Part shown: positions 1 through 64,000 of the stretch, piece by piece
How positions within the stretch are numbered: position 1 is the first letter of the stretch
Layout of the letters: every line of letters begins with the position of its first letter
From: a phage
Sequence record: PX068456.1
DNA: 64,000 nt
Direction: 5' to 3' (one strand)
The notes under the pieces: generated by a model
Told to the model about the DNA's origin: nothing
The model's input: the letters and a program-made list of their open reading frames with translations, nothing else
The model's database searches: none
Made by a program: the position numbers and the translations under genes

Positions 1-10033: not shown

Positions 10034-10112
10034 TGGAGGCGGGAGTAGGATTTGAACCTACGATCTCCAGCATATGAAACTGGCGAGGACGACCAGACTC
10101 CTCTATCCCGCG
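10034..10112 (-). tRNA. tRNA-Met (anticodon CAT)
   Basis: encoded CCA, T-arm gtagg/atttgaa/cctac, anticodon loop TTCATAT, D-loop with GG, U8-A9; pair 1-72 is C-C. Confidence 0.6.
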
Positions 10113-10127
10113 CAATCTGTAGTAATT

Positions 10128-10203
10128 TGGTTGATAGTAAGAGAATCGAACTCTTCTCGCAATGCCTTATGAAAGCACTCGAAACGCCAGCTTCACACTA
10201 TCA
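10128..10203 (-). tRNA. tRNA with anticodon CAT (second Met, initiator or Ile2-type)
   Basis: encoded CCA, perfect acceptor stem tgatagt/actatca, T-arm aagag/aatcgaa/ctctt, anticodon loop TTCATAA; D-arm atypical. Confidence 0.5.
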
Positions 10204-10291
10204 ATGGCTAACCCTTTATAACCCGTCTTGGCGTGGTATCCTTAACAGGATGGTAGATATCCGTTGCAAACCCTATGATATCTCTTAGATA

Positions 10292-10376
10292 TGGTGGCTA
10301 AGGTGAGACTCGAACTCACAATCCCTTGGGGCAATACGTTCTAAGCGTATCGTGTATACCATTCCACCACTTAGCC
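10292..10376 (-). tRNA. tRNA-Leu (anticodon TAG), type II
   Basis: encoded CCA, acceptor ggctaag/cttagcc, T-arm gtgag/actcgaa/ctcac, anticodon stem atacg/cgtat with loop CTTAGAA, 14-nt variable arm. Confidence 0.65.
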
Positions 10377-10453
10377 ATAATAAATACACCACTGTAAGAA
10401 GCCTCAATGTGCTATTGACAGTTAACCAAGTCTACTCCTTGGATGGTGATATT

Positions 10454-10528
10454 TGGTGCAGAGAGATGGTAACGATCCATCCTTTCTACCTTTTCAGGGT
10501 AGCACTAATCCGTCTCAGCTATCTCTGC
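10454..10528 (-). tRNA. tRNA-Phe (anticodon GAA), non-canonical T-loop
   Basis: encoded CCA, perfect acceptor gcagaga/tctctgc, T-stem gatgg/ccatc with loop ATCGTTA, anticodon stem ctacc/ggtag with loop CTGAAAA. Confidence 0.5.
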
Positions 10529-10533
10529 AAATT

Positions 10534-10609
10534 TGGTCAGTGCGGCAGGACTCGAACCTGCGACCCGAAGCATCCAAAGCTCCCACGCTACCAACTGCGC
10601 TACGCACTG
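10534..10609 (-). tRNA. tRNA-Pro (anticodon TGG)
   Basis: encoded CCA, acceptor cagtgcg/cgcactg, T-arm gcagg/actcgaa/cctgc, anticodon loop TTTGGAT. Confidence 0.65.
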
Positions 10610-10616
10610 TAAATAC

Positions 10617-10691
10617 TGGCTGGAGATCTAGGAATCGAACCTAGTCATCACGACTTCAAAGGCCGTTGCCTTCCCACTAGGCTAATCTCCA
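10617..10691 (-). tRNA. tRNA-Gln (anticodon TTG)
   Basis: fully parsed cloverleaf: acceptor TGGAGAT, D-stem GCCT/AGGC, anticodon stem-loop ACGGC-CTTTGAA-GTCGT, T-arm CTAGG-TTCGATT-CCTAG, discriminator G, encoded CCA. Confidence 0.7.
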
Positions 10692-10790
10692 ATAAAACTA
10701 AAAATCACTTAAAAAGAACCGCTAGAGTTTGAAGGAGAAAACCATGAGCGAAAAGAGAAATTTTCTCTAGCGATTCCATTTAAATAATCT

Positions 10791-10865
10791 TGGAGCGAGT
10801 AACAGGACTTGAACCTGCACCTGGAGGGTGGAAACCTCATATGCTACCATTAACACTATACCCGC
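10791..10865 (-). tRNA. tRNA-Gly (anticodon TCC)
   Basis: encoded CCA, acceptor with one GU pair, T-loop acttgaa, anticodon loop TTTCCAC, D-loop with GG. Confidence 0.6.
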
Positions 10866-10920
10866 TTAACAATATTACTCTAACATATTATTAGCCCCTT
10901 TGTCAAGAGGCTTTTGATAT

Positions 10921-11244
10921 TTATTTTAAAATAGTAGATGCACCACGTCTGTTTAGATATGCAATAGTAAAATCCAAATCACCTATTTCTTCAGGTTCCC
11001 ACTGACCTTCTAAACCATAACAAGAACAATGATATGCGTGTACTTCATAAAACAAAGATGTTTTCATATCATAAAAATAAACGTGAGATTCACCTTCATA
11101 ATATGCACAATCATAAGTGGCAGAAAGAATTACAATGTTATCCTTATCTAACTCTACTTCATAATATCTTTCAACATCTTCAATATCATCAAAACCATCG
11201 AAAACATTGATATTAAAATATTTCTCTAACTCTTTTTCTGTCAC
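10921..11244 (-). CDS. hypothetical protein embedded in the tRNA array
   Basis: 107-aa ORF between tRNA genes, same strand. Confidence 0.45.
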   Translation of the reverse strand: MTEKELEKYFNINVFDGFDDIEDVERYYEVELDKDNIVILSATYDCAYYEGESHVYFYDMKTSLFYEVHAYHCSCYGLEGQWEPEEIGDLDFTIAYLNRRGASTILK

Positions 11245-11267
11245 ATATACTCCTTTAGAGTTAAAAT

Positions 11268-11342
11268 TGGTGCTCCCACAAGGACTCGAACCCTGATAAG
11301 TTGCTTACAAGGCAACCGTAATAGCCGTTATACGATAGGAGC
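11268..11342 (-). tRNA. tRNA-Thr (anticodon TGT)
   Basis: encoded CCA, acceptor gctccca/taggagc, T-arm caagg/actcgaa/ccctg, perfect anticodon stem gttgc/gcaac with loop CTTGTAA. Confidence 0.65.
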
Positions 11343-11419
11343 AAAATATTTGCTTGGTAGGATTTGATACCTACAATTCTAGAAAATTCTAGAGGTTTCT
11401 ATTAACTCTACAAGCACTA

Positions 11420-11504
11420 TTTGGCGATGGATCAAGGATTTGAACCTTGCTAGAACTTTCGTTCACGGATTAACAGTCCGTCGCCCAACCACTAGGCCAA
11501 TCCA
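11420..11504 (-). tRNA. type II (Ser-like architecture) tRNA whose anticodon reads GTT
   Basis: encoded CCA, discriminator G, perfect acceptor gatggat/atccatc, 3-bp D-stem, perfect anticodon stem acgga/tccgt with loop CTGTTAA, 15-nt variable arm forming a GAAC/GTTC hairpin. Confidence 0.45.
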
Positions 11505-11511
11505 TCTTTAA

Positions 11512-11598
11512 TTTGGTGCAGGTAGTTGGACTCGAACCAACGAAGCCCCGAAGGGCAGGAGATTTACAGTCTCCAGCAATTGCCGCTATGCGATACCT
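11512..11598 (-). tRNA. tRNA-Tyr (anticodon GTA), type II
   Basis: encoded CCA, T-arm gttgg/actcgaa/ccaac, perfect anticodon stem ggaga/tctcc with loop CTGTAAA, 16-nt variable arm. Confidence 0.65.
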
Positions 11599-11603
11599 AC
11601 GTG

Positions 11604-11679
11604 TTTGGTACATCGTGAAGGATTCGAACCTTCGACCTTGGAGTTAAAAGCCCCTTGCTCTACCAACTAAGCTAACGAT
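11604..11679 (-). tRNA. tRNA-Lys (anticodon TTT)
   Basis: encoded CCA, perfect acceptor acatcgt/acgatgt, T-arm gaagg/attcgaa/ccttc, anticodon loop CTTTTAA, D-loop AGTTGGTA. Confidence 0.65.
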
Positions 11680-11815
11680 GTATAAATTATCTTTAAAATA
11701 GCCAGTGTTTGCGGCACTTGACTATGAAGTATTAGGGTATCGGTAAGATGGTGGAGGCCATCTGCCGAAAGTTTACTCTATTAAAGTAAGATTACAAGCT
11801 ACATTAAAGATAACT

Positions 11816-11901
11816 TGGCGGTAGATGTAGGACTTGAACCTACACGCCGTTTCCGACGACAGTTTAGCAAACTGTTGTGGCTACCATTTCACCAATCTAC
11901 C
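11816..11901 (-). tRNA. tRNA-Ser (anticodon GCT), type II
   Basis: encoded CCA, discriminator G, perfect acceptor ggtagat/atctacc, T-arm gtagg/acttgaa/cctac, anticodon stem acagt/actgt with loop TTGCTAA. Confidence 0.65.
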
Positions 11902-11909
11902 GTTCTTAA

Positions 11910-12110
11910 TTATTCAAAACAACCGGAATCTTTTTGTTCTGCTTTTACCATACGAATATTTTTACCATCTTCAGATTGTTGAAGATTAGAATACTCATAA
12001 ACAACTTTATTATCTACAATCTTAACTCCGGTAACAACCTGTCCAATAGTTTTATAATTCATAAAGCTCCTAGTTGAATTTGGAGGAAGATAATGGAGTC
12101 GAACCATCAC
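11910..12110 (-). CDS. hypothetical small protein embedded in the tRNA array
   Basis: 66-aa ORF; its 3' region may overlap the tRNA-Ser(TGA) call, so one of the two may be wrong. Confidence 0.3.
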   Translation of the reverse strand: MMVRLHYLPPNSTRSFMNYKTIGQVVTGVKIVDNKVVYEYSNLQQSEDGKNIRMVKAEQKDSGCFE

Positions 12111-12170
12111 CGTATCGCTACAATGGGCCAGGGTTCAAACCTGGTTGCGCACCGCTGCGCCCTACCTTCC
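12081..12170 (-). tRNA. tRNA-Ser (anticodon TGA), type II, about 90 nt
   Basis: encoded CCA, T-loop agtcgaa, anticodon stem ccagg/cctgg with loop TTTGAAC, about 19-nt variable arm; D-arm parse uncertain. Confidence 0.45.
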
Positions 12171-12233
12171 CGTTATCATACTTTAAATCTAACATAAAAC
12201 TATCTTGCTTGTCAAGTAGTTTTTAAAACTTTT

Positions 12234-12315
12234 TGGTCGGGGTGACAGGATTCGAACCTGCATACTCCAATTACTCGGTTAACGCCTGATTAGAAGTCAG
12301 GTGAGATACACCCCG
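12234..12315 (-). tRNA. tRNA-like, anticodon arm reads TCT (Arg) but no normal D-arm and 23 nt between anticodon and T arms
   Basis: encoded CCA, perfect acceptor cggggtg/caccccg, T-arm acagg/attcgaa/cctgc, stem-loop cctga/CTTCTAA/tcagg. Confidence 0.4.
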
Positions 12316-12384
12316 TTTTCACAGTAACTATAACAAAAAACTAAGTGAATGTCAAGATATTTTTACTAAAATTATTATTTAAAT

Positions 12385-12493
12385 TGAAGCCTAGTTATGG
12401 AATCGAACCATATTTCGTATTTAGTTAGACAAAGCGGTCTAACATATTTTTCAGGCTTTGATGGCCTCGGAATTACCAAATACCCTACTAGGC
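12385..12493 (-). tRNA. tRNA-like element or pseudogene: good 3' half, 5' acceptor complement only about 100 nt away
   Basis: T-arm tatgg/aatcgaa/ccata and acceptor strand gcctagt present, no encoded CCA; matching actaggc at 12487-12493. Confidence 0.25.
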
Positions 12494-12495
12494 GT

Positions 12496-12581
12496 TGGTG
12501 CAAGTGGAGGGATTCGAACCCTCAATCATTTAAGCGTTGCGTTTTAAGCACAATGTGTATCACCAATTCCACCACACTTGC
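12496..12581 (-). tRNA. tRNA-Leu (anticodon TAA), type II
   Basis: encoded CCA, perfect acceptor gcaagtg/cacttgc, T-arm gaggg/attcgaa/ccctc, anticodon loop CTTAAAA, 13-nt variable arm. Confidence 0.65.
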
Positions 12582-12695
12582 ATATAGGAGATGCATAGCA
12601 CCTCCTTTTAAATGGTGGTTCCCCAGGGTTACAATCCCTGCCCTCGACACTTATGAGGTGTGCGCTCTCGTCAGTGAGCTATGGAACCTTGAATA

Positions 12696-12962
12696 TTAAG
12701 CATACTGGGTCATTTCGCCAGCTTCGCGTTTCTCCAGAAGAACTGTAATCAAAGCAATAGCTGCTTCTTCTTCGTGAGGCAGCCCCATTTCATCCAGAAG
12801 AGCAAGGAAGTCAATTACCAAACTTTCTGTTTTAAGGCTCACGCTACCATTTTCGTTTTCAGTAAGAACTGATTCAGGTTCAAAAATAAAGATTGCTCCA
12901 CCTTTATTATCAATCAATACGTGCTTCTCAATCAGTTCTTTACCATAAGTACGTTCTGTCAT
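12696..12962 (-). CDS. hypothetical protein
   Basis: 88-aa ORF downstream of the tRNA array. Confidence 0.45.
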   Translation of the reverse strand: MTERTYGKELIEKHVLIDNKGGAIFIFEPESVLTENENGSVSLKTESLVIDFLALLDEMGLPHEEEAAIALITVLLEKREAGEMTQYA

Positions 12963-13142
12963 AGTTTTCTCCTTTTTGTTTAACTTGTGCTTATCTTAGC
13001 AAATAACTAGCTATGTTGTCAACTAGTTTTTACAATATTTTTTCTTGATCTGTAACCTAGTGTATAACCGCATACAAAAGATACAATAGCAATAAAAACA
13101 GATAAGCCAAAAATAATTTCTGTAGACATACTGTTTCCTTAA

Positions 13143-13364
13143 TTATGTGAAATCTAATTCCTCCTCTGGTGCTGTGTAATTTAGAAGAAGATCAGTTACA
13201 CTTTGATGTTGATAAACCCTTTCGGGACTGTCATCGAATGCCAAACTTGTACAAATCGAGCATAGATCCGACTCTTGAATATTACCATTCCTGTCTCTAC
13301 GGGAATGATTAGTCAAGTGTCTGTTACAGGCTCGGCAACGAAAATAAAAATTATGTTGTTTCAT
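13143..13364 (-). CDS. small zinc-finger-like hypothetical protein
   Basis: 73 aa with CxxC ... CxxC cysteine pairs (CRAC, CSIC). Confidence 0.45.
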   Translation of the reverse strand: MKQHNFYFRCRACNRHLTNHSRRDRNGNIQESDLCSICTSLAFDDSPERVYQHQSVTDLLLNYTAPEEELDFT

Positions 13365-13435
13365 AAATCCTTCGTGAAGCCCATCCAGGGCAGTTGTAGG
13401 CTCTCCTTACCTTAATCTTATCACGAAGTTTTTAT

Positions 13436-15169
13436 TTAGTCAACCTGGATGGTTCCCATAGTACGAAGAACCTCTACGTCAACACGGTTGCGGATATCAG
13501 TAAATGTTTCATCACGTCCTTCTACTTGTGGTGTAATAACCTTACCATTCTTGAAGATAACTTGTAACTCATTGTCTTCATCCTGGATATCTTTAAAAGA
13601 AAGATTATCTACAAGAGAAAGATTACCATTGGTATCCTTAACAACCTTAATAAAACCTTTTGCAGAGCGTTTACCAGGATCAGTTTTAGGCTCCTTACTT
13701 ACCAAAATTTCGTGTTCACCGATGATGCTACCTGTTGCTTTAACAGCAAAACCAAAAGTATCTCGTGTATTGAACTGATAAGTATAACTACCAACACCAA
13801 ATACAATATTGGAAGCTGCAAAACCTTTCTTCTTCAGTCGGCGTAAGATCTCGTGTTCTCGTTCAACAGTAATAGAATCACCATAAATCATACCGATATG
13901 CTGATCAAGAACCTTGTAGCCTTTTCGGTTGATAGTACCACCAAACACTTCCCAAAGGATTTGAATAGAACCTACTGCTTCACAATAAGGAATCTCATAA
14001 GTTTCATCAATGCAATCAGCAACACTGCAATCCTGAAGAACATTGTAATACTTATTAACATCAGCCAAATGAACTACTTCAGTGGCTGTCGCAATACCAT
14101 TATTTAAGAGGTCTTCATAGTTATCAAAAGATTCAACATTGTATCCTGCAACAACTTTAACCGGATCTCCTGAATCTGGACGAATAACAAGACGACCATT
14201 TCGTGACATAATGGAATCTTTCAATTCTACCAGAATGCGAGTCAATACAGCCCAATAGTCATAAGAGTCTGCTACATATGAACAAAAACCTTCTGGAACA
14301 ATTTCTTCGATATAACGACGAAGAAACTCTTTTTCTGCTACATAACGAAGCCCATCTACATCATCTTTAAGATGTGGGAAATGTTTCTTCAGATCTTCAA
14401 CAATAGCTCCAATGTTAGTCGTTGCTACTGAATGTTCTGTTGCCGGAATCGAACCTGCAACAAACTGATCATAATCAATACCATAATAATCATGCACAGT
14501 TTCAATAGCCAGAATATTATCTGTTCCTGTGAACGATGCCAAGTGAGCGATACCACTCTTATAACCATCTTCGATATTACTTAAACCACGTAGGCTAAAA
14601 TCATGACACTGGAAGTTAACGTGATCAATATTATCACACGTTGCCATCGCATATGCCATAGCGATACGCTTATACTGAAAAGCTGCTGTGGCATTAGTCA
14701 TTGTCTTCCAAGTTTCATCTGACAACAGTGTTTCCACATAGTTAGTTAACCAAAAGAATTTTTCTAAAGTATTATGCACAGTAAATACAGGAACACCAAT
14801 AGGACACAAAACACCCTCTGGCAGAGATCGAACTTCCAGCGGAAGATAACCTAAGTCGTGCAATTCTCCCCAACATTCAGCAGAAGGAGCAGAAGCACCT
14901 AATGCATTTTTAGACATACGATAAAATTTATTTACTGCTGCACTACGAGACATTTTAAAGAAGCTATCCCACATAGTTACAAGAGCATCAGTGACTGCTC
15001 GACGAATACCTAAAACAATCACACCACGTGCTTCACGATCTGCATAGTGTGCAAAGTTTTTATCATTACGAGGAGTTAAATTAGAGAAAATAAGTTTTGT
15101 ATTTTGGTTGTACATCTGCTTGTGACCAGGTTTGTACCAATCAGTAGCAAAAGGTGCAAAAATATTCAT
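13436..15169 (-). CDS. nadV: nicotinamide phosphoribosyltransferase family protein (NAMPT/NadV-like; alternatively a nicotinamide ADP-ribose transferase, Namat)
   Basis: 577 aa, NAMPT-family length; adjacent to a PRPP-synthetase-like gene on the same strand. Confidence 0.8.
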   Translation of the reverse strand: MNIFAPFATDWYKPGHKQMYNQNTKLIFSNLTPRNDKNFAHYADREARGVIVLGIRRAVTDALVTMWDSFFKMSRSAAVNKFYRMSKNALGASAPSAECWGELHDLGYLPLEVRSLPEGVLCPIGVPVFTVHNTLEKFFWLTNYVETLLSDETWKTMTNATAAFQYKRIAMAYAMATCDNIDHVNFQCHDFSLRGLSNIEDGYKSGIAHLASFTGTDNILAIETVHDYYGIDYDQFVAGSIPATEHSVATTNIGAIVEDLKKHFPHLKDDVDGLRYVAEKEFLRRYIEEIVPEGFCSYVADSYDYWAVLTRILVELKDSIMSRNGRLVIRPDSGDPVKVVAGYNVESFDNYEDLLNNGIATATEVVHLADVNKYYNVLQDCSVADCIDETYEIPYCEAVGSIQILWEVFGGTINRKGYKVLDQHIGMIYGDSITVEREHEILRRLKKKGFAASNIVFGVGSYTYQFNTRDTFGFAVKATGSIIGEHEILVSKEPKTDPGKRSAKGFIKVVKDTNGNLSLVDNLSFKDIQDEDNELQVIFKNGKVITPQVEGRDETFTDIRNRVDVEVLRTMGTIQVD

Positions 15170-15240
15170 AGTTATGTCTCCTTGTTTGTTAATGTGGGAG
15201 TATCTTACTAAGCATACTCCCTATTGTCAACACTTATTAT

Positions 15241-16134
15241 TTAAAAATTCCACACGTATGGAGATACAATTTGTTGTTGCAAATCTGACTGATTCTTAAC
15301 AAGAACACCAGAATCTTCTTGGATGTTATCTTCCCACACATTAAGAGAATGAATGCAGTCAAAGTGCTCACTTAACTCTTTAAGACCTTTAGAAAAGATA
15401 CCGTGCGTAACATATAGCTCAATCTTACCTGCGTTACGAGCACGTAGCACTTTAGCCAATTCGATAAAAGTTCTACCACCATCACAGATATCATCTACGA
15501 TCATCAGGTTACGCTTATTGAAATCCTGTACAGAAATGTCTGTACGAACAATAGCACCTGTTGCGGTATCTCTAACCTTCTCTGCACAGAACACATCTAA
15601 AGACATTTTCTTAGATAATTTAAATATTTTCTTAAGAGCACCACCATCAGGGCTAACAAGAGCAAAATTCTCCATACGTAACTTCCACTTTAAAGTTTCG
15701 TAAGCAATCTCTTCTTGAGGTATTACACAGAGTCTGTCAAACACTGCTGGAGTAACATCACTATGCGGATCAGCAACGATAACACGTGAGAAATTTAATG
15801 AATTAATTATAGAAGCAAATGCTTTAACTCCGAATGCTTCCCCAGGCTCACACACTCTGTCTTGTCGTGCATACGGCACATACAACATGAGTAAATCAAC
15901 ACAATATGGTTTATGATATAGCATATTGTCCAATGCATTCTTAGTCATAACCAAAGTCATCAAGTCTTTAGCAGATCTTACTTCTAAAGTGAGTAAGATT
16001 CTGTCTGTAGTATGATTGAAACCTGATAGATTCGTATCTAACTGAACATGTTGTTCTCCACCAGAGAATGTAAACACTTTAACGTCTACATCAGTAACAT
16101 AACAGTCAACACCATGCAGAATACTAACTTTCAT
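15241..16134 (-). CDS. prs: ribose-phosphate pyrophosphokinase family protein (Prs-like; alternatively an ADP-ribose pyrophosphokinase, Adps)
   Basis: 297 aa with PRPP-binding-loop-like motif MIVDDICDGGRTF. Confidence 0.8.
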   Translation of the reverse strand: MKVSILHGVDCYVTDVDVKVFTFSGGEQHVQLDTNLSGFNHTTDRILLTLEVRSAKDLMTLVMTKNALDNMLYHKPYCVDLLMLYVPYARQDRVCEPGEAFGVKAFASIINSLNFSRVIVADPHSDVTPAVFDRLCVIPQEEIAYETLKWKLRMENFALVSPDGGALKKIFKLSKKMSLDVFCAEKVRDTATGAIVRTDISVQDFNKRNLMIVDDICDGGRTFIELAKVLRARNAGKIELYVTHGIFSKGLKELSEHFDCIHSLNVWEDNIQEDSGVLVKNQSDLQQQIVSPYVWNF

Positions 16135-16543
16135 TCTTTATCTCCTTAGTTGAGTTAGGACTTTATGTTCTCTACTCTACATACAGATAGATCTAAAGTC
16201 AATAGATATTTATTATTTAATTAATAATAAAATTAATAAATAATCTATTGTTAGTATAGAGCATGTATGTTAGTATTATAGACATAACATAGTGTTATAT
16301 GTAGACTACTCAGTTGTCTGTTAGATCATGTATCACAAGATTAGATAACACCCCCTCGCTGCGCTCGGCGTTTTTCGGGGGTTAGGGTAGCATACTTTTT
16401 TGCGTTTGTCAACACCTTTTTAGATTATTTTTAAGTACAACCTGAACCTCCTAAAAACGATTGTAACGAGTTTTACTGTGAGGTAAGGTGATTGCATATC
16501 TTAGGTGCTATTAGCTCGTTACAGAGCCATACAGGAGGGAATA
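16135..16543. promoter_or_regulatory. AT-rich divergent intergenic control region between the minus and plus gene blocks
   Basis: about 400 bp non-coding with an AT palindrome (ttatttaattaataataaaattaataaataa), short direct repeats and a GC island acaccccctcgctgcgctcggcgtttttcggggg. Confidence 0.4.
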
Positions 16544-16912
16544 ATGAGGGTCACACGTTACGTTAGAAGTGAAACAATAGATGGAGGCATAATGTATGCT
16601 TTCTACGATGATAAAACTTTTTGTTCTGCATTCTATGAAGAAGACTTGTCTACGGAATGGCAACAAATCATCTTCTTACTTGACATTTTGAAAAGAAGAG
16701 ATAACTTTGAAGGTATTGAGTGGACAGTGGGAAGCAAAGTTATCGTTGCAGGTTTAAGCAAACATGAGTTGCTTGACTTAGACTGTAAACTTTGTAATTA
16801 TCAATTCTCAAAACGTTTACCATTAGAAAGACAGTTAGGAGTTGAGATTCATGTTGACTTGGGCGATGGAGTATCCTATACTCTCAACAATCATAGTGCT
16901 GACGTTAATTAG
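16544..16912 (+). CDS. hypothetical protein
   Basis: start set to the ATG after acaggaggg (MRVTRYV...). Confidence 0.5.
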   Translation: MRVTRYVRSETIDGGIMYAFYDDKTFCSAFYEEDLSTEWQQIIFLLDILKRRDNFEGIEWTVGSKVIVAGLSKHELLDLDCKLCNYQFSKRLPLERQLGVEIHVDLGDGVSYTLNNHSADVN

Positions 16913-16978
16913 TGGGATCACAAAGTGCGTCACAAGCATTTGCGATTGTTTAACACATTTTAAACAAAGGAAAAATAA

Positions 16979-17176
16979 ATGAATCAAACTATGCAAACAA
17001 TCTATAGAGTAATCCTTGGTGAGTTCCATGTTGTTAAGTCAACATTGAATTATGAAGAAGCTAAAGAGAATTTCTTGCTATGGGTTGAAGCATTCTCTGA
17101 AGTTGAAAAGGTAAGTTACAATTGTGTAACTTTAACTGCCGATCACGTACCTGTATTGGAGTTTATTAAGAAATGA
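16979..17176 (+). CDS. hypothetical protein
   Basis: 65-aa ORF with aaggaaaaataaATG. Confidence 0.5.
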   Translation: MNQTMQTIYRVILGEFHVVKSTLNYEEAKENFLLWVEAFSEVEKVSYNCVTLTADHVPVLEFIKK

Positions 17177-17412
17177 AAAAAGAAATTTTAACTGATGTAA
17201 CATATTCTTGTATTAGCAAAGGCGGTTTATATCGTGTAGTTGGCTTTCCTAAACCAGCGGGTGTATCTAAAGTATTTGATCCTGTTGTGATCTACGAAGA
17301 TGTAAGGACTGGTCAACAGTATTGGCGATTCCAGCAAGATTTCTTACACCGCATGGAGGTTGTTGATGGCGAAAACACCGAAGAAGCGATCCGTAACAAA
17401 GCGCGCATCTAA
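17173..17412 (+). CDS. hypothetical protein
   Basis: 79-aa ORF overlapping the upstream stop (ATGA). Confidence 0.5.
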   Translation: MKKEILTDVTYSCISKGGLYRVVGFPKPAGVSKVFDPVVIYEDVRTGQQYWRFQQDFLHRMEVVDGENTEEAIRNKARI

Positions 17413-17701
17413 AGATGGGGCGGCAAAAGCCGCTCCTAAGAAACAAAAATTTGACACAGAGGCTTTTGTCTTTGATACTCCAATAGAAAAGATAGAAGAA
17501 GCTCTTGCTAAATTTGAAGCACGTGATGCAGATCCTATGGCAGATCCTTTCACAGAAGATGAATTGTACTGGTTTGGCTGGTGGGTTTTGAATCTACCAG
17601 AAGCTAAAAAACGAGGAATGAAGTCAGTTCCTATTTGTGCAAAAGAATCGGCTGTGTTAGGTTTATACGAGAAACCTAAAAGAAGGAGCAAAAAGAAATG
17701 A
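17366..17701 (+). CDS. hypothetical basic protein
   Basis: start set to the ATG after ggagg (MAKTPKKRS...); lysine-rich termini. Confidence 0.45.
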   Translation: MAKTPKKRSVTKRASKDGAAKAAPKKQKFDTEAFVFDTPIEKIEEALAKFEARDADPMADPFTEDELYWFGWWVLNLPEAKKRGMKSVPICAKESAVLGLYEKPKRRSKKK

Positions 17702-17976
17702 GAAAAACTTATCTGAAGTGTTTGTCTGTTGTGCAAAATGAATGGTATTCAGGTTTGCTGACAGCAGGTAAGAAATATGAAGTGCTCAATAAACCAGGGG
17801 CAAGATTTTCATTAATTAAGAACGACAAAGGCACTGAAATGCTTATTTCAGTTGCAGATTCTATGTATGGTACTTTTGAGTTGGTCTATGAATATGTACC
17901 AATTATTCTTGAATACAGCGGTACAAACAAACCTTACACAGCTTTAGATGTGATCAACAACAAAAGGAATAAGTAA
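17698..17976 (+). CDS. hypothetical protein
   Basis: 92-aa ORF, ATGA overlap with upstream gene. Confidence 0.5.
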   Translation: MRKTYLKCLSVVQNEWYSGLLTAGKKYEVLNKPGARFSLIKNDKGTEMLISVADSMYGTFELVYEYVPIILEYSGTNKPYTALDVINNKRNK

Positions 17977-18167
17977 TGTTCCTTATTTATTCAGGTAAAG
18001 CCAAATACATGCAAGGTGTGAAGCGTGTAGAAGTAGTAGATACTGTAACTATAGGAAAATCCTTTATTCTTTATTTGTTTTATATCAATGGAGAAAGATT
18101 TGCTGTTTCTAAGAAGTTGGTAGATAATGGTAAAACTTGGAAAGAAGAGAAACAGGAAGGGGGTTGA
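17976..18167 (+). CDS. hypothetical protein
   Basis: 63-aa ORF, overlapping start and stop. Confidence 0.45.
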   Translation: MFLIYSGKAKYMQGVKRVEVVDTVTIGKSFILYLFYINGERFAVSKKLVDNGKTWKEEKQEGG

Positions 18168-18169
18168 TA

Positions 18170-18511
18170 GTGGCTAAAATTCTTTGGTTAGACGATTTAA
18201 GAGATCCTAAAGATTATGGTTATGAGGATGCCATTTGGTTAAAATCTTTTGAGGATTGGTCATCTTTTGTTTCAGATGAAGATAATTTCAATAATATCTC
18301 AGAGATACACTTCGATAATGATCTTGGAGAAGATCAGGAAGGATATCATGCATTCTTAGACGTAGAATGTATGTTGTATGCGGGTGAATGGGATGCTCTT
18401 AAAACTATCTATGTCCATACATCAAACCCTTCTGCTGCTGGTAAATATATGTTAGCTAAGGAAAATTTTATTTCATCCTATGGTGTTGAAATTAAACGTG
18501 TTAACTATTAA
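18170..18511 (+). CDS. hypothetical acidic protein
   Basis: probable GTG start after aggaaggggg. Confidence 0.45.
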   Translation: MAKILWLDDLRDPKDYGYEDAIWLKSFEDWSSFVSDEDNFNNISEIHFDNDLGEDQEGYHAFLDVECMLYAGEWDALKTIYVHTSNPSAAGKYMLAKENFISSYGVEIKRVNY

Positions 18512-18520
18512 GGAGGTGTT

Positions 18521-18667
18521 ATGCTTTATGTTATTTGGGTAGATGAAGGGGATGGGTTTTATATATACAAACACACTAACCATTGGCCCGATGTAGAAAA
18601 AGCACTTGCAACTTTTGAAGATTGCTTTTACGATATACATACAGACGAAGAGTATGAAGAAAATTGA
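18521..18667 (+). CDS. small hypothetical protein (48 aa, below the ORF-track cutoff)
   Basis: aggaggtgttATG, fills the gap between neighbours. Confidence 0.4.
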   Translation: MLYVIWVDEGDGFYIYKHTNHWPDVEKALATFEDCFYDIHTDEEYEEN

Positions 18668-19026
18668 TGTGCACTACTAATCAACATGATATTTGTTACC
18701 AACCTCTTACTTGGATTGGTGAGGATCACTATGCTCAACGTGTTATAGTCTGCGCTGCGAATAAGTATATTCTCAACAATGGCGAAGAGTTAATTATTCC
18801 TTGTGTTAGGCATGCAAATCCTGTACTATCTGCACAACTTAATGTTTTAAAAGATGCAGGATTGATTGGTAAACTGTTTTGCTTACCTGATAATCAAGGG
18901 TTTATTGATCAGTATTATAACTGGTGGAGTCGCAAAGATGCTTATATCATTGCAGATAACGCCAAACAAATTAACTACGAAAGAAATGGTCACGACAGTG
19001 AACTATTCAGCGAGGGATTATACTAA
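18664..19026 (+). CDS. hypothetical protein
   Basis: 120-aa ORF, ATGA overlaps. Confidence 0.5.
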   Translation: MMCTTNQHDICYQPLTWIGEDHYAQRVIVCAANKYILNNGEELIIPCVRHANPVLSAQLNVLKDAGLIGKLFCLPDNQGFIDQYYNWWSRKDAYIIADNAKQINYERNGHDSELFSEGLY

Positions 19027-19577
19027 TGTTTATTACAAGTGATTTGCATTTTATGCACAAACGTATCCGAGAGTTTGCTCCTGAATATCGCCCGTGGGAA
19101 GATATGGAGCATATGACAGAAGCACTGATCGAAGCATGGAATAAATGTGCCACAACACCAGGAGTAAAGATGTACCATCTTGGGGACTTCTGTTTCGGGA
19201 CTGAAGAAGATACCCGTAAGATTGCTTCCCGTCTCCAAGGGGATATTACTTACTGTGTTGGGAACCATGATTACAGTAAACACCGAGAAGTGCTTGCAGA
19301 ATATGGCGAGGTGGTGTATTATGATGAAGTGAAATATCAGAAACTGTTCTTCGTCTTAAGCCATTACCCTATGGCTTCCTGGAATAAACAAGGGCATGGA
19401 TCAATCATGCTACACGGGCACTCTCACGGATCATTCCCTGATCATTTGTATGGGAGAATGTTGGATGTTGGTTGGGACGCACACGGAAAAATCTTGCATT
19501 TTGACGAAATCATCTCTATTATGGATAAGCGTGATATTGTTGTTGTAGACCATCATAAGATAATCAAAGGAGATTAA
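19026..19577 (+). CDS. metallophosphoesterase (calcineurin-like phosphatase)
   Basis: metal-binding motifs GDFCFG and VGNHDY, His-rich C-terminus. Confidence 0.7.
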   Translation: MFITSDLHFMHKRIREFAPEYRPWEDMEHMTEALIEAWNKCATTPGVKMYHLGDFCFGTEEDTRKIASRLQGDITYCVGNHDYSKHREVLAEYGEVVYYDEVKYQKLFFVLSHYPMASWNKQGHGSIMLHGHSHGSFPDHLYGRMLDVGWDAHGKILHFDEIISIMDKRDIVVVDHHKIIKGD

Positions 19578-19578
19578 G

Positions 19579-20511
19579 GTGGCTAAGTTCAATTGTGATG
19601 ACCTGATTGCAAAAGGTTTAGTGCATAAAAAAGAAGTTAAATCTGGAGAGTATGCTGGTCTTGCTGTACTTAAATACAAAAACAATGTATTCTGGGACAA
19701 CTTGTGGGACGTAGACAAACGCCTTCTAGATTGTCGTGGGTTGGTTGTTGACTCAGAAGACAATGTTGTTATTTGGCCTTTTACTAAAATCTTTAATCGT
19801 TTTGAGAATGGTACAGATCTTCCAGCAGACCATCTTGTAGATGCTGTCCGTAAAGTAAACGGTTTTATGGCATCTGTAGGTGTGTACAAAGGGCAACTTA
19901 TTGTATCAACAACAGGGAGCCTAGAGTCAGATTTTGCAATTCTTGCCAAGAACCATATTGTTTCCGAGTGTGATGACATAGAATATTTCATTAAGTGGAC
20001 AGAAAGTGCAAAAGCAACTTTCCTTTTTGAAATCTGTGATCCTTCTGATCCACATATTGTTGAAGAAGAACCAGGCGCATACTTAATTGGAGCAAGGATT
20101 CAAAATCCTGATGGGACAAGTTTCATGCTACCCGAAGGTGTGCTTGATGGGATTGCATCTATTACAAAATTTAAACGTCCTGAAGTTTATCCGATGATTA
20201 AATTTTCAGATGTTGTTGAAATGTCTAAACATTGTAAGCACGAAGGGTTTGTTATTCGTGAAACAAACTATCCGTTTAACTTGCTGTTAAAGATTAAGTC
20301 ACCATATTATCTTGCTAAGAAATTCCTTATGCGTGGTGGCAATAAGAAGTGGGATATGATTTGGGACAACCCAAAAAATGCTAAACAAATTGTTGACGAA
20401 GAATATTATACTTTGCTAGAATGGCTTCGAAACAACTTTACTAAGACTCAATGGGCTGCTTTAGATCCACAAGAGCGACGTAAAGAAATAGAAAACTTCT
20501 TTGGAGGCTAA
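19579..20511 (+). CDS. Rnl-family ATP-dependent polynucleotide ligase, probable RNA ligase
   Basis: GTG start after aaggag; nucleotidyltransferase motif I KVNGF and motif V EGFVIRE. Confidence 0.55.
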   Translation: MAKFNCDDLIAKGLVHKKEVKSGEYAGLAVLKYKNNVFWDNLWDVDKRLLDCRGLVVDSEDNVVIWPFTKIFNRFENGTDLPADHLVDAVRKVNGFMASVGVYKGQLIVSTTGSLESDFAILAKNHIVSECDDIEYFIKWTESAKATFLFEICDPSDPHIVEEEPGAYLIGARIQNPDGTSFMLPEGVLDGIASITKFKRPEVYPMIKFSDVVEMSKHCKHEGFVIRETNYPFNLLLKIKSPYYLAKKFLMRGGNKKWDMIWDNPKNAKQIVDEEYYTLLEWLRNNFTKTQWAALDPQERRKEIENFFGG

Positions 20512-20916
20512 ATGAAACAACTTATCATTTTACGTGGTGTTTCAGGTGCAGGTAAATCTACAGTAGCAGAAATTATTTCTGAAGGTTATTGGCCTATCTG
20601 TGAGGCAGATCAATATCATTACACAGAAAGTGGTGTTTACGATTGGAAGCCAGAGAATGTAGGTAAAGCACACGCATGGTGTCAGAGTATTGTTCGTGAT
20701 GCTATGGCATCTAATATTAAAAAGATTATTGTCTCTAACACTTCAACCACAGAGAAAGAACTTAAACCTTATTTAACTCTTGCTGAAGAGTTTGGTTATC
20801 AAGTTATCTCCTTAGTTGTTGAAAATAGGCACGGTAACGACTCAATTCATGAGGTTCCACAACATATTCGTGATCAGCAAGAGAAACGTCTTCGCAGTTC
20901 ACTTAAGCTACAATAA
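20512..20916 (+). CDS. P-loop polynucleotide kinase-like protein
   Basis: N-terminus MKQLIILRGVSGAGKST resembles the T4 Pnk kinase domain. Confidence 0.6.
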   Translation: MKQLIILRGVSGAGKSTVAEIISEGYWPICEADQYHYTESGVYDWKPENVGKAHAWCQSIVRDAMASNIKKIIVSNTSTTEKELKPYLTLAEEFGYQVISLVVENRHGNDSIHEVPQHIRDQQEKRLRSSLKLQ

Positions 20917-20925
20917 GGAGAGTGT

Positions 20926-21246
20926 ATGGAAATTTATTCTGGTGAAGGTAAGTATTTTACAGTAGTCGATAATGGTGAAATTATTATTTATCGCTACGGA
21001 AGTGAGTGGAGGAACGAGACAGGAGACGGCTATATCTTATCTTTGCTCCGTTTGATTAATGATCTTACGGAAGAACTTGAAGAAACAAAACGTTCATATG
21101 ATGATCAAGTCGATTCATTAGAAAACATTATTTCAGATCTAAATGAAGAAGTTTGTTATTTGAGTGGACAAGTTTCAGAGTTAACACTGGAATGTGAAGA
21201 TTTAGGTGATGTTATTGCAGATTTAAATGAACGTCTTAAGGATTAA
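20926..21246 (+). CDS. hypothetical coiled-coil protein
   Basis: 106-aa ORF with aaggagagtgtATG. Confidence 0.5.
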   Translation: MEIYSGEGKYFTVVDNGEIIIYRYGSEWRNETGDGYILSLLRLINDLTEELEETKRSYDDQVDSLENIISDLNEEVCYLSGQVSELTLECEDLGDVIADLNERLKD

Positions 21247-21249
21247 TAT

Positions 21250-21474
21250 ATGAGTACAGCTATCTATGTTAAAGGTGTAAGCGAAGATCAACAAATGTTA
21301 TTCTCATTTGGTGAGAATACTGAAATGGAAGATATGTTTAATGATATCCTTGATGCCCTTTCTTCGGAAGGGTTCACAATGATTACATACTTTATGGCAA
21401 CATCTTCTGAATACGTTGATACAGATCTTGAAGACTTGATGGAAGAGATTCAAACTCTTGTGTATAATTGGTAA
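21250..21474 (+). CDS. hypothetical acidic protein
   Basis: 74-aa ORF. Confidence 0.45.
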   Translation: MSTAIYVKGVSEDQQMLFSFGENTEMEDMFNDILDALSSEGFTMITYFMATSSEYVDTDLEDLMEEIQTLVYNW

Positions 21475-21482
21475 GGGTAACT

Positions 21483-21671
21483 ATGACATTTATTGAAGAA
21501 CTAACGAGAATTGCAAACGCACCTAACAGTAGCGAAGATCCTTACTTTATGGTAGATGATTACACTGGTGGTAATATTGATGATGCCTATGAACTAGGCA
21601 GACTACACGGTGAAATTGAAATGGCTAAATGGGTTCTTTCGCAACTGGAGGTTAAAGATGAAACAAACTAA
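21483..21671 (+). CDS. hypothetical protein
   Basis: start moved to the ATG (MTFIEEL...) downstream of the track start. Confidence 0.45.
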   Translation: MTFIEELTRIANAPNSSEDPYFMVDDYTGGNIDDAYELGRLHGEIEMAKWVLSQLEVKDETN

Positions 21672-22773
21672 TCCTACACTATATGGTAAAACTTCTACAG
21701 GTAAAATTAAACAGTGGTCAGTCTATACCGAAGGTAGTGTTGTAACTGTTGCTCATGGTCAATTAGGTGGAAAGATTACTAGCAAATCTTATACAGCAGA
21801 ACCTAAAAATATTGGTCGCTCAAATGAAACAACAGCAGAAGAACAAGCTGAAATCGAAGCTCTTGCCAAATGGACAAAGCAACTTAAGAATGGGTATTAT
21901 AAAACAAAAGAGGAAGCTGAAAACCATGTTCCTTCCACACCCATGAAATGTCAGGATTATAAAGATTATGCTGATCGTGTTTTGTTCCCAGGTTATGCAC
22001 AGTATAAATTGAATGGTCTACGTTCAATGATTAACATGCAAGGTGAATGCTTATCTAAAGCTGGGGAAGTATATAAACTTCCACCTCACTGGAAAGAAAT
22101 TCCAACCTTCATTAAAGAAGTAGTTGGTCATCCTCTTGACGGTGAAGTTTTTGCTGGTTTGGGTGTCCTTAGCCTTCAACAAATTAATAGTGCGTGGAAA
22201 AAGCATAATACTAACACTCCGCTTCTTAAATACTATGTATATGATGTTCCTGTGCCATCTGTACCATTTGAGAAGAGGGTTGAAGTTTTGGCTGCTCTAA
22301 AAGAAGTTGTTGAAGATAAAGGTTTAGATGAACTTATTTGTGTAGTACATACAGAGTACATTGAAAACCAAGAGCAGTTTGATGCGTTCTATGCAAAAGC
22401 TCTACGTGAGAAAGCTGAAGGTGTTGTGTATCGTAATGCACAAGGTGTTTACGAGTTTGATAAACGTTCTTATGATGTTATTAAACGTAAACCACGTCAG
22501 ACACTTGAAGTTAAGGTGGTAAGTGCAAAACGTGATAAAAATGGTGACGGGGTATTGACAGGCGAGATGGAAAATGGTAAAGTAGTCGAATTCCTGATGC
22601 GTAAGGATTCAGATGAAACCATTAACTATCGTAAAGAAGAAAATGCTTTGACACTTATTGGTCAATTTGTTGAAATTGAGTACGAAGAATTTTCAGACGA
22701 AGGTATTCCTACCAAGCCTGTTGGGGTACGTGTACGTAAGATGATTCCAGGTACTTGGGAACCAGCAGAGTAA
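21658..22773 (+). CDS. ATP-dependent DNA ligase
   Basis: start at the ATG after ggagg (MKQTNPTLYG); motif I KLNGLR, DGEVFAG, motif V EGVVYR. Confidence 0.65.
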   Translation: MKQTNPTLYGKTSTGKIKQWSVYTEGSVVTVAHGQLGGKITSKSYTAEPKNIGRSNETTAEEQAEIEALAKWTKQLKNGYYKTKEEAENHVPSTPMKCQDYKDYADRVLFPGYAQYKLNGLRSMINMQGECLSKAGEVYKLPPHWKEIPTFIKEVVGHPLDGEVFAGLGVLSLQQINSAWKKHNTNTPLLKYYVYDVPVPSVPFEKRVEVLAALKEVVEDKGLDELICVVHTEYIENQEQFDAFYAKALREKAEGVVYRNAQGVYEFDKRSYDVIKRKPRQTLEVKVVSAKRDKNGDGVLTGEMENGKVVEFLMRKDSDETINYRKEENALTLIGQFVEIEYEEFSDEGIPTKPVGVRVRKMIPGTWEPAE

Positions 22774-22782
22774 GAGGTAAAT

Positions 22783-22962
22783 ATGGTATTAGTAACATTT
22801 CTTATGATGTTAATTGCTATTGCAATTATAATGTTAGCCTCGTTTCCAGTGAACAAATGGTACTGCAATTTTTGTAGATTTGTTGTTTTCCTCTGTGCTG
22901 GGGCGTATATGGGCGAATCGGTAGTTCGCATTAGTGTTTTGTTAGAACAATATTTTAAATAA
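22783..22962 (+). CDS. small membrane protein (59 aa, not in the ORF track)
   Basis: taagaggtaaatATG; one or two hydrophobic helices; possible holin-like protein. Confidence 0.4.
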   Translation: MVLVTFLMMLIAIAIIMLASFPVNKWYCNFCRFVVFLCAGAYMGESVVRISVLLEQYFK

Positions 22963-22971
22963 GGAGAAACA

Positions 22972-23694
22972 ATGATCGAGAATTTTTTCAAACAAGTAAA
23001 AGTGGACAATAGCTTCTTTATCAAGGCTGCCGATCAAATTGTTGCTTGGAATGCTAAGGCACGTGGTGGCGTAACCCCAGAATTTACTCAAGAGATGTTT
23101 GAAGCTCAACTTTCTTTTGTACGAGAAGAACTAAAAGAGTTCCAAGCAGCAGCACAGGAAAATGATCACGTTGAATTACTTGATGCAGCAGCAGATATTT
23201 TTGTGGTAGCATCCTATCTGGCGTTTATGTTTTTTGGTAAAGAAGGTGTTGATAAAGCTCTGGAAATGCCGACAGGAGATGTTCTGGCAGAAAACATCTA
23301 CGATGTTATCATTGAATTTGATAAAATGGTAGAAAATGACTTGCAATTTGCCCTAATGTCTCTTACACTTACACGTATGGCACGAGATACTTTGGTGCGT
23401 TCTGTTTATAACGAGAAGAAGGTTATGCGTGAAGTGTTGAATAGCAATGAGTCCAAGTATCCTACCAAGAAGCAACTCCTGGCTATTTGGGAAACTAAGG
23501 ATATTGTTGAAGCTCTTGAAAAAGAGTGTGATGCTATCGAGATGCGAAGCAAAGATCGTGCAGAAGGTTCTTATACTGGAATACATGCTGTATATAACGA
23601 AGTTCAAAAGGTATACGTATTCTTTGATGACAAAGGTAAAATTATGAAGCCATCTACCTTTGTTAAACCTAATATCGCAGCAATCATTGCTTAA
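22972..23694 (+). CDS. MazG-like nucleotide pyrophosphohydrolase
   Basis: EELKEF...E...D..E.LD..AD pattern typical of all-alpha NTP pyrophosphatases. Confidence 0.55.
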   Translation: MIENFFKQVKVDNSFFIKAADQIVAWNAKARGGVTPEFTQEMFEAQLSFVREELKEFQAAAQENDHVELLDAAADIFVVASYLAFMFFGKEGVDKALEMPTGDVLAENIYDVIIEFDKMVENDLQFALMSLTLTRMARDTLVRSVYNEKKVMREVLNSNESKYPTKKQLLAIWETKDIVEALEKECDAIEMRSKDRAEGSYTGIHAVYNEVQKVYVFFDDKGKIMKPSTFVKPNIAAIIA

Positions 23695-23698
23695 GAAA

Positions 23699-23722
23699 TA
23701 AAGCCCCTTCGGGGGCTTATTG
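23699..23722 (+). terminator. rho-independent terminator
   Basis: aagccccttcgggggctt hairpin then T-rich. Confidence 0.55.
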
Positions 23723-23730
23723 GAGGTATT

Positions 23731-24009
23731 ATGTTAACAGCAGAAGATATCTTTAAACACGGTTTGCGTCAGGTAATCAAATCCTTGAAGAATGCAGGTA
23801 TTGAAGATATCACACAGGAAATTGTTGGTTTAGAAAAAGAAGGTAAGAGAACAGAATTTAAGTTTTACACAGAAGAACAGTGGTTGAGTAATCCGCAAAA
23901 CAAAGCTAATGAGGCTGTTAGTCTGTTTGGTAAATCTTATAAAGGATTTAAATATCCTGATCATATTGTCGAATATGATGGTGTAAAATATTTTGTAGTT
24001 GTTATTTGA
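23731..24009 (+). CDS. hypothetical protein
   Basis: 92-aa ORF with ggaggtattATG. Confidence 0.5.
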   Translation: MLTAEDIFKHGLRQVIKSLKNAGIEDITQEIVGLEKEGKRTEFKFYTEEQWLSNPQNKANEAVSLFGKSYKGFKYPDHIVEYDGVKYFVVVI

Positions 24010-24019
24010 GGAGAAAACT

Positions 24020-24904
24020 ATGTTTGCTAAAAATTTCAAATCTTGCGTAACCCTGATTTCTGGTGATGGTCTGTCTATTTCAGCACTGAACACAGTAACA
24101 GACAAACCGCTTGATTTTGTTGTGGCACAGGGGCAACAAGCACATACCATTGGTCTTGTTCGTTTTGAAGATGATGGTTCCTATGTAAAAGTGTTCTCTG
24201 GTTTAGAGGTTATTAAAGTAGGGCAATCTGTTAAGAAAGTTAACAAGAAGAAAGTTAAACGCATTCTTAATGAAAAACTCCAGGAGATGGAACAAGAGTT
24301 TATTGCTGCAAATCCTACTAAAGAGTTCTTCTTGGACAAAGAAAGCAAAAAAGCAATTGAGGCTGATATTGTGTTTTCTTTGCTCCCAGAAACAGAGGCA
24401 GATGATTTCTATAACTATGTTGTTGTAGACACTGAAAACAGTATTACCTATGTTCTTAATGGTACTAAGAAAATTAGTGAAGATATTGCTGTATTTCTTC
24501 GTGAGGTGTTGGGTACTTTCCCAGTTCTGCCGTTTAGTGTACACGAAGAAGCCATTATTAAAGGTTTTGATACCATCTTAGAAGAACATGAAGCTGAACG
24601 ACTGACCCTGGGTAATTATATTAAACTTGAAGATTCGGAAGGTGTGGTTGTATGGAGTAAAGAGTCCCTTTATGAATCTCGTGCAGTAGAACTTATGGAA
24701 GATGGTAAGCACGTTGTTGCCATTGGCCTGGAATATGACGGCTTCGTTAACTTTATTGTTGATAAAGAATTTAAGTTGAGTGGTATTAAATTCCCTAAAT
24801 ACTTTAATGATGAAGAAGGATCTTTTGAAGCATCTGTCCTTCTGTGCTTTAACGAAATCCGTGGTATTATGCAAGACCTTATCAAGTCAACTATTCAAAA
24901 ATAA
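24020..24904 (+). CDS. hypothetical protein
   Basis: start set to the ATG after gaggag (MFAKNFKS...). Confidence 0.5.
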   Translation: MFAKNFKSCVTLISGDGLSISALNTVTDKPLDFVVAQGQQAHTIGLVRFEDDGSYVKVFSGLEVIKVGQSVKKVNKKKVKRILNEKLQEMEQEFIAANPTKEFFLDKESKKAIEADIVFSLLPETEADDFYNYVVVDTENSITYVLNGTKKISEDIAVFLREVLGTFPVLPFSVHEEAIIKGFDTILEEHEAERLTLGNYIKLEDSEGVVVWSKESLYESRAVELMEDGKHVVAIGLEYDGFVNFIVDKEFKLSGIKFPKYFNDEEGSFEASVLLCFNEIRGIMQDLIKSTIQK

Positions 24905-24907
24905 TAC

Positions 24908-24937
24908 TTGACTTACTAATTTAATATGTGTTAATAT
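24908..24937 (+). promoter_or_regulatory. putative sigma70-like promoter
   Basis: TTGACT, about 18-bp spacer, TAATAT. Confidence 0.35.
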
Positions 24938-24978
24938 GCCTACCTACTTAGTTAGGTGGGCTTTTAAGGAGACACACC

Positions 24979-25191
24979 ATGAAAAAACTTCTTGTCTGTT
25001 TACTTCTAGTAATCAGTTCTTATTCTTATGCTGGTCAAATAACTTTAATTAATTCTGGAGAACAAGTTTCTGGAAGTACAAAATACTGTTTTTACTCTAA
25101 TGGTATGTACGACAAGGTTATAGAGGTTTCTGCAAGTCGTCAGTGTCCCTACACACGAACATTCTCAACAGAGAGTTCAGATGATGAATAG
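24979..25191 (+). CDS. small secreted protein
   Basis: N-terminal signal peptide MKKLLVCLLLVISSYSYAGQ. Confidence 0.5.
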   Translation: MKKLLVCLLLVISSYSYAGQITLINSGEQVSGSTKYCFYSNGMYDKVIEVSASRQCPYTRTFSTESSDDE

Positions 25192-25199
25192 GAGGTAAT

Positions 25200-26318
25200 A
25201 TTAGCGGTTACATTTTAATCCAACCGGAAGACCTGCACAAATATGTTGACGAGAATACAATTCTTGCAATAGACTACGATCAAGTGGCGTTCCAAGCGTC
25301 TTCAGCTTTAGAACAAAGAAAAATCCACGCTGTACACAAGTCTTCCGGTAATGTAAAAGAGTTTGAAACAAGAACAGATTTTTGGGGTAAATCTTCAAAA
25401 AATATTGGAGGATGGTTAGGAGCACTTAACGCGCAACGCGAAGCTGCTGGTAAGAAGTTGTTCTCTAGAGAAGATTTTGAAATAAAAGACGTTCAAATAG
25501 TCCCAGATAATATTTCTTTTACGTTTCAAGCTGCAAAGACAAAAATAACCCAGATGATGGATCACCTAAAACTTCAAAAGTATTGCGGTGTCATCGGGGT
25601 AGGAAAAACCTTCCGGCATTCTTTCAAAATGCCAAAAGAATATAAATCAGAACGATCAGATTTAAGACCAATCCATTTATCAGATACTAAAGATTATCTA
25701 GTTGAAAAACATAACGGTGACGTTGTTACTGGTATTGAGGCAGATGATGCTTTAGAAATCTATGGATATGCAGGGTATAAAGCCTACAAGGAAACTGGTA
25801 AGTTTTCTCATATTGTAGCATCTATCGACAAAGATAGCTTGCACACACCAAGTTTACTCTTTAACTTTTATAAAGAGGATGGTGTTTATAAAAATCCTTG
25901 TATTATTCTGATTGATGAATCTATTGGTGATATCTGGATCGTAGAAAAAGGTAAGAAAAAAGAAATTAAGGGTTGGGGTAGTTACTGGTTAGCTTATCAA
26001 ATGCTAATGGGTGATAAGACAGATAGTATTCGACCTTACCAAGATTTCGATGTTAAGTTTGGAGATATTACTTGCTTTAATCTTATTTCCAAATGTAAAA
26101 CACAGGCTGAACTTTTTCAGACAGTTAAAGATCAGTATTATGAATGGTTCCCAGATGGCGTTAAATTTACTTCTTGGGATGGTGAAGAAGTAGAGATGAC
26201 AACTGACGAATGGATAGAGACAATTTTTCAGTTGGTATATATGAAACGTTGGGCGAATGATGAAACAACTTTTGAAAGTATGCTACAAGCATATATTTCA
26301 GAGCAGGAGGAACATTGA
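25200..26318 (+). CDS. flap endonuclease / RNase H (5'-3' exonuclease family), start uncertain
   Basis: 5'-nuclease motif GIEADDALEIYG; N-terminal ILAIDYDQVAF resembles T4 RNase H ICLIDFSQIAL but lies upstream of the track GTG start at 25284; frame opens at 25200 (ATT) just after taggaggtaat. Confidence 0.65.
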   Translation: MSGYILIQPEDLHKYVDENTILAIDYDQVAFQASSALEQRKIHAVHKSSGNVKEFETRTDFWGKSSKNIGGWLGALNAQREAAGKKLFSREDFEIKDVQIVPDNISFTFQAAKTKITQMMDHLKLQKYCGVIGVGKTFRHSFKMPKEYKSERSDLRPIHLSDTKDYLVEKHNGDVVTGIEADDALEIYGYAGYKAYKETGKFSHIVASIDKDSLHTPSLLFNFYKEDGVYKNPCIILIDESIGDIWIVEKGKKKEIKGWGSYWLAYQMLMGDKTDSIRPYQDFDVKFGDITCFNLISKCKTQAELFQTVKDQYYEWFPDGVKFTSWDGEEVEMTTDEWIETIFQLVYMKRWANDETTFESMLQAYISEQEEH

Positions 26319-27277
26319 GTAAATTAACAGACGAACAGAAAGCCTTGATTGTATCTATGAAAGCACAAGGTTATTCTTCGCGTAAGATTGCACAAGAGGT
26401 GTTGGGAAGTTCTACTAAGAAGAGCACAGTAAATGATTACTTAGCTCGTGTAAATTCACCACATCGCGGTGCTCCGCAAGATAAAGGTGGGCCAGTAATT
26501 AAAATTATTGACGTAGAGACAGCACCGGAGATTGTGTATAGCTTCTCACGTTTCAAAGCCTTTATTGCACCTGAACAAGTTATTCGTCGAGGTTACTTGC
26601 TTTCCTATTCATCTGCTGATTTAGAAACAGGAGAAGTAGAAGGTAAGAACCTTAGCAATTACCCTCTGTTTGACATAGATCATACAGATGATTGGGAATT
26701 ATGTCAAGATCTGTGGCACTTGCTTGACGATGCAGATATTGTGATCGCGCACAACGGTATTAAGTTTGATAAGGCTTATATTAACCAACGTTTTGCTTTT
26801 CACGGTATGGAGCCACCATCACACTATGTTGTAATTGATACACTCAAGGCAGCTAAGAAGCAGTTTGCACTACCTTCTAATGCGCTTAAAGAAATGTGTT
26901 TGTATTTTGATACAGAAAACTTTAAACTTGATAATGAAGGTTTTCCTTTGTGGAAAGCATGTTGTGAAGGAGACAGACACGCCTTCTTCCGTATGCAAAC
27001 ATACAACGATGGTGATGTTGTTTCTCTTAGAGATCTTTACATCAAACTTCGTGCGTGGATTCCACAACATCCTAACGTATCTGCATTCTATGACGATGAA
27101 AAACTTCGTTGTCCTCGTTGCGGTAAAGAGCACCTTGAAGTTGTTCCTGGTAAGGTTTACACAACAGCGGTTAGTACATTCCAAGTGCTAAGATGCACAT
27201 CATGTAATAGCCTGTCTCGTGGACGTGTTAATTTGCGTAGCAAAGAGAAGCGTGTAAACACTGTTATTGGAATTTAA
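26315..27277 (+). CDS. DnaQ-like 3'-5' exonuclease with N-terminal HTH and C-terminal zinc ribbon
   Basis: TTG start after aggagg; DEDD-like motifs IIDVETAP, AHNGIKFD, YNDGDV; C-terminal CPRCG...CTSC. Confidence 0.55.
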   Translation: MSKLTDEQKALIVSMKAQGYSSRKIAQEVLGSSTKKSTVNDYLARVNSPHRGAPQDKGGPVIKIIDVETAPEIVYSFSRFKAFIAPEQVIRRGYLLSYSSADLETGEVEGKNLSNYPLFDIDHTDDWELCQDLWHLLDDADIVIAHNGIKFDKAYINQRFAFHGMEPPSHYVVIDTLKAAKKQFALPSNALKEMCLYFDTENFKLDNEGFPLWKACCEGDRHAFFRMQTYNDGDVVSLRDLYIKLRAWIPQHPNVSAFYDDEKLRCPRCGKEHLEVVPGKVYTTAVSTFQVLRCTSCNSLSRGRVNLRSKEKRVNTVIGI

Positions 27278-27280
27278 TAA

Positions 27281-27307
27281 AAAGGGGCGAAAGCCCCTTT
27301 ATTTTTG
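27281..27307 (+). terminator. rho-independent terminator
   Basis: aggggcgaaagcccct hairpin plus T run. Confidence 0.6.
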
Positions 27308-27315
27308 GAGGATTT

Positions 27316-27717
27316 ATGACTACAGCACTGGATATTCAAATTGATGGTGATCACTACAAACGTATGCGTATGCAACCTTTGGAACTTGCATATCTAATTG
27401 GTGCAACTCCTTGTTTCACTAAGTTAGCTAAGTATGCTTGTCGAAACAAAGGTGATCGTGTGATCAACCTAAACAAAGCGATTCACGTTATTCATATTGA
27501 AAAAGAATTGAGTGATAAATATTACAATATGTTGTATGAAGCCTACCCTAACTTAAAAAATCCTGTAAAAATTGAGTTAGCTAATCAGCTAATTGATTTA
27601 TACACAGACGATGATCTTGTTCGTAAGGCTTTAAAAGCAATGTATAAAGGTAAGTATATTGAAGCAGCAGATGCTATTGAACAATTGAAGGAGAGTGTGG
27701 ATGGCTTCTCACGGTAA
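27316..27717 (+). CDS. hypothetical protein
   Basis: 133-aa ORF. Confidence 0.5.
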   Translation: MTTALDIQIDGDHYKRMRMQPLELAYLIGATPCFTKLAKYACRNKGDRVINLNKAIHVIHIEKELSDKYYNMLYEAYPNLKNPVKIELANQLIDLYTDDDLVRKALKAMYKGKYIEAADAIEQLKESVDGFSR

Positions 27718-27895
27718 ACAATACGGAGAGGGTGAAGTATATAAAATATACAATAAACGTGGAGATAAACTCCTATATACAATCACAATCCCAGAAAACA
27801 TGTGTAAGGCGGGTTTAGACCGTATGCTTTTCTTTAAATATAACATTCCACCTGGAGATTATGTAGCTAAAAAGGTGAGCACTATTGGAAAATAA
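27701..27895 (+). CDS. hypothetical protein
   Basis: start set to the ATG after aaggagag (MASHGKQYG...). Confidence 0.45.
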   Translation: MASHGKQYGEGEVYKIYNKRGDKLLYTITIPENMCKAGLDRMLFFKYNIPPGDYVAKKVSTIGK

Positions 27896-28460
27896 AGAAC
27901 CTAAAGTTATTTGGGGAGATGGAACACCTTGGAAAACTCAAGCAGCCTTTTATACATATTTAAGGGGTTGCTTAAGGAAAGCATGGGTGAGACACCCGAA
28001 TAAGATAAAAAAGATCCAATCTGTACGATTTAAAGCCGATAGGTTGGATAAAGATGGCAATGTAGTTTTAGATAAGAAAACAGGCAAACCGAAACAGGTT
28101 TGGAATTGTCAATGTGAATTGTGTGGACATACAGGAGGTATGAAAGACTTTCAAGTAGACCATATTAATGCAGCAGGTACATTAACCTGTTATGAAGATA
28201 TCCCAAGTTTTGTTTTACGCCTATTGTATGTAACAGAAGACGACCTGCGTGTAGTTTGTAAGCAGTGTAACGCTATCCTAGCTTATGCTGACAAGCACGA
28301 TATGACATTCAGGGAAGCAAAAGCGGAGAAGGAAGCGATAGCTTTATGCCAGTCTAAAAAGGATAAAAATTGGCTAACGAAGCGCGGAATTTCACCAGAA
28401 AGTACAGTAAGTAAGCGAAGAAAACAAATAGTAAAAATTCTTCTTGACGAAGAGAAATAA
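27885..28460 (+). CDS. HNH homing endonuclease
   Basis: TTG start; CELCGH ... DHINAAG ... CKQCN HNH zinc-finger pattern. Confidence 0.6.
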   Translation: MENKEPKVIWGDGTPWKTQAAFYTYLRGCLRKAWVRHPNKIKKIQSVRFKADRLDKDGNVVLDKKTGKPKQVWNCQCELCGHTGGMKDFQVDHINAAGTLTCYEDIPSFVLRLLYVTEDDLRVVCKQCNAILAYADKHDMTFREAKAEKEAIALCQSKKDKNWLTKRGISPESTVSKRRKQIVKILLDEEK

Positions 28461-28471
28461 TAAAGTATTAT
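28444..28471 (+). promoter_or_regulatory. putative sigma70-like promoter upstream of tdk
   Basis: TTGACG, 16-bp spacer, TATTAT. Confidence 0.35.
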
Positions 28472-28505
28472 CGCTCCCACAAACGGGAGCGTTAGAGGAG
28501 AAAAT

Positions 28506-29069
28506 ATGGCTAAACTTTATTTCCGATATAGTCCGATGAACAGTGGTAAAAGCACACATCTTCTACAAACAGCTTGGAACTATAAAGAAAGAAATATGAA
28601 AGTTCTTCTTTTAACTTCAGCTTTAGATACCAGATCTGGTGGTGCTATTGCTTCTAGGATAGGTATTAAAGAGGAAGCAAAACCAGTTAAAACAAAAGAA
28701 GATATGCTGGAAATTTATACACAACTTAAAGAGAATCCAGTAGATGCAGTATTTGTGGACGAATCACAATTCCTAACTAAAGATATGGTTGACATTCTTG
28801 GAGATGTGGTAGATAATTACGATATTCCTGTATTCTGTTATGGACTTAAAACAGATTTTGCTACAGAATTGTTTGAAGGTTCTGAACGGTTATTAGCCAT
28901 AGCAGATTCCATTACAGAATTGAAAAGCATTTGTAAATGTGGAAGAAAAGCTATTTTCAATGCTAGACTTATCGACTCTAAAGAACAGATTGTTATTGGA
29001 GGAGAAGACATTTACGAAACAATGTGTAGAAAATGTTATAACAGGAGAAATAATGCGTCTAGTATGTGA
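28506..29069 (+). CDS. tdk: thymidine kinase
   Basis: P-loop SPMNSGKSTHLL and C-terminal zinc-ribbon cysteines, 187 aa. Confidence 0.85.
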   Translation: MAKLYFRYSPMNSGKSTHLLQTAWNYKERNMKVLLLTSALDTRSGGAIASRIGIKEEAKPVKTKEDMLEIYTQLKENPVDAVFVDESQFLTKDMVDILGDVVDNYDIPVFCYGLKTDFATELFEGSERLLAIADSITELKSICKCGRKAIFNARLIDSKEQIVIGGEDIYETMCRKCYNRRNNASSM

Positions 29070-29643
29070 TTGGGATTTAGTAATAGCTCCAGCGGATATA
29101 GAATGGTTAAATTGGTTAAATGCGGTAAGTAGATCTAATATCAAATTTGATAAGACACATAAAACTGTGCACTATGATATTACGAAATATTTCCCTGATT
29201 TTAAAAAGCAATTTGGTGTAGATCCTTACTCTTTTTGGGATAACCAACATCTATATGATACTATGGGAGTAGTACCTAATAGTACAGATGTTGTTCATCG
29301 TATAATTGCAAATGGAGCTAATATATCTATAGCGAGCCACACTAAGGGTGGACACCTTAGTTCTAAATATAGACACGTAACACGATCTTTAGATAAAGTG
29401 GATTTTAGTAGAACATCTGGTAATGGCTTTTTCGCAACAAAAGAAAAATACTTATTACCTTGCGATGTAACTATTGACGATAGGGCTGAAAATCTTGTCC
29501 TGTTTCCAGATGAAACGTTGAAAATATATTTCAACACTATTTACGAAGATCCATATTTGGAAGAGTTAAAGAAACTTCCTAATGTAATTATCACTGGTTT
29601 AGATAATCAGTGGGAAGAAATTGAAAGTATTTTACTACCTTAA
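29053..29643 (+). CDS. putative 5'(3')-deoxyribonucleotidase (HAD/NT5C-like)
   Basis: start at the ATG after aggag (MRLVCDWDLVIA) giving a DxDxV motif; overlaps the tdk 3' end. Confidence 0.5.
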   Translation: MRLVCDWDLVIAPADIEWLNWLNAVSRSNIKFDKTHKTVHYDITKYFPDFKKQFGVDPYSFWDNQHLYDTMGVVPNSTDVVHRIIANGANISIASHTKGGHLSSKYRHVTRSLDKVDFSRTSGNGFFATKEKYLLPCDVTIDDRAENLVLFPDETLKIYFNTIYEDPYLEELKKLPNVIITGLDNQWEEIESILLP

Positions 29644-29652
29644 GGAGAAATA

Positions 29653-30624
29653 ATGACAAATTCTATTTCAGCAAAAATTATTGCACACTCTCAAACATCC
29701 GAAGGTAAGGATATTGTTACCTTTGAACTTGAATATCCTCGAATCATTCACTCTGAATTGATGACGCATCGTTTGTTTTCTCGTAATGCCGCATCAAGTC
29801 GAGCTATCCCTGTTAAAACTCTGATTGAAATGGTACGGCAATCTCCAGCACGTCCTTATCGTTTTGGTGCTAACCAACCAGGTATGCAAGATAAAGGCAC
29901 AGATCACGATGCCCTGATTGATGCAGGTTACACTGCAAAAGAATGGTGGGACTTGGCTGCGCTAAGTGCTGCACGTTTTGCAGAAGAGTTTGCCCTTGCT
30001 GGGTATCATAAACAGGTTGCAAACCGCCTACTAGAACCATTTCAGCGTATGAAGACTGTAGTAACCACTACAGAGCTAGAAAACTTCTTGTGGTTGCGCG
30101 TAGATGCTGATGCAGATCCTACTATTGAGGCTCTTGCTAAAGAAATTAAAAAACTGTATGAATCTTCTGAACCATATCTTCTTTTCCCAGGGGAATGGCA
30201 TACACCTTACGTTAATCGTGATCGAGATCCAGAAACTGGTATGATCCGTTATTTCTTAGGTGAAACCTTCTCCAACGAGAAAATGTTGACAGAAGATGAA
30301 GCAAAAGCTATTTCAGCTTCTTGTTGCGCTCAGGTAAGTTATCGTAAGTTGAATGATACTAAAGATAAAGCATTGGATATCTATTCTCGTTTGCTGTCTG
30401 GACAAAAGGTACATGCATCTCCGTTTGAACACCAGGCAACGCCAATGAAAGAAATGGATTTGTCAGGATTAAAACAACAGAAAGGTGGTATTAATATTCC
30501 TCCGTTCCCTTCCTCTTGGGAAGAAGGTATTACACATATGGATCGTAAACATCGTTTGTGGAGTGGAAACTTCTGTGGTTGGATTCAACATCGTCAACTT
30601 TTGACGAACCATACAAAATGGTGA
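29653..30624 (+). CDS. thyX: flavin-dependent thymidylate synthase
   Basis: ThyX signature HSELMTHRLFSRNAASSRAIP (RHR...S). Confidence 0.85.
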   Translation: MTNSISAKIIAHSQTSEGKDIVTFELEYPRIIHSELMTHRLFSRNAASSRAIPVKTLIEMVRQSPARPYRFGANQPGMQDKGTDHDALIDAGYTAKEWWDLAALSAARFAEEFALAGYHKQVANRLLEPFQRMKTVVTTTELENFLWLRVDADADPTIEALAKEIKKLYESSEPYLLFPGEWHTPYVNRDRDPETGMIRYFLGETFSNEKMLTEDEAKAISASCCAQVSYRKLNDTKDKALDIYSRLLSGQKVHASPFEHQATPMKEMDLSGLKQQKGGINIPPFPSSWEEGITHMDRKHRLWSGNFCGWIQHRQLLTNHTKW

Positions 30625-30641
30625 TCAACTTAAAATTATAG

Positions 30642-30670
30642 TTGACTTTTAATTGAGATTCGTGTAGTAT
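30642..30670 (+). promoter_or_regulatory. putative sigma70-like promoter
   Basis: TTGACT, 17-bp spacer, TAGTAT; followed by hairpin ggagagctatgctctcc. Confidence 0.4.
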
Positions 30671-30721
30671 AGGCTAACGTTAGGAGAGCTATGCTCTCCT
30701 TAAAAGAGAGAAGGAGAATTT

Positions 30722-31132
30722 ATGTCACTAATTAATACAACCATTTGGGCGACCGTAAGTATGTCTACCATTAAGGCTACACCGATCTGGAAAGAAATGA
30801 CTAAAAAGCACGGAGGAAAAATTCCTCACGAGTATCATAACACTACATTGCGAGCAGCATTAGTAATGCTTGGTATGTCTACCGATGGACATTATACAGT
30901 AGAACGTGGTGTTAATATTCGTAGTAACAACAATCGACGTGTGGTGTTTGCAAATACTACATTGTATACTTTCCCAGTTCGACAAGACTATAAATATAAG
31001 CGAATCTATCAAGGTGTAGATATTTTGCACTTTGGAGAAGAAGATTTTACAGGTTGGGGTAGCTCTCATATCAAAATGGAAGACTTCGGAAATGAACATG
31101 ATCCATCACGAGATGATGATTCTGAATTCTAA
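30722..31132 (+). CDS. hypothetical protein
   Basis: 136-aa ORF with aaggagaatttATG. Confidence 0.5.
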   Translation: MSLINTTIWATVSMSTIKATPIWKEMTKKHGGKIPHEYHNTTLRAALVMLGMSTDGHYTVERGVNIRSNNNRRVVFANTTLYTFPVRQDYKYKRIYQGVDILHFGEEDFTGWGSSHIKMEDFGNEHDPSRDDDSEF

Positions 31133-31393
31133 TTGAGAGGCCAAATGACAGAAAGTAATAAATATGAAGGCTGTGAAATTGAAGTCTATTTTGATGAAAC
31201 ATTAGGTTGCAATGTAACAGTTATCCTTGATACATCTAAAAGATTATCCCCAAAAAGACAAGAAGCAGACCGCAAAGCAAAGGCAAAAGGTTTTGAAGGT
31301 ATAGATCATTTTGAAGGTTTTCTATACGCAAATGGCTTATATAATGAGATGCGTGGCGGTTATGATGTAGATGTTCTAAACATGCACAATTAA
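31133..31393 (+). CDS. hypothetical protein
   Basis: 86-aa ORF. Confidence 0.5.
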   Translation: MRGQMTESNKYEGCEIEVYFDETLGCNVTVILDTSKRLSPKRQEADRKAKAKGFEGIDHFEGFLYANGLYNEMRGGYDVDVLNMHN

Positions 31394-31404
31394 TAGGAGA
31401 GGAA

Positions 31405-33666
31405 GTGACTCAGTATCTAAGCAAATCTATCCGTTATGTAACAAAAACAAACGGCAAGAAAGAAGAATTTAATCCAGAAAAACTTCGTAAATGGTCAGAG
31501 TTTGCTGCTGGTAAATTAAATTGGTCTGAAATTGAACTTGAAGCTGTTAAACGTTGTTACGACGGTGTGCCTACTCGTGATTTACATAAAGCTATGATAG
31601 CAGCATGTATTGATAAGAAAGATCAGGCATATAGTGATATGGCAGGTCGGTTACTTCTTGGTATGATTTATAAACAGGCTCATGGGGGATATCACAATAT
31701 CCCCTCCCTCCTGGATTTCTACAATATGTCTGTAAGTAAAGGCTATTGGGGAAAAATGGATTATACAGAAGAAGAAATTATTGAGATTGGTAAAATTGTC
31801 AATCACGATAAAAACCTAACTTATGGTTATTCCGTACTGCGCCAGATGGTTGATAAGTATCTTGTGAAAGATGCGATCAATGATGTTGTTTTTGAATCAC
31901 CACAGTTTTTATTCATTGGTGTAGCAATGAAGGTAATGGAAATCCAACCAAAAGATCGCAGAGTAGAAGACATTAAACGTCTATATACCTACGTAAGTGA
32001 TCTTAAGATTAATTTACCATCGCCTTATTTAACAACTTTGCGTACTAAGATTAAAGGTAGTGCTTCTTGTTGTCTGTTTAGAGCAGATGATACAGCAGAA
32101 TCTTTAGCAATTGCTAACTATCTTGCGCATGAATATACATTGAATAATGCAGGTATTGGTGTTAACCTCCAAACCCGTGCTACAGGACAAGGTGTTAAGA
32201 ACAACCGTATCGTTCACGGTGGTCTTTTACCATATCTGAAATGGATGGAAACAAGTGTTGGAGCATCAAAACAAGCAAGTCGTGGTGGAAGTGCAACAGT
32301 AACGTTCACAATATTAGAACCTGATTTTGAAGATCTGGTACGTTTGAAAAACCCAACTACTGTTAGTGAAAAACGAGTAGATAAACTTGATTACTCTATC
32401 GTAGTAAACAATGCTTTCCTGCGCCGTGCAGCAAAAGGTAAAGATTGGATGCTAGTTAGTTATGACGAAGCACCAGAACTCTATGAGGCGCTTTATAAAA
32501 GCGAGGAAGAGTTTGAAGAAGTATATGAAAAAGTTAGTCGCAAACGAATTAAGAAAAAGTTTGTAAAAGCACGAGATCTTCTGGCAGAAATTATTACACA
32601 AAGAGCAGAGACAGGACGTATTTATATGTTCTTTGCGGATAATGCTAATAAGCATACTCCGTTTAAGGATGTTATTTATCAGTCAAACTTGTGCCAAGAA
32701 ATTTTCTTACCTACGAAAGCATTTCACAATATGACTGATCTTTTCACAGGTGAGAATACAGAAGATCAAGAATTGGCATTATGCTTCCTGTCTTCTATTG
32801 TAGCTGGTCGTGTTACACCAGAAGAATATGAAGATGTTGCATATTATACAGTTCTAACTATTGATAATGTTATTGAAACAATGCAGTATCCGTTTAAACA
32901 TAACGAAATAACTGCTAAAGCACGTAGGTCTATCGGTGTAGGTATTACAAACCTTGCACATTATCTGGCAAGTAATTTTGTTACTTATTCAGATCCTTAC
33001 GGCAAAAAACTAATTCACGAATTAGCAGAAAGGCATTATTACTGGTTAGCAAGAGCTTCTCTTCGTTTGGCAAAAGAGAAGGGTAATGCAGAATGGATGC
33101 ATAAAACCAAATGGCCTGAAGGATGGTTGCCTATTGACACCTACGCTAAAGCTGTAGACGATATTGGCAATTTTAAACTTAAAATGGATTGGGAAGGTTT
33201 ACGACAAGATATCATTGCACAAGGCGGTATCCGAAATAGTGTATTAGCAGCTATTGCTCCGAATGAGTCCAGTAGTCTTGTAAGTAATACGACTAACTCT
33301 GTGTATCCTGTACGTGATACTATAGTTTATAAACAAAGCCAAAAAGGTAATGTCCTGTTTATTGTGCCAGACTATGATAAACTAAAAGATATTTACCAAT
33401 CGGCTTGGGATACGCCAGATAAAGATATGGCTGAAGCATATGGATTATTGACTAAATTCTTAGATCAAGGTGCATCATGTGATAAGTGGATTGACTATTC
33501 TAAGATGGAAGGTGGTCGTTTATCCATTAAATCAGAAATGCAATATATCCTTCAGTTTGCAAAACTTGGTGGTAAATCTTTGTACTATCTAAATAGTAGA
33601 ACAAAATCGGCAACCTCACTCGCTCAAGAAGATGAAGAATCTGGTTGTGAGGCTTGTAAGATGTAA
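31405..33666 (+). CDS. nrdA: ribonucleoside-diphosphate reductase alpha subunit (class I)
   Basis: GTG start after aggagagg; 753 aa with ATP-cone N-terminus and C-terminal CEACKM tail. Confidence 0.9.
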   Translation: MTQYLSKSIRYVTKTNGKKEEFNPEKLRKWSEFAAGKLNWSEIELEAVKRCYDGVPTRDLHKAMIAACIDKKDQAYSDMAGRLLLGMIYKQAHGGYHNIPSLLDFYNMSVSKGYWGKMDYTEEEIIEIGKIVNHDKNLTYGYSVLRQMVDKYLVKDAINDVVFESPQFLFIGVAMKVMEIQPKDRRVEDIKRLYTYVSDLKINLPSPYLTTLRTKIKGSASCCLFRADDTAESLAIANYLAHEYTLNNAGIGVNLQTRATGQGVKNNRIVHGGLLPYLKWMETSVGASKQASRGGSATVTFTILEPDFEDLVRLKNPTTVSEKRVDKLDYSIVVNNAFLRRAAKGKDWMLVSYDEAPELYEALYKSEEEFEEVYEKVSRKRIKKKFVKARDLLAEIITQRAETGRIYMFFADNANKHTPFKDVIYQSNLCQEIFLPTKAFHNMTDLFTGENTEDQELALCFLSSIVAGRVTPEEYEDVAYYTVLTIDNVIETMQYPFKHNEITAKARRSIGVGITNLAHYLASNFVTYSDPYGKKLIHELAERHYYWLARASLRLAKEKGNAEWMHKTKWPEGWLPIDTYAKAVDDIGNFKLKMDWEGLRQDIIAQGGIRNSVLAAIAPNESSSLVSNTTNSVYPVRDTIVYKQSQKGNVLFIVPDYDKLKDIYQSAWDTPDKDMAEAYGLLTKFLDQGASCDKWIDYSKMEGGRLSIKSEMQYILQFAKLGGKSLYYLNSRTKSATSLAQEDEESGCEACKM

Positions 33667-33671
33667 TGAAA

Positions 33672-33696
33672 CTAGGGGGCTTTGTCCCCCTTTCTT
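33672..33696 (+). terminator. hairpin terminator or attenuator between nrdA and nrdB
   Basis: gggggctttgtccccc followed by ttt. Confidence 0.5.
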
Positions 33697-33706
33697 AAGG
33701 AGGAAT

Positions 33707-34042
33707 ATGCCTACATTAGTTGTATTACCTGGGGCAACACCACAAAGACGTTGGGGAAATTATACACTGGTAGATAGTAAAGATTTTACATTCGATTGGT
33801 GTTGCCATTATATTGCAGGTTTTCAATTTTCCAGTGTTGAAATATGGGCTTCCAATGATCCAGAAGCTACCTGGTATGCTTTAACCAGGGCAAGATATGA
33901 TGGAGAGGTTACTGTACTACTCACAAAGAGTGTATGGAACGCATTAGAGAAGGCTTACATAGAGAATGGTATGGAGAGAAAACACATTGATACAATAAAA
34001 GCAATGTGTGATATTGTGGAGGATTTAAATGGCAGCAATTAA
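33707..34042 (+). CDS. hypothetical protein between nrdA and nrdB
   Basis: start set to the ATG after aaggagg (MPTLVVLPG...). Confidence 0.5.
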   Translation: MPTLVVLPGATPQRRWGNYTLVDSKDFTFDWCCHYIAGFQFSSVEIWASNDPEATWYALTRARYDGEVTVLLTKSVWNALEKAYIENGMERKHIDTIKAMCDIVEDLNGSN

Positions 34043-35114
34043 TTTATACAACGACACTTACAAAGAAGGTTTCTATCCTGTATTTTTGGGAGAACAGTTA
34101 GGTATTTTTGATTCTATTAATGTAACATACCCAGAAATGCATCGTCTGTATAAACTACAAAAACAGCAAGATTGGGATGAAAACGAAGTAGACTTAGATC
34201 AGACACGAAAAGATTTCGTAGCTTGTTCTAAAAGCAACTACGATGTTATGATCAAAAACCTATCTTTCCAATGGGAAAATGATTCACTTGCTAAATCAAT
34301 TATCACTTTGTTTGCACCATTTTTAAGCAACAACGAAGCATGTGCAATGATGATGAAGCAATCAGAAATGGAAGTTTTACACGCTTTGACATATTCTGAA
34401 ATTATTCGTCAGTGTATCCCTAATCCAAATGAAGTTATCGATCAGATTATGGAGAACGAAAGAATCTTCCAGAGGATGGGTATAGTTGAAGAGGTAATGA
34501 GTGATCTGGCAGAGGCAGGACATAAATATGCTCTAGGTCTGATCGAGAAGGATGATAACCTTCGTCTACTGATCCTGAAAGGAATGATTGCACTTATCGG
34601 TCTGGAAGGCATTCAATTCATATCCTCTTTTGCTGCAACATTTGCCTTAGCAGAGCAGCAACTGTTTGTAGGTGCAGCTAAACTCATTCAAAAAATTATG
34701 TTGGATGAACTATTGCACGTTAAAATGGATTATGCTATTATTGATGCACTGCTGAAAGATCCTGTTTGGAGAAAAGTATACGAAGATAATATCGACGTTC
34801 TGACAGAAATTCTTGACACGGTAGTTGGACAAGAGGAAGATTGGTGTGACTATCTGTTTAGTGAAGGAAGGGTTATCGTTGGTGGTAACGCAGAGTTGTT
34901 CAAACTTTGGGTTTACTTTAATGCTGCACCTATCTATCGCAGACTGAAAATGAAACACAAATTCCGTGCACCGAAGAAAAGTCCACTGCCTTGGATGGAT
35001 GTTTGGTTAAATCCAGATCAAATTCAAGCAGCAGCACAGGAGATCCAAATTACAGCTTACAAACTGAATTCAGCAAATAAAGATGTAAGTGATGACGAGG
35101 AGTTAGACTTTTAA
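34029..35114 (+). CDS. nrdB: ribonucleoside-diphosphate reductase beta subunit
   Basis: 361 aa, ferritin-like di-iron ligand pattern, follows nrdA. Confidence 0.85.
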   Translation: MAAINLYNDTYKEGFYPVFLGEQLGIFDSINVTYPEMHRLYKLQKQQDWDENEVDLDQTRKDFVACSKSNYDVMIKNLSFQWENDSLAKSIITLFAPFLSNNEACAMMMKQSEMEVLHALTYSEIIRQCIPNPNEVIDQIMENERIFQRMGIVEEVMSDLAEAGHKYALGLIEKDDNLRLLILKGMIALIGLEGIQFISSFAATFALAEQQLFVGAAKLIQKIMLDELLHVKMDYAIIDALLKDPVWRKVYEDNIDVLTEILDTVVGQEEDWCDYLFSEGRVIVGGNAELFKLWVYFNAAPIYRRLKMKHKFRAPKKSPLPWMDVWLNPDQIQAAAQEIQITAYKLNSANKDVSDDEELDF

Positions 35115-35332
35115 TGAAACTACTTTGTGTTGGATTAATTTCTGACTTCAAAGACGTTTTCGAAAAGGGAGCCTCTTACGAGGCTTCCGAATTACAGAAT
35201 GGTTTCTGTGATGTTTACGGGAAACGTTTAAAAAAGAATGGTGATCATTGGCTAGGAGTTATGTCTTGCGGTCATATTATAGTTAATGGTGTAGCCAAGT
35301 TTGAAATTATCAAAGGAGAAAAAGATGATTGA
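35114..35332 (+). CDS. hypothetical protein
   Basis: 72-aa ORF, ATGA overlap with nrdB. Confidence 0.45.
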   Translation: MKLLCVGLISDFKDVFEKGASYEASELQNGFCDVYGKRLKKNGDHWLGVMSCGHIIVNGVAKFEIIKGEKDD

Positions 35333-35507
35333 TTTTGCTGATGTAGATATTAATTCTGACTTAACAGAAGATGAAGGTGGCGCTTTTGTGTGTTCAGATG
35401 GAGAAAAATGTTTTACTCTGATGGTAGAAACTTATGATGGTATCACAGAAATTCTGTTAACAGAGAATGAGTTAAAACAGATGTTAGAAAAGATTGAGGA
35501 GCTTTAA
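35325..35507 (+). CDS. hypothetical acidic protein
   Basis: start at the ATG after aaggagaaaaag. Confidence 0.45.
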   Translation: MIDFADVDINSDLTEDEGGAFVCSDGEKCFTLMVETYDGITEILLTENELKQMLEKIEEL

Positions 35508-35509
35508 TA

Positions 35510-35656
35510 ATGGATGATGTAAGTATTTGTCCTGTCTGTGGTGGCACTGGGAATTTTATTGTTAGTATGGAACAATTTATTCCTTGTTGGAATTGTAACG
35601 GTTTAGGTTTCGTTCATACGGAAGAAAAAGAAGAGGAGGAAGATAATGGGAACTAA
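35510..35656 (+). CDS. small CxxC...CxxC zinc-ribbon protein (48 aa, not in the ORF track)
   Basis: MDDVSICPVCGG...CWNCNG; overlaps the next ORF by 11 nt. Confidence 0.35.
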   Translation: MDDVSICPVCGGTGNFIVSMEQFIPCWNCNGLGFVHTEEKEEEEDNGN

Positions 35657-35972
35657 TATTGAATGGCGTATGTTACAGGGTGCGCCTTTTAATAAATGGG
35701 AAGAGGCTGTAGGAGAAGATCCTAGAATTGAAGAAGAATTTGATGGAGATTTTAACTGGTTCTTACAAGAAGGTCTTGATTTAAGTCGTATCTCTCCTTT
35801 CTATGACGCTGATGCATCTTATTGCATATATGGGATTTATTTAAAAGGTGGCGAAGGAAGTGTAGCTGTAGATCTTGAGCAACTAAATAAGAATGCAAAA
35901 GAAGTCTATGCACAACTTCTTGAAAAATATAACATTGAAACGGAAACTATTATTTCTCAACACGTTTGGTAA
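35646..35972 (+). CDS. hypothetical protein
   Basis: 108-aa ORF. Confidence 0.45.
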   Translation: MGTNIEWRMLQGAPFNKWEEAVGEDPRIEEEFDGDFNWFLQEGLDLSRISPFYDADASYCIYGIYLKGGEGSVAVDLEQLNKNAKEVYAQLLEKYNIETETIISQHVW

Positions 35973-35985
35973 GGAGGATAGTAGA

Positions 35986-36183
35986 ATGATGCTAGATCAA
36001 CTGATCAATGCTCCTCGCGTAACAGTAAGTCCAAAAACATTTGCATCACTTTTAGAAGATGCTAAAGAGGTTTATAACTTTACTGAAGAAGAGCTTCCTG
36101 TTCCTGTTGAAAAAGGTTCCAGATGGTTGTTTTATGAAGGTATTATTTTTACCGAAGGGAATAATTGGAAGGAGACTAAATGA
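35986..36183 (+). CDS. hypothetical protein
   Basis: start at the ATG after aaggagg (MMLDQLINAP...). Confidence 0.45.
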   Translation: MMLDQLINAPRVTVSPKTFASLLEDAKEVYNFTEEELPVPVEKGSRWLFYEGIIFTEGNNWKETK

Positions 36184-37169
36184 AATACTTAGTAACAGGT
36201 GGTTTAGGCTTTATTGGAAGTGCGGTAGTTCGTTTCCTGGCTAAAAATACTAAGAATGATATTTACGTTATAGATAAATGGGGTTACGCTTCAGATCCTA
36301 GAAATTTATCAGAAACACCCAATGTAAAGTTTTGTCGTGTTGACTTGACAAATGCGCAGTTAACTGCTAAGATTGTGGCAGATGTTAATCCAGATTATAT
36401 AATGCATCTTGCAGCAGAAAGTCACGTAGATAATTCAATAGCATCACCGAGTGTTTTTATAAATTCAAATATTGTTGGGACATTTAATCTCCTAGAAGCT
36501 GTTCGTTTAATGGGAGATAAATCAAATCTTAAAATGTTCCATCATATTTCAACAGATGAAGTATATGGTGATATGGAAGAAGGGGATTATCCGTTTACAG
36601 AACAGAATCCTTATAAGCCAAGTAGTCCATATGCTGCATCTAAGGCAGCAAGCGATCATTTGGTAAGAGCGTGGCATCGTACTTATGGTATTCCGACAGT
36701 TATAACAAATTGTTCAAATAATTTTGGAGCATATCATCATCCAGAAAAACTAATACCTAAAACGATAACAAATATCTTGATGCATAAACCAATCCCTGTT
36801 TATGGTAATGGTCTTCAAGTAAGAGACTGGTTATACGTTGACGATCACGCAGAAGCATTACACCTAGTAGTAACTAAAGGCAAATCTGGAGAAACATATA
36901 ATATTGGGAGCAGAAACCCTAGAACTAATATTGATGTAATCTATATGATTTGTGATTATATGGATGCGGTGTATCCATCTGAAACAGATGCTTGTAGCCT
37001 CATTGAGATGGTTACAGATAGACCTGGGCATGATTTAAGATACGAAGTGAATCCTTATAAGATTGAAAAGGAATTAGGGTGGAAAGCTAAAGGCACATTT
37101 GAAGAAAAACTTTATTCAACCATTGATTGGTATGTAGATAACAAAGAGTGGTGGGAAAATAAAGTTTAA
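36180..37169 (+). CDS. rmlB: dTDP-glucose 4,6-dehydratase
   Basis: N-terminal [10 protein letters not shown] Rossmann motif and YAASKAASD active-site motif. Confidence 0.85.
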
Positions 37170-37177
37170 GGAGGAGT

Positions 37178-38047
37178 ATGAAAGGTATTATCTTAGCAGG
37201 TGGTAGTGGAACAAGACTTTACCCAGTTACTAAAGGGGTTAGTAAACAACTATTACCAATTTACGATAAACCTATGATTTATTATCCACTCTCTGTCCTA
37301 ATGCTTTCTGGAATTAGGGAAATACTAATAATTACAACACCAGAAGATCAAATTAATTTTGTAAATCTTCTAGGTGATGGTTCTTCTTTTGGTATTTCCC
37401 TACAGTATGCAATACAAGAAAGCCCGAAAGGTTTAGCAGAAGCGTTTATTATTGGTGAGAGCTTTATTGGCGAAGATTCTGTAGCACTTGTGCTAGGTGA
37501 TAATTTATTCTTTGGTCAGAGTTTTGGTAGCATTTTAGATTCTGCTAAAGAACATATTGAAAAGAATGGTGGAGCTAATATTTTTGGGTATCACGTAAAT
37601 GATCCTGAAAGATTTGGTGTTGTTGAGTTTGATTCTGAAGGTACAGTGGTGAGTATTGAAGAAAAACCAAAAACACCAAAAAGCAACTATGCAGTTACAG
37701 GCTTGTACTTTTACGATAATTCTGTTATACAGAAAGCTAAGAGCGTTAAACCTTCTGCTAGAGGGGAGTTAGAGATTACAGATATAAATGAGATGTACTG
37801 GAAAGAAAAGACTTTACGTGTCTGTAAACTAGGAAGAGGTTTCACTTGGCTGGATACAGGAACACATGAAAGTCTTATGGAAGCATCTCAATTTGTTCAT
37901 GCAATAGAAAAGCAACAAGGTATGAAGGTTGCATGCCTAGAAGAGATTGCTTTTAAAAATGAATGGATTACTTTAGACTCTGTAAAAAGTTCTGGAGAGG
38001 TTTTAAGTAAAACAGACTACGGTAAGTATTTACTTAAATTAAAATAA
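37178..38047 (+). CDS. rmlA: glucose-1-phosphate thymidylyltransferase
   Basis: N-terminal [16 protein letters not shown] signature. Confidence 0.9.
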
Positions 38048-38059
38048 AGGGGGAATTAA

Positions 38060-38614
38060 ATGATTCAAGCAACAAAAATCGAAGATTTGTTGATCATTCA
38101 ACCTGACGTTTACGGAGATGAACGTGGCTTTTTCTTAGAAAGTTTTAATCAGGCTTTATATGATCAATACATAGGTAAACAAAACTTTGTCCAGGATAAC
38201 CACTCACGTTCTATTCGAGGAGTTCTACGTGGGCTTCATTTTCAAAAGAAAAACCCACAAGGGAAGTTAGTACGTTGTGTTCGTGGTGAAGTTTATGATG
38301 TTGCTGTAGATATTAGGGTTGGTAGTCCAACATTTGGAGAATGGGTAGGTGTTCTCTTATCTGAAAAGAATAAAACACAATTTTGGATTCCTCCTGGTTT
38401 CGCTCATGGCTTTGTTGTGATTAGCGACATTGCTGATTTTGAATATAAATGTACAGAATATTACGATCCGACTTCAGAGTGTAGTCTTGCGTGGAATGAT
38501 CCAGATATCAATATAGATTGGGGTTTTGATTTAATCTTTAATGATATTAATTTTAAACCTATCTTGTCACAAAAAGATCAGCAAGCCAAAACACTAAAGG
38601 AGATCATATTTTGA
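38060..38614 (+). CDS. rmlC: dTDP-4-dehydrorhamnose 3,5-epimerase
   Basis: 184-aa cupin with RGFFLESF and RGLHFQ motifs. Confidence 0.8.
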   Translation: MIQATKIEDLLIIQPDVYGDERGFFLESFNQALYDQYIGKQNFVQDNHSRSIRGVLRGLHFQKKNPQGKLVRCVRGEVYDVAVDIRVGSPTFGEWVGVLLSEKNKTQFWIPPGFAHGFVVISDIADFEYKCTEYYDPTSECSLAWNDPDINIDWGFDLIFNDINFKPILSQKDQQAKTLKEIIF

Positions 38615-39441
38615 CAAAATTTTTAATCTTTGGTTCAAAAGGTCAATTAGGACAGTCTTTGGCAAAAGTTGCGCCCGAAGATGTTATTTTGATTGAAGCA
38701 AGTGATGTAGACATTACCAACTTTAAAGATGTTATGAATAGTCTTGTACAGCATGTGCCTGATGTTGTTGTGAATTGTGCGGCTTACACGGCAGTAGATA
38801 AAGCTGAAGAAGATGTTAACACCTGTATAAATGTTAATGCATACGGTGCAACAAACATTGCCAAAGCATGTAATGATTTACTGATACAGTTTGTACATAT
38901 TTCAACAGACTATGTTTTTGATGGGCATGTTGCTGGCACAGAAGAGAGTAAAACAAACCCCTTGAACACCTACGGTTACAGTAAACAATTAGGTGAAACT
39001 TTAGTACAAACAGTTTGTCCTACAGCACTTATTATCAGAACAGCTTCTGTTTATAGTGAGTTTGGACATAACTTTTTGAAAACTATGTTGGAACGCTACA
39101 ACGGTGGTCAAAAAGAATTTAATGTAGTATGTGATCATTTATCATGTCCTACTTATGCACCTGATCTTGCAGAAACAATTTTTAAACTTGTAAAAGATGG
39201 TGTAAATAGTAAAATTGTACACTATGCAGGTGCAGATTATATTTCTTGGTATGATTTTGCACGAAAGATATTTCTTGTTATAGATTTATCTGTTACAGTT
39301 AATCCTGTATCTGCTTCAACCTATAATTCCAAAGCAGTCAGACCAGCAACATCTTATTTAAAAACAGATCCTACTTTAAATCCGCGAAGTGTTGATAGCG
39401 GTATTGTAAGAACTTTAACTATACTTTTAAACAAGGAGTGA
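38611..39441 (+). CDS. rmlD: dTDP-4-dehydrorhamnose reductase
   Basis: 276 aa, N-terminal FGSKGQLGQ Rossmann motif; last gene of the rml operon. Confidence 0.7.
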   Translation: MTKFLIFGSKGQLGQSLAKVAPEDVILIEASDVDITNFKDVMNSLVQHVPDVVVNCAAYTAVDKAEEDVNTCINVNAYGATNIAKACNDLLIQFVHISTDYVFDGHVAGTEESKTNPLNTYGYSKQLGETLVQTVCPTALIIRTASVYSEFGHNFLKTMLERYNGGQKEFNVVCDHLSCPTYAPDLAETIFKLVKDGVNSKIVHYAGADYISWYDFARKIFLVIDLSVTVNPVSASTYNSKAVRPATSYLKTDPTLNPRSVDSGIVRTLTILLNKE

Positions 39442-39704
39442 AAATGAATTTTATTATCTACGGTAAACCAAATTGTCCTTTCTGCACTAACGCTAAGACT
39501 CTACTGGAACAGCGTGAACAGGATTTTAAATATCTTACCTTAGATGAAGACTATTCTTTAGATCAGATTCAGAATCTGGTTTTAGAGAAAACAGGTGTTC
39601 TGCCACGTACCTTTCCTCAAATTTTTGTGGAAGATGGTGAACATCTAACCCACGTAGGAGGTTTTTCTGAACTACGTGAATTCATGGCTCAGATTGCGGA
39701 GTAA
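39438..39704 (+). CDS. glutaredoxin / NrdH-like redoxin
   Basis: 88 aa with CPFC active site near the N-terminus. Confidence 0.8.
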   Translation: MKMNFIIYGKPNCPFCTNAKTLLEQREQDFKYLTLDEDYSLDQIQNLVLEKTGVLPRTFPQIFVEDGEHLTHVGGFSELREFMAQIAE

Positions 39705-39708
39705 CAAT

Positions 39709-39852
39709 ATGAAAGGTAAACAGAAACGTAAGATCTTTTCTCGTGCTTTGGCAACAGAGCTTAAGTCCCAAACTAAAAAGACGAAGCCTAAACGTGAAAT
39801 GTCTCCTGAACACCTACTGTTTCAAGAGCTAGATCATGGGGAGGGCGACTAA
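39709..39852 (+). CDS. small basic protein (47 aa, not in the ORF track)
   Basis: Lys/Arg-rich ORF filling the gap before the lysozyme gene. Confidence 0.3.
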   Translation: MKGKQKRKIFSRALATELKSQTKKTKPKREMSPEHLLFQELDHGEGD

Positions 39853-39864
39853 TATAAGGAAAAC

Positions 39865-40365
39865 ATGGCTAAAGTAGTTGATGTGTTTGATATGTTACGT
39901 TTTGATGAAGGACTAAAGCTAACTGTATACACTGATACCGAAGGGTATTGGACGGTTGGTATTGGACACCTTCTGACAAAACTTAAAGATAAATCAGAAG
40001 CTATACGCATTCTTGATAACTTAGTAGGTAGAAAAACTAATGGGGTTATTACTGAAGCGGAAGCTAGAAAAATCTTTGAGGGTGACGTAAAGAAAGCGAT
40101 ACAACAAATCCATTCAAGTACCATATTATCTCCTATTTACGATAAAGTAAGTCCTAATCGTAAAATGGCTATTATCAATATGGTATTTCAAATGGGGTTG
40201 AAAGGTGCAGAATCTTTCAAAAATAGCTTGACTTTAGTGAGTAATTCATATTATACTCAAGCCTCTATAAATTTACGTAAAAGTAAATGGTATCGCCAAA
40301 CGCCTAATCGCGCAGAGCGTGTAATTCAGGTGCTTAAAACTGGAACATTAGACGCTTATAACTAA
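39865..40365 (+). CDS. endolysin, T4-type lysozyme (GH24)
   Basis: N-terminus MLRFDEGLKLTVYTDTEGYWTVGIGHLLTK matches the T4 lysozyme catalytic region (Glu, Asp, Thr). Confidence 0.85.
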   Translation: MAKVVDVFDMLRFDEGLKLTVYTDTEGYWTVGIGHLLTKLKDKSEAIRILDNLVGRKTNGVITEAEARKIFEGDVKKAIQQIHSSTILSPIYDKVSPNRKMAIINMVFQMGLKGAESFKNSLTLVSNSYYTQASINLRKSKWYRQTPNRAERVIQVLKTGTLDAYN

Positions 40366-40367
40366 AC

Positions 40368-40390
40368 AAAGGGGCGAAAGCCCCTTTTAT
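40368..40390 (+). terminator. rho-independent terminator
   Basis: ggggcgaaagcccc hairpin plus ttttat. Confidence 0.6.
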
Positions 40391-40403
40391 AAGGAGTGCA
40401 AAC

Positions 40404-41156
40404 ATGGGAAATAAAACCGCAAAGGCTCGTCGTCAATCAGCAGCCAATGATGACAAACGTGCCAGTCGTTATGCGGCTAAAGCAGTAGGAAATGATGATT
40501 ACCGTCTTGATGAATTTACCCCTGTTGGGAATCAAGAAGCTATTGTAAGAAGCATGGTTTGGAATGATTTAACCATTGTTAATGCCCCAGCAGGAACAGG
40601 AAAAACGACAACAGCACTATGGAAAGCATTGCAAATGCTTAAAGCTGGTGACTTCAGAAAGTTGATTTTCCTTAAAAACCCGACAGAAGTAGGTGATGAC
40701 CAAATCGGTTTCTTATCTGGAGATAAGACTGATAAACTAGCAGCACACTACGAGTCAACTAAAAGAATTTTCCAACAGTTTATGACTGCAAATAAATTGG
40801 AAAACGATATTGCAAGTGGCAAAATTGAACTTAATATTCCAAACTATGCACTAGGTGCTACGTGGGATAACAGCATTATTCTTATTGATGAAGTTCAACT
40901 TATGTCACCAAACACAGTAAAACTTCTCCTTGAGCGAGCAGGTCTTAATACACGAATTGTCATTATGGGTGATGTTAATCAAACATATGCAATTAAACGA
41001 AGAGCTAACGGGTTAGGTGATTTGTTAGATCGTGTTGTTCCTATTAACGAAGAAGGAGAAAGGGAAGCTATTGTAGATTTTATTGGTTATGTTGAAATGA
41101 CAACTGCTGATAACCAACGTTCCCGTTTGTCTCAGTTCATCACGGAAGTATATTAA
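40404..41156 (+). CDS. phoH: PhoH-like ATPase
   Basis: Walker A NAPAGTGKTT, 250 aa. Confidence 0.8.
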   Translation: MGNKTAKARRQSAANDDKRASRYAAKAVGNDDYRLDEFTPVGNQEAIVRSMVWNDLTIVNAPAGTGKTTTALWKALQMLKAGDFRKLIFLKNPTEVGDDQIGFLSGDKTDKLAAHYESTKRIFQQFMTANKLENDIASGKIELNIPNYALGATWDNSIILIDEVQLMSPNTVKLLLERAGLNTRIVIMGDVNQTYAIKRRANGLGDLLDRVVPINEEGEREAIVDFIGYVEMTTADNQRSRLSQFITEVY

Positions 41157-41192
41157 TAATTACAAGGCAAGGATGCCTGTTATGGAGGTTAA

Positions 41193-41687
41193 ATGACGCT
41201 AATTGAGATTGATCGCAATGGTATTGATGAATGCTATCAAGCTGGCTTAGTTAAGCCGAATGAGTTTAGACAGATTTATATTGACAAGATTGAAAAAGAA
41301 ATATCTCTTCGTTTAGAGAACATGACAACTTTGCAAAAAGTTCAGATGTTTTTTAGTTGGTTAAAAGGAGAGGATTGGCTAACTAAATATTACCAGGAAT
41401 TATCTGATAGTCAAGAAGGCTTGTTTGAGTGTATAATAAATGTAGCCGGATCTAATTCAGAATTACTCCTGATTGATGAAGAAGATTCTAAACTTCTTTT
41501 TCTTAGCAGTATCTTTCACAAGAAGTCTATGTTAGTAAGAAATTGCAGTGATTTACTAAATCATCCACTAACAAGAACTAATAAAATTCTTGTGGATAAA
41601 GAAACACTAAGAGCTATTGATTACCTACGTAAGTATGTAAGCGGTGGTAAAGCAGTCCTTAAAACACTACAGGAGGAAGTACAATGA
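41193..41687 (+). CDS. hypothetical protein upstream of the HslV-like gene
   Basis: 164-aa ORF, ATGA overlap with the next gene. Confidence 0.5.
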   Translation: MTLIEIDRNGIDECYQAGLVKPNEFRQIYIDKIEKEISLRLENMTTLQKVQMFFSWLKGEDWLTKYYQELSDSQEGLFECIINVAGSNSELLLIDEEDSKLLFLSSIFHKKSMLVRNCSDLLNHPLTRTNKILVDKETLRAIDYLRKYVSGGKAVLKTLQEEVQ

Positions 41688-42337
41688 CAACAATTATTGC
41701 AACACATAACAAAATTCTATCTGACGGTAAAGTAACAGTAGGTAATCGAGTAGACACTTTAAATTTCAAGAAAGTGCGTAAAATTGGGGATTACCTTGTT
41801 GGTGGTGCAGGACGTCTGTCTTCTATCCTGACTTTCTTTTCTTGGTTTGAACAAAACTTACAGTGCCAGGCAGCACAAGAGACAATCCCAGGTTTGGTGA
41901 TCCAATCAGATCCTGATAAAGAAGATGAAGAGTTTGTGGCATTGGTTGTTCACCCAGACGGTAAAATTTATATGCACGAGGGTAATAATCCAACGCGAGC
42001 ATATCCTTTAACTGAAGATTACTATGCTGTTGGTAGTGGGGCAGATTTTGCTTTAGCAGCTTTAGACGCTGGGGCAACCCCAGAAGAAGCGATGGAAGTT
42101 GCAAAACTACGAGATGCTTTTTCAGGCGGTGAAACTTTTGTTGAAGAGATCGAAGAACAACTGGAGCTAACAGCGGAAGATATTCTGAACTTCAGCAAGG
42201 AGCAACTAATTAGTATGCTGTTGACTGGTGATCCTGATAGTGATGAAGCTGAAAGTATTTTAGCAGAAATGAAAGAATCACAAGAAAAAGTGTTGACAGT
42301 CTCTGAAAAACTTGATAAAGTGTCCTCTGATAATTAA
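41684..42337 (+). CDS. HslV-like Ntn-hydrolase (proteasome beta-type peptidase) with acidic C-terminal extension
   Basis: Thr directly after Met (MTTIIA...), KKVRKIGDYLVGGAG and YYAVGSGADFALAA align with HslV MTTIVSV..KKVRRL...GFAGG...GSGG. Confidence 0.6.
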   Translation: MTTIIATHNKILSDGKVTVGNRVDTLNFKKVRKIGDYLVGGAGRLSSILTFFSWFEQNLQCQAAQETIPGLVIQSDPDKEDEEFVALVVHPDGKIYMHEGNNPTRAYPLTEDYYAVGSGADFALAALDAGATPEEAMEVAKLRDAFSGGETFVEEIEEQLELTAEDILNFSKEQLISMLLTGDPDSDEAESILAEMKESQEKVLTVSEKLDKVSSDN

Positions 42338-42346
42338 TCTAACATA

Positions 42347-42366
42347 AACCCCCTCACGGGGGTTAT
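42347..42366 (+). terminator. rho-independent terminator
   Basis: ccccctcacggggg hairpin plus tt. Confidence 0.5.
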
Positions 42367-42377
42367 TAGGAGGAGAT

Positions 42378-42806
42378 ATGTTACCAGTACCTGTAATCTT
42401 TGTAGAAAAAGCCTATTACTCTTTAGAACAAAACTGTAAAAGGGCTAAAAATTTTATTGAAAGTTTAGCAGAACAGCGTTATACTGTATCTAAAAAGGGA
42501 TGGTTCAGAACTTCACAATATCTAGTCAACCCTTTCGGAGAAGTTCGTGTGTTGTACGGCAACACAGAAAATATCTTAGAAAGAATGTTAGAACTAGATA
42601 GGATCTCCTCCTGTGATTATCAACTGTTGAAATTTTACGATGTGTCAGAAAACGTTAAAAACTTTCTTGACGACTTATGTAAACGAAAAACAGAAGAAGA
42701 TACAATACCAGTATCTATGGAAGAATTAACGTTCTTAAGAGATATTATGGTTTTTGAAGAAAACCCTGAAATCACAAAAGAGGAGATTTTAAGTAGTGGC
42801 AAATAA
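42378..42806 (+). CDS. hypothetical protein
   Basis: 142-aa ORF after aggaggagatATG. Confidence 0.5.
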   Translation: MLPVPVIFVEKAYYSLEQNCKRAKNFIESLAEQRYTVSKKGWFRTSQYLVNPFGEVRVLYGNTENILERMLELDRISSCDYQLLKFYDVSENVKNFLDDLCKRKTEEDTIPVSMEELTFLRDIMVFEENPEITKEEILSSGK

Positions 42807-43305
42807 GTATGATCGTCCACCAACTGATTACTATCCTACTCCACAAAAATGTATAAATGCATTATTTAGTGTAATAGATTTTAATAACCTTAAAGAAGAA
42901 GGTTTTATTTTTGCAGAACCGTGTAAAGGTGCTGCTGCTGCAATTTATCAACATTTTCCAGAAGGATCAGAATATTGTGAGTTAGAAGAAGGGAAGGATT
43001 ATTTTAACCACGAATGGCATACTAAGCCGGATATTATAATCACAAATCCACCATTCAGACTTGCACTTGAGTTCTTGCAAAAGAGCTTAAAAGAAGCAGA
43101 CGTTTGCATATACTTGTTGCGTCTTGGGTTCCTAGAGTCTATTAAACGAAGGGAATTCCATAAACAGAACCCACCAACAAATTTGATTGTTCTTTCTGAA
43201 CGACCATCTTTTGTTGCAGGTGGTACTGACAAGACAGCATATGCTTGGTACGTCTACGACCCAAAAAACAGGCTGGGTTTAACTCAACCTTTCTATTTTG
43301 TTTAA
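42796..43305 (+). CDS. putative N6-adenine DNA methyltransferase (small)
   Basis: GTG start; DYYPTP near the N-terminus and catalytic NPPF. Confidence 0.5.
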   Translation: MANKYDRPPTDYYPTPQKCINALFSVIDFNNLKEEGFIFAEPCKGAAAAIYQHFPEGSEYCELEEGKDYFNHEWHTKPDIIITNPPFRLALEFLQKSLKEADVCIYLLRLGFLESIKRREFHKQNPPTNLIVLSERPSFVAGGTDKTAYAWYVYDPKNRLGLTQPFYFV

Positions 43306-43318
43306 GAGGAGCATTTTT

Positions 43319-43549
43319 ATGACCGAGAAATTTATTGTTACTATGGAACTCACCTTTGATGAAGAAGATTTTGATCTTCATGTATCAACTAAAGCAGATA
43401 ACATTCACACAACACAGAGTGTTGCAATCGCTATGTTCTTTAAGCAAGCAATTGCAAAACAAGCTGAAGTGTGTGCTGGTTTAGCTGTAGAGTACGCAGA
43501 AGTTGTCAAGGTTCTTGAAAGTGCTCGCAACAACGATTGGGATGAATAA
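43319..43549 (+). CDS. hypothetical protein
   Basis: start at the ATG after agaggag (MTEKFIV...). Confidence 0.45.
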   Translation: MTEKFIVTMELTFDEEDFDLHVSTKADNIHTTQSVAIAMFFKQAIAKQAEVCAGLAVEYAEVVKVLESARNNDWDE

Positions 43550-43752
43550 TGGCATACAATTACTATCTGGTATATTTTAACGAAACTAAGAAAAAAGACA
43601 CAGGAACTAATGTTTATGCGGAATCCGAAGAACACGCAAAAGCTATTGGTTCAGTGCTTCTTTCTAGAATAGCAGGTGAAGAAATTCCTGTAGAGGCTAT
43701 CTTTGCAGAAGTTGACCCTGGTATTCAAGAAGATGATATTACCACTACTTAA
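43549..43752 (+). CDS. hypothetical protein
   Basis: 67-aa ORF, ATAATG overlap. Confidence 0.45.
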   Translation: MAYNYYLVYFNETKKKDTGTNVYAESEEHAKAIGSVLLSRIAGEEIPVEAIFAEVDPGIQEDDITTT

Positions 43753-43755
43753 CTG

Positions 43756-43784
43756 TTGACTTTAACATTGAGGTAGTGCATACT
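43756..43784 (+). promoter_or_regulatory. putative sigma70-like promoter
   Basis: TTGACT, 17-bp spacer, CATACT. Confidence 0.35.
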
Positions 43785-43809
43785 TCCTGCAACAGAACAG
43801 GAGGGTATT

Positions 43810-44472
43810 ATGAAGTTTGTACTGTATCATCGACTTTCTAAGAAGAAACAACAAGGCAACCAGTATGGTATAGAATCACAGGAAGCAGATATCCAACGCT
43901 TCCTGGATTCACAAGAAAATTATACTATTGTAGGTAGCTTTGCAGAGTTTTATTCTGGTAAAGGCGATTGGAAGCAACGTAGAGAGCTTGTAAAAGCTGT
44001 TAATCTTTGCAAAGAAACAGGTGCTACACTTGTTGTTGCTAAGGTTGACCGTCTTGGACGTAACACAGCTTCTGTTGCAACCTTGTTAGAGATGATTAAT
44101 GTACGGATAGCAACTATGCCCTCCGCTGAAAATATGATAATAAATATTTTAGCAGTTCTGGCAGAAGAAGAGGCTCGTGCAATATCTGATCGTGTTAAGA
44201 AGAGCCTTAAGGTAGCAAAAGCGAAGGGAACGCTTCTTGGTGCAGCAAACCCTAAATACAAAAGAACAGATTATACGAAAACGGAAGAAGCAAAACGCTC
44301 AAAAGAGTTTGCACTTTCTTTAAAAGATTCTTTAGTTGCATACAGAGCTTGTAAAACGCCATATATGACGATTGCAAAGCATCTGAATGAATCAGGAAAG
44401 AGAACTATTCGTGGGAGTTTGTTCGATGCCAAAGCGGTACAACGTCTTTGTGCAAAATTGAATATTAAATAA
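43810..44472 (+). CDS. serine recombinase (resolvase/invertase family)
   Basis: N-terminal YHRLSKKKQ with candidate catalytic Ser, VVAKVDRLGRN motif, C-terminal HTH. Confidence 0.55.
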   Translation: MKFVLYHRLSKKKQQGNQYGIESQEADIQRFLDSQENYTIVGSFAEFYSGKGDWKQRRELVKAVNLCKETGATLVVAKVDRLGRNTASVATLLEMINVRIATMPSAENMIINILAVLAEEEARAISDRVKKSLKVAKAKGTLLGAANPKYKRTDYTKTEEAKRSKEFALSLKDSLVAYRACKTPYMTIAKHLNESGKRTIRGSLFDAKAVQRLCAKLNIK

Positions 44473-44481
44473 GGAGGAAAC

Positions 44482-44685
44482 ATGGCAGTTCAATCTTTTG
44501 AGGAGACTGTTAAAAAACAATTCCTATCGAAGCGAGCGATGGTTGAATTTTTGCATTTTCTCGAAGTAGATAGGGTACTTATTGAGACTACACCAGATGG
44601 TAACTGGCAAGTCTCGTATATTGCCACCAGGCATATCGTAGACAGTACGAAAGAAGAAAGTTCGGAAGTTACGGTTGCTAGTTAA
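44482..44685 (+). CDS. hypothetical protein
   Basis: 67-aa ORF after aaggaggaaacATG. Confidence 0.45.
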   Translation: MAVQSFEETVKKQFLSKRAMVEFLHFLEVDRVLIETTPDGNWQVSYIATRHIVDSTKEESSEVTVAS

Positions 44686-44696
44686 AGGAGTTAAAT

Positions 44697-45269
44697 ATGC
44701 GTTTAGCTTTTAACGGGAAGATAAGCACAGCAAACATATTGTCAGCAGTAGGATTATTAGGTAAAAAATTTACACCTTTCAGTTTACCAGTTTGTGTAGA
44801 TTTTGATCATGTGTTTGATATTAATAATCCTTCACGTTGTATTGCCAGAAGTAATATTGATAACCCAAGTGAAAATCTGTTTTACATTACTAAACCATCC
44901 CAGGCAATTTTGAATCAATGGGAAGCAGGTCTGATTAAACCAGGTAAATATTTTGCATTACTACCTTGTAAATCATTGGCTATAGAGGACAGTCTAAACT
45001 ATGCAAACAATCTTGTTGTTACAGCATTCATTGTCTCAGAAAAAGAAGAAACTGCGGCACTTGCAAATACTGTTAAATCTTTGTATGATGCTTTGGGTGT
45101 TACTTACACTACATTCGTTTGTGAAGATATTCCACATTGCGTTGAATTTGTAGTAAATGGTGTAACTGTATGTCGTGTAGAAACAACGCAAGATGAGGAC
45201 GTTTTTATTACTGTAGCCGATGTAATATCTGAACCTGTGTTTAGTTACGCAGTTTCATTAACACATTAA
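44697..45269 (+). CDS. hypothetical protein
   Basis: 190-aa ORF. Confidence 0.5.
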   Translation: MRLAFNGKISTANILSAVGLLGKKFTPFSLPVCVDFDHVFDINNPSRCIARSNIDNPSENLFYITKPSQAILNQWEAGLIKPGKYFALLPCKSLAIEDSLNYANNLVVTAFIVSEKEETAALANTVKSLYDALGVTYTTFVCEDIPHCVEFVVNGVTVCRVETTQDEDVFITVADVISEPVFSYAVSLTH

Positions 45270-45279
45270 GGAGAAGGGG

Positions 45280-45606
45280 ATGAAAATAACGACAGAACAG
45301 GCTTTAATAGACAAAGGAAGGGAAATCTTAGAAAGTCATTTGGAGGATATTCAAAGGACTCCAGGGTATCTCGGCTGGCGTATACAAGAAGCCGTCGATT
45401 TTCTACCCCGTAAAAATAAAGAGATTGAGGTAAGATCTCTATTCCTCCTTGTTAAAGTAGATGGTGACGCTATATATAAAGATGTAGCGTCTCACATTGA
45501 ACAAATAGAAGAAAAAGCCTACAAAGAATTTGCAGATCTTGTTGTAGAACATAATATAGAAGGTAAAGTTAATATCTTTATACTTATGGATTTTGAGGAG
45601 AGTTGA
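45280..45606 (+). CDS. hypothetical protein
   Basis: 108-aa ORF after aaggagaagggg. Confidence 0.5.
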   Translation: MKITTEQALIDKGREILESHLEDIQRTPGYLGWRIQEAVDFLPRKNKEIEVRSLFLLVKVDGDAIYKDVASHIEQIEEKAYKEFADLVVEHNIEGKVNIFILMDFEES

Positions 45607-46349
45607 TGCTAGTATATCAAGAAATTAGTGTAAAAGATGATCAAGACCTGTTTATTATTGGTGATTTACATGGTTGCTTTGATTTATACCAGAAAGGTGT
45701 TAATACTTTAGGTATCCGAGATCAAGATGTTGTTGTATCTTTAGGAGATCTTACAGATCGAGGCAAGCAGAATTTTCGTTGTACCGTTGAATTCACCAGA
45801 AAGCTAAATCGCTATGCTATTCGTGGAAATCACGAAGATATGATGATTAAAGGGTTGCTAGAAGGTGATAGACGATATTACGAATGTTGGTTTCAGAACG
45901 GAGGCCATACAGTTCTAAATGAGTGTGGAGAAGAAGGTGCAACTGCTCTTGCTTTGATGCTAGAAGATTTACCTGTTGTACTTGTTGTCAACTATCGTAA
46001 TATGAAACTAGGCTTTATTCACGGAGGATATCCTTCAGTTTTGGAACATCTACCAGTGACGGAAGTTTTGCCATTTTGTTCGAATATGAATAAAGAACAA
46101 GTATCTCGATTCACAGAATCTTTAATGTGGGATCGTGATATGATAGATTGCGCCCTTGAAGGGATTCTTCTTCCTAGAGTTTCAGGAGTAGATTATGTAT
46201 TTCACGGGCATTCTTATGTTCCTAAACCTGTAATTAGCAGTAATAGGGTATATATGGATACTGGATCTGTGTTCAATGGTAATTTAACCTTTGCATATTT
46301 TGATGATTCAAATACGTTACAATTTTATTCTACTTTAGAGGAGGACTAA
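45606..46349 (+). CDS. serine/threonine protein phosphatase (calcineurin-like metallophosphatase)
   Basis: GDLHGCFDL, GDLTDRG and RGNHE motifs; start at the ATG overlapping the upstream stop. Confidence 0.75.
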   Translation: MLVYQEISVKDDQDLFIIGDLHGCFDLYQKGVNTLGIRDQDVVVSLGDLTDRGKQNFRCTVEFTRKLNRYAIRGNHEDMMIKGLLEGDRRYYECWFQNGGHTVLNECGEEGATALALMLEDLPVVLVVNYRNMKLGFIHGGYPSVLEHLPVTEVLPFCSNMNKEQVSRFTESLMWDRDMIDCALEGILLPRVSGVDYVFHGHSYVPKPVISSNRVYMDTGSVFNGNLTFAYFDDSNTLQFYSTLEED

Positions 46350-46669
46350 TGTATAAAGTCACAATTAAAGAGACGGTAGGGAATATTACGAAAGAAACTA
46401 CTATTGAAACGGAAGACGTTGAGTTAGTCAAAGAGCTTTTATTTCCAAAATCAGAAATAAAAGATAATGACGAACAGTTGGATGAAGATAACGATACAGC
46501 AAGGGATAAATGGAAGAAACAACTAGCGGAGATTTGGAAAAAGCCTCAAGTAACGCCTCCATTTGATCCTCGTACACCTTATAGTCCTTGGGAAATTGGA
46601 AGCCCTTGGTTTACGTACCCTATTACTCCAATTGTTACTCCCAGTATTATTCCCAATATTACTTGTTAA
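46349..46669 (+). CDS. hypothetical protein with Pro-rich C-terminus
   Basis: 106-aa ORF. Confidence 0.45.
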   Translation: MYKVTIKETVGNITKETTIETEDVELVKELLFPKSEIKDNDEQLDEDNDTARDKWKKQLAEIWKKPQVTPPFDPRTPYSPWEIGSPWFTYPITPIVTPSIIPNITC

Positions 46670-46679
46670 GGAGAAAACC

Positions 46680-47258
46680 ATGAGCGATTTATTCTACACA
46701 GGTGTTGGTAGCAGAGATATTACAGACGAAGAATGGGACACTATGGTAGCTGTTGCAAAATGGTTATCTACATGGTTCATTTTGCGATCTGGTAAAGCAG
46801 AAGGTGCAGATTCCGCATTTGAATGCGGGGTATATGATAGTGGAAACAATACAAAGAAAGAAATATACATTCCTTGGCCTTCGTTTAAAGGTAATGAGAT
46901 AGAGGGAGAGGTTATTGTTCTTGACAGACCAGATAGTGTAAACTATGCTCTAACCTTGCAATATGCAAAAGAATTGCATCCGGCTTGGGACAGATTATCT
47001 CAAGGTGCTAAAAAATTACATCAAAGGAATATCCACCAAGTTCTTGGCAAAGATCTTGAGAATCCAAAACCGTCTTGTTTTCTTTTAGCTTGTGCAAATA
47101 CAGATAAAAATGGAGATCCTTTGGGTGGTACAAGAACAGCTTGGATGTTGGCTAAAAAGTTTAATGTTCCTTGTTTTAATATTCGAGGTAAAAGTAAAAA
47201 ACAAATCTTCGAATTTATTAAACCTATTTTAGAGGAGAATGGTCTTGTCCAGAAATAA
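46680..47258 (+). CDS. Rossmann-like nucleotide-binding protein (DprA/LOG-like fold), function unknown
   Basis: start at the ATG after ggagaaaacc (MSDLFYTGVGSRDIT...); TGVGSR...GAD pattern. Confidence 0.45.
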   Translation: MSDLFYTGVGSRDITDEEWDTMVAVAKWLSTWFILRSGKAEGADSAFECGVYDSGNNTKKEIYIPWPSFKGNEIEGEVIVLDRPDSVNYALTLQYAKELHPAWDRLSQGAKKLHQRNIHQVLGKDLENPKPSCFLLACANTDKNGDPLGGTRTAWMLAKKFNVPCFNIRGKSKKQIFEFIKPILEENGLVQK

Positions 47259-47763
47259 TATAAGCGTCATTAAAGATAGCTTTATTGATGTAACAAACGA
47301 TATTGTACCTACAATACAATATATAGTTGAGGCACAAGGTTTAAACTTCATACGTGATAAAGTTAAGATTGTTTTTCATAACACTCCAGGTTTTGTAATA
47401 GTAGATTCAACAAAAACGATGTATCCTACAGATCTGATTACTTTAGACAAAAACTTAACACAAGAAGAAGTAGAAATTCTTAACCTCTATTGGTTAGGTT
47501 TTAAAAGATACGAGGATACAGCTTTATCCCGAATGTCAACTATTTTAGCTAATATTCTGGTTCGGAAAATTTCTAAAATATGGGATGAAGAAAACCCAGA
47601 TGAAATAGTTTTACACTTTGCTAAACCGGAAGATGGGGCATACGATATAGACACATCTGAAATGGCTTATGGGTTTATTATTTCTGGTAATGTCTTACAG
47701 ATGGAATCTTTATTGTATGTTGAGACAGTAAAACACAATAACAATTACGAGGAGGTTGTATGA
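47239..47763 (+). CDS. hypothetical protein
   Basis: 174-aa ORF after agaggag. Confidence 0.5.
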   Translation: MVLSRNNISVIKDSFIDVTNDIVPTIQYIVEAQGLNFIRDKVKIVFHNTPGFVIVDSTKTMYPTDLITLDKNLTQEEVEILNLYWLGFKRYEDTALSRMSTILANILVRKISKIWDEENPDEIVLHFAKPEDGAYDIDTSEMAYGFIISGNVLQMESLLYVETVKHNNNYEEVV

Positions 47764-48017
47764 AAGGTTTAGAGTTTAACTTTGTAGATGCGTGGGAAGG
47801 ATGGGATGAACTAGGGGTAGGGGATTTATGTTTTTATGATGTTACCTTGAAGGAAGAATACAAACATCTAGCTCCTAGTGAAGATTGCGATGTGATTCTA
47901 TCTATTCTATTAAGTCAGTCTATAGTGCAATTCGATTTCTTAAAAGGTAGTGAATGTATTGAAAGTAAAGCATTCCGTTTGGAAGTTTCTCTTGGTGAAG
48001 AAATTCCTGTAGAATAA
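47760..48017 (+). CDS. hypothetical protein
   Basis: 85-aa ORF. Confidence 0.45.
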   Translation: MKGLEFNFVDAWEGWDELGVGDLCFYDVTLKEEYKHLAPSEDCDVILSILLSQSIVQFDFLKGSECIESKAFRLEVSLGEEIPVE

Positions 48018-48018
48018 T

Positions 48019-48042
48019 ATAAACCCGCTTCGGCGGGTTTTT
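48019..48042 (+). terminator. rho-independent terminator
   Basis: aacccgcttcggcgggtt hairpin plus tttttg. Confidence 0.6.
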
Positions 48043-48043
48043 T

Positions 48044-48073
48044 GTTGACAACACTAGTTTTTTCGAATAAACT
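48044..48073 (+). promoter_or_regulatory. putative sigma70-like promoter
   Basis: TTGACA, 17-18-bp spacer, TAAACT. Confidence 0.35.
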
Positions 48074-48099
48074 ACACAAAAACAGAAGAGGAGATTAGC

Positions 48100-48513
48100 A
48101 TGTATTATAGTGACTATTTTGTAAACCCAACAAAAGAACAACTTCAATCAGCAGTGGATAAGATGCAGATTGTAGTTAAAGAATGTGAGAAAATAAGAAA
48201 ACAACTACAAGAAGAGACTGTTGTTGTTAGTAAATGGTTTGGTCTTAGAAAGAAGGTTGTTAGTAAACACAATATCATCCTTGAAAAAGCAAAAGCGACA
48301 GGAACTAGTTACGCCTTACAAGGCTTGTTGCTAAATTACATTGATATAGAACAACATTCTCTTCTGCACTGTTGGCTTCACAGTCCTAGTATTGAGGATC
48401 TCTTGTTTTGGTTATCGTGTGAATCTGTACTTTTAAATGAAAATGAGGCTTACCGTTTAAACTTCTGCCTTAAGGCAGAATTACCAGCTAGTGTTAAGGA
48501 GAAGAAGCAATAA
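48100..48513 (+). CDS. hypothetical protein
   Basis: 137-aa ORF after agaggagattagcATG. Confidence 0.5.
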   Translation: MYYSDYFVNPTKEQLQSAVDKMQIVVKECEKIRKQLQEETVVVSKWFGLRKKVVSKHNIILEKAKATGTSYALQGLLLNYIDIEQHSLLHCWLHSPSIEDLLFWLSCESVLLNENEAYRLNFCLKAELPASVKEKKQ

Positions 48514-49502
48514 TGAAAGTTTTAAGTCTTTTTGATGGTATGTCAGGAGGAATGCTTGCACTAAAAAGTGCAGGTATTGAAGTAGATAAGTATTATGCCT
48601 CAGAATTGGACAAATTTGCCATAGCTGAAAGCCAAGCCAATTTTCCAGACATTATTCAATTAGGGGATGTTACAAAATGGAGAGAATGGGATATCCCGTG
48701 GGGAGAAATTGATCTTTTGTTAGGTGGTAGCCCGTGCCAAGGCTTCTCTTCTTCTGGTAAGGGTTTGAACTTTCAAGATCCGCGATCTAAACTGTTCTTT
48801 GAATATGTTGAAATTCTTGAACATATTAAAAAGTTTAACCCTAATGTTAAGTTCATGCTTGAAAACGTTAAGATGAAGGTGGAGTGGGAAAACGTGATCA
48901 CAAGTTACTTAGGTGTTGATCCCGTATTCATTAACTCCGCAGATTTCACGGCACAGAATAGACAACGTTTATACTGGTGCAATTGGGAAATAAAGCCTTG
49001 GGATATTACCAATGAAGTGTTGCAAGATATCATTGAAGATGATAGTATCGTAGACAGAGATAAGGCTTATTGCATAGATGCAAATTATGCCAAAGGTGGT
49101 AATATAGAACAGTATTTTGAAAAGAGTCGCAGACAACTGGTTTTTTATCCAGCAGCAATATATGGGCGTAGAATTAATGAAAATGGCAAACGTAGTACAT
49201 CTAAAACTGATCGTTTGGTACATTGCTTGGAAGTTCAGGACAGTGAAAAAACTCGTTGCCTCACGACTGTGCCGAAAGACGTACTATTAGCTTACATTCC
49301 ACCTGGAAGATATCTGGATGCCTTTGAAAAATTGAGTGAAGGTGTGCATTATAGAAAGTTAACGGTTAAAGAGTGTTGCCGCTTACAAGGTGTTCCAGAT
49401 GATTACTTTAAAGTGAGTAGTAACACACAAGCATATAAGATGTTAGGTAATGGTTGGACTATACCTGTCATTGCACATATTCTTAAGTGTATGGAGGAAT
49501 GA
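48513..49502 (+). CDS. DNA (cytosine-5) methyltransferase
   Basis: motif I FDGMSGG, motif IV GGSPCQGFS, motif VI ENV. Confidence 0.9.
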   Translation: MKVLSLFDGMSGGMLALKSAGIEVDKYYASELDKFAIAESQANFPDIIQLGDVTKWREWDIPWGEIDLLLGGSPCQGFSSSGKGLNFQDPRSKLFFEYVEILEHIKKFNPNVKFMLENVKMKVEWENVITSYLGVDPVFINSADFTAQNRQRLYWCNWEIKPWDITNEVLQDIIEDDSIVDRDKAYCIDANYAKGGNIEQYFEKSRRQLVFYPAAIYGRRINENGKRSTSKTDRLVHCLEVQDSEKTRCLTTVPKDVLLAYIPPGRYLDAFEKLSEGVHYRKLTVKECCRLQGVPDDYFKVSSNTQAYKMLGNGWTIPVIAHILKCMEE

Positions 49503-49625
49503 TGGAAACATTGTGGAAAGGCTGGAAGACTGCTCTGATAGCTTTTATAATTCCATTAACTTTTCTTGGTTGGTGTTTTTGGGAATTTATCTTTTGGTTA
49601 ATTTCCCATATACATTGGGGGTAAC

Positions 49626-50237
49626 ATGACTCAAAAAGTTGCATATCAAGTAGATCGTGAAGATGGTGAAGGTAGTGTTGTAGTTTTTGATACACATGGT
49701 CTTGCAGCAAGACGCAAAGGCGCTTGTATGCTGGACATTGGTGGTGAAGATGAATACTGCACTGTACGTAGAGTAAAAGAATTTGATCAATACGCTGAAA
49801 AAGGTTTTGTACCTGCGAAAGCACTATTAGAAGCTGGATGGTGGATACCTAGCGCACATGATTATGATATTTTGGAATCAGATACAGACGATTTTAATAG
49901 TGAGAATTTTGTTTTTTCTCTGGATGAAAAATGCGTTTGGAAAGATTGGGATGAAATGGAACGCCATGCTTATTTTATAAACGAAGCATTAGATCGTAAA
50001 ACTTGGTTTGAAAATACAGTTAAAGCCGCGTATCCTCAATTTACTTTTACAGAGTTTTGGGGTGGCCCACACCATATTACCCATGTAGCATACTTCGAGT
50101 TCCCAGGTTCACGCTATAAAGGTACTGTCTATTGGGATTGGGAAGAGGACAAAGAACCTTCTGCTCAAGACTTCCGTTGCTATGTTTGTCAAGGTGATCA
50201 AGAAGACCTTGACAACTACCTTAAAAGTCTGGTATAA
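49626..50237 (+). CDS. hypothetical protein
   Basis: 203-aa ORF. Confidence 0.5.
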   Translation: MTQKVAYQVDREDGEGSVVVFDTHGLAARRKGACMLDIGGEDEYCTVRRVKEFDQYAEKGFVPAKALLEAGWWIPSAHDYDILESDTDDFNSENFVFSLDEKCVWKDWDEMERHAYFINEALDRKTWFENTVKAAYPQFTFTEFWGGPHHITHVAYFEFPGSRYKGTVYWDWEEDKEPSAQDFRCYVCQGDQEDLDNYLKSLV

Positions 50238-50253
50238 TCCGTAAAACTTAACC

Positions 50254-50279
50254 AAAGCCCCCAACCAGGGGCTTTATTT
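50254..50279 (+). terminator. rho-independent terminator
   Basis: agcccccaaccaggggct hairpin plus ttattt. Confidence 0.55.
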
Positions 50280-50292
50280 GTCTGGAGGATAT

Positions 50293-50847
50293 ATGGGTTT
50301 TGATGATATGTTATTATATGAGGAGGCTTGTGTGAAAGAAGCTATGGCTTTACCAGTTTTATCTATTGATATTACAACAGTAGACACTTTTTCAGATTGT
50401 GAAACGTGTGGATCGTATTCATCTATTGTACATGAAGTCAGTGGGGATTTAGGCACTTACGAAGATGGAGATTATGCAAGTTGTTTAGGTGATAATCGAG
50501 ATGGTGAAGTGGCGAATGTTGCAAACTGGATTGCTTCTAAGTTAAAAGAAAGAAATCGTCCGTTCCCTAATCTTCTTACACCAGAAGCTATGCTTAAAGC
50601 TGAAGAAGAGATGTATGATTATGGTGATAAAGTAGCTCATGATTACAATGATCCTAATTATAAAAAATTGAGTGATAAGTATTGGGAACTAGCTAATGCT
50701 TATGATAAATACTACTCTACAGAAAACATTGTTAAATTGTTTTTAGATTTTGGAGTAGAAATTAATTGGGATTTCGAAGAGGAAGAGCGTTACGACGCAT
50801 CTTCTTGGGATGATGATTACGAAGAGGATATTGAATGCGAAGAGTAA
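50293..50847 (+). CDS. highly acidic hypothetical protein
   Basis: start at the ATG after ggagga; Asp/Glu-rich throughout. Confidence 0.5.
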   Translation: MGFDDMLLYEEACVKEAMALPVLSIDITTVDTFSDCETCGSYSSIVHEVSGDLGTYEDGDYASCLGDNRDGEVANVANWIASKLKERNRPFPNLLTPEAMLKAEEEMYDYGDKVAHDYNDPNYKKLSDKYWELANAYDKYYSTENIVKLFLDFGVEINWDFEEEERYDASSWDDDYEEDIECEE

Positions 50848-51647
50848 TTTTTGTCAGTGGTGCAGGTTTAAGTGCAGACAGTGGGATTCGAACATTCCGA
50901 ACAGACACAGATAGTGGTCGTGCTTTATGGGAAGAATATGATTTAGAAGAGGTCTGCGATATTGGAGCTTTCCAAGCAGGTTATCGTGTGAGAACATCTC
51001 CAGATCTTCCAGTGGTTGGTGGTGTAGACGAAAACGGTATGGATTTGTATGCCAAAACACACGAATTTTATAACAAAAGACGTGTTGAGCTTAAAGATGT
51101 ACAACCTAATGCTGCACATATTCAAATAGCAAAGTGGTTTAAGGAATATCCTAACCAAGTAGTAAACTTGACAACAAACGTTGATGATCTACTAGAGCGA
51201 GCAGGTGTAGACAGAGATTCGGTTATTCACGTGCACGGATATCTTCCTGAAGTAGTTTACCGTATGCACCCTGGGGATTACAAAACACTGGTAGATATTG
51301 GTTACAACAGTATAAACATAGATGATTATAACTGGGTGAAGCCTAATGTTGTATTTTTTGGTGAGGCTGCACCTTTGTATGCAGATATGGCTCACTTGTT
51401 TGATACTTTGACCATGCAAGATTTGGTTGTTGTAGTAGGATGTTCAAACCAAGTTATCAATTTTAATTGGGAATTATTCCCTGCACTTAATATGGGTACA
51501 AAAATGATTGTTGTTAACCCAGGAATTAATTACGAAGAAACTCTTCTTTACGAAGATAGAGGAGTCTTTGTTTATCGAGAAAAAGCCGCAGATGCTTTTA
51601 GCAATCCTGCTTTCATAAAAATGATAGAAGATCATTTGACTAAATAA
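50835..51647 (+). CDS. Sir2-family protein (sirtuin-like NAD-dependent deacylase / ADP-ribosyltransferase)
   Basis: N-terminal VIFVSGAGLSADSGIRTFR motif, TTNVDDL and catalytic-His HG (IHVHGYL) motifs. Confidence 0.75.
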   Translation: MRRVIFVSGAGLSADSGIRTFRTDTDSGRALWEEYDLEEVCDIGAFQAGYRVRTSPDLPVVGGVDENGMDLYAKTHEFYNKRRVELKDVQPNAAHIQIAKWFKEYPNQVVNLTTNVDDLLERAGVDRDSVIHVHGYLPEVVYRMHPGDYKTLVDIGYNSINIDDYNWVKPNVVFFGEAAPLYADMAHLFDTLTMQDLVVVVGCSNQVINFNWELFPALNMGTKMIVVNPGINYEETLLYEDRGVFVYREKAADAFSNPAFIKMIEDHLTK

Positions 51648-51654
51648 CTTAACC

Positions 51655-51678
51655 AAGGGGGCGAAAGCCCCTTTTCTT
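51655..51678 (+). terminator. rho-independent terminator
   Basis: gggggcgaaagcccc hairpin plus ttttctt. Confidence 0.6.
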
Positions 51679-51691
51679 ATAGGAGAATATT

Positions 51692-51949
51692 ATGACCACA
51701 GAACAAATCGTTAAAGACCATTTTATGATGCACTACGTTTATTACTTCAATAACAATCAACAGAAAGGTGAGGGATTTTGTTATCTATCCGCACAACAAG
51801 GTTTTGGTATCCGTCAAGCAGATATTAACGGGGCAGTGGCTGGGATTACAAAAGGCTTGGTTGAAAACCTTAAAGATAATGTTGTTGTTGTCCCAACGTG
51901 CATCTCTTATCTCTCAACCTGCCCTGAAGAAGATTTTATGCATTCTTAA
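51692..51949 (+). CDS. hypothetical protein
   Basis: 85-aa ORF, last plus-strand gene before the strand switch. Confidence 0.5.
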   Translation: MTTEQIVKDHFMMHYVYYFNNNQQKGEGFCYLSAQQGFGIRQADINGAVAGITKGLVENLKDNVVVVPTCISYLSTCPEEDFMHS

Positions 51950-52016
51950 AACCTCCTGTAACGCATTCTAACGAACTTTTTATTTTAGTAATACGTTTCC
52001 CTACCTAATGCAAACA

Positions 52017-52046
52017 AAAGCCCCTAGAAGCGATTCTAGGGGCTTT
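52017..52046. terminator. bidirectional terminator at the convergent junction
   Basis: aaagcccctagaagcgattctaggggcttt hairpin with A/T runs on both sides. Confidence 0.6.
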
Positions 52047-52124
52047 ATTTTAGTCTTCTGTAAAATATCCTATGACAATAATGATAAAGATGATTAACAC
52101 TACAATACTCTCTAGTAAAGTCAT

Positions 52125-52346
52125 CTATAGCTCTCGTTCATATAGTTCAATTATCAATTCATCCTCTGCTGTTATTGTACCAATTTGCCAAGTGTGAAGA
52201 TAAACCTCTGTATAAGAGTGTATCTTACTATCTAACAAGCACAGCCACGTATTGTTGCTTACCTTTTCTTGAATATGAACCTTAACCACGAAAGGGTGAG
52301 GGTTATCTACTAAGAAACCAATACTACCTTCTACAACTACAGACAT
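52125..52346 (-). CDS. hypothetical protein
   Basis: 73-aa ORF. Confidence 0.45.
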   Translation of the reverse strand: MSVVVEGSIGFLVDNPHPFVVKVHIQEKVSNNTWLCLLDSKIHSYTEVYLHTWQIGTITAEDELIIELYEREL

Positions 52347-52405
52347 AATACCTCCTATTGTTTATGGTAAAAGTGTTTATAACAGATAAAGAGCGTATAT
52401 ACAAG

Positions 52406-52427
52406 AAAACCCGCCGGAGCGGGTTTA
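52406..52427 (-). terminator. rho-independent terminator
   Basis: aacccgccggagcgggtt hairpin followed on the minus strand by a T run. Confidence 0.5.
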
Positions 52428-52431
52428 TGTG

Positions 52432-52755
52432 TTATACAATGTGTTTTGTTTTAACGTGCGAAGATTTAAAAATCTTATTATGTAATGCAATACAGTTATC
52501 ACGGAACACATAGTAGTTAACAACATCTGGTTTATCAACACAGAGTGTAGCCACGACTTTCATAGGTACAGATACATTCTCACGAATAGTAACACTACCT
52601 TTCAAACGTTCAGATGAAATGTGAATCAAACCTTCTTTTTCATCAATGATAACTTCTTTAACATTTTTGAAATTATAACAAGAGTTATCAACATAAGATA
52701 CCCTTGCTTTTGTTTGCTTCTGTTTAGGACGAGAACCAGTGTTTATTTTTTGCAT
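52432..52755 (-). CDS. hypothetical protein
   Basis: 107-aa ORF. Confidence 0.5.
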   Translation of the reverse strand: MQKINTGSRPKQKQTKARVSYVDNSCYNFKNVKEVIIDEKEGLIHISSERLKGSVTIRENVSVPMKVVATLCVDKPDVVNYYVFRDNCIALHNKIFKSSHVKTKHIV

Positions 52756-52763
52756 AGTTTTCC

Positions 52764-53051
52764 TTATTTGCTTTCACGAGCAAAATAATAATTTTCATAT
52801 TCATTACGTGTAACGATTTCTGGATGATCAGGTTCACCGTAACTAAGTTTAACTTCAGGATACACTTTGGTGTTGAACAGACACGTAACGCCTCTCATAT
52901 AATATCCTGTAGGACTTAAAACAACATCATCTTCACTTACACTTGAGAATTTTATCTCACCATTAGTATCTTTGACGACAATAAGAGCATGTTCAGGCCA
53001 ATCAAGATTCTCTTCTTTTAGTTTTTCATAAACTTCTTGTACTAGTTCCAT
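52764..53051 (-). CDS. hypothetical protein
   Basis: 95-aa ORF with ggagg site. Confidence 0.5.
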   Translation of the reverse strand: MELVQEVYEKLKEENLDWPEHALIVVKDTNGEIKFSSVSEDDVVLSPTGYYMRGVTCLFNTKVYPEVKLSYGEPDHPEIVTRNEYENYYFARESK

Positions 53052-53060
53052 ATTGCCTCC

Positions 53061-53234
53061 TCAGATTACAAATTTTTCTTCTTCTGGTTTCTCGTAGTTG
53101 GGAGAATAAACGTGGGATGGATTAAAACCTTTAAAGCTACCTCGCCCTTTTCTTGGACAATTGAACGTCTTAGCTTGGTGATCACCAAAAGATTTACCAC
53201 AATGTACACATTTATAATTGGTATCTTTGAACAT
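53061..53234 (-). CDS. small Cys/His-containing protein (57 aa), preferred over the track ORF 53066..53263
   Basis: aaggagagtaaaATG; translates MFKDTNYKCVHCGKSFGDH... Confidence 0.45.
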   Translation of the reverse strand: MFKDTNYKCVHCGKSFGDHQAKTFNCPRKGRGSFKGFNPSHVYSPNYEKPEEEKFVI

Positions 53235-53285
53235 TTTACTCTCCTTTGAAAGATAGGCTGCACAATAGTACAGCCTTTTATAAAA

Positions 53286-53390
53286 TTAGTGTTTAAATTT
53301 TTCGATTACTTCGTCAACTTTAGCGATGATAACATCCTGATACTTGTGACCAAAATAACCAACAACAACACCAACAATAAACGTCATCAT
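53286..53390 (-). CDS. tiny hydrophobic peptide (34 aa)
   Basis: aaaggagaag then ATG; single predicted transmembrane helix. Confidence 0.3.
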   Translation of the reverse strand: MMTFIVGVVVGYFGHKYQDVIIAKVDEVIEKFKH

Positions 53391-53990
53391 TTACTTCTCC
53401 TTTTTAACTATAATGGCTTCTTCATTCAGAGTAAACAGCAAGGAAGATGTATCACCAACACACCTTGCACCTGGAATGAGTTCTAAAATTTTAGAGGATA
53501 TAGCAATAGTAGTGTCATCCAGTACGTATTCTCCAGGTAACAATCTTAATGTTATTGGAAAATCTACAGATGCCAAACCAGAGAACATCCCATCATTCAG
53601 AAGAATAACTTCTAAACTGCTATCTTCTTGTTGTGCATTATGCACTTTTTCAGGTAAGAAGTCAATACATTGATTTAAAATTTCTACATCTAATTCTACA
53701 CCAGTCCTAGCCTTATAAACTCTAGCCAAATCTATGATCCGAGAATCAATGCTGGCGTAAGGAGATTCCAAGTGTTTTGGGTCAATAGGAGCAACGCGCA
53801 ATTTACCATCGAGAGATATCCACGTTACAATCCACATTTCACCAACTCTAGGTTGATCTCGCGCAGTAAGGAATTCTACCAATGCTCCAGGATTAGGCAT
53901 TATGTAATCTTGTGTGATCAACATGTTCTTTACTCGCAAAAGCATTCCTGGCTTTAGCAAGCCCTTCTCACCACTCCAATATTCTTTCAT
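53391..53990 (-). CDS. hypothetical protein
   Basis: 199-aa ORF. Confidence 0.55.
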   Translation of the reverse strand: MKEYWSGEKGLLKPGMLLRVKNMLITQDYIMPNPGALVEFLTARDQPRVGEMWIVTWISLDGKLRVAPIDPKHLESPYASIDSRIIDLARVYKARTGVELDVEILNQCIDFLPEKVHNAQQEDSSLEVILLNDGMFSGLASVDFPITLRLLPGEYVLDDTTIAISSKILELIPGARCVGDTSSLLFTLNEEAIIVKKEK

Positions 53991-54004
53991 TTTTACTCCT
54001 GATT

Positions 54005-54277
54005 TTAATGTCGTAGTTCACTAAACTTACAAACAAAGTGAACGTTAAGAAAAGTTAGTTTTCGATCTGGTGTAAACTCTGTTACTGTTTTATACACCTG
54101 TGCAATACCGAACCTGTTGACAGCAGGTACTGACAACTGACTTATACACTTCATAGCTGATAGTTTTGCCTCTTCTTCAGATGCAAAATAAGTAAACATA
54201 CCTTCTTCGTCAACTATAATTTCTTGTGTAACACAATCTACAAAACAAAAGAAAACATTAGGTAAGTTTTCCGACAT
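54005..54277 (-). CDS. hypothetical protein
   Basis: 90-aa ORF. Confidence 0.5.
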   Translation of the reverse strand: MSENLPNVFFCFVDCVTQEIIVDEEGMFTYFASEEEAKLSAMKCISQLSVPAVNRFGIAQVYKTVTEFTPDRKLTFLNVHFVCKFSELRH

Positions 54278-54278
54278 A

Positions 54279-54491
54279 TTAGTTGTTCCTGTACTTAGAG
54301 AACAAAGTATTGATTAACCAATCAGCAAACAGTAGTCCGAGTGTACCAATACCGTAACCGATAAGCATAATGTAAGGCACTGCCTTATTTTCATTACCTG
54401 TCATCACTTCAGGAAAAATCAAAAATACAATACCGTTACCAACGATAATCAAGAACATAAGAAACACAAAAACACGAAGCAACATCCCCAT
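54279..54491 (-). CDS. small membrane protein
   Basis: 70 aa, two hydrophobic helices. Confidence 0.5.
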   Translation of the reverse strand: MGMLLRVFVFLMFLIIVGNGIVFLIFPEVMTGNENKAVPYIMLIGYGIGTLGLLFADWLINTLFSKYRNN

Positions 54492-54492
54492 A

Positions 54493-54675
54493 TTATTCTT
54501 CCTCCTTCACTTCTTCAACTTTACGAAGCATACGTTTATCAAATGTAGCTTTCTGTAGTTGCTCATTAACATCAAACCACACTACTTCGCAAGTATCGTA
54601 AGTAGATACCATTACAGTCATTAACATTTCTTCGCTGGCAAGACGTACAATATCACCTGTTTTAATATTTACCAT
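54493..54675 (-). CDS. hypothetical protein
   Basis: 60-aa ORF. Confidence 0.45.
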   Translation of the reverse strand: MVNIKTGDIVRLASEEMLMTVMVSTYDTCEVVWFDVNEQLQKATFDKRMLRKVEEVKEEE

Positions 54676-55079
54676 AACTCCTCCAGAAGTTTACCAAGTT
54701 TAGTTTTAAATTCATTATCCCACGCTATGCTAACTATGTCAAGATCACCTTGTGAATTACGTTTTGTCTCTAAATAGTAACCACCACACCCATAGCGGTG
54801 TTTTATATGCTCGATCAGACGTTCTTTATCACTCTTAGATAAATAATCATCAAACTCCCCATTGAAAAGATCTAAGATTGTTTGTCTATTATCTCCTAAT
54901 TGAGTGATTCTAAAGCTAATCAGACACCCCTGTAAACCTATATCTGTTTGTTTAAGAGAAAACCCATGACCAAAGCCGCCTGTAACTATAACAAGCGGTT
55001 TTCCTGTGATAGAGCTTTTAATAACATCTTGCTTAGGTTCTGCCAAAGATGTTAGAAACCCTTTTAACCATTTGAACAT
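54669..55079 (-). CDS. hypothetical protein
   Basis: 136-aa ORF. Confidence 0.5.
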   Translation of the reverse strand: MFKWLKGFLTSLAEPKQDVIKSSITGKPLVIVTGGFGHGFSLKQTDIGLQGCLISFRITQLGDNRQTILDLFNGEFDDYLSKSDKERLIEHIKHRYGCGGYYLETKRNSQGDLDIVSIAWDNEFKTKLGKLLEELW

Positions 55080-55184
55080 AAACCCTCCTGTGTGGCGTGG
55101 CTTTGCCTAAGCGCCGAAGGCGCGGATCAAATATAAGCTGAATTTATTACGCCCAGGTAGCCAGGGCGCATAAATATCAGAAAT

Positions 55185-55433
55185 TTACCATCGAATAACT
55201 ATTCGAGTAAAGTTTTCATCGTAATGAGATGTTTCTGTATCAATAAAAGTTGAAAAACCTTCAGCATCCAAGTTAACTTTTACAAAAGTTGGATAAAGCG
55301 TGTAGATAGCAACTTCTCTGTCTCCATCTTTAGCTGCTCTCTCAATATACGAGTAGATATTTTGTAGACTATCCTTTGCTTTGTTAAGTTCTGCGTTTTC
55401 TGCCAGTTCTCTCATTTTATCTGCTACAGTCAT
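55185..55433 (-). CDS. hypothetical protein
   Basis: 82-aa ORF. Confidence 0.5.
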   Translation of the reverse strand: MTVADKMRELAENAELNKAKDSLQNIYSYIERAAKDGDREVAIYTLYPTFVKVNLDAEGFSTFIDTETSHYDENFTRIVIRW

Positions 55434-55702
55434 TTGTCAGTATCCTTTTCAATAAAGCCTGTGGTTTTACAAGGCACACATTCATACATTTGTCCAACAT
55501 CTGCAACCACCCAACCCATGCCACTGCAATAAGGACAGATTGTTTTGTTCTCTTTAGCATACACAGCCAGAAGTCTTTCTTCTAGCTTATTGTAATCGGC
55601 AAGAAGAACATAATCTCCTTCTGGATCTGGTACAATATCACATTGACCAGCAGCACCTTGACTGTACACCTCTAAGCCATATCGTGTAACCATTATTCCC
55701 AC
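55430..55702 (-). CDS. hypothetical protein, CDIVxDPxG family paralog A
   Basis: 90 aa; shares a CDIVPDPEGDYVLLADYNKL block with 60197..60421. Confidence 0.5.
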   Translation of the reverse strand: MGIMVTRYGLEVYSQGAAGQCDIVPDPEGDYVLLADYNKLEERLLAVYAKENKTICPYCSGMGWVVADVGQMYECVPCKTTGFIEKDTDK

Positions 55703-55911
55703 TCCGCAATTAGTTTTGGATTTTCTGCACGAGAATAGAACGTTGTAATGTCACCGTAAGTATAATCTTGTTCCGACAGTTTTACAAGAGAGATCATTTC
55801 ACGATCTGGAGTACCAGAGATCCAATCAAACACAGCAACACCACGGGGTGTTACATAGAAACCAGATGTATTACCCGTAAACTTATCTTTTGCTTTATAT
55901 AATTTGTACAC
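55693..55911 (-). CDS. hypothetical protein
   Basis: 72-aa ORF. Confidence 0.45.
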   Translation of the reverse strand: MYKLYKAKDKFTGNTSGFYVTPRGVAVFDWISGTPDREMISLVKLSEQDYTYGDITTFYSRAENPKLIAEWE

Positions 55912-56118
55912 TTTCTACTCCTCATAGATAAAATCTATTAAAAACCTACTATCAATCGGTACAAACAGTTTTACTTTTCGTAAAAAACATGCTACCCTAA
56001 TCTTATATACCGAGCGATAGCGAGGTAGAGAATATTCCATGTTATACATGGAAAGAGTATATGTAATGTTACTAACTCTATAACTAACTATATACTCTTT
56101 ATATCTTACTTACTACTC

Positions 56119-56382
56119 TTATTGAAGTTCAAAGATATCCCCATCTCCATCATATCCATACTCTAACTCTCCTGTATCATATAATACAATAAAGTCTGTA
56201 TCATCTTCAATAAAAGATTTAGCATAATCTACTAACTCTTCATTATCTTCATAACCTTCCAGGTACTCAATACGACCATTGATACACTTAGCTGCAACAA
56301 TTCCTGGGCCATTGCTTGGAGTCCACTCACTGTATACTCGCATGCCTAATTCTTTAATCATTGTTTGTCTCCTCATAATCAA
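56119..56382 (-). CDS. hypothetical acidic protein
   Basis: 87-aa ORF. Confidence 0.5.
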   Translation of the reverse strand: MIMRRQTMIKELGMRVYSEWTPSNGPGIVAAKCINGRIEYLEGYEDNEELVDYAKSFIEDDTDFIVLYDTGELEYGYDGDGDIFELQ

Positions 56383-56578
56383 CGTAATTGTAACACTTAT
56401 TCTTTAAGAAATCTTCTGCTTGTTTATTATGTTTTAGAATGGTGCACTTCTCTATGTTATGTTCTACATTGTTGTGTAGATTGTATAAGTTAGCTGCACC
56501 ATACAGAATACCAATTAACAAAAGCAAAAAGATTGCTGTTGATAACAAAAATTGTTGCAACTTGTTTACAGACTTCAT
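56354..56578 (-). CDS. small membrane-anchored protein, paralog of 60431..60649
   Basis: N-terminal transmembrane helix then KCTILKHNKQAEDFLKNKCYNYVDYE, cf. QCIVFKHQRDAEKFLALDCNRYVSYQ. Confidence 0.5.
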   Translation of the reverse strand: MKSVNKLQQFLLSTAIFLLLLIGILYGAANLYNLHNNVEHNIEKCTILKHNKQAEDFLKNKCYNYVDYEETNND

Positions 56579-56631
56579 GAATCCTCCTTATCGTTAGTAC
56601 ACATTGATACTAACAAGAAGTTAAGATCGTG

Positions 56632-56805
56632 TCAACATCTTTGTGTTAATTTTATCCACTGTTCACATTCTTCTTTTGTGTCATACTCTACAGGCTTTCC
56701 TGTATCATTTCCACAACCATCTCCGAATGTAGCCCACCAGGAGAATAGAAAACAAGTTTCTCTTACTCTCCACTTATTGGCATAAGGTACAACATAATAA
56801 CTCAT
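56632..56805 (-). CDS. small Cys-rich protein (57 aa), preferred over plus-strand track ORF 56552..56785
   Basis: minus-strand ORF in an all-minus block. Confidence 0.4.
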   Translation of the reverse strand: MSYYVVPYANKWRVRETCFLFSWWATFGDGCGNDTGKPVEYDTKEECEQWIKLTQRC

Positions 56806-57053
56806 GGGATTGTGATCCTTAGTTCATTTTTTAAAGTATGTCTCACACATTCTTTGAAATTGTTATCAATATACACCACACGTACTCCATGAGGTGTGTC
56901 TTTACATTCAAACACATTATATACAGTATCAGATAAGACATGTTGTACGTTTACTTGTCCAATGCCATTTTTAACCACAACCATTACTTTCAGTAAACTT
57001 GTATGGTTTTTAACTTCATCTGCTACGTATGCTACAACATCTTTGATATTCAT
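56802..57053 (-). CDS. hypothetical protein, paralog of the N-terminal region of 62163..62624
   Basis: VAYVADEVKNHTSLLKV...VQHVLSDTVYNVF, cf. VADYVKEHSSLLDV...VRHILSETRYEVF. Confidence 0.5.
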   Translation of the reverse strand: MNIKDVVAYVADEVKNHTSLLKVMVVVKNGIGQVNVQHVLSDTVYNVFECKDTPHGVRVVYIDNNFKECVRHTLKNELRITIP

Positions 57054-57349
57054 GGTTTCTCCTGTTTAAGTACGATATAGGATTGACGAGATTTCCATCG
57101 CCCTATCTTAACAAGGCAAATAATGCCTCTCTTTAACAAATATTTCATATCTTCGTCATAAGCTGTTTGCAATTGCCACTTACTGTTAACAGGAAGCGAA
57201 CCATGTACCCTTAAATGAGCTAACAAATACTTTCTTCGCTCCTTTCCATAAGGCAGGTATTGCCATTCTTTCTTTGATACAGGTTCATGTACTTTGCGAT
57301 GCCAGTAAGTAAGGTGTCTTCTTTTATGTAAACCCCTGTTCCTTACCAT
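57050..57349 (-). CDS. hypothetical basic protein
   Basis: 99-aa ORF. Confidence 0.5.
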   Translation of the reverse strand: MVRNRGLHKRRHLTYWHRKVHEPVSKKEWQYLPYGKERRKYLLAHLRVHGSLPVNSKWQLQTAYDEDMKYLLKRGIICLVKIGRWKSRQSYIVLKQEKP

Positions 57350-57588
57350 TATACCTCTACCTCCGTTACCCCAGGATCTCTAGTCCAGGTGTAGTAGAGC
57401 ATACCATCTTCTTTCAGTGCAATGCGATCACTTTCGTCTCGAAGATATAAGTCACAAACTACGCGCAGTTGCGGATCTGATCCGAGTAGCTCTGAAACAA
57501 TAAGGTCATCACCGCTCATACGAGCAACAATCACTGCATATTGACCAGTATCTTCATCAAAAATTGGTTGTCCGATGTTTAATTGCAT
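57349..57588 (-). CDS. hypothetical protein
   Basis: 79-aa ORF. Confidence 0.5.
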   Translation of the reverse strand: MQLNIGQPIFDEDTGQYAVIVARMSGDDLIVSELLGSDPQLRVVCDLYLRDESDRIALKEDGMLYYTWTRDPGVTEVEV

Positions 57589-57773
57589 TGTGTTGTCTCC
57601 TTATTCAGTACGTTGTTTTGTGCTGCGCACCAGCACTCATAAAAACCTTGGGTTAATGGCATAGTGTAGTTTCCAGAAGGATCTCTTTCGAGATCCCCAT
57701 CTGCATAACAACCACTACCTAAGAACCATTTTTCAAAATCGGATAAATCATCCCAGTCTACGCTATTTTTCAT
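57579..57773 (-). CDS. hypothetical protein
   Basis: start trimmed to the internal ATG (MKNSVDWDD...) just after the upstream stop. Confidence 0.4.
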   Translation of the reverse strand: MKNSVDWDDLSDFEKWFLGSGCYADGDLERDPSGNYTMPLTQGFYECWCAAQNNVLNKETTQCN

Positions 57774-57774
57774 A

Positions 57775-58233
57775 TTATACAGTCTTATACCCGACAATAG
57801 CAACCTGATTCGTAGGTTTCCAACGACCAATAATCTCACCAGAAATCTCTGTGCTACTGTTTATGTATTGGAAATGGGTATCATCATGATTAACCCACGC
57901 CATAACGTCAAGGGTAGGGGTTTTGACGTGTACCAGCAGTGTAGCCCATTCTGGGGCTTCTTTAATATCCACAAAATCTTGCCAATCTTCTTCGATGTGC
58001 CAAGTAGGTTCACCATCAACATCTGTAACGAAGAAACGAGCTTTCATACGTTTAAAGAACATTGGTGTATACCCATGATCGCACTCTGGGATAAAATCAT
58101 CCATCGTCTCGTCATAGGTGAAATATTGTCCATCTTTGTAATGAAAAGATGCACAAAACAGTTCATTACGAGCAGGAACATGCCATACAGCTACAAAACT
58201 ACGACCATGTGGATAATGTTTAACCTCTTGCAT
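57775..58233 (-). CDS. hypothetical protein
   Basis: start set to the ATG after aaggag (MQEVKHYPHG...). Confidence 0.5.
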   Translation of the reverse strand: MQEVKHYPHGRSFVAVWHVPARNELFCASFHYKDGQYFTYDETMDDFIPECDHGYTPMFFKRMKARFFVTDVDGEPTWHIEEDWQDFVDIKEAPEWATLLVHVKTPTLDVMAWVNHDDTHFQYINSSTEISGEIIGRWKPTNQVAIVGYKTV

Positions 58234-58249
58234 AGTTTTCTCCTTATTT

Positions 58250-58594
58250 TTATTCAAAAGAATCAATTCGATTTTGTTCTATGTCAATTGCAGCATCTAA
58301 GATAAGTTTTAATGCTTCAAATTGCAAGTGTTCTTCTAAAGAGAAGACATATAAAACAACGGACTCCAAGTAAGACAGCACCCCAAGACTAAGAGTTGCA
58401 ATTTCTACTCCTGCATCGGAGAAGCCTGTTTGCAAAACTTCTTTGAAGAAACGTTGTTTATCAACAATAGCAGATAAAATAAGCGTTTTACGCTCCTCTG
58501 CTGATCGCACTGTGCAGTATATGTTGCTAAAAGAATCCAGCCACATTTTGATCATACCTTGGCGGTACATAAGGATTTCAATATCAGCCAACAT
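58250..58594 (-). CDS. hypothetical protein
   Basis: start trimmed to the ATG after gagga (MLADIEIL...). Confidence 0.45.
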   Translation of the reverse strand: MLADIEILMYRQGMIKMWLDSFSNIYCTVRSAEERKTLILSAIVDKQRFFKEVLQTGFSDAGVEIATLSLGVLSYLESVVLYVFSLEEHLQFEALKLILDAAIDIEQNRIDSFE

Positions 58595-58595
58595 A

Positions 58596-58784
58596 TTATT
58601 TATCCTCTGGAGAAAGATTTGTATTAATTTGATAGTAAAAATCAAAATCCTTGTGCTGATCGCACCATTCTTGAGCCTCTTTAAATGACGCAAATTGCAT
58701 AGTGAATGTTGCCATCCACGTGTTCATATTTTTATTAAACTTGTCGATAAAAAATGTTTGCATTATTCCTCCCATTTTATCCAA
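58596..58784 (-). CDS. hypothetical protein
   Basis: 62-aa ORF. Confidence 0.45.
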   Translation of the reverse strand: MDKMGGIMQTFFIDKFNKNMNTWMATFTMQFASFKEAQEWCDQHKDFDFYYQINTNLSPEDK

Positions 58785-58996
58785 AGGCAGTATTCTGGAA
58801 CATAAACCTCTTTCCCTTTGTTATTCACAAAGGTGTACTCCACGAATTCTGCTTTATATGTTTTGTTATATTCCTCTGCTGCTGGCACAGGACATTTTGT
58901 AATGCGCGTTTCAGTCCAACGGCGGTGTATAACCGCCTTGTTCTTTGGATCAAACGGATGTATAAAGTGCGTTTTACTCATGTGCCATTTCCACAA
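58763..58996 (-). CDS. hypothetical protein
   Basis: 77-aa ORF. Confidence 0.45.
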   Translation of the reverse strand: MWKWHMSKTHFIHPFDPKNKAVIHRRWTETRITKCPVPAAEEYNKTYKAEFVEYTFVNNKGKEVYVPEYCLWIKWEE

Positions 58997-59378
58997 GATT
59001 TTTAATCATAGTTTCTCGACAGAGATTCCACATATCTGAAGCAACCATAGAGGCATATTCATCGGGGTTGGATTCTGGTAAAATCTCTTTAACTGCTTCT
59101 GGTGTCGGATTGCAGAGAGCAGGTAGTGCTTTAAGTGCATCTTCAATAGAGAGCTTCTTACCTTCACTGTAAATAATCTCGTAACCATAATCATTTACAT
59201 CTTCTGAAATATCCCGATCCAGGTAACGTACAGTGGAGTTATGCATTTTGTTCATAGCTTCACTAACACCTGCGCCACAAAGCTGTGCAACTTCTTCAGA
59301 GATACAATCACAAATAACAACTTCATAAGGTTTTCCACCATAATACTGCGCATTATATTTGATTTTAACAGACCACAT
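58974..59378 (-). CDS. hypothetical protein
   Basis: 134-aa ORF. Confidence 0.5.
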   Translation of the reverse strand: MWSVKIKYNAQYYGGKPYEVVICDCISEEVAQLCGAGVSEAMNKMHNSTVRYLDRDISEDVNDYGYEIIYSEGKKLSIEDALKALPALCNPTPEAVKEILPESNPDEYASMVASDMWNLCRETMIKNLVEMAHE

Positions 59379-59433
59379 ATCACTCTCCTTATTTAACGTG
59401 TTTTAGCAATTCAATAAAACATAATCTCTTTCA

Positions 59434-60018
59434 TTACACATCCTCCATTTGGAACATCTCTTTGTGGTTAGAATAGATCTGTTTGAAAATCTTGTCAAGA
59501 CGTTCATATGATTCTTTATGCTCTTGTTTCCATCCTTGATTTCGGATTTTATCTGCCAGATCATAAGCCTCGCATAAAACTTTGGCAAAATTGGTATTAT
59601 CTATAGCACAAGCCTCAAAACCCTGAACTAAACCCTCTACATCGTACCACGTGTAGTCAGAGTTACTAGGAGGCTTTCCTGCGTCGGCTAAACGTTGCCT
59701 TACCCATTCAATACGTTTTTCATTCAAATGGCACTTACCTTCCCTACACTCTTGTTCTAATTCTTCTTTAGATTCGTTGAATGGGTGAAGGACAGGAAGT
59801 TCTGCTTTTTGCAATTGCTCCAGGTATTCACCTACAATGCGCATAGCTTCACTGTGTGTACACTTTCTGCCTGTGTGCCAGTAACGGAAGATACTTTCTG
59901 TTAAACAGATGCTTTTACTAAACATCGCATTGTCTTTAACATTCGATCTAGTAACCCAGTCTATATAATATACATAAAACTGCAATAATTCATAACTGCT
60001 TGGTATAATTTTACTCAT
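59434..60018 (-). CDS. hypothetical protein, LLQFY...HPFN family paralog 1
   Basis: 194 aa; shares LLQFY, HPFN and HLNEKRIEWV blocks with 60642..61010 and 62986..63408. Confidence 0.55.
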   Translation of the reverse strand: MSKIIPSSYELLQFYVYYIDWVTRSNVKDNAMFSKSICLTESIFRYWHTGRKCTHSEAMRIVGEYLEQLQKAELPVLHPFNESKEELEQECREGKCHLNEKRIEWVRQRLADAGKPPSNSDYTWYDVEGLVQGFEACAIDNTNFAKVLCEAYDLADKIRNQGWKQEHKESYERLDKIFKQIYSNHKEMFQMEDV

Positions 60019-60027
60019 GACCTCTCC

Positions 60028-60195
60028 TTAATTGTGAAAAATGTTATCGATCAGTATGATTAGTAGTACGAGGATAGAAGGGAGTAGGAATAGAAATCTT
60101 AACATTATGTGACGCGTGTGAGAAGCGGCTTTAGCTCCAGCCGCCAATAAGCCTACTAGTCCTACAATAAAGAGCAGTTGTTCAGGGACACCCAT
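60028..60195 (-). CDS. small membrane protein (55 aa, not in the ORF track)
   Basis: two hydrophobic segments; weak ribosome-binding site. Confidence 0.35.
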   Translation of the reverse strand: MGVPEQLLFIVGLVGLLAAGAKAASHTRHIMLRFLFLLPSILVLLIILIDNIFHN

Positions 60196-60196
60196 A

Positions 60197-60421
60197 TTAT
60201 GGAACACTTGGATACTCCGTAAGTTTGGCTAACAGTTGAATATGTGGACACGTGAATTGTTGTCCTGGGTAGCGTGAGCTAATATCATCCAGCAAAGCAA
60301 TCACAGCATTGTGCAATGCTTCGTAATCTTCATAATACACCATTTCTCCATTAGGATCTTCCACAATATCGCAGTGACAAGCGTGAGCAGTACACGCATC
60401 CCATTCCAGACGTTTTACCAT
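60197..60421 (-). CDS. hypothetical protein, CDIVxDPxG family paralog B
   Basis: 74 aa; CDIVEDPNGEMVYYEDYEAL block. Confidence 0.5.
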   Translation of the reverse strand: MVKRLEWDACTAHACHCDIVEDPNGEMVYYEDYEALHNAVIALLDDISSRYPGQQFTCPHIQLLAKLTEYPSVP

Positions 60422-60430
60422 AAACCCTCC

Positions 60431-60649
60431 TTACTCATACATTTGATAAGATACATAACGGTTGCAATCAAGTGCGAGAAACTTTTCAGCATCCCTTTGA
60501 TGCTTGAACACAATACACTGTTCTTTTTTAGCTTCACTTTCACGAGCTTCTCTTGCCATATGCTCACCTAAACGAATGATACCAGAGAATAACACGTATG
60601 CAAGAATAAGACAAACAGAGATTGCACAGAAAGTTTTAAACTTAATCAT
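60431..60649 (-). CDS. small membrane-anchored protein, paralog of 56354..56578
   Basis: start set to the ATG after ggagg (MIKFKTF...). Confidence 0.5.
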   Translation of the reverse strand: MIKFKTFCAISVCLILAYVLFSGIIRLGEHMAREARESEAKKEQCIVFKHQRDAEKFLALDCNRYVSYQMYE

Positions 60650-61010
60650 TGTATTCCTCCATATCACGAATACGATCAATCACCCATTGTACACGTTCTT
60701 TGTTAAGGTGCGCAATGCCTAACTCTGTTTCCGTAAAGTAGTGTGAGAAATCTGTATTAAATGGGTGTAAATGGTTCAAACCCGCTTTCTTAAACTGTTC
60801 CTTCATTTCCTCTCGTACAGAGGCTTGAAGGTTTGCTACATTCTCAACGTCTTTTATCCAAGCAATATTGTATAAGAAGTCTACAAGACACGTGCAAAGA
60901 CCATAATGCTTTTTGCTAAAGTTTGTATCTTCTTGTTCTAACCACCACTCATAAAATTGTAGCAAATAGGTGCTGCTTTTCATGTTACACACTTTATTAT
61001 TCTCTTGCAT
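60642..61010 (-). CDS. hypothetical protein, LLQFY...HPFN family paralog 2
   Basis: 122 aa; LLQFYEWW, GLCTCLVDFL, HLHPFN, HLNKERVQWVIDRI. Confidence 0.55.
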   Translation of the reverse strand: MQENNKVCNMKSSTYLLQFYEWWLEQEDTNFSKKHYGLCTCLVDFLYNIAWIKDVENVANLQASVREEMKEQFKKAGLNHLHPFNTDFSHYFTETELGIAHLNKERVQWVIDRIRDMEEYND

Positions 61011-61019
61011 GATCTATCC

Positions 61020-61319
61020 TTAATGCCAATCTACGATCACTGAATCTACAAAACCCTCTTTGGTGTTTAAAGCATACACCTTACTAAGTCCACGCTCTCG
61101 CAGTGCTTCCATAGCAAGATCAATCAAATCCACTTGGCGTTTCCTTGCTTGTTCATTTGTCGGATAGTCATCCAAACCGAAAACAGATGGTTTAAATGCC
61201 TTGGAGTATTTGCCAGTTTTTGCCTGATCATAACAATCCTGAATAACTTCATCAATAGGAAACCACAAGCCTTCTCCACTTTGCTTTGCAATACAGCGCA
61301 GTTTTTCTGTAACAGTCAT
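61020..61319 (-). CDS. hypothetical protein
   Basis: 99-aa ORF. Confidence 0.5.
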   Translation of the reverse strand: MTVTEKLRCIAKQSGEGLWFPIDEVIQDCYDQAKTGKYSKAFKPSVFGLDDYPTNEQARKRQVDLIDLAMEALRERGLSKVYALNTKEGFVDSVIVDWH

Positions 61320-61537
61320 TCTTCCTCTCCTTTCAATTTACACTCAAAGATACCATTCTTAATGTTATCTGTCAAATAAAGGCTATCTTCTATCTCTTCT
61401 TTTGTATACACATAAGCCTCCTTTTCCACGTCTGTCAGACCTTGCATCGGAGCTAGTAGCCACCAGCCCCGCCAGTCAAACATAGGAGACTTATCAGATA
61501 CACGAAGAATGTATCTATCATTACACATATTATACAA
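61316..61537 (-). CDS. hypothetical protein
   Basis: 73-aa ORF. Confidence 0.45.
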   Translation of the reverse strand: MYNMCNDRYILRVSDKSPMFDWRGWWLLAPMQGLTDVEKEAYVYTKEEIEDSLYLTDNIKNGIFECKLKGEEE

Positions 61538-61982
61538 TGTTCACATGAACATCTGCAACACCAATAAGCGAATATACTTCAACTACACTCTGTGTACGAT
61601 CCAGTTTGTAACGTTTTGCCTCTTTTTCAACTTCCTCACGGTAGGTTGTTTCCATGATTGGAACTCCGTCCACTACTAGCAGGTATTTCTCTTCACGTTT
61701 ACTTTTTGGTGCTTCCTCTAATACTTCTACAAAGTATTCAAACTCACTTTTTGCAAGCAATGTGTAACACTGACGAAAATCGCCTTCGTTTTGAGTGATA
61801 ATTTCTTGTTCTCCTGCTAAGGATTGCAAAGAAGTTACACCATACCAGTCATCCACATCTAATACACGAAAACAGGAATCACCTAAGAAAAAAGCAATCT
61901 TGCTATTGCACTCAGACACATTACCAAACTTACGGATATAAGATGCGTTTTTAAAACGATACACTTTACCAATTTCAAACAT
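61530..61982 (-). CDS. hypothetical protein
   Basis: 150-aa ORF. Confidence 0.5.
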   Translation of the reverse strand: MFEIGKVYRFKNASYIRKFGNVSECNSKIAFFLGDSCFRVLDVDDWYGVTSLQSLAGEQEIITQNEGDFRQCYTLLAKSEFEYFVEVLEEAPKSKREEKYLLVVDGVPIMETTYREEVEKEAKRYKLDRTQSVVEVYSLIGVADVHVNIV

Positions 61983-61996
61983 TACACAACTCCTTA

Positions 61997-62170
61997 TTAT
62001 TCAAGAGTAAAAGGAATGATCTCACCATAGCTGTATTGCATGGCATTCACTTCTGCTTCTGCACGTTGTGCTAGTTCTAATGTTGCACAGATCTTGTAAG
62101 GAACAGTGCTGCATTGGCTCCAGCCTGGGGTATTCTTTGTTACTAAGTACACAGTAGTTTCTTTATTCAT
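61997..62170 (-). CDS. small hypothetical protein (57 aa, not in the ORF track)
   Basis: aggagaggaaagttATG. Confidence 0.45.
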   Translation of the reverse strand: MNKETTVYLVTKNTPGWSQCSTVPYKICATLELAQRAEAEVNAMQYSYGEIIPFTLE

Positions 62171-62624
62171 AACTTTCCTCTCCTAGTTCATCATACCATT
62201 TCAAAGCATCTTTTGGAAGCATACCAAAATCTTCTTTCAGTTCTTTTTCAATCTCTTCTTTCAGTTCATTCAACACTTGCAGTTGGCGTATTTTCTTCCG
62301 TAACAAAGTTTCCCGCTCATTGTTGCTTGGTGTTACTTCATTTGCTGCCATCATCACATATCCGGTCGGAGAGCAAGGAAGATAATCATCAATATTTTCT
62401 AAAGCATAACGAAAATTGGAATCCAAGAAGTTTACATGCACTTGATCACATCCAAACAACTTGGCACGAAATACTTCATAACGAGTTTCAGATAAGATAT
62501 GTCGCACACAGACAATACCTACATCATTTTGCACTGCACAGGTTACATCTAACAAACTTGAGTGTTCTTTGACATAATCTGCAACACATTGCACATGTGC
62601 TTCCAGTATAGATAGTTGTCTCAT
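62163..62624 (-). CDS. hypothetical protein, N-terminal region paralogous to 56802..57053
   Basis: 153 aa with an acidic coiled-coil-like C-terminus. Confidence 0.5.
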   Translation of the reverse strand: MRQLSILEAHVQCVADYVKEHSSLLDVTCAVQNDVGIVCVRHILSETRYEVFRAKLFGCDQVHVNFLDSNFRYALENIDDYLPCSPTGYVMMAANEVTPSNNERETLLRKKIRQLQVLNELKEEIEKELKEDFGMLPKDALKWYDELGEESYE

Positions 62625-62684
62625 TTTCTACCTCCCCATAATGCTAACATTATTCTGTTGTGGTGTGATCATTGCACACAACCT

Positions 62685-62915
62685 TTAATAAACAATTTCA
62701 TATTCATGAGGAAAGAAAACATAATCTTCCCCTTCTCGTGCATCTATCTCGTCCCAAAACCATTCCTGCACTTCCATCATCTTCGAGAATCGCACATGAG
62801 CAAGCCCACTGTATTCCACCGTAGCTTCCAATACTAGTGGAAATTTTACATGGGTAAGTCCTTTATAACCACCATCATTCTCAATACGAATTTTCATGTG
62901 TTTCATGTTATGCAT
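62685..62915 (-). CDS. hypothetical protein
   Basis: 76-aa ORF. Confidence 0.45.
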   Translation of the reverse strand: MHNMKHMKIRIENDGGYKGLTHVKFPLVLEATVEYSGLAHVRFSKMMEVQEWFWDEIDAREGEDYVFFPHEYEIVY

Positions 62916-62985
62916 TTCATCTCCTCATTGGCTATTTGTTATGCGCGGTATTGCATATCTTATGGAACACAGTGTACAGACATTT

Positions 62986-63408
62986 CTACTCAATGCAAGC
63001 ATTATTTGCATCTTCGATTCTGTCTTTCACCCACTGCAATCTCTTTGGGTTGGTATGGCAAGAATGTGTCTTACCTTCATCTTCATAACACAGAAGATCA
63101 TAATTAAAGGGTAGGAAGGAGGATAGCCCAGCACACGTGAATTGCAGTTTCATCTCTTCCAGCGTTTTGCTACGAACCATCTTGAAATGTTCTATATCTT
63201 CTTGCGTAGGTTTTTTCTTTGACATAGTGGTTGCCAGGTAATCCATAAGGCAATTACACAAACCAACATTCTCACGATGCATTGAGGAATGATCTTCCAT
63301 CCATGCTTTGTAAAATTCTAACAGCAGTGGACTGCTAAGAGGAACACACATATCAGACTCCTTTATAAGATTACGTTTCATGCCACACATCATACAGCGT
63401 CTTTTCAT
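62986..63408 (-). CDS. hypothetical Cys-rich protein, LLQFY...HPFN family paralog 3; first gene of the minus-strand block
   Basis: 140 aa; LLLEFYKAWM, GLCNCLMDYL, LPFN, RLQWVKDRI. Confidence 0.55.
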   Translation of the reverse strand: MKRRCMMCGMKRNLIKESDMCVPLSSPLLLEFYKAWMEDHSSMHRENVGLCNCLMDYLATTMSKKKPTQEDIEHFKMVRSKTLEEMKLQFTCAGLSSFLPFNYDLLCYEDEGKTHSCHTNPKRLQWVKDRIEDANNACIE

Positions 63409-64000
63409 CTGTTACAAGAACAGCAACATAGGAACATCATTAATGAAGGATTTAGTATAGGATTTCCCTATCAATTATTCTATATATACCTATTATTTTT
63501 AACACACCCCTTAGTACATAATATAGACAAATAAATATCTATGCCACAAAAATTTTCCGGTATACCCGATTTATTTCGACACACCCCCTTTTCATAAGCG
63601 TAAAGTCAATAATATCAATAACTTGCCGCAAAATACTGCTCGCTTGCGAGAGGTGCTTAACGCGATTTTTAGCGCCCCCCGATTTCTGCCGACCGTCCCC
63701 CTCAAATATCAATGAGAATTATTATCATTTGCATTATCATTCAATGACTTATAAGACTTTTGATTATTTTCTAAGCAAGAAAGGCATTACTCACAACAAA
63801 ACAGATAAATTCTAAGCAAATCAATGGCTTGGCAAGTCTAAACATCTATATACACCTTGCCAAATGAAATGATCCTGCGTGAAATAGTGCCACCCGTGGA
63901 AGATAGCTGATAATGATTATCATTTGCATACTTTCTATACTATAAAACGCCCTAAAAATCAAAATAATTCTGATTTATTGCGCTTTTAAGAAAGTAGGCT
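63409..64000. promoter_or_regulatory. non-coding repeat-rich control region upstream of the minus-strand small-gene block
   Basis: no ORF of 60 aa or more; GC islands (acacccc, cgccccccg, cgtccccc) in AT-rich DNA; direct repeats attatcatttgcat (about 63721 and 63919) and ttctaagcaa (about 63770 and 63811). Confidence 0.45.

Follow-up and report, generated by a model that had tools for sequence, protein, structure and literature searches.

The gene at 26315..27277 of the stretch of phage DNA analysed here (64,000 nt of sequence record PX068456.1, hereafter called the window) encodes a 320 aa protein which is probably a stand-alone, metal-dependent DEDDy 3'-to-5' exonuclease acting on DNA 3' ends, together with a 5'-3' exonuclease and a His-Me nuclease. 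Its most likely role is the trimming of DNA 3' ends in phage recombination, replication or host-DNA breakdown. The protein, which combines a helix-turn-helix (HTH), an exonuclease core and a zinc ribbon, is an ordinary member of a very large, already annotated phage family, and its three-domain layout is the standard form of this family with its thousands of members. The gene, its parts and its surroundings are as follows:

23999..24904, + strand: RdgC-like recombination-associated protein (Pfam RdgC E 2.5e-19, PHROG 724)
25284..26318, + strand: upstream 5'-3' exonuclease / flap endonuclease family protein, 344 aa (PHROG 107 E 2.5e-54)
26305..26317, + strand: Shine-Dalgarno AGGAGG (26305-26310) and TTG start (26315-26317), from direct sequence reading
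26315..27277, + strand: exonuclease gene of a phi92-like E. coli phage, from the ORF list; 320 aa, TTG start
26315..26455, + strand: N-terminal three-helix HTH, residues 1-47, with the conserved motifs SSRKIA and KSTVND
26495..27064, + strand: DEDDy exonuclease core, residues about 61-250
26510-26518, + strand: ExoI, D66/E68, in the exonuclease core
26753-26770, + strand: ExoII, N147...D152, in the exonuclease core
27002-27016, + strand: ExoIII, Y230...D234, in the exonuclease core
27098..27238, + strand: C-terminal zinc ribbon, residues about 262-308, with the knuckles C266-P-R-C269-G and C294-T-S-C297
27281..27306, + strand: terminator-like hairpin AAAGGGGC-GAAA-GCCCCTTT followed by a T run, a pattern match from a consensus scan and direct reading
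27316..27717 and 27695..27895: two small ORFs between the exonuclease and HNH genes
27885..28460, + strand: His-Me finger (HNH-type) nuclease gene (PHROG 1985 E 3e-66)

The ORF list confirmed the reading frame as it had originally been predicted. Its equivalent in phage PHB05, which is 99.3% identical to positions 24000-30000 of the window, is gp078 (RefSeq label 'DNA polymerase exonuclease subunit'). The TTG start at 26315 is supported because the N-terminus is kept from residue 1 in the alignment with homologues of 75–80% identity. This start codon (26315-26317) overlaps the TGA stop (26316-26318) of the preceding gene, that of the 5'-3' exonuclease, an overlap suggestive of translational coupling between the two. 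The hairpin at 27281 begins 4 nt past the exonuclease stop codon, where the transcription unit probably ends; in the terminator scan, hairpins at 23701-23726 and 27281-27300 bracket a stretch which holds the RdgC-like gene and the exonuclease gene.

The motifs named in the original prediction, IIDVETAP (residues 63-70), AHNGIKFD (145-152), YNDGDV (230-235) and CPRCG...CTSC, are all present in the product of this ORF. D66, E68, D152, Y230 and D234 as well as the four cysteines are invariant in an alignment of 47 sequences. Among 215 family members, D152, Y230, D234 and the four cysteines occur in every one (215/215) and D66/E68 in 209, the remaining six being N-terminally truncated sequences. 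With the D-x-E of ExoI, one aspartate each in ExoII and ExoIII and an RNase H-like fold, the core belongs to the DEDD (DnaQ-like) 3'-5' exonuclease superfamily. Within this superfamily, the element Y230-N-D-G-D234, i.e. Y-x3-D, places it in the DEDDy subgroup, which comprises polymerase A/B editing domains, RNase D and WRN exonuclease. The H-x4-D of the DEDDh subgroup, to which DnaQ/epsilon, RNase T, oligoribonuclease, ExoI, ExoX and TREX belong, was not found; the invariant Y-x3-D stands in that place of the alignment, with no conserved His there. The earlier designation 'DnaQ-like' had thus named the wrong subclass, that of DnaQ, RNase T and oligoribonuclease. In four homologue clusters the ExoII motif is itself interrupted by an intein-like insertion, a placement typical of sites on which the function of DNA-metabolism enzymes depends. 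The original prediction had staked its case on the alignment of the DEDD residues in profile searches, and this was borne out: besides their retention in the 47 and 215 sequences, the family profile matches the exonuclease domains of PolC, epsilon and family B polymerases in the PDB. A profile was needed for this, since the single sequence gave marginal epsilon matches alone (E about 0.5).

The parse into an N-terminal HTH, an exonuclease and a C-terminal zinc ribbon, as first proposed, agrees with the invariant residues and with an AlphaFold2 model of the protein (mean pLDDT 93.6). In this model, helices at 6-17, 22-30 and 33-46 are followed by a linker, of which residues 51-54 are below pLDDT 50, and then by the alpha/beta core. 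At the C-terminus, strands 274-283, 288-294 and 300-306 lie around the two Cys pairs, with pLDDT above 90. Residue pattern and model together predict two Cys knuckles on a three-stranded sheet, that is, a zinc ribbon, and homologues match the zinc-ribbon Pfam families Lar_restr_allev, Zn_ribbon_PaaD and Zn_ribbon_3. The folds closest to the model are the exonuclease domains of family B polymerases (archaeal PolB 5mdn/4flt, yeast Pol epsilon 4m8o, E. coli Pol II 3k57), with 14–18% sequence identity, and RNases score well below them. In contrast to these polymerases, the phage exonuclease has no polymerase domain but is a separate 320-aa protein with an HTH and a zinc ribbon. In BFVD, a library of viral structures, the LKA1 protein was the top match (E 1e-30).

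For the N-terminal domain, HTH_38 scored 14.3 bits on the exonuclease protein itself, below the Pfam threshold of 27. Among the 47 homologues, twelve reach E values below 0.01 with HTH_38 (best E 4e-6), others match HTH_23, GerE, HTH_SB or HTH_7, and the domain is missing from short homologues. When the first 59 residues alone served as the query, a single match was obtained, a 71-aa fragment identical to that query. Modelled alone, the HTH reached a pLDDT of 77.5, and this model had no significant match in the PDB, the top non-significant ones being HTH domains (GcrA, Tc3 transposase and LuxR-type regulators; best E 0.73).

Residues 5-319 of the 320 align to positions 3-319 of the 321 in the profile of PHROG 403 with an E of 5.8e-108, which is far beyond chance. 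The protein also passes Pfam PF13482 (RNase_H_2; YprB/MrfB-like) with 27.9 bits at a gathering threshold of 22, and 45 of the 47 homologues match this family as well. Relatives are found in 1,587 phage records and, at E <= 1e-30, form about 3,000 clusters of 50% identity. PHROG 403 and its relatives include phiKMV gp24 and the LKA1 protein ('YprB RNase H-like'), ICP1 gp189, Ramsey gp38 and Girr gp37 ('DnaQ-like exonuclease'), all of which share 28–38% identity with the phage exonuclease and align with its core and zinc ribbon. The N-terminal module varies: gp24 of the phiKMV-like phage PT2 has an unrelated 87-residue extension instead of the HTH, some relatives have no such module, and a few carry a CxxC...CxxC module. 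In a mycobacteriophage F1 relative the gene is located between lysis and integration genes. A literature search found no biochemical characterisation of any family member; Girr gp37, a distant member from mycobacteriophage cluster F1, is moderately toxic on overexpression (PMC11075535). Another paper, on serine-integrase directionality factors (PMC11795197), was set aside as irrelevant, since it deals with a different, calcineurin-like exonuclease.

The characterised member of PF13482 is MrfB (YprB) of Bacillus subtilis. This stand-alone exonuclease depends on Mg2+, degrades linear dsDNA and was modelled by its authors on the Pol epsilon exonuclease domain (10.1101/426304). Apart from the shared Pfam family, there is a weak profile match to PDB 8un9 (E 0.022). 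MrfB has a C-terminal TPR domain and no HTH, whereas the phage exonuclease has a zinc ribbon and an HTH. Furthermore, MrfB acts with the helicase MrfA in the repair of mitomycin C damage, whereas the phage gene adjoins no MrfA-like helicase gene.

The upstream gene had been taken for a flap endonuclease, and this assignment held. The product of 25284..26318 is identified as a 5'-3' exonuclease of the FEN family because of its PHROG 107 match and because the profile of its homologues matches PDB 9l56 ('5'-3' exonuclease family protein', E 2.6e-5). Several of these homologues carry PF02739; a BLASTP comparison of the product with T7 gp6 was not significant. An HNH gene had been said to come next downstream: such a gene does exist at 27885..28460, but it is not adjacent, as the two small ORFs lie between. 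It fills the slot held by endonuclease VII in other phages. Its product has weak endonuclease VII matches (PHROG 1035, E 9e-4; Pfam Endonuclease_7, E 0.068), and hhalign against the endonuclease VII group gave a probability of 53% over the Cys/His core. We rejected a treatment of the HNH protein and T4-type endonuclease VII as one family; these are two separate sequence families with a weak link, and therefore the neighbourhood counts are given for 'endonuclease VII or HNH'.

Counted in this way, a 5'-3' exonuclease gene and an endonuclease VII or HNH gene are found on the same strand within about 4 kb of the exonuclease gene at 29 of 83 loci, and the same-strand trio is present at 22 of the 49 loci with full flanks. 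In PT2, the genes of the 5'-3' exonuclease and endonuclease VII immediately precede gp24, and the genes of the trio have overlapping stop and start codons. Nankokuvirus and Seunavirus 4MG show the trio layout too, with genes for thymidylate synthase and RNR next to it; in the phage studied here, the genes of thymidine kinase, ThyX and ribonucleotide reductase are adjacent. Over half of the metagenomic loci show no detectable 5'-3' exonuclease/endonuclease pair, and at some metagenomic loci the exonuclease gene adjoins terminase, portal, endolysin or glycosyltransferase genes. Either the link to the pair is limited to certain lineages or the HMMs missed divergent partners. To some degree, closeness within a replication module is expected for any DNA enzyme.

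Sequence and fold do not discriminate between DNA, RNA and short oligonucleotides as substrates. We infer DNA 3' ends as the target from the fold, the DNA-binding-type N-terminus and the repeated occurrence of the gene next to those of a 5'-3' exonuclease and an endonuclease VII or HNH protein. By analogy with the editing sites of family A and B polymerases, two Mg2+ ions would be bound by the carboxylates D66/E68/D152/D234, and the nucleophilic water would be positioned by Y230. The four-Cys zinc ribbon beside the core may serve as a structural or DNA-clamping module, and the flexibly linked N-terminal HTH may tether the enzyme to duplex DNA. The presumed partners are the 5'-3' exonuclease, whose gene seems to be translationally coupled to this one, and the His-Me nuclease encoded nearby, and the three nucleases could trim 3' tails and flaps in recombination-dependent replication. 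Alternatively, they might break down host DNA to nucleotides as a supply for the thymidine kinase, ThyX and ribonucleotide reductase encoded next to them.

T7 gp6 and gp3, and RNase H, endonuclease VII and DexA of T4, offer a comparison by functional analogy alone; homology to DexA is not claimed. These sets consist of exonucleases and a junction-cutting endonuclease from the DNA-metabolism region and act in recombination, in the removal of primers or flaps and in the breakdown of host DNA. According to the T7 record, gp6 is required for recombination and for the degradation of host chromosomal DNA. T7 is not known to have a separate 3'-5' exonuclease.

A more far-reaching idea, which we regard as speculative, is that the HTH exonuclease, the coupled 5'-3' exonuclease and the endonuclease VII or HNH protein constitute one conserved three-nuclease machine of otherwise unrelated phages (phiKMV-like podoviruses; phi92-, rV5- and PAK_P-like myoviruses), which, attacking both strand ends simultaneously, would either dismantle host DNA or process branched intermediates of replication and recombination; the same doubtful standing applies to its variant, that the exonuclease has an unrecognised anti-defence substrate.

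The name which both RefSeq and PHROG give to the family, 'DNA polymerase exonuclease subunit', implies a proofreading subunit that acts in trans on behalf of a DNA polymerase, be it the phage PolA or the host Pol III. A fold nearest to polymerase editing domains would fit such a function, as would the weak epsilon-subunit model matches over the ExoII region and the distance of 3-5 kb between this gene and the polymerase gene in phiKMV-like phages and Nankokuvirus. Overexpressed mycobacteriophage 'DnaQ-like' proteins are toxic, which their authors read as interference with the replisome (PMC11797047). Nevertheless, we consider proofreading in trans unlikely. A partner polymerase devoid of editing motifs is not what PHB05 has: the PolA of this near-identical phage, 31% identical to the N-terminus of T7 gp5, retains all DEDDy editing residues, its motifs FDIES, GHNIINFD and YCIYD aligning with the editing residues of T7 gp5 (D/E, HNxxxxD, YxxxD). 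Moreover, the polymerase gene is about 60 kb away from the exonuclease gene in this phage lineage. The NCBIfam epsilon equivalogs reached 20–28 bits, far below their cut-offs of 196–245, and matched residues about 127-204 alone. E. coli DnaQ (Pol III epsilon) is a DEDDh enzyme with His as the catalytic general base, whereas the DEDDy phage exonuclease has Tyr; on a cursory look, a recognised epsilon C-terminal polymerase- or clamp-binding segment is lacking in the phage protein. A proofreading subunit would also have no obvious need of an HTH or a zinc ribbon. Finally, for mycobacteriophage Ramsey, which carries a distant family member, no DNA polymerase is annotated at positions 25.5-58.6 kb of its record. 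The intact exonuclease domain of the phage's T7-like polymerase and the distant member in Ramsey make the family label doubtful. The retained editing motifs and the low epsilon scores support the conclusion that the exonuclease is not the proofreader of the phage polymerase, in agreement with the initial view that it is not a standard proofreading subunit.

The degradation of cyclic-nucleotide defence signals had been suggested as another function. We found nothing in its support; fold, N-terminus and gene position point to DNA 3' ends instead. Also in the wider sense of an anti-defence nuclease, which would destroy cyclic or linear oligonucleotide second messengers or the DNA made by retron or other defence reverse transcriptases, this reading is very unlikely. 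Known anti-defence families were not matched in searches of Pfam, PHROG, NCBIfam and PADLOC, the best structural matches are polymerase editing domains rather than small DEDDh oligonucleotidases, the N-terminal module is of the DNA-binding type, and in very different phages, temperate mycobacteriophages among them, the family belongs to the conserved contents of DNA-metabolism modules and is no variable accessory gene. Acb1, Apyc1 and ring nucleases have 2H-phosphoesterase, metallo-beta-lactamase or CARF-type folds; in the same searches no homology to them was seen, and the fold of the exonuclease is RNase H-like. A PADLOC match to the candidate defence protein PDC-S48 (E 1.6e-5) might be taken as a hint, but it is weak and local to the ExoII segment and was rejected as evidence for defence or anti-defence.

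RNA 3'-end processing in the manner of RNase D, also a DEDDy enzyme, whereby the 16 phage tRNAs encoded in one cluster of the window would be matured or host transcripts degraded, is extremely unlikely in view of the low fold scores of RNases, the DNA enzymes in the neighbourhood, a Pfam search of the exonuclease and its homologues in which no HRDC or other RNA-binding module was found, and the occurrence of the family in podoviruses of 41–44 kb such as the phiKMV-like phages, of which few or no tRNA genes are known.

A specialist will not be surprised by a DEDDy exonuclease that trims DNA 3' ends in this setting, and its practical value is modest. Given the size of the family, one assay would inform thousands of annotations. 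Furthermore, the repeated association of the gene with those of a 5'-3' exonuclease and a junction-type nuclease provides a testable hypothesis on the way in which these phages process DNA ends.

Over positions 24000-30000 the window matches Justusliebigvirus phages of Escherichia, phi92-like myoviruses such as ECGD1, PD06 and PHB05, at 99.3-99.6% identity. In PHB05, for which a RefSeq annotation exists, the equivalent of the gene studied here is gp078, annotated as 'DNA polymerase exonuclease subunit'. It is flanked on one side by gp079 ('exonuclease') and on the other by two small hypothetical genes, followed by gp075 ('HNH endonuclease'), a thymidine kinase, a ThyX-type thymidylate synthase and a ribonucleotide reductase. 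The original prediction had the gene between an exonuclease and an HNH gene; the former is indeed located upstream, but the latter is not the direct neighbour, as the two small genes of the PHB05 record intervene. The records MG065639, MG065645 and MG065662 are among the matches to this region and to the protein. Those labelled 'Campylobacter phage A150/A145' share 99.3% identity with these E. coli phages across 6 kb, and the 'Campylobacter phage A142' record encodes a 40%-identical relative beside coliphage matches; the host labels of these records look doubtful.

Features at the exonuclease locus
25284-26318, upstream gene of the 5'-3' exonuclease/FEN family (PHROG 107; profile match to PDB 9l56, E 2.6e-5; PF02739 in some homologues)
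26315-27277, + strand, gene studied here, 320 aa
about 26756-26757, between N147 and G148, projected point of an intein-like insertion of some relatives; the insertion itself lies outside the window

The TTG start codon shares bases with the TGA that ends the upstream gene, AGGAGG is found ahead of it at 26305-26310, and the N-terminus is kept from residue 1 in homologues of 75-80% identity. All motifs quoted in the original prediction are present in the ORF. D66, E68, D152, Y230, D234 and the cysteines C266, C269, C294 and C297 are invariant in an alignment of 47 sequences down to 28% identity. In a larger set of 215 sequences, to which an exhaustive profile search contributed 148 representatives, no member lacks D152, Y230, D234 or any of the four cysteines, and D66 and E68 occur in the 209 that are not truncated N-terminally. 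In the AlphaFold2 model (mean pLDDT 93.6), three N-terminal helices are followed by a low-confidence linker (residues 51-54, pLDDT < 50) and an alpha/beta core, and three C-terminal strands surround the two cysteine pairs. Motifs, invariant residues and model together confirm the predicted exonuclease and its division into domains, and the catalytic residues align across the family, the point at which the prediction was open to failure. In this protein by itself the helix-turn-helix stays below the Pfam threshold, and a structure model of the isolated domain gave no significant fold match; across the family, Pfam models of the transposase/resolvase/LuxR type do match it (HTH_38 for 12 of 47 homologues, best E 4e-6).

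DEDDy exonucleases comprise the polymerase editing domains and RNase D, DEDDh exonucleases DnaQ, RNase T and oligoribonuclease. The third motif here is Y-x3-D, which makes the protein a DEDDy exonuclease. 'DnaQ-like', as it had been called, is thus the wrong subclass, and the core is PolB-like. It passes Pfam PF13482 (27.9 bits vs 22); the DNA_pol_B_exo1 signal is weak in the protein itself but clear at the family level, where two PolB-exonuclease families match 19 and 16 of 47 homologues. A cluster of phage PF13482 sequences already adjoined the PolB exonuclease clusters in a survey of the RNase H-like superfamily from 2014 (PMC3985635). The characterised PF13482 protein MrfB (YprB) of B. subtilis is a Mg2+-dependent exonuclease degrading linear dsDNA (10.1101/426304).

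PHROG 403 matches the full length of the protein (E 5.8e-108). By tblastn, relatives occur in 1,587 phage records, including 608 mycobacteriophages, where the label is 'DnaQ-like', phiKMV-like podoviruses (PT2 gp24), ICP1 (gp189), rV5-like and PAK_P-like phages. The exhaustive profile search yielded 7,563 clusters at 50% identity with E <= 1e-3 and 3,052 with E <= 1e-30. Exonuclease core and zinc ribbon are universal, the N-terminal module is variable: most members from large myoviruses have an HTH of the SSRKIA/KSTVND type, many short members lack it, a few carry a CxxC...CxxC module in its place, and PT2 gp24 has an unrelated 87-residue extension there. We regard the protein as ordinary: it has been annotated before and belongs to a phage family of very large size.

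Four cluster representatives (P0197, P0208, P0260 and P0271; 571-587 aa) have an insertion of ~255 aa exactly inside ExoII, with the layout ...HN | C...HN | Cxx FD.... A first Cys, terminal His-Asn, a +1 Cys and a LAGLIDADG-like GFxxGEGS block, all intein hallmarks, point to an intein-like element within a stand-alone phage exonuclease. Its position in ExoII supports functional constraint on the family.

In phiKMV-like PT2 a 5'-3' exonuclease, endonuclease VII and the family gene follow each other with overlapping stop and start codons, an order annotated also in other phiKMV-like phages (PMC11596505, PMC3765740). In Nankokuvirus and Seunavirus 4MG an exonuclease, HNH or endonuclease VII and the family gene precede thymidylate synthase and RNR. 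The ORFs of 80 IMG/VR loci were scanned with locally built HMMs; 29 of 83 loci had a 5'-3' exonuclease gene together with one for endonuclease VII/HNH, both on the strand of the family gene and no more than ~4 kb away. Of the 49 loci having at least 4 kb on each side, 22 did. The endonuclease slot is shared by two sequence families, T4 endonuclease VII-like (23 ORFs) and the PHROG 1985 type present in the window (10 ORFs, of which the window and the near-identical copy in PHB05 account for two), which are linked only weakly (hhalign probability 53%, Cys/His core). Among the loci lacking the pair, some have the family gene beside terminase, portal, endolysin or glycosyltransferase genes; in mycobacteriophage F1 it is between lysis and integration genes.

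Matches to a terminator consensus, GC-rich hairpins with T runs, occur at 23701-23726 (readable on either strand) and 27281-27300. They enclose the genes for an RdgC-like protein, for the 5'-3' exonuclease and for the protein studied here, which suggests that these three may form one transcription unit. A 70-aa ORF (24979-25191, +) with the signal-peptide-like N-terminus MKKLLVCLLLVISSYSYAG lies between the RdgC-like and 5'-3' exonuclease genes, an odd site for a putative secreted or membrane protein. Directly downstream of the second hairpin, a 133-aa ORF (27316-27717, +) gives a full-length match to PHROG 10946 (E 5e-67) and none in Pfam or NCBIfam.

Elsewhere in the window, ARAGORN finds 16 tRNA genes clustered at 9812-12688 (-), 13 of them above the Rfam gathering score, with one further tRNA-like Rfam match at 12237-12315. 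Two adjoining genes at 13436-16134 (-), in PHB05 annotated as nicotinamide phosphoribosyltransferase and ribose-phosphate pyrophosphokinase, are by this annotation a putative NAD-salvage pair; such pairs have been reported to counter NAD-depleting defences. At about 36180-39441 (+), four genes of a dTDP-rhamnose-type pathway are annotated in PHB05 (nucleotide-sugar epimerase, glucose-1-phosphate thymidylyltransferase, dTDP-4-dehydrorhamnose 3,5-epimerase and a second epimerase), which might serve to modify DNA or the host surface with sugars.

Taken at its name, the protein would proofread in trans for a polymerase, and in phiKMV-like phages and Nankokuvirus a polymerase gene is indeed located 3-5 kb from the family gene. 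Against this, PHB05 PolA (859 aa, encoded about 60 kb from the exonuclease gene and outside the window) aligns with the N-terminus of T7 gp5 at 31% identity, its FDIES, GHNIINFD and YCIYD corresponding to the editing motifs of T7; epsilon family models score the protein an order of magnitude under their cut-offs; and mycobacteriophage Ramsey, whose gp38 is a distant family member, has no DNA polymerase annotated at 25.5-58.6 kb of its record. We consider such a role unlikely; the name given in the databases probably misdescribes the protein, and the original view that this is not a standard proofreading subunit is probably right. The T7-like PolA itself (gp153, L003 38149-40728) is longer than T7 gp5 (859 vs 704 aa), and its alignment to the latter reveals a large insertion of ~35 residues between ExoI and ExoII of the editing domain, 'DKYLFDGRPYIETDGKYEYRLEEYEHLEY...'. 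Still less probable is an anti-defence nuclease, as no known anti-defence family in Pfam, PHROG, NCBIfam or PADLOC matched, the sole PADLOC match being weak, local and over ExoII. Processing of RNA 3' ends appears the most improbable role.

Architecture, conserved residues, fold, family membership and neighbourhood point to a two-metal-ion 3'-5' exonuclease acting on DNA 3' ends. In this scheme the HTH would act as its anchor on duplex DNA and the zinc ribbon as a stabiliser or clamp; the enzyme would work alongside a structure-specific nuclease and the 5'-3' exonuclease with which it is co-translated, and the three may serve recombination-dependent replication, breakdown of host DNA for nucleotide salvage, or both. 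We favour this mechanism as a whole with some reserve, and are much more confident of a predicted active 3'-5' exonuclease than of its biological role. Girr gp37, a distant relative from an F1 mycobacteriophage, is moderately toxic on overexpression (PMC11075535); this toxicity and the dsDNA degradation by MrfB, both from distant relatives only, may be taken as indirect support. The recurrent three-nuclease neighbourhood makes the proposed role a testable hypothesis.

Follow-up and report, generated by a model that had tools for sequence, protein, structure and literature searches.

A predicted dTDP-L-rhamnose operon in phi92-like coliphages and the glycosyltransferases that may use its product

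Why a phage genome should carry all the genes required to make an activated sugar is the question raised by the four consecutive genes located at positions 36180-39441 of the 64,000-nucleotide stretch of phage DNA analyzed here (record PX068456.1; this stretch is called the window below). The sequence-only reading of the window had assigned these genes to rmlB, rmlA, rmlC, and rmlD, and had proposed that their product might serve to glycosylate the phage DNA, the virion proteins, or the surface polysaccharides of the host.

The four ORFs were found at exactly these positions on the plus strand, and the identity of their products was tested against the NCBIfam equivalog cut-offs, all of which were exceeded. 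The rmlB gene (36180..37169, plus strand) encodes a dTDP-glucose 4,6-dehydratase of 329 aa (TIGR01181, 441.7 bits versus a cut-off of 365.1), rmlA (37178..38047, plus strand) a glucose-1-phosphate thymidylyltransferase of 289 aa (TIGR01207, 473.6 bits versus 360.65), and rmlC (38060..38614, plus strand) a dTDP-4-dehydrorhamnose 3,5-epimerase of 184 aa (TIGR01221, 260.4 bits versus 155.75). The rmlD gene (38611..39441, plus strand), which starts with a TTG codon and overlaps rmlC by 4 nt, encodes a dTDP-4-dehydrorhamnose reductase of 276 aa (TIGR01214, 253.9 bits versus 224.05).

The catalytic motifs of the solved enzymes are conserved in the amino acid sequences. RmlB is closest among the solved structures to the Salmonella RmlB 1g1a (E=1e-116), with which it aligns over its full length (residues 1-327 with 1-343); a segment of 17 residues and the YAASK sequence are conserved between the two proteins, and the GxxGxxG motif by which SDR enzymes bind NAD, the catalytic Thr-Asp-Glu residues, and the YxxxK element are all present. 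In the case of RmlA, the nearest solved structure is the Salmonella RmlA 1iim (E=4e-125), with which a segment of 19 residues and the WLDTGTH sequence are shared, including the GGxGTRL signature and the sugar-phosphate-binding motif. The YAASKAASD sequence of RmlB and the 16-residue stretch of RmlA on which the first assignment was based were both recovered. RmlC is closest to the Salmonella RmlC 1dzr (E=6e-64) and shares with it the catalytic residues of the cupin active site, namely the histidine in RGLHFQ, the lysine in QGKLVRC, and the tyrosine in FEYK; its C-terminus carries a Lys-Asp pair in SQKDQQ, the equivalent of Asp170 lying outside the part shown in the alignment with 1dzr. The nearest solved structures to RmlD are those of Bacillus anthracis (3sc6, E=5e-44) and 1vl0, the Salmonella enzyme 1kbz giving E=3e-35, and the GSKGQLG, ISTDYVFDG, and YGYSK sequences, which contain the glycine motif and the Thr/YxxxK triad, align with 3sc6 and 1vl0. 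Taken together, the rmlBACD genes make up a complete and intact predicted pathway leading from glucose-1-phosphate and dTTP to dTDP-L-rhamnose. The second RmlC-like gene annotated as rfbC-2 in the related phage phiWec187 is a pipeline label only, as one copy per genome was obtained using tblastn.

The operon is embedded in a nucleotide-metabolism module. The upstream part of this module includes tdk (28506-29069, 240.7 bits versus a cut-off of 195), nrdA (31405-33666), and nrdB (34029-35114), as previously proposed, whereas the gene taken to be thyX (29653-30624) encodes only a divergent ThyX-like protein, scoring 35.8 bits versus an equivalog cut-off of 87.9 and 32.8 bits with the Pfam Thy1 profile. 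Downstream, a glutaredoxin-family gene with a CPFC motif (39438..39704, plus strand; GRX_bact E=1.4e-14, below the NCBIfam cut-off) overlaps the stop codon of rmlD by 4 nt. This gene adjoins the operon in all the relatives, and occupies the same position in phAPEC8 and KP2025; it is a syntenic neighbor, and is not shown to be a member of the sugar pathway. A palindromic GC-rich hairpin located after the lysozyme gene (40368..40387), identified by a consensus match only, might possibly mark the end of the transcription unit containing rmlBACD. It provides weak evidence of such an end, since the promoter-like and terminator-like matches in the 30500-41500 region were not more numerous than expected in shuffled sequence.

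The window comes from a Justusliebigvirus (phi92-like) coliphage, and this region shows 95-99.5% nucleotide identity with 56 deposited records. There is no novelty in the operon: it has already been annotated and discussed in print (Olsen 2020, PMC7552041; Maffei 2021, PMC8594841), and the window adds a further isolate to a genus already described. The feature is identical in phi92, phAPEC8, and other Stephanstirmvirinae, and the same synteny is observed in Phapecoctavirus, without any substantive difference. The BME3 paper makes no mention of rml or glycosyltransferase genes. The idea that this is an unusual cargo for a phage was borne out, as RmlC is present in only 170 of 50,697 records, about 132 of which belong to Stephanstirmvirinae, and at least one of the matches outside this subfamily is a mislabelled bacterial contig. 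This is the case of "Acinetobacter phage MD-2021a," which seemed to carry rmlBDAC with adjacent glycosyltransferases and to be an independent phage example, but is actually a contig of a bacterial chromosome.

The same four enzyme families and the same catalytic motifs occur in the bacterial rmlBDAC/rfbBDAC clusters (Salmonella enterica LT2 and E. coli O-antigen). However, the order of the phage genes is B-A-C-D instead of B-D-A-C, the operon DNA is only about 65% identical to any E. coli copy (rfb or rff), and the O-antigen transferases, flippase, and polymerase that accompany the bacterial genes are not adjacent to the phage operon. The phage RmlD is nearer to the Firmicutes-type enzymes, whereas RmlB, RmlA, and RmlC are nearest to those of Salmonella. 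The gene order nrdA-x-nrdB-small ORFs-rmlBACD-grx-x-lysozyme-phoH is shared with phAPEC8, the identity of the Rml proteins with those of phAPEC8 (53-72% at the amino acid level) is comparable to that of the products of the neighboring genes (54-86%), and the GC3 of the rml genes (0.20-0.25) is similar to that of their neighbors. In the comparison with phiWec187, 36 of the codon differences in the operon are synonymous and 10 nonsynonymous. Judging from these sequence comparisons, rmlBACD is an old operon, vertically inherited in the Stephanstirmvirinae (phi92-like and phAPEC8-like phages) under purifying selection, and not a recent capture from a host.

The acceptor had been regarded as unknown for want of a glycosyltransferase (GT). 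The absence of GTs holds for the whole 64-kb window, in which none was detected by performing a Pfam scan on every ORF of at least 100 aa, but not for the genome. In phiWec187, a relative showing 97.5% identity, four adjacent GT genes are present outside the region corresponding to the window, at positions 104319-107495, about 72 kb from the rml operon. Their products match PHROG families annotated as glycosyltransferase (E 3e-79 to 3e-149), and one of them also exceeds the Pfam Glyco_trans_1_2 threshold (26.0 bits versus 25); in phi92 and other records these genes are already annotated as glycosyltransferases. The cluster is composed of two GT4-type GT-B paralogs, one GT2-type GT-A, and one small GT, and the AlphaFold models of the GTs have pLDDT values of 93.6 and 88.3. 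The rml operon and the GT cluster are both near-universal in Stephanstirmvirinae (about 128-137 records, versus about 134 records of the subfamily) and both absent from more distant relatives: neither was found in Vequintavirinae on the basis of the tblastn record counts and the data of Olsen 2020 (PMC7552041). Of these genes, the Klebsiella-infecting relatives have no more than rmlCD and two GTs. Co-occurrence in a single vertically inherited lineage is in itself weak evidence of a functional link, and a distance of 72 kb separates the two loci.

Donor genes and transferases are also associated in distant phages. An RmlB-like 4,6-dehydratase gene lies within the GT cluster of one phage contig (L009), and GT-B homologs are paired with nucleotide-sugar enzymes in another (L011) and in the Streptomyces phage KimJongPhill. 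In the latter phage and in two further contigs (L012 and L013), the GT homologs are located directly upstream of the genes for the terminase, the portal, and the capsid, and a Burkholderia GT homolog is located after an intimin/invasin adhesin gene. The GT-A also shows distant homology with proteins in 66 Mycobacterium phage records (about 25-29% identity, E 5e-8 to 2e-6), including the N-terminal part of gp98 of the Cheoctovirus Pacc40 (about 26% identity, E about 5e-8), and the Pacc40 match is situated close to the 3' end of the genome. This is also where the GTs implicated in the cluster-F mycobacteriophages Che8 and Rita are said to sit (PMC11256854, citing Freeman 2023), away from the structural genes as in the present phages, and glycans have been reported on the major capsid protein of Che8, which belongs to the same genus, Cheoctovirus.

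The distribution of the rml genes can be accounted for in terms of what the hosts supply. As far as is known, the enterobacterial hosts all make dTDP-glucose and dTDP-4-keto-6-deoxyglucose via RffH and RffG for the synthesis of the enterobacterial common antigen (ECA), whereas RmlC and RmlD are present in only some O-types. As evidence of this host supply, at least one match to the search query was obtained in 5,426 of the 5,426 complete E. coli genomes. The fact that the Klebsiella relatives keep only rmlCD can be explained on these lines, since the upstream dTDP-sugars are provided by the host. RmlB, RmlA, RmlC, and RmlD would convert glucose-1-phosphate and dTTP into dTDP-L-rhamnose, the phage-made donor would be guaranteed in any host whatever its serotype, and the cluster consisting of two GT-B, one GT-A, and one small GT would consume it, placing rhamnose on a protein or glycan acceptor, most plausibly on virion proteins. 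We consider it probable that the operon makes the donor supply independent of the host serotype, which would also explain the rmlCD-only lineage, and that the dTDP-rhamnose is used by the phage's own four GTs. The nature of the acceptor can be proposed more tentatively, at somewhat below even probability: instead of bulk phage DNA, it might be a protein or a glycan, the virion proteins being the most plausible candidates by analogy with the cluster-F mycobacteriophages. Considered as a whole, the explanation combining a donor pathway, dedicated GTs, and a non-DNA acceptor is slightly favored. The more specific idea that rmlBACD and the four-enzyme GT cluster build a rhamnose-containing glycan on the phage's own virion proteins is a possible one, to which we give roughly one chance in three. 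The GT cluster forms part of the replication module, and the rml operon is embedded among nucleotide-metabolism genes; this placement counts against a non-DNA acceptor. The literature searched yielded no experiments on glycans of the virion, the DNA, or the host for these phages.

DNA glycosylation was proposed for this operon by Olsen 2020, based on the placement of the genes (PMC7552041), and this hypothesis has been repeated elsewhere (PMC10844046). The phage GTs would in this case put the rhamnose on a modified base, in the same way as the glucosyl-hydroxymethylcytosine of T4 is formed, perhaps in a motif-restricted manner. The position of rmlBACD among nrdAB, tdk, the ThyX-like gene, and the glutaredoxin gene is in line with this idea, as are the primase-helicase and DNA polymerase genes abutting the GT cluster, and a C5-cytosine DNA methyltransferase encoded at positions 48513-49502 could in principle mark sites. 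Sixteen of the 17 members of the GT-A family gave weak matches with the TAGT profile (best E=1.5e-4), and the GT-A weakly matched the PHROG of the beta-glucosyl-HMC-alpha-glucosyltransferase (E=5e-5); however, the TAGT matches are below the Pfam threshold and cover about 55 residues around the DxD region, which generic GT2/GT7 profiles match too. A location of GT-A and GT-B enzymes near DNA-metabolism genes and weak profile matches are features shared with the T-even HMC glucosylation and TAGT systems, but the donor here would be a dTDP-deoxyhexose instead of UDP-glucose. The search recommended at the outset for GTs and DNA-modifying enzymes in the rest of the genome yielded the four GTs and DNA methyltransferases: in the ORFs of at least 100 aa in the window and the rest of phiWec187, no Pfam match (E<=0.01) with a ThyA-family dNMP hydroxymethylase or a TET/JBP dioxygenase was obtained, the same scan giving only the divergent ThyX-like protein and the methyltransferases. 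In the list of structural neighbors of the GT-B, the T4 alpha- and beta-glucosyltransferases come only in 17th and 34th place, and homologous GT-A/GT-B pairs adjoin the packaging genes on phage contigs of about 28-36 kb. Maffei 2021 reported an exceptional sensitivity of the phi92-like phages to restriction-modification (RM) systems of types I, II, and III (PMC8594841). Since these phages are reported to be RM-sensitive and neither a hydroxymethylase nor a TET/JBP enzyme was found, DNA is the least favored of the three uses originally suggested, and we regard its glycosylation as quite unlikely, whereas the virion proteins have some comparative support and a host surface glycan is possible. 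A rarer alternative may be a motif-restricted rhamnosylated base conferring no protection from the restriction enzymes tried so far.

The use of dTDP-rhamnose by the phage GTs to alter or cap glycans of the infected cell (undecaprenyl-linked intermediates, LPS, or exopolysaccharide) seems unlikely, although a little less so than DNA glycosylation; superinfection could thus be blocked, or the progeny could be kept from adsorbing to infected cells and debris. The top structural neighbors of both GTs include enzymes acting on lipid-linked or cell-wall glycans, namely PglA/PglH (WlaC), WbnH, WaaG, PimA, TarM, TarP/TarS, and the Listeria RmlT. Rhamnose is typically encountered in O-antigens, and RmlA, RmlB, and RmlC have the Salmonella O-antigen enzymes as their closest solved relatives. 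On the other hand, these phages are virulent and the seroconverting systems known to us are those of temperate phages. In addition, no flippase, polymerase, ligase, or GtrA/GtrB/GtrC-type protein was found in the genome using Pfam, the families searched for in the ORFs of at least 100 aa in the window and the rest of phiWec187 including those of the GtrA flippase, the GtrB bactoprenol glucosyltransferase, and GtrC, and self-modification agrees better with the presence of GT pairs beside the structural genes of small phages. Surface glycans are recognized by these phages (PMC8594841, PMC11990801). The idea that RmlC and RmlD might divert dTDP-4-keto-6-deoxyglucose from ECA, the supposed receptor, has lost support because the receptor has been re-assigned from ECA to the NGR glycan (PMC11990801). 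A metabolic role, in which the pathway would manipulate the dTTP/dTDP-sugar pool or the GTs would glycosylate a small metabolite such as the product of the neighboring Ter-associated cluster, is very improbable in our opinion. It is in keeping with the location of the operon in a nucleotide-metabolism module and with that of the relatives' GT cluster just downstream of the TelA, TerC, vWA-TerF-like, ComF-like phosphoribosyltransferase, and HAD phosphatase genes, and the structural neighbors of the GT-B include the small-molecule GTs BshA, tetrahydrobiopterin glucosyltransferase, AviGT4, and LmbT. However, it would be counter-intuitive for a phage equipped with tdk, nrdAB, and a ThyX-like enzyme to have a dTTP sink, no conservation of the Ter genes beside the GT homologs is seen at the distant loci, and we know of no precedent for a role of this kind. 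The Klebsiella lineage, by keeping rmlC and rmlD alone, also argues against it, as this suggests that what matters is the end product dTDP-L-rhamnose itself.

About 7 kb of the genome is spent on the rhamnose donor pathway and the four transferases, and since purifying selection maintains this investment, its product must be important to the phage. The phi92-like and phAPEC8-like phages, which are candidates for use in therapy and biocontrol, have host ranges that are among the broadest of all coliphages. The assumption that DNA is modified is repeated in the literature, and a glycan on the virion or the host, if it exists, would change current views about immunogenicity, stability, and interactions with the host. 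If the glycan is carried by the virion, it would have a bearing on the stability, the immune recognition, and the unusually wide host range of this group used in therapy, and would represent, as far as we know, the first case of a glycosylated virion among phages infecting Gram-negative bacteria. The structural neighbors of the GT-A include A64R of the chlorovirus PBCV-1 and R699/R655 of mimivirus; giant viruses of this kind likewise synthesize their own activated sugars and encode their own transferases, although their hosts are eukaryotic, and the UDP-L-rhamnose of mimivirus is made by a different, two-enzyme route.

The genes rmlB (36180-37169, 329 aa), rmlA (37178-38047, 289 aa), rmlC (38060-38614, 184 aa) and rmlD (38611-39441, 276 aa, TTG start) all lie on the plus strand, separated by gaps of 8 and 12 nt and then by a 4-nt overlap. 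The NCBIfam equivalog cut-off was exceeded by all four proteins: 441.7 bits as against 365.1 for RmlB (TIGR01181), 473.6 against 360.65 for RmlA (TIGR01207), 260.4 against 155.75 for RmlC (TIGR01221), and 253.9 against 224.05 for RmlD (TIGR01214). In comparison with the Salmonella enzymes, RmlB (1g1a, E=1e-116) and RmlA (1iim, E=4e-125) keep their motifs and RmlC (1dzr, E=6e-64) its His, Lys and Tyr residues, while RmlD keeps ISTDYVFDG and YGYSK in comparison with Bacillus anthracis 3sc6 (E=5e-44). Judging from these alignments, all four proteins retain intact catalytic and cofactor motifs. The motifs and coordinates put forward in the sequence-only reading match these ORFs exactly, and the operon was rightly flagged as unusual phage cargo, RmlC homologs being present in just 170 of 50,697 phage records.

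Among the neighbors named in that reading, nrdA, nrdB, tdk (28506-29069, profile match) and a glutaredoxin-family ORF (39438-39704, +, profile match) are present, but the supposed thyX (29653-30624, +, 323 aa) is only a divergent ThyX-like gene, which scores 35.8 bits against the TIGR02170 equivalog cut-off of 87.9. The match is confined to profile positions 60-206 and the RHR motif reads THR; it is perhaps not a standard thymidylate synthase. The phAPEC8 annotation gives this gene as common to rV5 and PVP-SE1, which means that it extends beyond the rml-bearing lineage. A small gene between nrdA and nrdB (33632-34042, +, 136 aa), the start of which overlaps the end of nrdA, gave no family match when one was looked for. 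Close relatives differ in the length of this gene: UAB_1 has 657 bp, phiWec187 336 bp, phAPEC8 408 bp and KP2025 330 bp.

The rml region shows 95-99.5% identity to its counterparts in 56 deposited phage genomes, among which Salmonella phage UAB_1 (Justusliebigvirus, Stephanstirmvirinae, phi92 group) matches best, and the window corresponds to positions 4073-67981 of phiWec187 (LC739536), reverse strand, at about 97.5% identity. Most of these 56 records already annotate the operon, which has also been discussed in print; it is therefore real but not new, being known and published for a phage genus that has been sampled well. Olsen et al., who described it, speculated that it rhamnosylates hydroxymethylated nucleotides (PMC7552041); Maffei et al. 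(2021) found the phages "exceptionally susceptible" to RM "despite ... a putative dTDP glycosylation machinery" (PMC8594841); and a 2024 paper plainly mentions "rhamnose modification in Stephanstirmvirinae phages" (PMC10844046). A literature search for experiments on the fate of the phage rhamnose found none. Four "Campylobacter phage" records (A150, A145, C3 and A110a; MG065639, MG065645, MG065656 and MG065689) share about 99% identity with Justusliebigvirus phages of E. coli, which makes their host label doubtful. Contig 3 of "Acinetobacter phage MD-2021a" (CAKLQF020000003) was rejected as a phage, being bacterial chromosome with glnE, ilvE and aspS as well as rmlBDAC within an LOS locus.

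About 132 of the 170 records with RmlC homologs belong to Stephanstirmvirinae. The gene order in phAPEC8 is identical (nrdA-x-nrdB-small ORFs-rmlB-A-C-D-grx-x-lysozyme-phoH), and the Rml proteins of the two phages share 53-72% amino-acid identity, with 54-86% for the flanking genes. The four rml genes differ from those of phiWec187 by 36 synonymous and 10 nonsynonymous codons, and their GC3 (0.20-0.25) is similar to that of the flanking genes. Among 5,426 complete genomes, the closest E. coli DNA shows about 65% identity to the rml query, with the order B-D-A-C. By these comparative measures, the operon is ancient in Stephanstirmvirinae, vertically inherited and kept by selection, and not a recent capture.

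All ORFs of at least 100 aa in the window and in the rest of the phiWec187 genome, taken as concatenated chunks, were scanned with Pfam. The earlier statement that no glycosyltransferase (GT) lies nearby holds for the window, where none was detected among these ORFs, but the apparent lack arises because the window boundary excludes four adjacent GT genes, located in phiWec187 directly beside the primase-helicase gene: GTB1 (104319-105263; phrog_7162), which passes the Pfam Glyco_trans_1_2 threshold (26.0 bits vs 25), its paralog GTB2 (105275-106249; phrog_7162; 133 of 314 residues identical), GT-A (106236-106922; phrog_2456), which has a DDD motif, and a small GT (106932-107495; phrog_14179). 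All four carry the PHROG label "glycosyltransferase" (E 3e-79 to 3e-149), AlphaFold models confirm the predicted GT folds, and the genes were previously so labelled in the phi92 RefSeq and several other records. A conserved phrog_4240 ORF of 83-89 aa (L006, a stretch of phiWec187, 4050-4319, -) always lies between a GT-B gene and the primase-helicase; homologs occur in three further phage loci (L007, L009 and L010), and the position is kept even at a GT-B identity of 39-66%. Upstream of the cluster, relatives carry TelA, TerC, vWA-TerF-like, ComF-like phosphoribosyltransferase (PRTase_3) and HAD phosphatase genes and an anaerobic NrdD in two ORFs split by an HNH endonuclease gene (L006 8244-21843, record 108244-121843, outside the window).

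The dTDP-rhamnose made by the rmlBACD products probably feeds the phage's own transferases, a reasonable reading based on indirect evidence. In about 134 records with a primase-helicase at least 60% identical, RmlC occurs in about 132 and GT-B and GT-A in 128-137, while more distant relatives have neither RmlC nor GT-B/GT-A. The distant phage contig L009 shows the order small GT, RmlB-like 4,6-dehydratase-family gene, GT-A, GT-B, small ORF, primase-helicase; in another phage locus (L011), an epimerase/dehydratase, a radical-SAM enzyme and a DegT aminotransferase accompany the GT-B and GT2 genes; and in Streptomyces phage KimJongPhill a GT-B homolog sits with a UDP-glucose dehydrogenase and a methyltransferase. 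In the Klebsiella-infecting phages KP2025, phi1_175008, FKP3 and KP13-26, only rmlC and rmlD are found at the syntenic site, and this lineage with its shortened sugar pathway also has fewer transferases (the small GT and one GT-B). It is established for ECA biosynthesis that every enterobacterial host has RffH/RffG, paralogs of RmlA/RmlB; every complete E. coli genome (n=5,426) matched the rml query. Since the hosts supply RffH/RffG, RmlC and RmlD would be the steps that a phage has to provide itself if it is to make dTDP-L-rhamnose whatever the host; RmlA and RmlB would contribute added flux, and the rmlCD-only variant argues that the phage's need is for the end product dTDP-L-rhamnose itself.

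As to the acceptor, we tentatively favor a virion or other protein, virion proteins being the most plausible. GT homologs lie directly upstream of terminase, portal and capsid genes in two phage loci (L012 and L013) and KimJongPhill; distant GT-A homologs, Pacc40 gp98 (Cheoctovirus) among them, occur in 66 records of Mycobacterium phages, and the major capsid protein of Che8, another Cheoctovirus, is reported to bear glycans (PMC11256854). In the one bacterial context examined, the GT homolog comes after an intimin/invasin adhesin gene. A host envelope glycan is a less likely acceptor: in its favor, many of the GTs' structural neighbors act on lipid-linked or wall glycans, but the phage is virulent, and no flippase, polymerase or Gtr protein was found by Pfam among ORFs of at least 100 aa.

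Phage DNA seems somewhat less likely again, even though the operon and the GT cluster both sit among DNA-metabolism genes, the window encodes a C5-cytosine DNA methyltransferase (48513-49502, +; TIGR00675, 140 bits), and 16 of 17 GT-A family members weakly match the TET-associated glycosyltransferase profile, all below threshold and over about 55 residues each. The published RM sensitivity (PMC8594841) argues against bulk DNA modification, as does the mid-ranking position of the T4 alpha- and beta-glucosyltransferases among the structural neighbors. The search suggested earlier for GTs and DNA-modifying enzymes in the remaining genome yielded the four GTs. No ThyA-type hydroxymethylase or TET/JBP dioxygenase was found by Pfam among ORFs of at least 100 aa in the window and the phiWec187 remainder, which also speaks against bulk modification. 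A small molecule or other acceptor is improbable. The comparative evidence shifts the balance away from the DNA hypothesis repeated in the literature.

Three genes downstream of the methyltransferase lies a Sir2-family gene (50835-51647, +; Pfam SIR2 E=7e-21); the intervening and flanking ORFs belong to PHROGs without functional annotation. A NadV-type nicotinamide/nicotinate phosphoribosyltransferase gene (13436-15169, -; Pfam NAPRTase E=2e-37) adjoins one encoding a phosphoribosyl-transferase/PRPP-synthetase-like protein (15241-16134, -), and the pair looks like an NAD+ salvage module, of a kind proposed to counter NAD-depleting defence systems. The plus-strand stretch 18137-20916 is likely an RNA-repair module, encoding a cyclic-phosphate-processing receiver domain protein (18137-18511; cREC_REC E=1.5e-12), a metallophosphoesterase (19026-19577), an RNA ligase (19579-20511, so annotated in UAB_1) and an AAA_33 kinase-like protein (20512-20916). 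In phiWec187, a UvrD-type helicase carries an intein (Pfam Intein_splicing, Hint; L006 25803-28577, record 125803-128577), and the DNA_pol_A match of the 1182-aa family-A DNA polymerase (from 48220 in the preceding stretch, L005, to L006 1768; record 98220-101768) is limited to residues 498-627; by eye, the long insert inside this polymerase looks like an intein or homing-endonuclease insertion.

Follow-up and report, generated by a model that had tools for sequence, protein, structure and literature searches.

The window analysed here, a 64,000-nucleotide stretch of DNA (record PX068456.1), comes from a phi92-like E. coli myovirus (Justusliebigvirus), and its orthologue of phi92 gp058 is on balance probably a catalytically competent peptidase with an N-terminal threonine and no propeptide, which would belong to a compact phage branch of proteasome homologues, work in a BPH-like manner and serve the phage as an accessory function. 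The gene had been presented as a discovery in the preliminary description, but it is already known: its product is 98-100% identical to those of genes labelled 'peptidase HslV family' or 'putative 20S proteasome', labels that RefSeq and PHROGs already apply to it, and Fuchs, Alva and Lupas 2021 (PMC8665760) defined phage-borne proteasome homologues as a class. The peptidase finding therefore restates what databases already record and what has been published from bioinformatics; the present analysis adds its placement outside HslV, an acidic pore-side loop, a conserved post-core helix, the gp059 companion and a natural deletion.

Gene organization and sequence similarity

The peptidase gene and the elements immediately around it are as follows.

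41684..42337, plus strand: proteasome/HslV-like Ntn peptidase gene (phi92 gp058 orthologue), 217 aa plus stop, defined by its open reading frame, phrog_1040 and PF00227
41193..41687, plus strand: upstream companion gene (phi92 gp059 orthologue), 164 aa, its stop overlapping the peptidase start (ATGA)
41671..41676, plus strand: AGGAGG ribosome-binding site of the peptidase gene, within the gp059 3' end, read from the sequence
42347..42364, plus strand: GC-rich hairpin (7-bp stem, 4-nt loop), 3' of the peptidase stop and 5' of the next gene's ribosome-binding site

Both reading frames lie where they had first been placed, and the peptidase begins MTTIIATH. The 4-bp ATGA overlap between the stop of the first and the start of the second is consistent with translational coupling, and the phi92 record annotates the same ribosome-binding site for the peptidase gene, which is located in a nucleotide-metabolism gene block. 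The hairpin downstream has a centroid fold of -12.6 kcal/mol with a z of only -1.75, and was not called a terminator because it lacks a T run; the promoter and terminator scan returned no surplus relative to shuffled sequence.

The Pfam Proteasome family (PF00227) matches the 217-aa protein at 24.4 bits, above its gathering score of 22.4, and phrog_1040 ('peptidase HslV family') at E 1.5e-62. Against PDB sequences, the top phmmer match is HslV (E 2.4e-7), with KKVRKIG of the peptidase opposite KKVRRL / RKVRKLG and AVGSGADFALAA opposite AIGSGGPYALAA, while the profile of the peptidase family reaches HslV at E 2.6e-12. The resemblance to HslV noticed earlier thus goes well beyond chance, and Foldseek bears it out as well.

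Fold and active site

Two features define the catalytic part of the protein.

41684..42148, plus strand: Ntn-hydrolase core, residues 1-155, from invariant columns, AlphaFold2 and Foldseek
41687..41689, plus strand: Thr2 codon, giving the Thr1 nucleophile after removal of the start methionine, with no propeptide

The AlphaFold2 model, with a mean pLDDT of 82.5 and most core blocks above 85, is matched by Foldseek with a probability of 1.00 to HslV, BPH and proteasome-beta structures. On this model the protein is an Ntn hydrolase of the proteasome-beta/HslV fold, which is the outcome that the preliminary description had anticipated from structure prediction. Its catalytic set was assigned according to the residue list of Huber 2016, as excerpted in PMC7468587, and comprises D14 (=Asp17), K30 (=Lys33), G41/G43 and G117-S118-G119 (=Ser129), together with R143-D144-x-x-S147-G148-G149, the counterpart of the proteasome Asp166/Ser169 motif. 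Across 29 aligned homologues, with identity down to 32%, M1, T2, T3, D14 and K30 are invariant, and so is the active-site set as a whole (T2, D14, K30, G41/G43, G117-S118-G119 and RD..SGG), identified from invariant and near-invariant columns; conservation thus extends to every one of these elements, including the Thr and Lys on which the first reading depended.

All full-length homologues (29 loci) begin with MTT, the one exception being an artefact of ORF calling, and Thr1 would therefore be exposed by removal of the methionine alone. Methionine aminopeptidase removes the start methionine when threonine follows, and from this specificity we infer that the peptidase is processed in the same way. 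With its complete active-site set, the protein is probably an active peptidase, as judged from sequence; a search of the literature turned up neither biochemistry nor genetics for a member of the family.

Acidic loop and C-terminal extension

Outside the catalytic set, three regions distinguish the phage protein.

41885..41932, plus strand: acidic loop, residues 68-83 (IPGLVIQSDPDKEDEE), substituting for helix H2 and the pore loop
42149..42334, plus strand: C-terminal acidic extension, residues 156-217, which includes the helical motif 162-182
42167..42229, plus strand: conserved post-core helical motif, residues 162-182 (LTAEDILNFSKEQLISMLLTG), from the alignment and AlphaFold2 helices

The model places helix H1 at residues 45-67, the loop at 68-83 and a strand at 84-89 with no helix in between, and the modelled peptidase core is accordingly one without helix H2. 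The loop carries a net charge of -5; among the 29 aligned sequences this value stays between -2 and -6 in all but P0082, a remote 178-aa outlier at +1. Within it, Lys79, Glu82 and Glu83 align with the basic pore cluster of HslV (Arg86/Arg89/Lys90), so that the charge is reversed at two of the three positions.

The acidic tail, earlier put at about 60 residues, measures 62 (156-217), with 17 acidic and 5 basic residues and a net charge of -12. Of the 29 aligned sequences, 28 have tails of 42 to 224 residues, every one of them net acidic. Beyond the motif at 162-182 the extension differs among phages in length and content; the motif itself is kept in all lineages, also in the homologues from Vibrio, Aeromonas and Klebsiella phages, which share ~35% identity. 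AlphaFold2 forms helices at residues 164-168 and 172-181 of the motif, and L175 is near-invariant in the 29-sequence alignment.

Relationship to HslV and use of host HslU

HslV is the closest solved family both by sequence (E 2.6e-12) and by fold, and the two proteins share a Thr-Thr-Ile N-terminus after methionine removal and the KKVR and GSG motifs. HslV itself is a dodecamer of two hexameric rings that HslU activates. The phage peptidase nevertheless falls outside HslV proper. Its scores with the NCBIfam HslV equivalogs NF003964 and TIGR03692, 34.5 and 32.2 bits, both lie below the respective cut-offs of 137 and 157.75, and the family profile gives E. coli HslV 42 bits, compared with 88-117 bits for proteins of ~140 aa. 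The term 'HslV-like' thus holds for the proteasome/HslV fold and fails for membership in HslV itself (32-35 bits versus cut-offs of 137-158). Further differences from HslV are the shorter H3-H4 connection, the proteasome-type RDxxSGG where HslV has its own C-terminal sequence, the additional acidic tail, the modelled absence of H2 and the acidic residues that replace the basic pore cluster. The genomic setting also differs, with PhoH and gp059 as neighbours and no adjacent or genomic hslU: E. coli HslU, used as a tblastn query on the window and on a whole phi92-type genome (a 506-bp gap left out), had a best E of 3.1 and returned no HslU homologue, in agreement with the earlier remark that no HslU partner is visible.

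The lack of a phage-encoded HslU in the phi92-type genome, the closeness to HslV in sequence and fold, and the Thr-Thr-Ile start common to both would suit a phage protein that substitutes for HslV on host HslU (ClpY), forming a hybrid ATP-dependent protease of altered specificity. To our knowledge, all known hosts of these phages are gamma-proteobacteria possessing HslUV, which favours the same reading. Some jumbo phages do encode HslU-like genes. In HslV, the pocket that receives the HslU C-terminus includes Ala79/Lys80 from helix H2 (PMC6429459), and binding of HslU elicits a response in the basic pore cluster Arg86/Arg89/Lys90 (PMC5777263); H2 is absent from the phage model, and the cluster aligns with the largely charge-reversed Lys79/Glu82/Glu83. 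A literature search for an HslV Lys28 contact gave no match. With the scores below the curated HslV thresholds, and with ~140-aa phage-type proteins rather than HslV as nearest relatives, the hybrid protease is unlikely, and canonical docking on host HslU, which the preliminary description had entertained, appears unlikely from the model. Because all known hosts carry HslU, the peptidase may still use it in a non-canonical way, or use another host AAA+ protein.

Placement among compact proteasome homologues

The gp058 peptidase resembles the compact phage proteasome homologues more than it does bacterial HslV. In an exhaustive search, the tier below the 57 clusters of the long family consisted mostly of proteins of 138-156 aa with the same motifs, and compact Caulobacter-phage proteins superpose on the peptidase model with target-normalised TM-scores of 0.83-0.88. 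The PPH and RPC groups are described as having a compact core without H2 and without a propeptide, with Thr1/Asp17/Lys33/Gly47 retained; PPH are ~140 residues long and borne by tailed phages, while RPC carry a C-terminal extension and were reported only from proteobacterial genomes (PMC8665760). The reference sequences in the cluster map of Fuchs et al. 2021 (PMC8665760) are WP_042125023.1 for PPH and WP_140207863 for RPC. The phi92-type peptidase is likewise phage-borne, without a propeptide and, in the model, without H2, and shares a C-terminal extension (62 residues) with RPC. It differs from PPH in length, with 217 aa (a 155-residue core and a 62-residue tail) against ~140 residues, and from RPC in that its family was found here only in phages. 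The PPH-sized proteins of ~140 aa, whose likeness to the PPH class is one of size, form the next-nearest tier to the family and a separate cluster.

BPH provides a functional comparison, having an acidic pore loop and no identifiable unfoldase, with HslU not pulled down with it (PMC5777263). The phage peptidase shares with it an acidic stretch in the pore-loop position, a proteasome-type active site and the absence of an identifiable unfoldase partner, and the BPH structures 5ovt and 5ovs are among the top fold matches of the model; BPH did not appear in the best 60 of 67 matches of the family profile to PDB sequences (E <= 0.001). Unlike the modelled phage protein, BPH has H2 followed by an elongated pore loop. 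It is chromosomal, lies in stress-related operons and forms 14-mers. With the 20S proteasome beta subunit the peptidase shares the fold and the entire catalytic constellation, including the Asp166/Ser169 'RDxxSGG', but it is much smaller, has no propeptide, alpha-subunit partner or H2, and is only 14-20% identical.

The family occurs in 167 phage records, all of the phages that carry the gene being large and virulent, and among 185,579 bacterial species genomes it was matched in a single 425-bp contig. The model is matched by 51 viral structure clusters, and the family profile found thousands of representative clusters.

Neighbouring genes and a natural deletion

Upstream of the peptidase gene lie two further features that bear on its role.

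40404..41156, plus strand: PhoH-like P-loop ATPase gene (PF02562 at 1.4e-35)
40748..41869, plus strand: stretch missing from the GenBank/RefSeq entry for phage VEcB, with the 8-bp repeat GCAGCACA at its bounds and a junction located by blastn

The gp059 protein has a confident all-alpha fold and no known relatives were found for it; it is a clade-specific companion of the peptidase, the two being paired in 22/22 loci of the phi92/phAPEC8-like clade. Homology of gp059 to the ~150-aa ORFs that take its place in Vibrio and Aeromonas phages was rejected (hhalign probabilities of 0.1-2%), and the downstream gp057 likewise showed no relationship. Aeromonas phage 4L372D carries tandem 'HslV family' genes, an observation that prompted the idea that gp059 is a second proteasome-like subunit which has diverged; the tandem paralogue is unrelated to gp059, and the all-alpha fold of gp059 rules the idea out.

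The VEcB deletion is in frame and removes half of PhoH, the whole of gp059 and the catalytic N-terminus of the peptidase. It is confined to MT932211.1 and NC_052663.1, the only records with coverage of 48%, and a second, independent VEcB sequence has the same region intact. The corresponding VEcB protein, P0043, was considered as a 'Rosetta stone' fusion of PhoH and peptidase and rejected, being a deletion remnant without Thr1. Judging from this one sequenced stock, the peptidase gene looks dispensable in the laboratory, and a role that is essential or morphogenetic is correspondingly less likely.

A role as prohead (capsid) maturation protease, raised in the preliminary description, would answer to the fact that phages require such an enzyme and that this gene encodes a peptidase. 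It is contradicted on several sides: the gene lies in the nucleotide-metabolism block, ~35 kb from the head module and on the opposite strand to it, and a separate head-protease candidate, ORF 3686..4177, which matches the head-maturation-protease families phrog_3017 (1e-12) and phrog_34096, stands between the portal and capsid genes. The VEcB stock, moreover, was propagated and sequenced without the catalytic N-terminus, and in the phi92 record related phage groups such as PVP-SE1 are credited with counterparts of PhoH, DprA and the methylase, with none noted for gp057-gp059. From the separate candidate and the deletion we therefore conclude that gp058 is almost certainly not the maturation protease.

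In all loci examined, from five lineages, PhoH lies upstream of the peptidase gene on the same strand, at 72-2,545 bp 5' of it wherever the distance was measurable; it lies about 2.7 kb upstream in Aeromonas 4L372D and directly adjoins the peptidase gene in Shewanella phage 1/4. This constancy, the joint loss of parts of the PhoH, gp059 and peptidase genes in VEcB and the two PF00004 AAA proteins encoded by the phi92-type phage would suit a peptidase that is the protease half of a phage ATP-dependent machine, partnered by PhoH, with gp059 as adaptor, or by a phage AAA ATPase. Such a machine seems improbable. PhoH is not known as an unfoldase, and PhoH of the same type is found in 614 phage records, compared with 167 for the peptidase. 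The gene order may be simply inherited, since most of these phages also have an endolysin gene upstream (as scored for the phi92/phAPEC8-like loci and elsewhere taken from annotation). The two AAA ATPases (phrog_2376, PF00004) were rejected as a dedicated unfoldase, their genes lying 40-55 kb from the peptidase; the phrog_2376 family is found in 373 records, some of them from Bacillus, Enterococcus and Staphylococcus phages without the peptidase, and is not enriched in peptidase-carrying Vibrio phages. A full three-part machine for ATP-dependent degradation or processing, made of PhoH, gp059 and the peptidase, is a yet more speculative proposal, in which the P-loop PhoH, rather than an AAA+ unfoldase, may feed a proteasome-like ring with protein or nucleic-acid-bound protein, with gp059 and the conserved C-terminal helix of the peptidase as possible coupling elements.

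Proposed role of the peptidase

In the reading that we favour, the peptidase would assemble into a ring-shaped homo-oligomer with its active sites inside, as in its solved relatives, and have peptides, unfolded proteins or specific proteins as its substrates. It would work in the manner proposed for BPH, with no HslU-type unfoldase docking canonically, which is probable because the model lacks H2 and has an acidic, not basic, loop on the pore side. BPH showed no activity on model substrates (PMC5777263), so that the comparison is drawn with an enzyme that is itself poorly understood. The post-core helix, which is conserved, and the acidic tail or extra domains, which vary, may project outward and recruit a partner or substrate, gp059 being the likeliest partner in the phi92/phAPEC8-like clade, and the gene would be an accessory one, concerned with host takeover or fitness rather than with morphogenesis.

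The variation of the C-terminal modules among phages suggests targeting, and could also belong to a sequence-specific processing enzyme, transpeptidase or amidase directed at one host or phage target, such as a defence or stress protein. Connectase, a monomeric and highly specific ligase within the proteasome superfamily (PMC8665760), is a precedent for such an enzyme, and the accessory nature of the gene is compatible with it. The phage peptidase, however, has no connectase-type insertion over the active site, the source of connectase specificity, no candidate substrate is known, and there was no match to a defence or anti-defence family, the PADLOC defence models returning none for the peptidase, gp059 or gp057. 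A dedicated enzyme of this kind is accordingly a poor prospect beside the BPH-like accessory peptidase.

Proteasome-like peptidases are common in phages, and if this one proves to be unfoldase-free or unconventionally partnered, it would show how a virus puts a minimal relative of the proteasome to use during infection. Study of the family could also illuminate phage PhoH: the three-part machine, if true, would provide the first function for phage PhoH, which is among the commonest unexplained phage genes.

Gene structure and existing annotation

The preliminary description had reported two overlapping ORFs, the second beginning Met-Thr-Thr; both were recovered, and the start reads as claimed:

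41193..41687, + strand: upstream ORF (gp059), 164 aa
41684..42337, + strand: peptidase ORF, 217 aa, N-terminus MTTIIATH

The stop of gp059 and the start of the peptidase overlap in ATGA, an arrangement compatible at the sequence level with translational coupling, and the ribosome-binding site AGGAGG precedes the peptidase start by 8 nt. Identity over the region is 99.5% with Salmonella phage UAB_1, 99.4% with Escherichia phage PHB05 and 98.3% with phi92; about 50 further Justusliebigvirus records (Stephanstirmvirinae) also match. The peptidase gene, phi92 gene_058, is already annotated, its current labels being 'peptidase HslV family', 'putative 20S proteasome', 'putative proteasome component' and 'putative nucleophile aminohydrolase', and its PHROGs entry phrog_1040 ('peptidase HslV family', E 1.5e-62). 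The class is also already published: phage-linked proteasome homologues were described by Fuchs, Alva and Lupas 2021 (PMC8665760), and HslV genes without HslU were remarked on in a Salmonella jumbo-phage paper (PMC7823757). Experimental studies of any phage member of the class were not found in the literature.

Fold and active site

The similarity of the peptidase to HslV is real. The protein scores 24.4 bits against PF00227 (Pfam Proteasome; gathering score 22.4), and the first thirteen phmmer ranks among PDB sequences are HslV (best E 2.4e-7), a family profile giving E 2.6e-12; the phmmer alignments cover both stretches on which the resemblance had been noted, KKVRKIG and AVGSGADFALAA. Modelled with AlphaFold2 (pLDDT 82.5 on average, for the most part >85 in the core blocks), the protein matches HslV, BPH (Betaproteobacteria proteasome homologue) and proteasome-beta structures with a Foldseek probability of 1.00, as the proposed HslV-like fold predicts.

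Among 29 aligned homologues, with identity down to 32%, invariant columns include M1, T2, T3, D14, K30, G41, G43, G117, S118, G119 and G149, so that the expected active-site Lys and Thr (K30, T2) are present throughout, while R143, D144, S147 and G148 are near-invariant. Since every full-length homologue at the 29 loci starts Met-Thr-Thr, one ORF-calling artefact excepted, there is no propeptide; given the known specificity of methionine aminopeptidase, this enzyme alone would expose Thr1. The conserved residues map onto the proteasome set Thr1, Asp17, Lys33, Gly47, Ser129, Asp166 and Ser169 (list taken in part from Fuchs 2021, PMC8665760), and the protein has the full catalytic set of a Thr-nucleophile peptidase.

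Residues 156-217 hold 17 acidic and 5 basic residues, so the description of a roughly 60-residue acidic tail was right. The core is followed by a helical motif, LT.E....SKEEL(I/L)..L..G, which is kept even in Vibrio, Aeromonas and Klebsiella phage homologues of ~35% identity; beyond the motif comes an acidic tail of variable length or, in other phages, extra C-terminal domains.

Placement among proteasome homologues

Similarity does not amount to HslV identity: under the NCBIfam HslV equivalog models the protein scores 34.5 and 32.2 bits, where the curated cut-offs stand at 137 and 157.75. Searched exhaustively with the family profile, 1.84 billion representatives yielded 57 clusters at E <= 1e-30, which constitute the long family, that of the peptidase, and below them a tier largely of 138-156-aa proteins spanning the entire core, whose sampled members have the MTT start and RDxxSGG and no H2 segment. 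In a local comparison with the family profile, the ~140-aa proteins scored 88-117 bits, whereas E. coli K-12 HslV scored 42 bits. Between H3 and H4, HslV carries a 9-residue insertion; in the phage family, as in the ~140-aa proteins, this connection is short. In a viral structure library, 51 cluster representatives match the model, among them compact Caulobacter-phage proteins of 131-146 aa (target-normalised TM-score 0.83-0.88). We therefore assign the peptidase provisionally to the compact, phage-type branch described by Fuchs et al., as a PPH-like (phage-associated proteasome homologue) core with an extension. Within the sensitivity of a pattern scan of 185,579 bacterial species genomes, in which the sole match was a 425-bp contig, the long family is phage-only.

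HslU and other candidate partners

No similarity to E. coli HslU was found in the window or in a full phi92-type genome outside a 506-bp gap (best E 3.1), in agreement with the reported lack of a recognisable partner; some phages do carry HslU-like genes, namely jumbo phages of Erwinia and Salmonella. It had been suggested that the peptidase might use host HslU. In the model, a single long helix H1 (residues 45-67) is followed by a 16-residue loop (68-83) into the next strand, with no H2; the missing H2 is a feature given for PPH and RPC by Fuchs et al. (PMC8665760). In HslV, the H2 residues Ala79 and Lys80 contribute to the pocket that receives the C-terminus of HslU (PMC6429459). The loop is acidic (net -5; -2 to -6 in 28/29 aligned sequences, the exception being P0082, a remote 178-aa outlier, at +1), and its segment PDKEDEEF aligns opposite HslV residues 84-91; thus Arg86/Arg89/Lys90, the basic pore cluster altered when HslU binds, corresponds to Lys79/Glu82/Glu83, a charge reversal at two of the three positions. 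For BPH, whose pore loop is acidic, no unfoldase can be identified, and pull-down did not recover HslU (PMC5777263). With H2 absent from the model and the pore cluster reversed, canonical docking onto host HslU looks unlikely, and we regard dependence on it as rather improbable.

A phage ATPase could serve instead. The Walker region of ClpX weakly matches two paralogous ~380-aa genes outside the window, given here by contig and by position in phage PD211 (OM401812.1):

L004:34393-35520, ~83.4-84.5 kb, - strand: AAA paralogue 1 (PF00004, phrog_2376)
L006:300-1460, ~99.8-101.0 kb, + strand: AAA paralogue 2 (PF00004, phrog_2376)

This classic-AAA pair of phi92-type genomes belongs to a PHROG also present in many Gram-positive myoviruses. 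The family occurs in 373 phage records, many from Gram-positive phages without the peptidase, and is not enriched in peptidase-carrying Vibrio phages; it was rejected as a dedicated partner. PhoH, a P-loop ATPase, lies upstream of the peptidase gene in every lineage examined, on the same strand and 72-2,545 bp away in measurable loci. However, PhoH of this type is found in 614 phage records against 167 for the peptidase, and most of these phages also have an endolysin gene upstream (scored in phi92/phAPEC8-like loci, otherwise taken from annotation), so that inheritance of the gene order suffices to explain the arrangement. A partnership with PhoH or the AAA proteins accordingly seems to us quite improbable.

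Gene neighbourhood

A gp059-family ORF lies directly 5' of the peptidase gene in 22/22 phi92/phAPEC8-like loci (gap -4 to +39 bp), and the pairing extends to contigs where peptidase identity falls to 41-42%. Vibrio and Aeromonas phages carry a 149-167-aa ORF at this position, with no detectable homology to gp059, and Shewanella phage 1/4 has none. Vibrio phage 1.193.O has there, between the PhoH and peptidase genes, gene 018 (locus L007:1767-2867; 366 aa, annotated 'coil containing protein'), which by eye resembles a transposon protein of the TnpB/OrfB type, with Cys residues clustered at the C-terminus. Aeromonas phage 4L372D has a tandem proteasome-like pair: immediately 5' of the family member is gene 228 (locus L008:2432-2983; 183 aa, start M-T-C), a second Ntn/proteasome-like gene of very divergent sequence.

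The peptidase gene is an accessory gene sited in a nucleotide-metabolism block. Other features of the window are:

19579..20916, + strand: T4 Rnl1-type RNA ligase (PF09511), then a 134-aa P-loop kinase-like protein (AAA_33)
36180..39441, + strand: four consecutive ORFs, a putative dTDP-rhamnose pathway in the phi92 record
40368..40387, 41165..41178 and 42347..42364: short GC-rich hairpins in the intergenic spaces that follow the lysozyme, PhoH and peptidase genes, respectively
44697..45269, + strand: 190-aa ORF matching phrog_4806 'histidyl tRNA synthetase'

With a phosphoesterase gene at 19026, the ligase and kinase-like genes look like an RNA-repair cassette, the middle gene being 'ATPase' in the phi92 record. 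The dTDP-rhamnose ORFs (dTDP-glucose 4,6-dehydratase, glucose-1-phosphate thymidylyltransferase, 3,5-epimerase and 4-dehydrorhamnose reductase by phi92 annotation) have the glutaredoxin, lysozyme and PhoH genes just downstream; in the related contig L011, epimerase and reductase genes are instead downstream of the peptidase gene. The hairpins received no forward-strand terminator calls and are no more numerous than in shuffled sequence. They may act in RNA processing or stability. The synthetase label, also used in the phi92 record, is doubtful, since the ORF has no Pfam match and is far too short for HisRS.

Head maturation and the VEcB deletion

A role as maturation protease had also been raised. 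The head module (1134..8012; capsid protein, decoration protein, Mu-type portal and large terminase) lies on the opposite strand to the peptidase gene and has a candidate of its own:

3686..4177, - strand: head-protease candidate, 162 aa, matching the head-maturation-protease PHROGs phrog_3017 (1e-12) and phrog_34096

This ORF sits between the portal and capsid genes; its best PHROG, phrog_1530, is labelled 'DNA methyltransferase', a label that suggests fused proteins or mislabelling in that family. Between copies of the 8-bp repeat GCAGCACA, phage VEcB (locus L035, MT932211.1) has an in-frame deletion of 1,122-1,130 bp (window ~40748..41869). The deletion removes half of PhoH, the whole of gp059 and the peptidase Thr1, Asp and Lys; in the resulting protein (P0043), PhoH residues 1-113 run on into peptidase residues 64-217. 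RefSeq labels this remnant 'peptidase HslV family', though the nucleophile is gone. Given the separate candidate and the loss of the catalytic residues, a prohead protease is a highly implausible identity for the peptidase. The deletion occurs only in MT932211.1 and NC_052663.1, whereas it is absent from an independently determined VEcB sequence (OZ035773.1) and from the 53 other records; the PhoH-gp059-peptidase block therefore looks dispensable for laboratory propagation, yet retained in nature.

Proposed mode of action

Overall, the observation in the preliminary description is confirmed and its interpretation is partly right. A specific connectase-like processing enzyme is a reading to which we give little credence. 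Our analysis somewhat favours a peptidase that would assemble as a ring-shaped homo-oligomer and act without canonical HslU docking, as proposed for BPH, with the conserved post-core helix and variable tail as putative outward-facing sites for partners or substrates. The association of PhoH and gp059 with the peptidase, as it appears from gene order, may be taken as a lead.

Follow-up and report, generated by a model that had tools for sequence, protein, structure and literature searches.

The window analysed here is a stretch of 64,000 nucleotides of phage DNA (sequence record PX068456.1) from a phAPEC8-like E. coli myovirus, which shows 99% identity to Escherichia phage vB_EcoM_AMO3598 (Stephanstirmvirinae). 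The locus under study contains a sirtuin gene, two upstream genes for acidic proteins and several transcription signals:

49626..50237, + strand: gene for an acidic protein of 203 aa (PHROG 8514)
50209..50238, + strand: sigma-70 promoter (TTGACA, 18 nt, TG-TATAAT; 12/12 consensus matches), 5' of the acidic-ORF/sirtuin pair
50254..50275, no strand assigned: G+C-rich hairpin, called as a terminator candidate on either strand, separating the upstream ORF from the acidic ORF
50293..50847, + strand: gene for an acidic protein of 184 aa (PHROG 9509)
50835..51647, + strand: phage sirtuin gene, encoding a zinc-less, class-III-like SIR2 protein of 270 aa (PHROG 2162)
51655..51673, + strand: hairpin resembling an intrinsic terminator, with a trailing T-run, immediately 3' of the sirtuin stop codon

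The 184-residue protein is indeed highly acidic, as described in an earlier note on this DNA, with 47 Asp and Glu against 14 Lys and Arg residues, a net charge of -33 and a pI of 4.05. Residues C36-x-x-C39, C64 and C182 are invariant and the acidic tail is disordered. The 3' end of its ORF and the 5' end of the sirtuin ORF share 13 nt. The family occurs in phAPEC8-like phages alone (only 4 clusters in a set of 5.8 billion proteins). At two loci with a 100% identical sirtuin the acidic ORF has an earlier stop, and the two genes do not overlap. Given this lineage-specific distribution and inconstant overlap, a role as a conserved partner or regulator of the sirtuin was rejected. No neighbouring gene conserved across lineages was found beside the sirtuin; PHROG 8514 is the only neighbour family also located 5' of the sirtuin in two divergent loci. 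The terminator hairpins that were said to bracket the sirtuin are real, but the upstream one precedes the acidic ORF rather than the sirtuin, so that acidic ORF and sirtuin are bracketed as a pair. The consensus sigma-70 promoter points to transcription by the host RNA polymerase and hence to early expression, with the sirtuin gene probably transcribed jointly with that of the acidic protein.

The sirtuin ORF begins with ATG, preceded by the ribosome-binding site AGAGGA. Its product matches the Pfam SIR2 model PF02146 with 81 bits (cut-off 24, E 1.3e-22) and PHROG 2162 'Sir2' with an E-value of 1.3e-105. Judged by these sequence matches, which lie far above chance, it is an intact, bona fide SIR2-family gene. 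The motifs pointed out in the earlier note are all present, comprising the N-terminal NAD-binding motif (VIFVSGAGLSADSGIRTFR, residues 4-22), the N-x-D-D motif (N115-V116-D117-D118) and the catalytic histidine in IHVHGYL (I131-H132-V133-H134-G135-Y136-L137). The complete set of key residues consists of G9-A10-G11-x-S13, F21-R22, C41, Y79-x-x-R82-R83, T114-N115-V116-D117, H134-G135, V172, F175-G176-E177, G202-x-S204 and N228. The protein is already known, both from existing annotation, as GenBank holds an identical protein annotated "Sir2-like", and from published comparative genomics. Homologs are annotated in 984 phage records, including that of T5 (T5.102), over which the family is strongly conserved. 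Identities are 53% to T5.102, 56% to the Mydo protein and 47-62% over the rV5, Mydo and T5-like sirtuins. In the present searches the clade is seen almost only in phages; a cluster look-up of 10 representatives of the wider zinc-less 'TNVD' subclass gave hardly any names, one being a Neptunomonas MAG.

Sequence and structure comparisons place the protein among the deacylases. The closest solved relative is E. coli CobB (phmmer E 1.5e-18; family profile E 3.7e-25), followed by Sir2-Af2, Sir2-Af1, SIRT5 and Sir2Tm. The AlphaFold model (pLDDT 88.8) has a Rossmann-fold large domain and a small domain that can be superimposed on those of solved sirtuins, and the best 50 Foldseek matches are all deacylase sirtuins, with CobB first (E 2.4e-16, TM 0.83). 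In the homology and structure search that the earlier note had proposed, class III deacylases (CobB, Sir2-Af1, SIRT5) thus rank well above SirTM or defence NADases, and by sequence and model the phage sirtuin looks most like the bacterial deacylase CobB, not like a defence NADase. The scores against the NCBIfam CobB/protein-deacylase models are far under the cut-offs (NF001753, 106.5 versus 243; NF040867, 86.6 versus 320), and the phage protein is therefore not a CobB ortholog.

In an alignment of 27 phage homologs with 58-92% identity to the window sirtuin, the NAD-binding and catalytic residues G9/A10/G11/S13, F21/R22, N115/D117 and H134/G135 are invariant in all 27, and the possibility that the catalytic histidine and NAD-binding residues might not be conserved, on which the earlier interpretation could have failed, is not borne out. 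The sirtuin family aligns to CobB in hhalign with a probability of 99.7%, up to residue 208. This alignment equates C41, Y79, R82, V116, H134, V172 and F175 with CobB A76, Y92, R95, I131, H147, V187 and F190, and all seven phage residues are invariant among the 27 homologs. The class III features, i.e. the Tyr-x-x-Arg motif (Y79/R82) and the residue at the SIRT5-A86/CobB-A76 position (C41), are therefore both present and invariant. A Y-x-x-R motif, combined with a small amino acid where CobB has A76, is reportedly the succinyl-/malonyl-lysine signature of SIRT5 and CobB (Du et al. 2011; Colak et al. 2013). According to PDB entry titles, engineered CobB variants with acyl selectivity carry their mutations at A76, Y92, I131 and V187.

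Other parts of the protein deviate from the deacylase pattern. The zinc-binding cysteines of CobB (C155/C174/C176/C177) have no counterpart in the alignment, and no cysteine occurs between residues 135 and 172 of the phage sirtuin, which thus lacks the four-Cys structural zinc site. Instead of the canonical T-Q-N-[IV]-D, the phage protein contains T113-T114-N115-V116-D117, with an invariant threonine opposite CobB Q129. The proline of CobB V219-Y220-P221 has N209 as its positional equivalent, counted one residue beyond the end of the alignment; the family has either Asn or Asp there. The lost zinc site and the changed glutamine could fit a non-catalytic or decoy protein that, for example, captures immune signals derived from NAD+ or ADPR or that titrates host factors, and sponges for nucleotide signals are often encoded by phages (PMC9503650, general discussion). 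However, all catalytic and NAD-binding residues except this glutamine are invariant (58-92% identity to the query; 984 phage records), a pattern expected of an enzyme rather than a sponge, which makes a decoy very improbable.

The exchange of Gln for Thr in QNxD and the divergent small domain might also have re-tuned the chemistry towards mono-ADP-ribosylation, in the manner of SirTM or SIRT4/6, of a protein or nucleic acid, by which a host target would be modified during takeover. ADP-ribosylation is known for some sirtuins (PMC4518038; PMC9503650), and one GenBank record names a homolog 'Sir2-like transferase'. The feature that defines SirTM is the replacement of the catalytic HG by QG (PMC4518038). 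This change is absent from the phage family, with its invariant H134-G135, and no macrodomain was found fused to the sirtuin, among its neighbours or in the annotated span of the window. A SirTM (class M) identity was rejected on these grounds, and a mono-ADP-ribosyltransferase activity in general appears improbable.

Two further genes of the window bear on the use of NAD+:

13436..15169, - strand: NAMPT-like gene, classified as Namat of NARP1
15241..16134, - strand: Prs-like gene, classified as Adps of NARP1 (ADPR pyrophosphorylating enzyme)

Both genes are read in the same direction, next to each other, and lie 34.7-37.4 kb from the sirtuin, in agreement with the distance of about 35 kb given before. 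The Prs-like protein matches 90/92 residues of the EmilieFrey Adps entry and the NAMPT-like protein 71/71 residues of the 'Adps-associated' EmilieFrey entry (Osterman et al. supplement). The pair, described earlier as NAMPT/Prs-like and as genes of NAD+ synthesis, is in fact Adps and Namat of NARP1, a published anti-defence pathway in which NAD+ is rebuilt from ADPR and nicotinamide; classical PRPP/NMN salvage was rejected in favour of this phage-clade pair. NARP1 is near the sirtuin in rV5/Mydo-like phages, but neither Adps nor Namat occurs within 10 kb of the sirtuin in any of 31 T5-like loci.

Conceivably, the sirtuin could act in the same way as SIR2 effectors in bacterial defence systems, as an NAD+ glycohydrolase reducing the NAD+ of the host in order to shut it off or to exclude competing phages. 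NAD+ cleavage would be consistent with the SIR2 fold and with the intact residues N115, D117 and H134, and NARP1 could rebuild NAD+ from the products. On the other hand, such breakdown coupled to encoded restoration would be a futile cycle, and the absence of Adps and Namat within 10 kb of the T5-like sirtuins also counts against this reading. The only match to the PADLOC defence models, to PDC-S65 over 37 residues (E 0.0066, 13.8 bits), is not credible, and the sirtuin is a stand-alone 270-aa domain for which no fused or operonic sensor or oligomerisation partner (SLOG, HerA, STAND, TPR and similar) was found. An NADase role is accordingly considered quite improbable.

A further alternative is based on gene neighbourhoods. 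Iyer et al. 2022 (PMC9503650) defined a viral sirtuin clade (rV5, Mydo, SP15, Serratia BF) linked to genes for RNA ligase, cREC, kinase, MazG, HAD and 2H proteins, and proposed a KptA/Tpt1-like role in RNA repair, in which the ADP-ribose of NAD+ would be moved onto an RNA 2'-phosphate and released as ADP-ribose 1''-2'' cyclic phosphate. The 2'-phosphate would be one left by the healing of nuclease-cut tRNA or mRNA, with RNA ligase, kinase and phosphoesterase as partners. The chemistry of sirtuins, with attack at C1' followed by the 2'-OH, would be formally parallel to that of Tpt1. The window contains 16 tRNA genes and the following block:

19026..20916, + strand: RNA-repair-like block of a Metallophos_2 phosphoesterase, an Rnl1-type RNA ligase and an AAA_33 kinase-like protein

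In Mydo/rV5-like phages the sirtuin is located inside such a block, and the Mydo gene is flanked by RNA ligase/AAA_33 genes on one side and a DNA ligase gene on the other. T5.102 adjoins nrdD in a promoter-to-terminator unit upstream of replication-protein genes, and three genes 3' of it T5.105 encodes a HAD_SAK_2 'Swiss Army Knife RNA repair' domain (E 4e-20). A HAD gene occurs in 28/31 T5-like loci, and RNA ligase, phosphoesterase and kinase genes in 11-12/13 rV5/Mydo-like loci, in each case at most 10 kb away from the sirtuin. It is this proximity to RNA-end-processing genes on which the published prediction rests. In the window and the other 5 phAPEC8-like loci, however, the sirtuin lies outside the block, at a distance of ~30 kb, and no RNA-end-processing gene is found within 10 kb of it. 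Only two lineages contribute to the linkage counts, and both have these genes in long co-directional blocks, so that adjacency is not very informative. The residues of the CobB/SIRT5 acyl-lysine pocket are all kept and, as a weak point, acidity is general in the family (pI 4.6-5.8, net charge -6 to -19), which is unusual for an RNA binder. Moreover, the T4-type Rnl1/kinase/phosphatase pathway is not known to leave a 2'-phosphate. A function in RNA repair is hence regarded as rather unlikely.

With a probability of about one half, the gene encodes a catalytically competent, early-expressed NAD+-dependent protein deacylase of class III (CobB/SIRT5) descent. The enzyme would most likely remove acyl groups from lysines of host or phage proteins, and the kept Tyr-x-x-Arg motif and small pocket residue suggest that acidic groups such as succinyl may be accepted besides acetyl. 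Each deacylation would use one NAD+ and produce nicotinamide and O-acyl-ADP-ribose, which may be recycled by the NARP1 pathway of the phage. The earlier view that the phage manipulates host NAD+, protein acylation or ADP-ribosylation thus stands in part, in that the protein groups with class III deacylases and not with SirTM or defence NADases. The loss of the four zinc cysteines, the invariant threonine in place of the QNxD glutamine and the change of the CobB proline to N209 count against a deacylase. In addition, restriction of T4 and lambda by the CobB of the host has been reported (PMC4271551), so that a CobB-like activity is not obviously beneficial to a phage. The zinc-less, Thr-for-Gln clade of T5-, rV5- and phAPEC8-like phages may tentatively be viewed as a re-purposed non-deacylase with a substrate other than protein, most concretely an RNA 2'-phosphate (as a sirtuin-fold Tpt1/KptA analogue in tRNA repair) or else a small ADPR-derived molecule whose products would enter NARP1, although this is rather unlikely.

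About a thousand sequenced phages, among them the classical model phage T5, carry a sirtuin gene, and neither a report of activity nor any biochemical or experimental characterisation of a phage sirtuin was found in the literature searched. If the proteins are deacylases, these phages would reset the acylation of host proteins in the course of infection, which would be notable because host CobB is reported to restrict T4 and lambda; if they act in RNA repair, this would be new chemistry for the sirtuin fold. The gene is carried by tractable phages, i.e. T5 and the BASEL phages EmilieFrey and TrudiGerster, and its function is therefore directly testable.

Among known systems, CobB (class III; protein-lysine deacetylase/desuccinylase/lipoamidase; PDB entries 1S5P and 6RXJ) is the top match by both sequence and Foldseek, with 39% identity over 170 aligned profile columns and a similar size. 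The two proteins share the GAGxSxxSGIRTFR loop, Y-x-x-R, N-x-D, the catalytic histidine, V-x-x-F-G-E and G-x-S. Unlike CobB, the phage sirtuin lacks the zinc cysteines and has Thr for Gln in QNxD and Cys for Ala at A76. Its residues 47-70 form a variable insertion of 24 residues, its C-terminal third is divergent, and at the N-terminus the basic extension of CobB-L is absent. The defence SIR2 NADases (ThsA, DSR1/2, SIR2-HerA/Nezha, Avs5-SIR2) also have a SIR2 Rossmann fold and likewise use NAD+. The likeness to the RNA 2'-phosphotransferase Tpt1/KptA is a proposed functional analogy only (NAD+-dependent attack at ribose C1', 1''-2'' cyclic product), with no kinship in sequence or fold, and the phage family is acidic.

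T5.102 and the clade of Iyer et al. 2022 (rV5, Mydo, SP15) belong to the same PHROG 2162 family as the window sirtuin, which shares with T5.102 and Mydo the zinc-less small domain, TNVD and YxxRR. In contrast to the loci of T5.102 and the viral clade, the window sirtuin has no RNA ligase, kinase, HAD or DNA ligase gene next to it and forms a pair with the gene of a lineage-specific acidic protein. The Vibrio schizoT4-like phages (KVP40, phiSt2, phiGrn1) also encode CobB-like sirtuins with a reported loss of the zinc site, described from in-silico and transcript data only (Skliros et al. 2016). With about 38-40% identity to the window sirtuin over the aligned region, these form a more distant branch. 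Their genomes, like the window, also carry NAD+ pathway genes, which are of the NARP2 type (Nampt and Nmnat) in the schizoT4-like phages and of NARP1 in the window.

The window belongs to an E. coli myovirus of phAPEC8-like type, within the Stephanstirmvirinae; over the 3 kb around the sirtuin gene, identity is 99.0% to Escherichia phage vB_EcoM_AMO3598 and 97–99% to dozens of further records. The open reading frame described in the earlier note as a phage Sir2-family protein, and all motifs quoted for it, are present, and a tRNA gene cluster lies elsewhere in the window:

50835..51647, + strand, sirtuin, 270 aa; Pfam SIR2, PHROG 2162
9812..12688, − strand, 16 tRNA genes (Met x3, Leu x2, Ser x2; one each Ile, Phe, Pro, Gln, Gly, Thr, Asn, Tyr, Lys)

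The sirtuin matches Pfam SIR2 with 81 bits (cut-off 24) and PHROG 2162, 'Sir2 (NAD-dependent deacetylase)', with an E-value of 1.3e-105, and an identical protein of phage arall is annotated as 'putative Sir2-like protein'. By tblastn the family is found in 984 of 50,697 phage records, its carriers including T5 (T5.102, 53% identity), Mydo, rV5-like phages, Salmonella phage 7-11, Vibrio schizoT4-like phages and some jumbo phages. Given these matches, the existing annotation and the number of records, the observation is correct and concerns an ordinary gene that was annotated before. Four GenBank records (MG065645, MG065689, MG065639 and MG065656) bear the label 'Campylobacter phage', give C. 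jejuni as the host and are ~98% identical to the window phage over window 49500..52500; probably the host label is wrong or the sample was contaminated. In the annotated relative alia, the region equivalent to window ~35,200-38,600 (alia record 113523..116783) contains four dTDP-rhamnose pathway genes (rmlA/B/C/D-like), accompanied by nrdAB and by genes for thymidylate synthase and thymidine kinase.

The sirtuin groups with the class III deacylases. E. coli CobB is its best solved relative, both with the single sequence (E 1.5e-18) and with the family profile (E 3.7e-25), followed by Sir2-Af2, Sir2-Af1, SIRT5 and Sir2Tm. A confident AlphaFold model built from 27 homologs (pLDDT 88.8, pTM 0.86) matches only deacylase sirtuins among the top 50 Foldseek hits in the PDB, with CobB first (E 2.4e-16, TM 0.83), and the PADLOC defence models give no credible match to the sirtuin. 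Between deacylase, SirTM and defence NADase, the comparison thus falls on the deacylase side by both sequence and structure, and the suggested resemblance to defence effectors needs correction. SirTM enzymes are defined by replacement of HG by QG and a linked macrodomain (PMC4518038); this identity is rejected, since H134-G135 (sirtuin numbering) is invariant and a macrodomain was not found nearby. The sirtuin falls far short of the cut-offs of the NCBIfam CobB models and so represents a divergent subfamily, as opposed to an ortholog of CobB.

Among 27 phage homologs with 58–92% identity to the window sirtuin, the catalytic His and the NAD-binding residues are conserved without exception. Invariant positions comprise G9/A10/G11/S13, S16/G17, F21/R22, C41, Y79, R82/R83, P91/N92/H95, T114/N115/V116/D117, H134/G135, K169/P170/N171/V172, F174/F175, E177, G202/S204 and N228. 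A profile alignment of the family to CobB (probability 99.7%) places H134 at the catalytic H147, Y79/R82 at Y92/R95, C41 at A76, V116 at I131, V172 at V187 and F175 at F190. In SIRT5 and CobB, the recognised signature for binding succinyl- or malonyl-lysine is Tyr-x-x-Arg combined with a small residue at position A76. CobB residues A76, Y92, I131 and V187 are the sites changed in engineered acyl-selective variants, according to PDB entry titles.

The NAD+ synthesis genes reported in the same genome are both real, although their nature is different from PRPP/NMN salvage:

15241..16134, − strand, Prs-like gene (Adps)
13436..15169, − strand, NAMPT-like gene (Namat)

Phage operons of this type were shown by Osterman et al. 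to be NARP1, in which Adps pyrophosphorylates ADP-ribose and Namat adds nicotinamide to give NAD+, countering the Thoeris, DSR1/2, SIR2-HerA and SEFIR defences; the supplementary tables list Adps and an 'Adps-associated' Namat for EmilieFrey (bioRxiv 10.1101/2024.02.11.579819). EmilieFrey is ~97% identical to the window in the sirtuin region, and the window proteins agree with its listed sequence prefixes at 90/92 (Adps) and 71/71 (Namat) residues. Because of this match the pair is assigned to anti-defence NAD+ reconstitution, and the salvage reading was dropped. Since nicotinamide and ADPR, the NARP1 substrates, are products or downstream products of sirtuins, recycling of sirtuin products by NARP1 is conceivable. 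The sirtuin has Adps and Namat as neighbours no more than 10 kb away in 8 of 13 rV5/Mydo-like loci, in none of 31 T5-like and in none of 6 phAPEC8-like loci; the linkage is not general across sirtuin loci.

The sirtuin gene is directly preceded by an ORF for a highly acidic protein:

50209-50238, sigma-70 promoter, perfect consensus with extended -10 element, upstream of the acidic ORF
50254-50275, terminator-like hairpin, upstream of the acidic ORF
50293..50847, + strand, acidic ORF, 184 aa, net charge -33, pI 4.05
51655-51673, terminator, 3' of the sirtuin

The acidic ORF stop overlaps the sirtuin start by 13 nt. With promoter and hairpin upstream and a terminator downstream, the two genes look like a small unit read by host RNA polymerase, an arrangement that suggests early expression. 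The promoter is embedded in the 3'-terminal part of ORF 49626..50237, with the hairpin after it; a transcript would start only ~9 nt upstream of the hairpin, which is possibly a 5' stabiliser or attenuator. Among 54 related loci and the window, the acidic protein is confined to the 6 phAPEC8-like loci, and a database of 5.8 billion proteins has just 4 clusters of its family. Two loci have an identical sirtuin, and there the stop of the acidic ORF comes earlier, with no overlap between the two genes. A conserved sirtuin partner is ruled out by this restricted distribution, and the relevance attached to the acidic neighbour has to be revised. Its model (pLDDT 81) gave no meaningful structural match; in the acidic protein C36-x-x-C39, C64 and C182 are invariant, and residues 165-184 form a disordered poly-acidic tail. 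A second acidic protein, of 203 aa (PHROG 8514; window 49626..50237, and 8839..9501 and 9062..9736 in the divergent sirtuin-carrying loci L045 and L050), is the only neighbour family that these two loci have in common with phAPEC8-like ones, and it always lies upstream of the sirtuin in the same orientation.

A role as protein deacylase is ranked first, with a probability of about 0.5. Ranked second, and rather unlikely, is a role in RNA repair, in which viral sirtuins would act like KptA/Tpt1 on RNA 2'-phosphates. Iyer et al. (2022) set apart a clade of viral sirtuins, with rV5, Mydo and SP15 named as carriers, and based this prediction on neighbouring RNA ligase, kinase, cREC, MazG, HAD, 2H and phosphoesterase genes (PMC9503650). 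RNA-repair-type neighbours are found in 28/31 T5-like and 11-12/13 rV5/Mydo-like loci, but these counts represent two lineages, each with its genes in long co-directional blocks. T5 encodes a HAD_SAK_2 'RNA repair' domain protein three genes downstream of the sirtuin, and in Proteus phage Mydo the sirtuin lies within an RNA-repair block, flanked on one side by the RNA ligase/AAA_33 genes and on the other by a DNA ligase gene, with NARP1 ~6 kb off. The equivalent block is present in the window:

19026..20916, + strand, RNA-repair-like block: Metallophos_2 phosphoesterase, Rnl1-type RNA ligase, AAA_33 kinase-like protein

However, the window sirtuin is relocated ~30 kb from it. This relocation, the two-lineage counts, the acidic character of the family throughout (pI 4.6-5.8) and the retained CobB/SIRT5 acyl-pocket residues place deacylation ahead of RNA repair; ADP-ribosyltransferase, NADase and decoy readings jointly share the remainder. 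In the T5 locus, T5.105 (L057 8142..8648) is labelled 'Sir2 (NAD-dependent deacetylase)' in RefSeq; this public annotation is wrong, as the protein is an RNA-repair HAD domain of the HAD_SAK_2 type (Pfam E 4e-20).

For T4 and lambda, restriction by host CobB has been reported (PMC4271551), so it is not obvious what a phage would gain from carrying a CobB-like enzyme. No phage sirtuin characterised by biochemistry or genetics turned up in full-text literature searches; prior work consists of annotations, an in-silico and transcript study of Vibrio phages (PMC5107563) and the comparative-genomic RNA-repair prediction (PMC9503650). The earlier interpretation holds in that a predicted NAD+-using enzyme occurs in a phage that also appears to manage NAD+, with amendments to the nature of the NAD+ genes, the defence likeness and the acidic neighbour. 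The role of phage sirtuins is a worthwhile question, readily addressed in T5 or BASEL phages.

Compared with CobB, the phage sirtuin has no counterparts of the zinc-binding residues C155, C174, C176 and C177, residues 135-172 being devoid of Cys, and the Gln of the QNxD motif is replaced by an invariant Thr. Zinc-site absence was noted before in KVP40-type Vibrio phage sirtuins (PMC5107563). When 1.84 billion representatives were searched exhaustively with the family profile, 99 proteins reached E ≤ 1e-30. Of the top 150 representatives (P0125-P0274, 50% clustering), 41 have neither Gln at position 114 nor zinc Cys, 81 have both, 16 have only the zinc Cys and 8 only the Gln; a non-Gln residue (Thr, Ser or Ala) thus goes with zinc-Cys loss, with 24 discordant cases and in raw counts that ignore shared ancestry. 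Tyr-x-x-Arg is present in about three quarters of each of these groups. Relative to CobB, the phage family also contains a variable 24-residue insertion (residues 47-70), which occurs in phAPEC8-, rV5- and T5-like versions and is missing from Mydo-like sirtuins.
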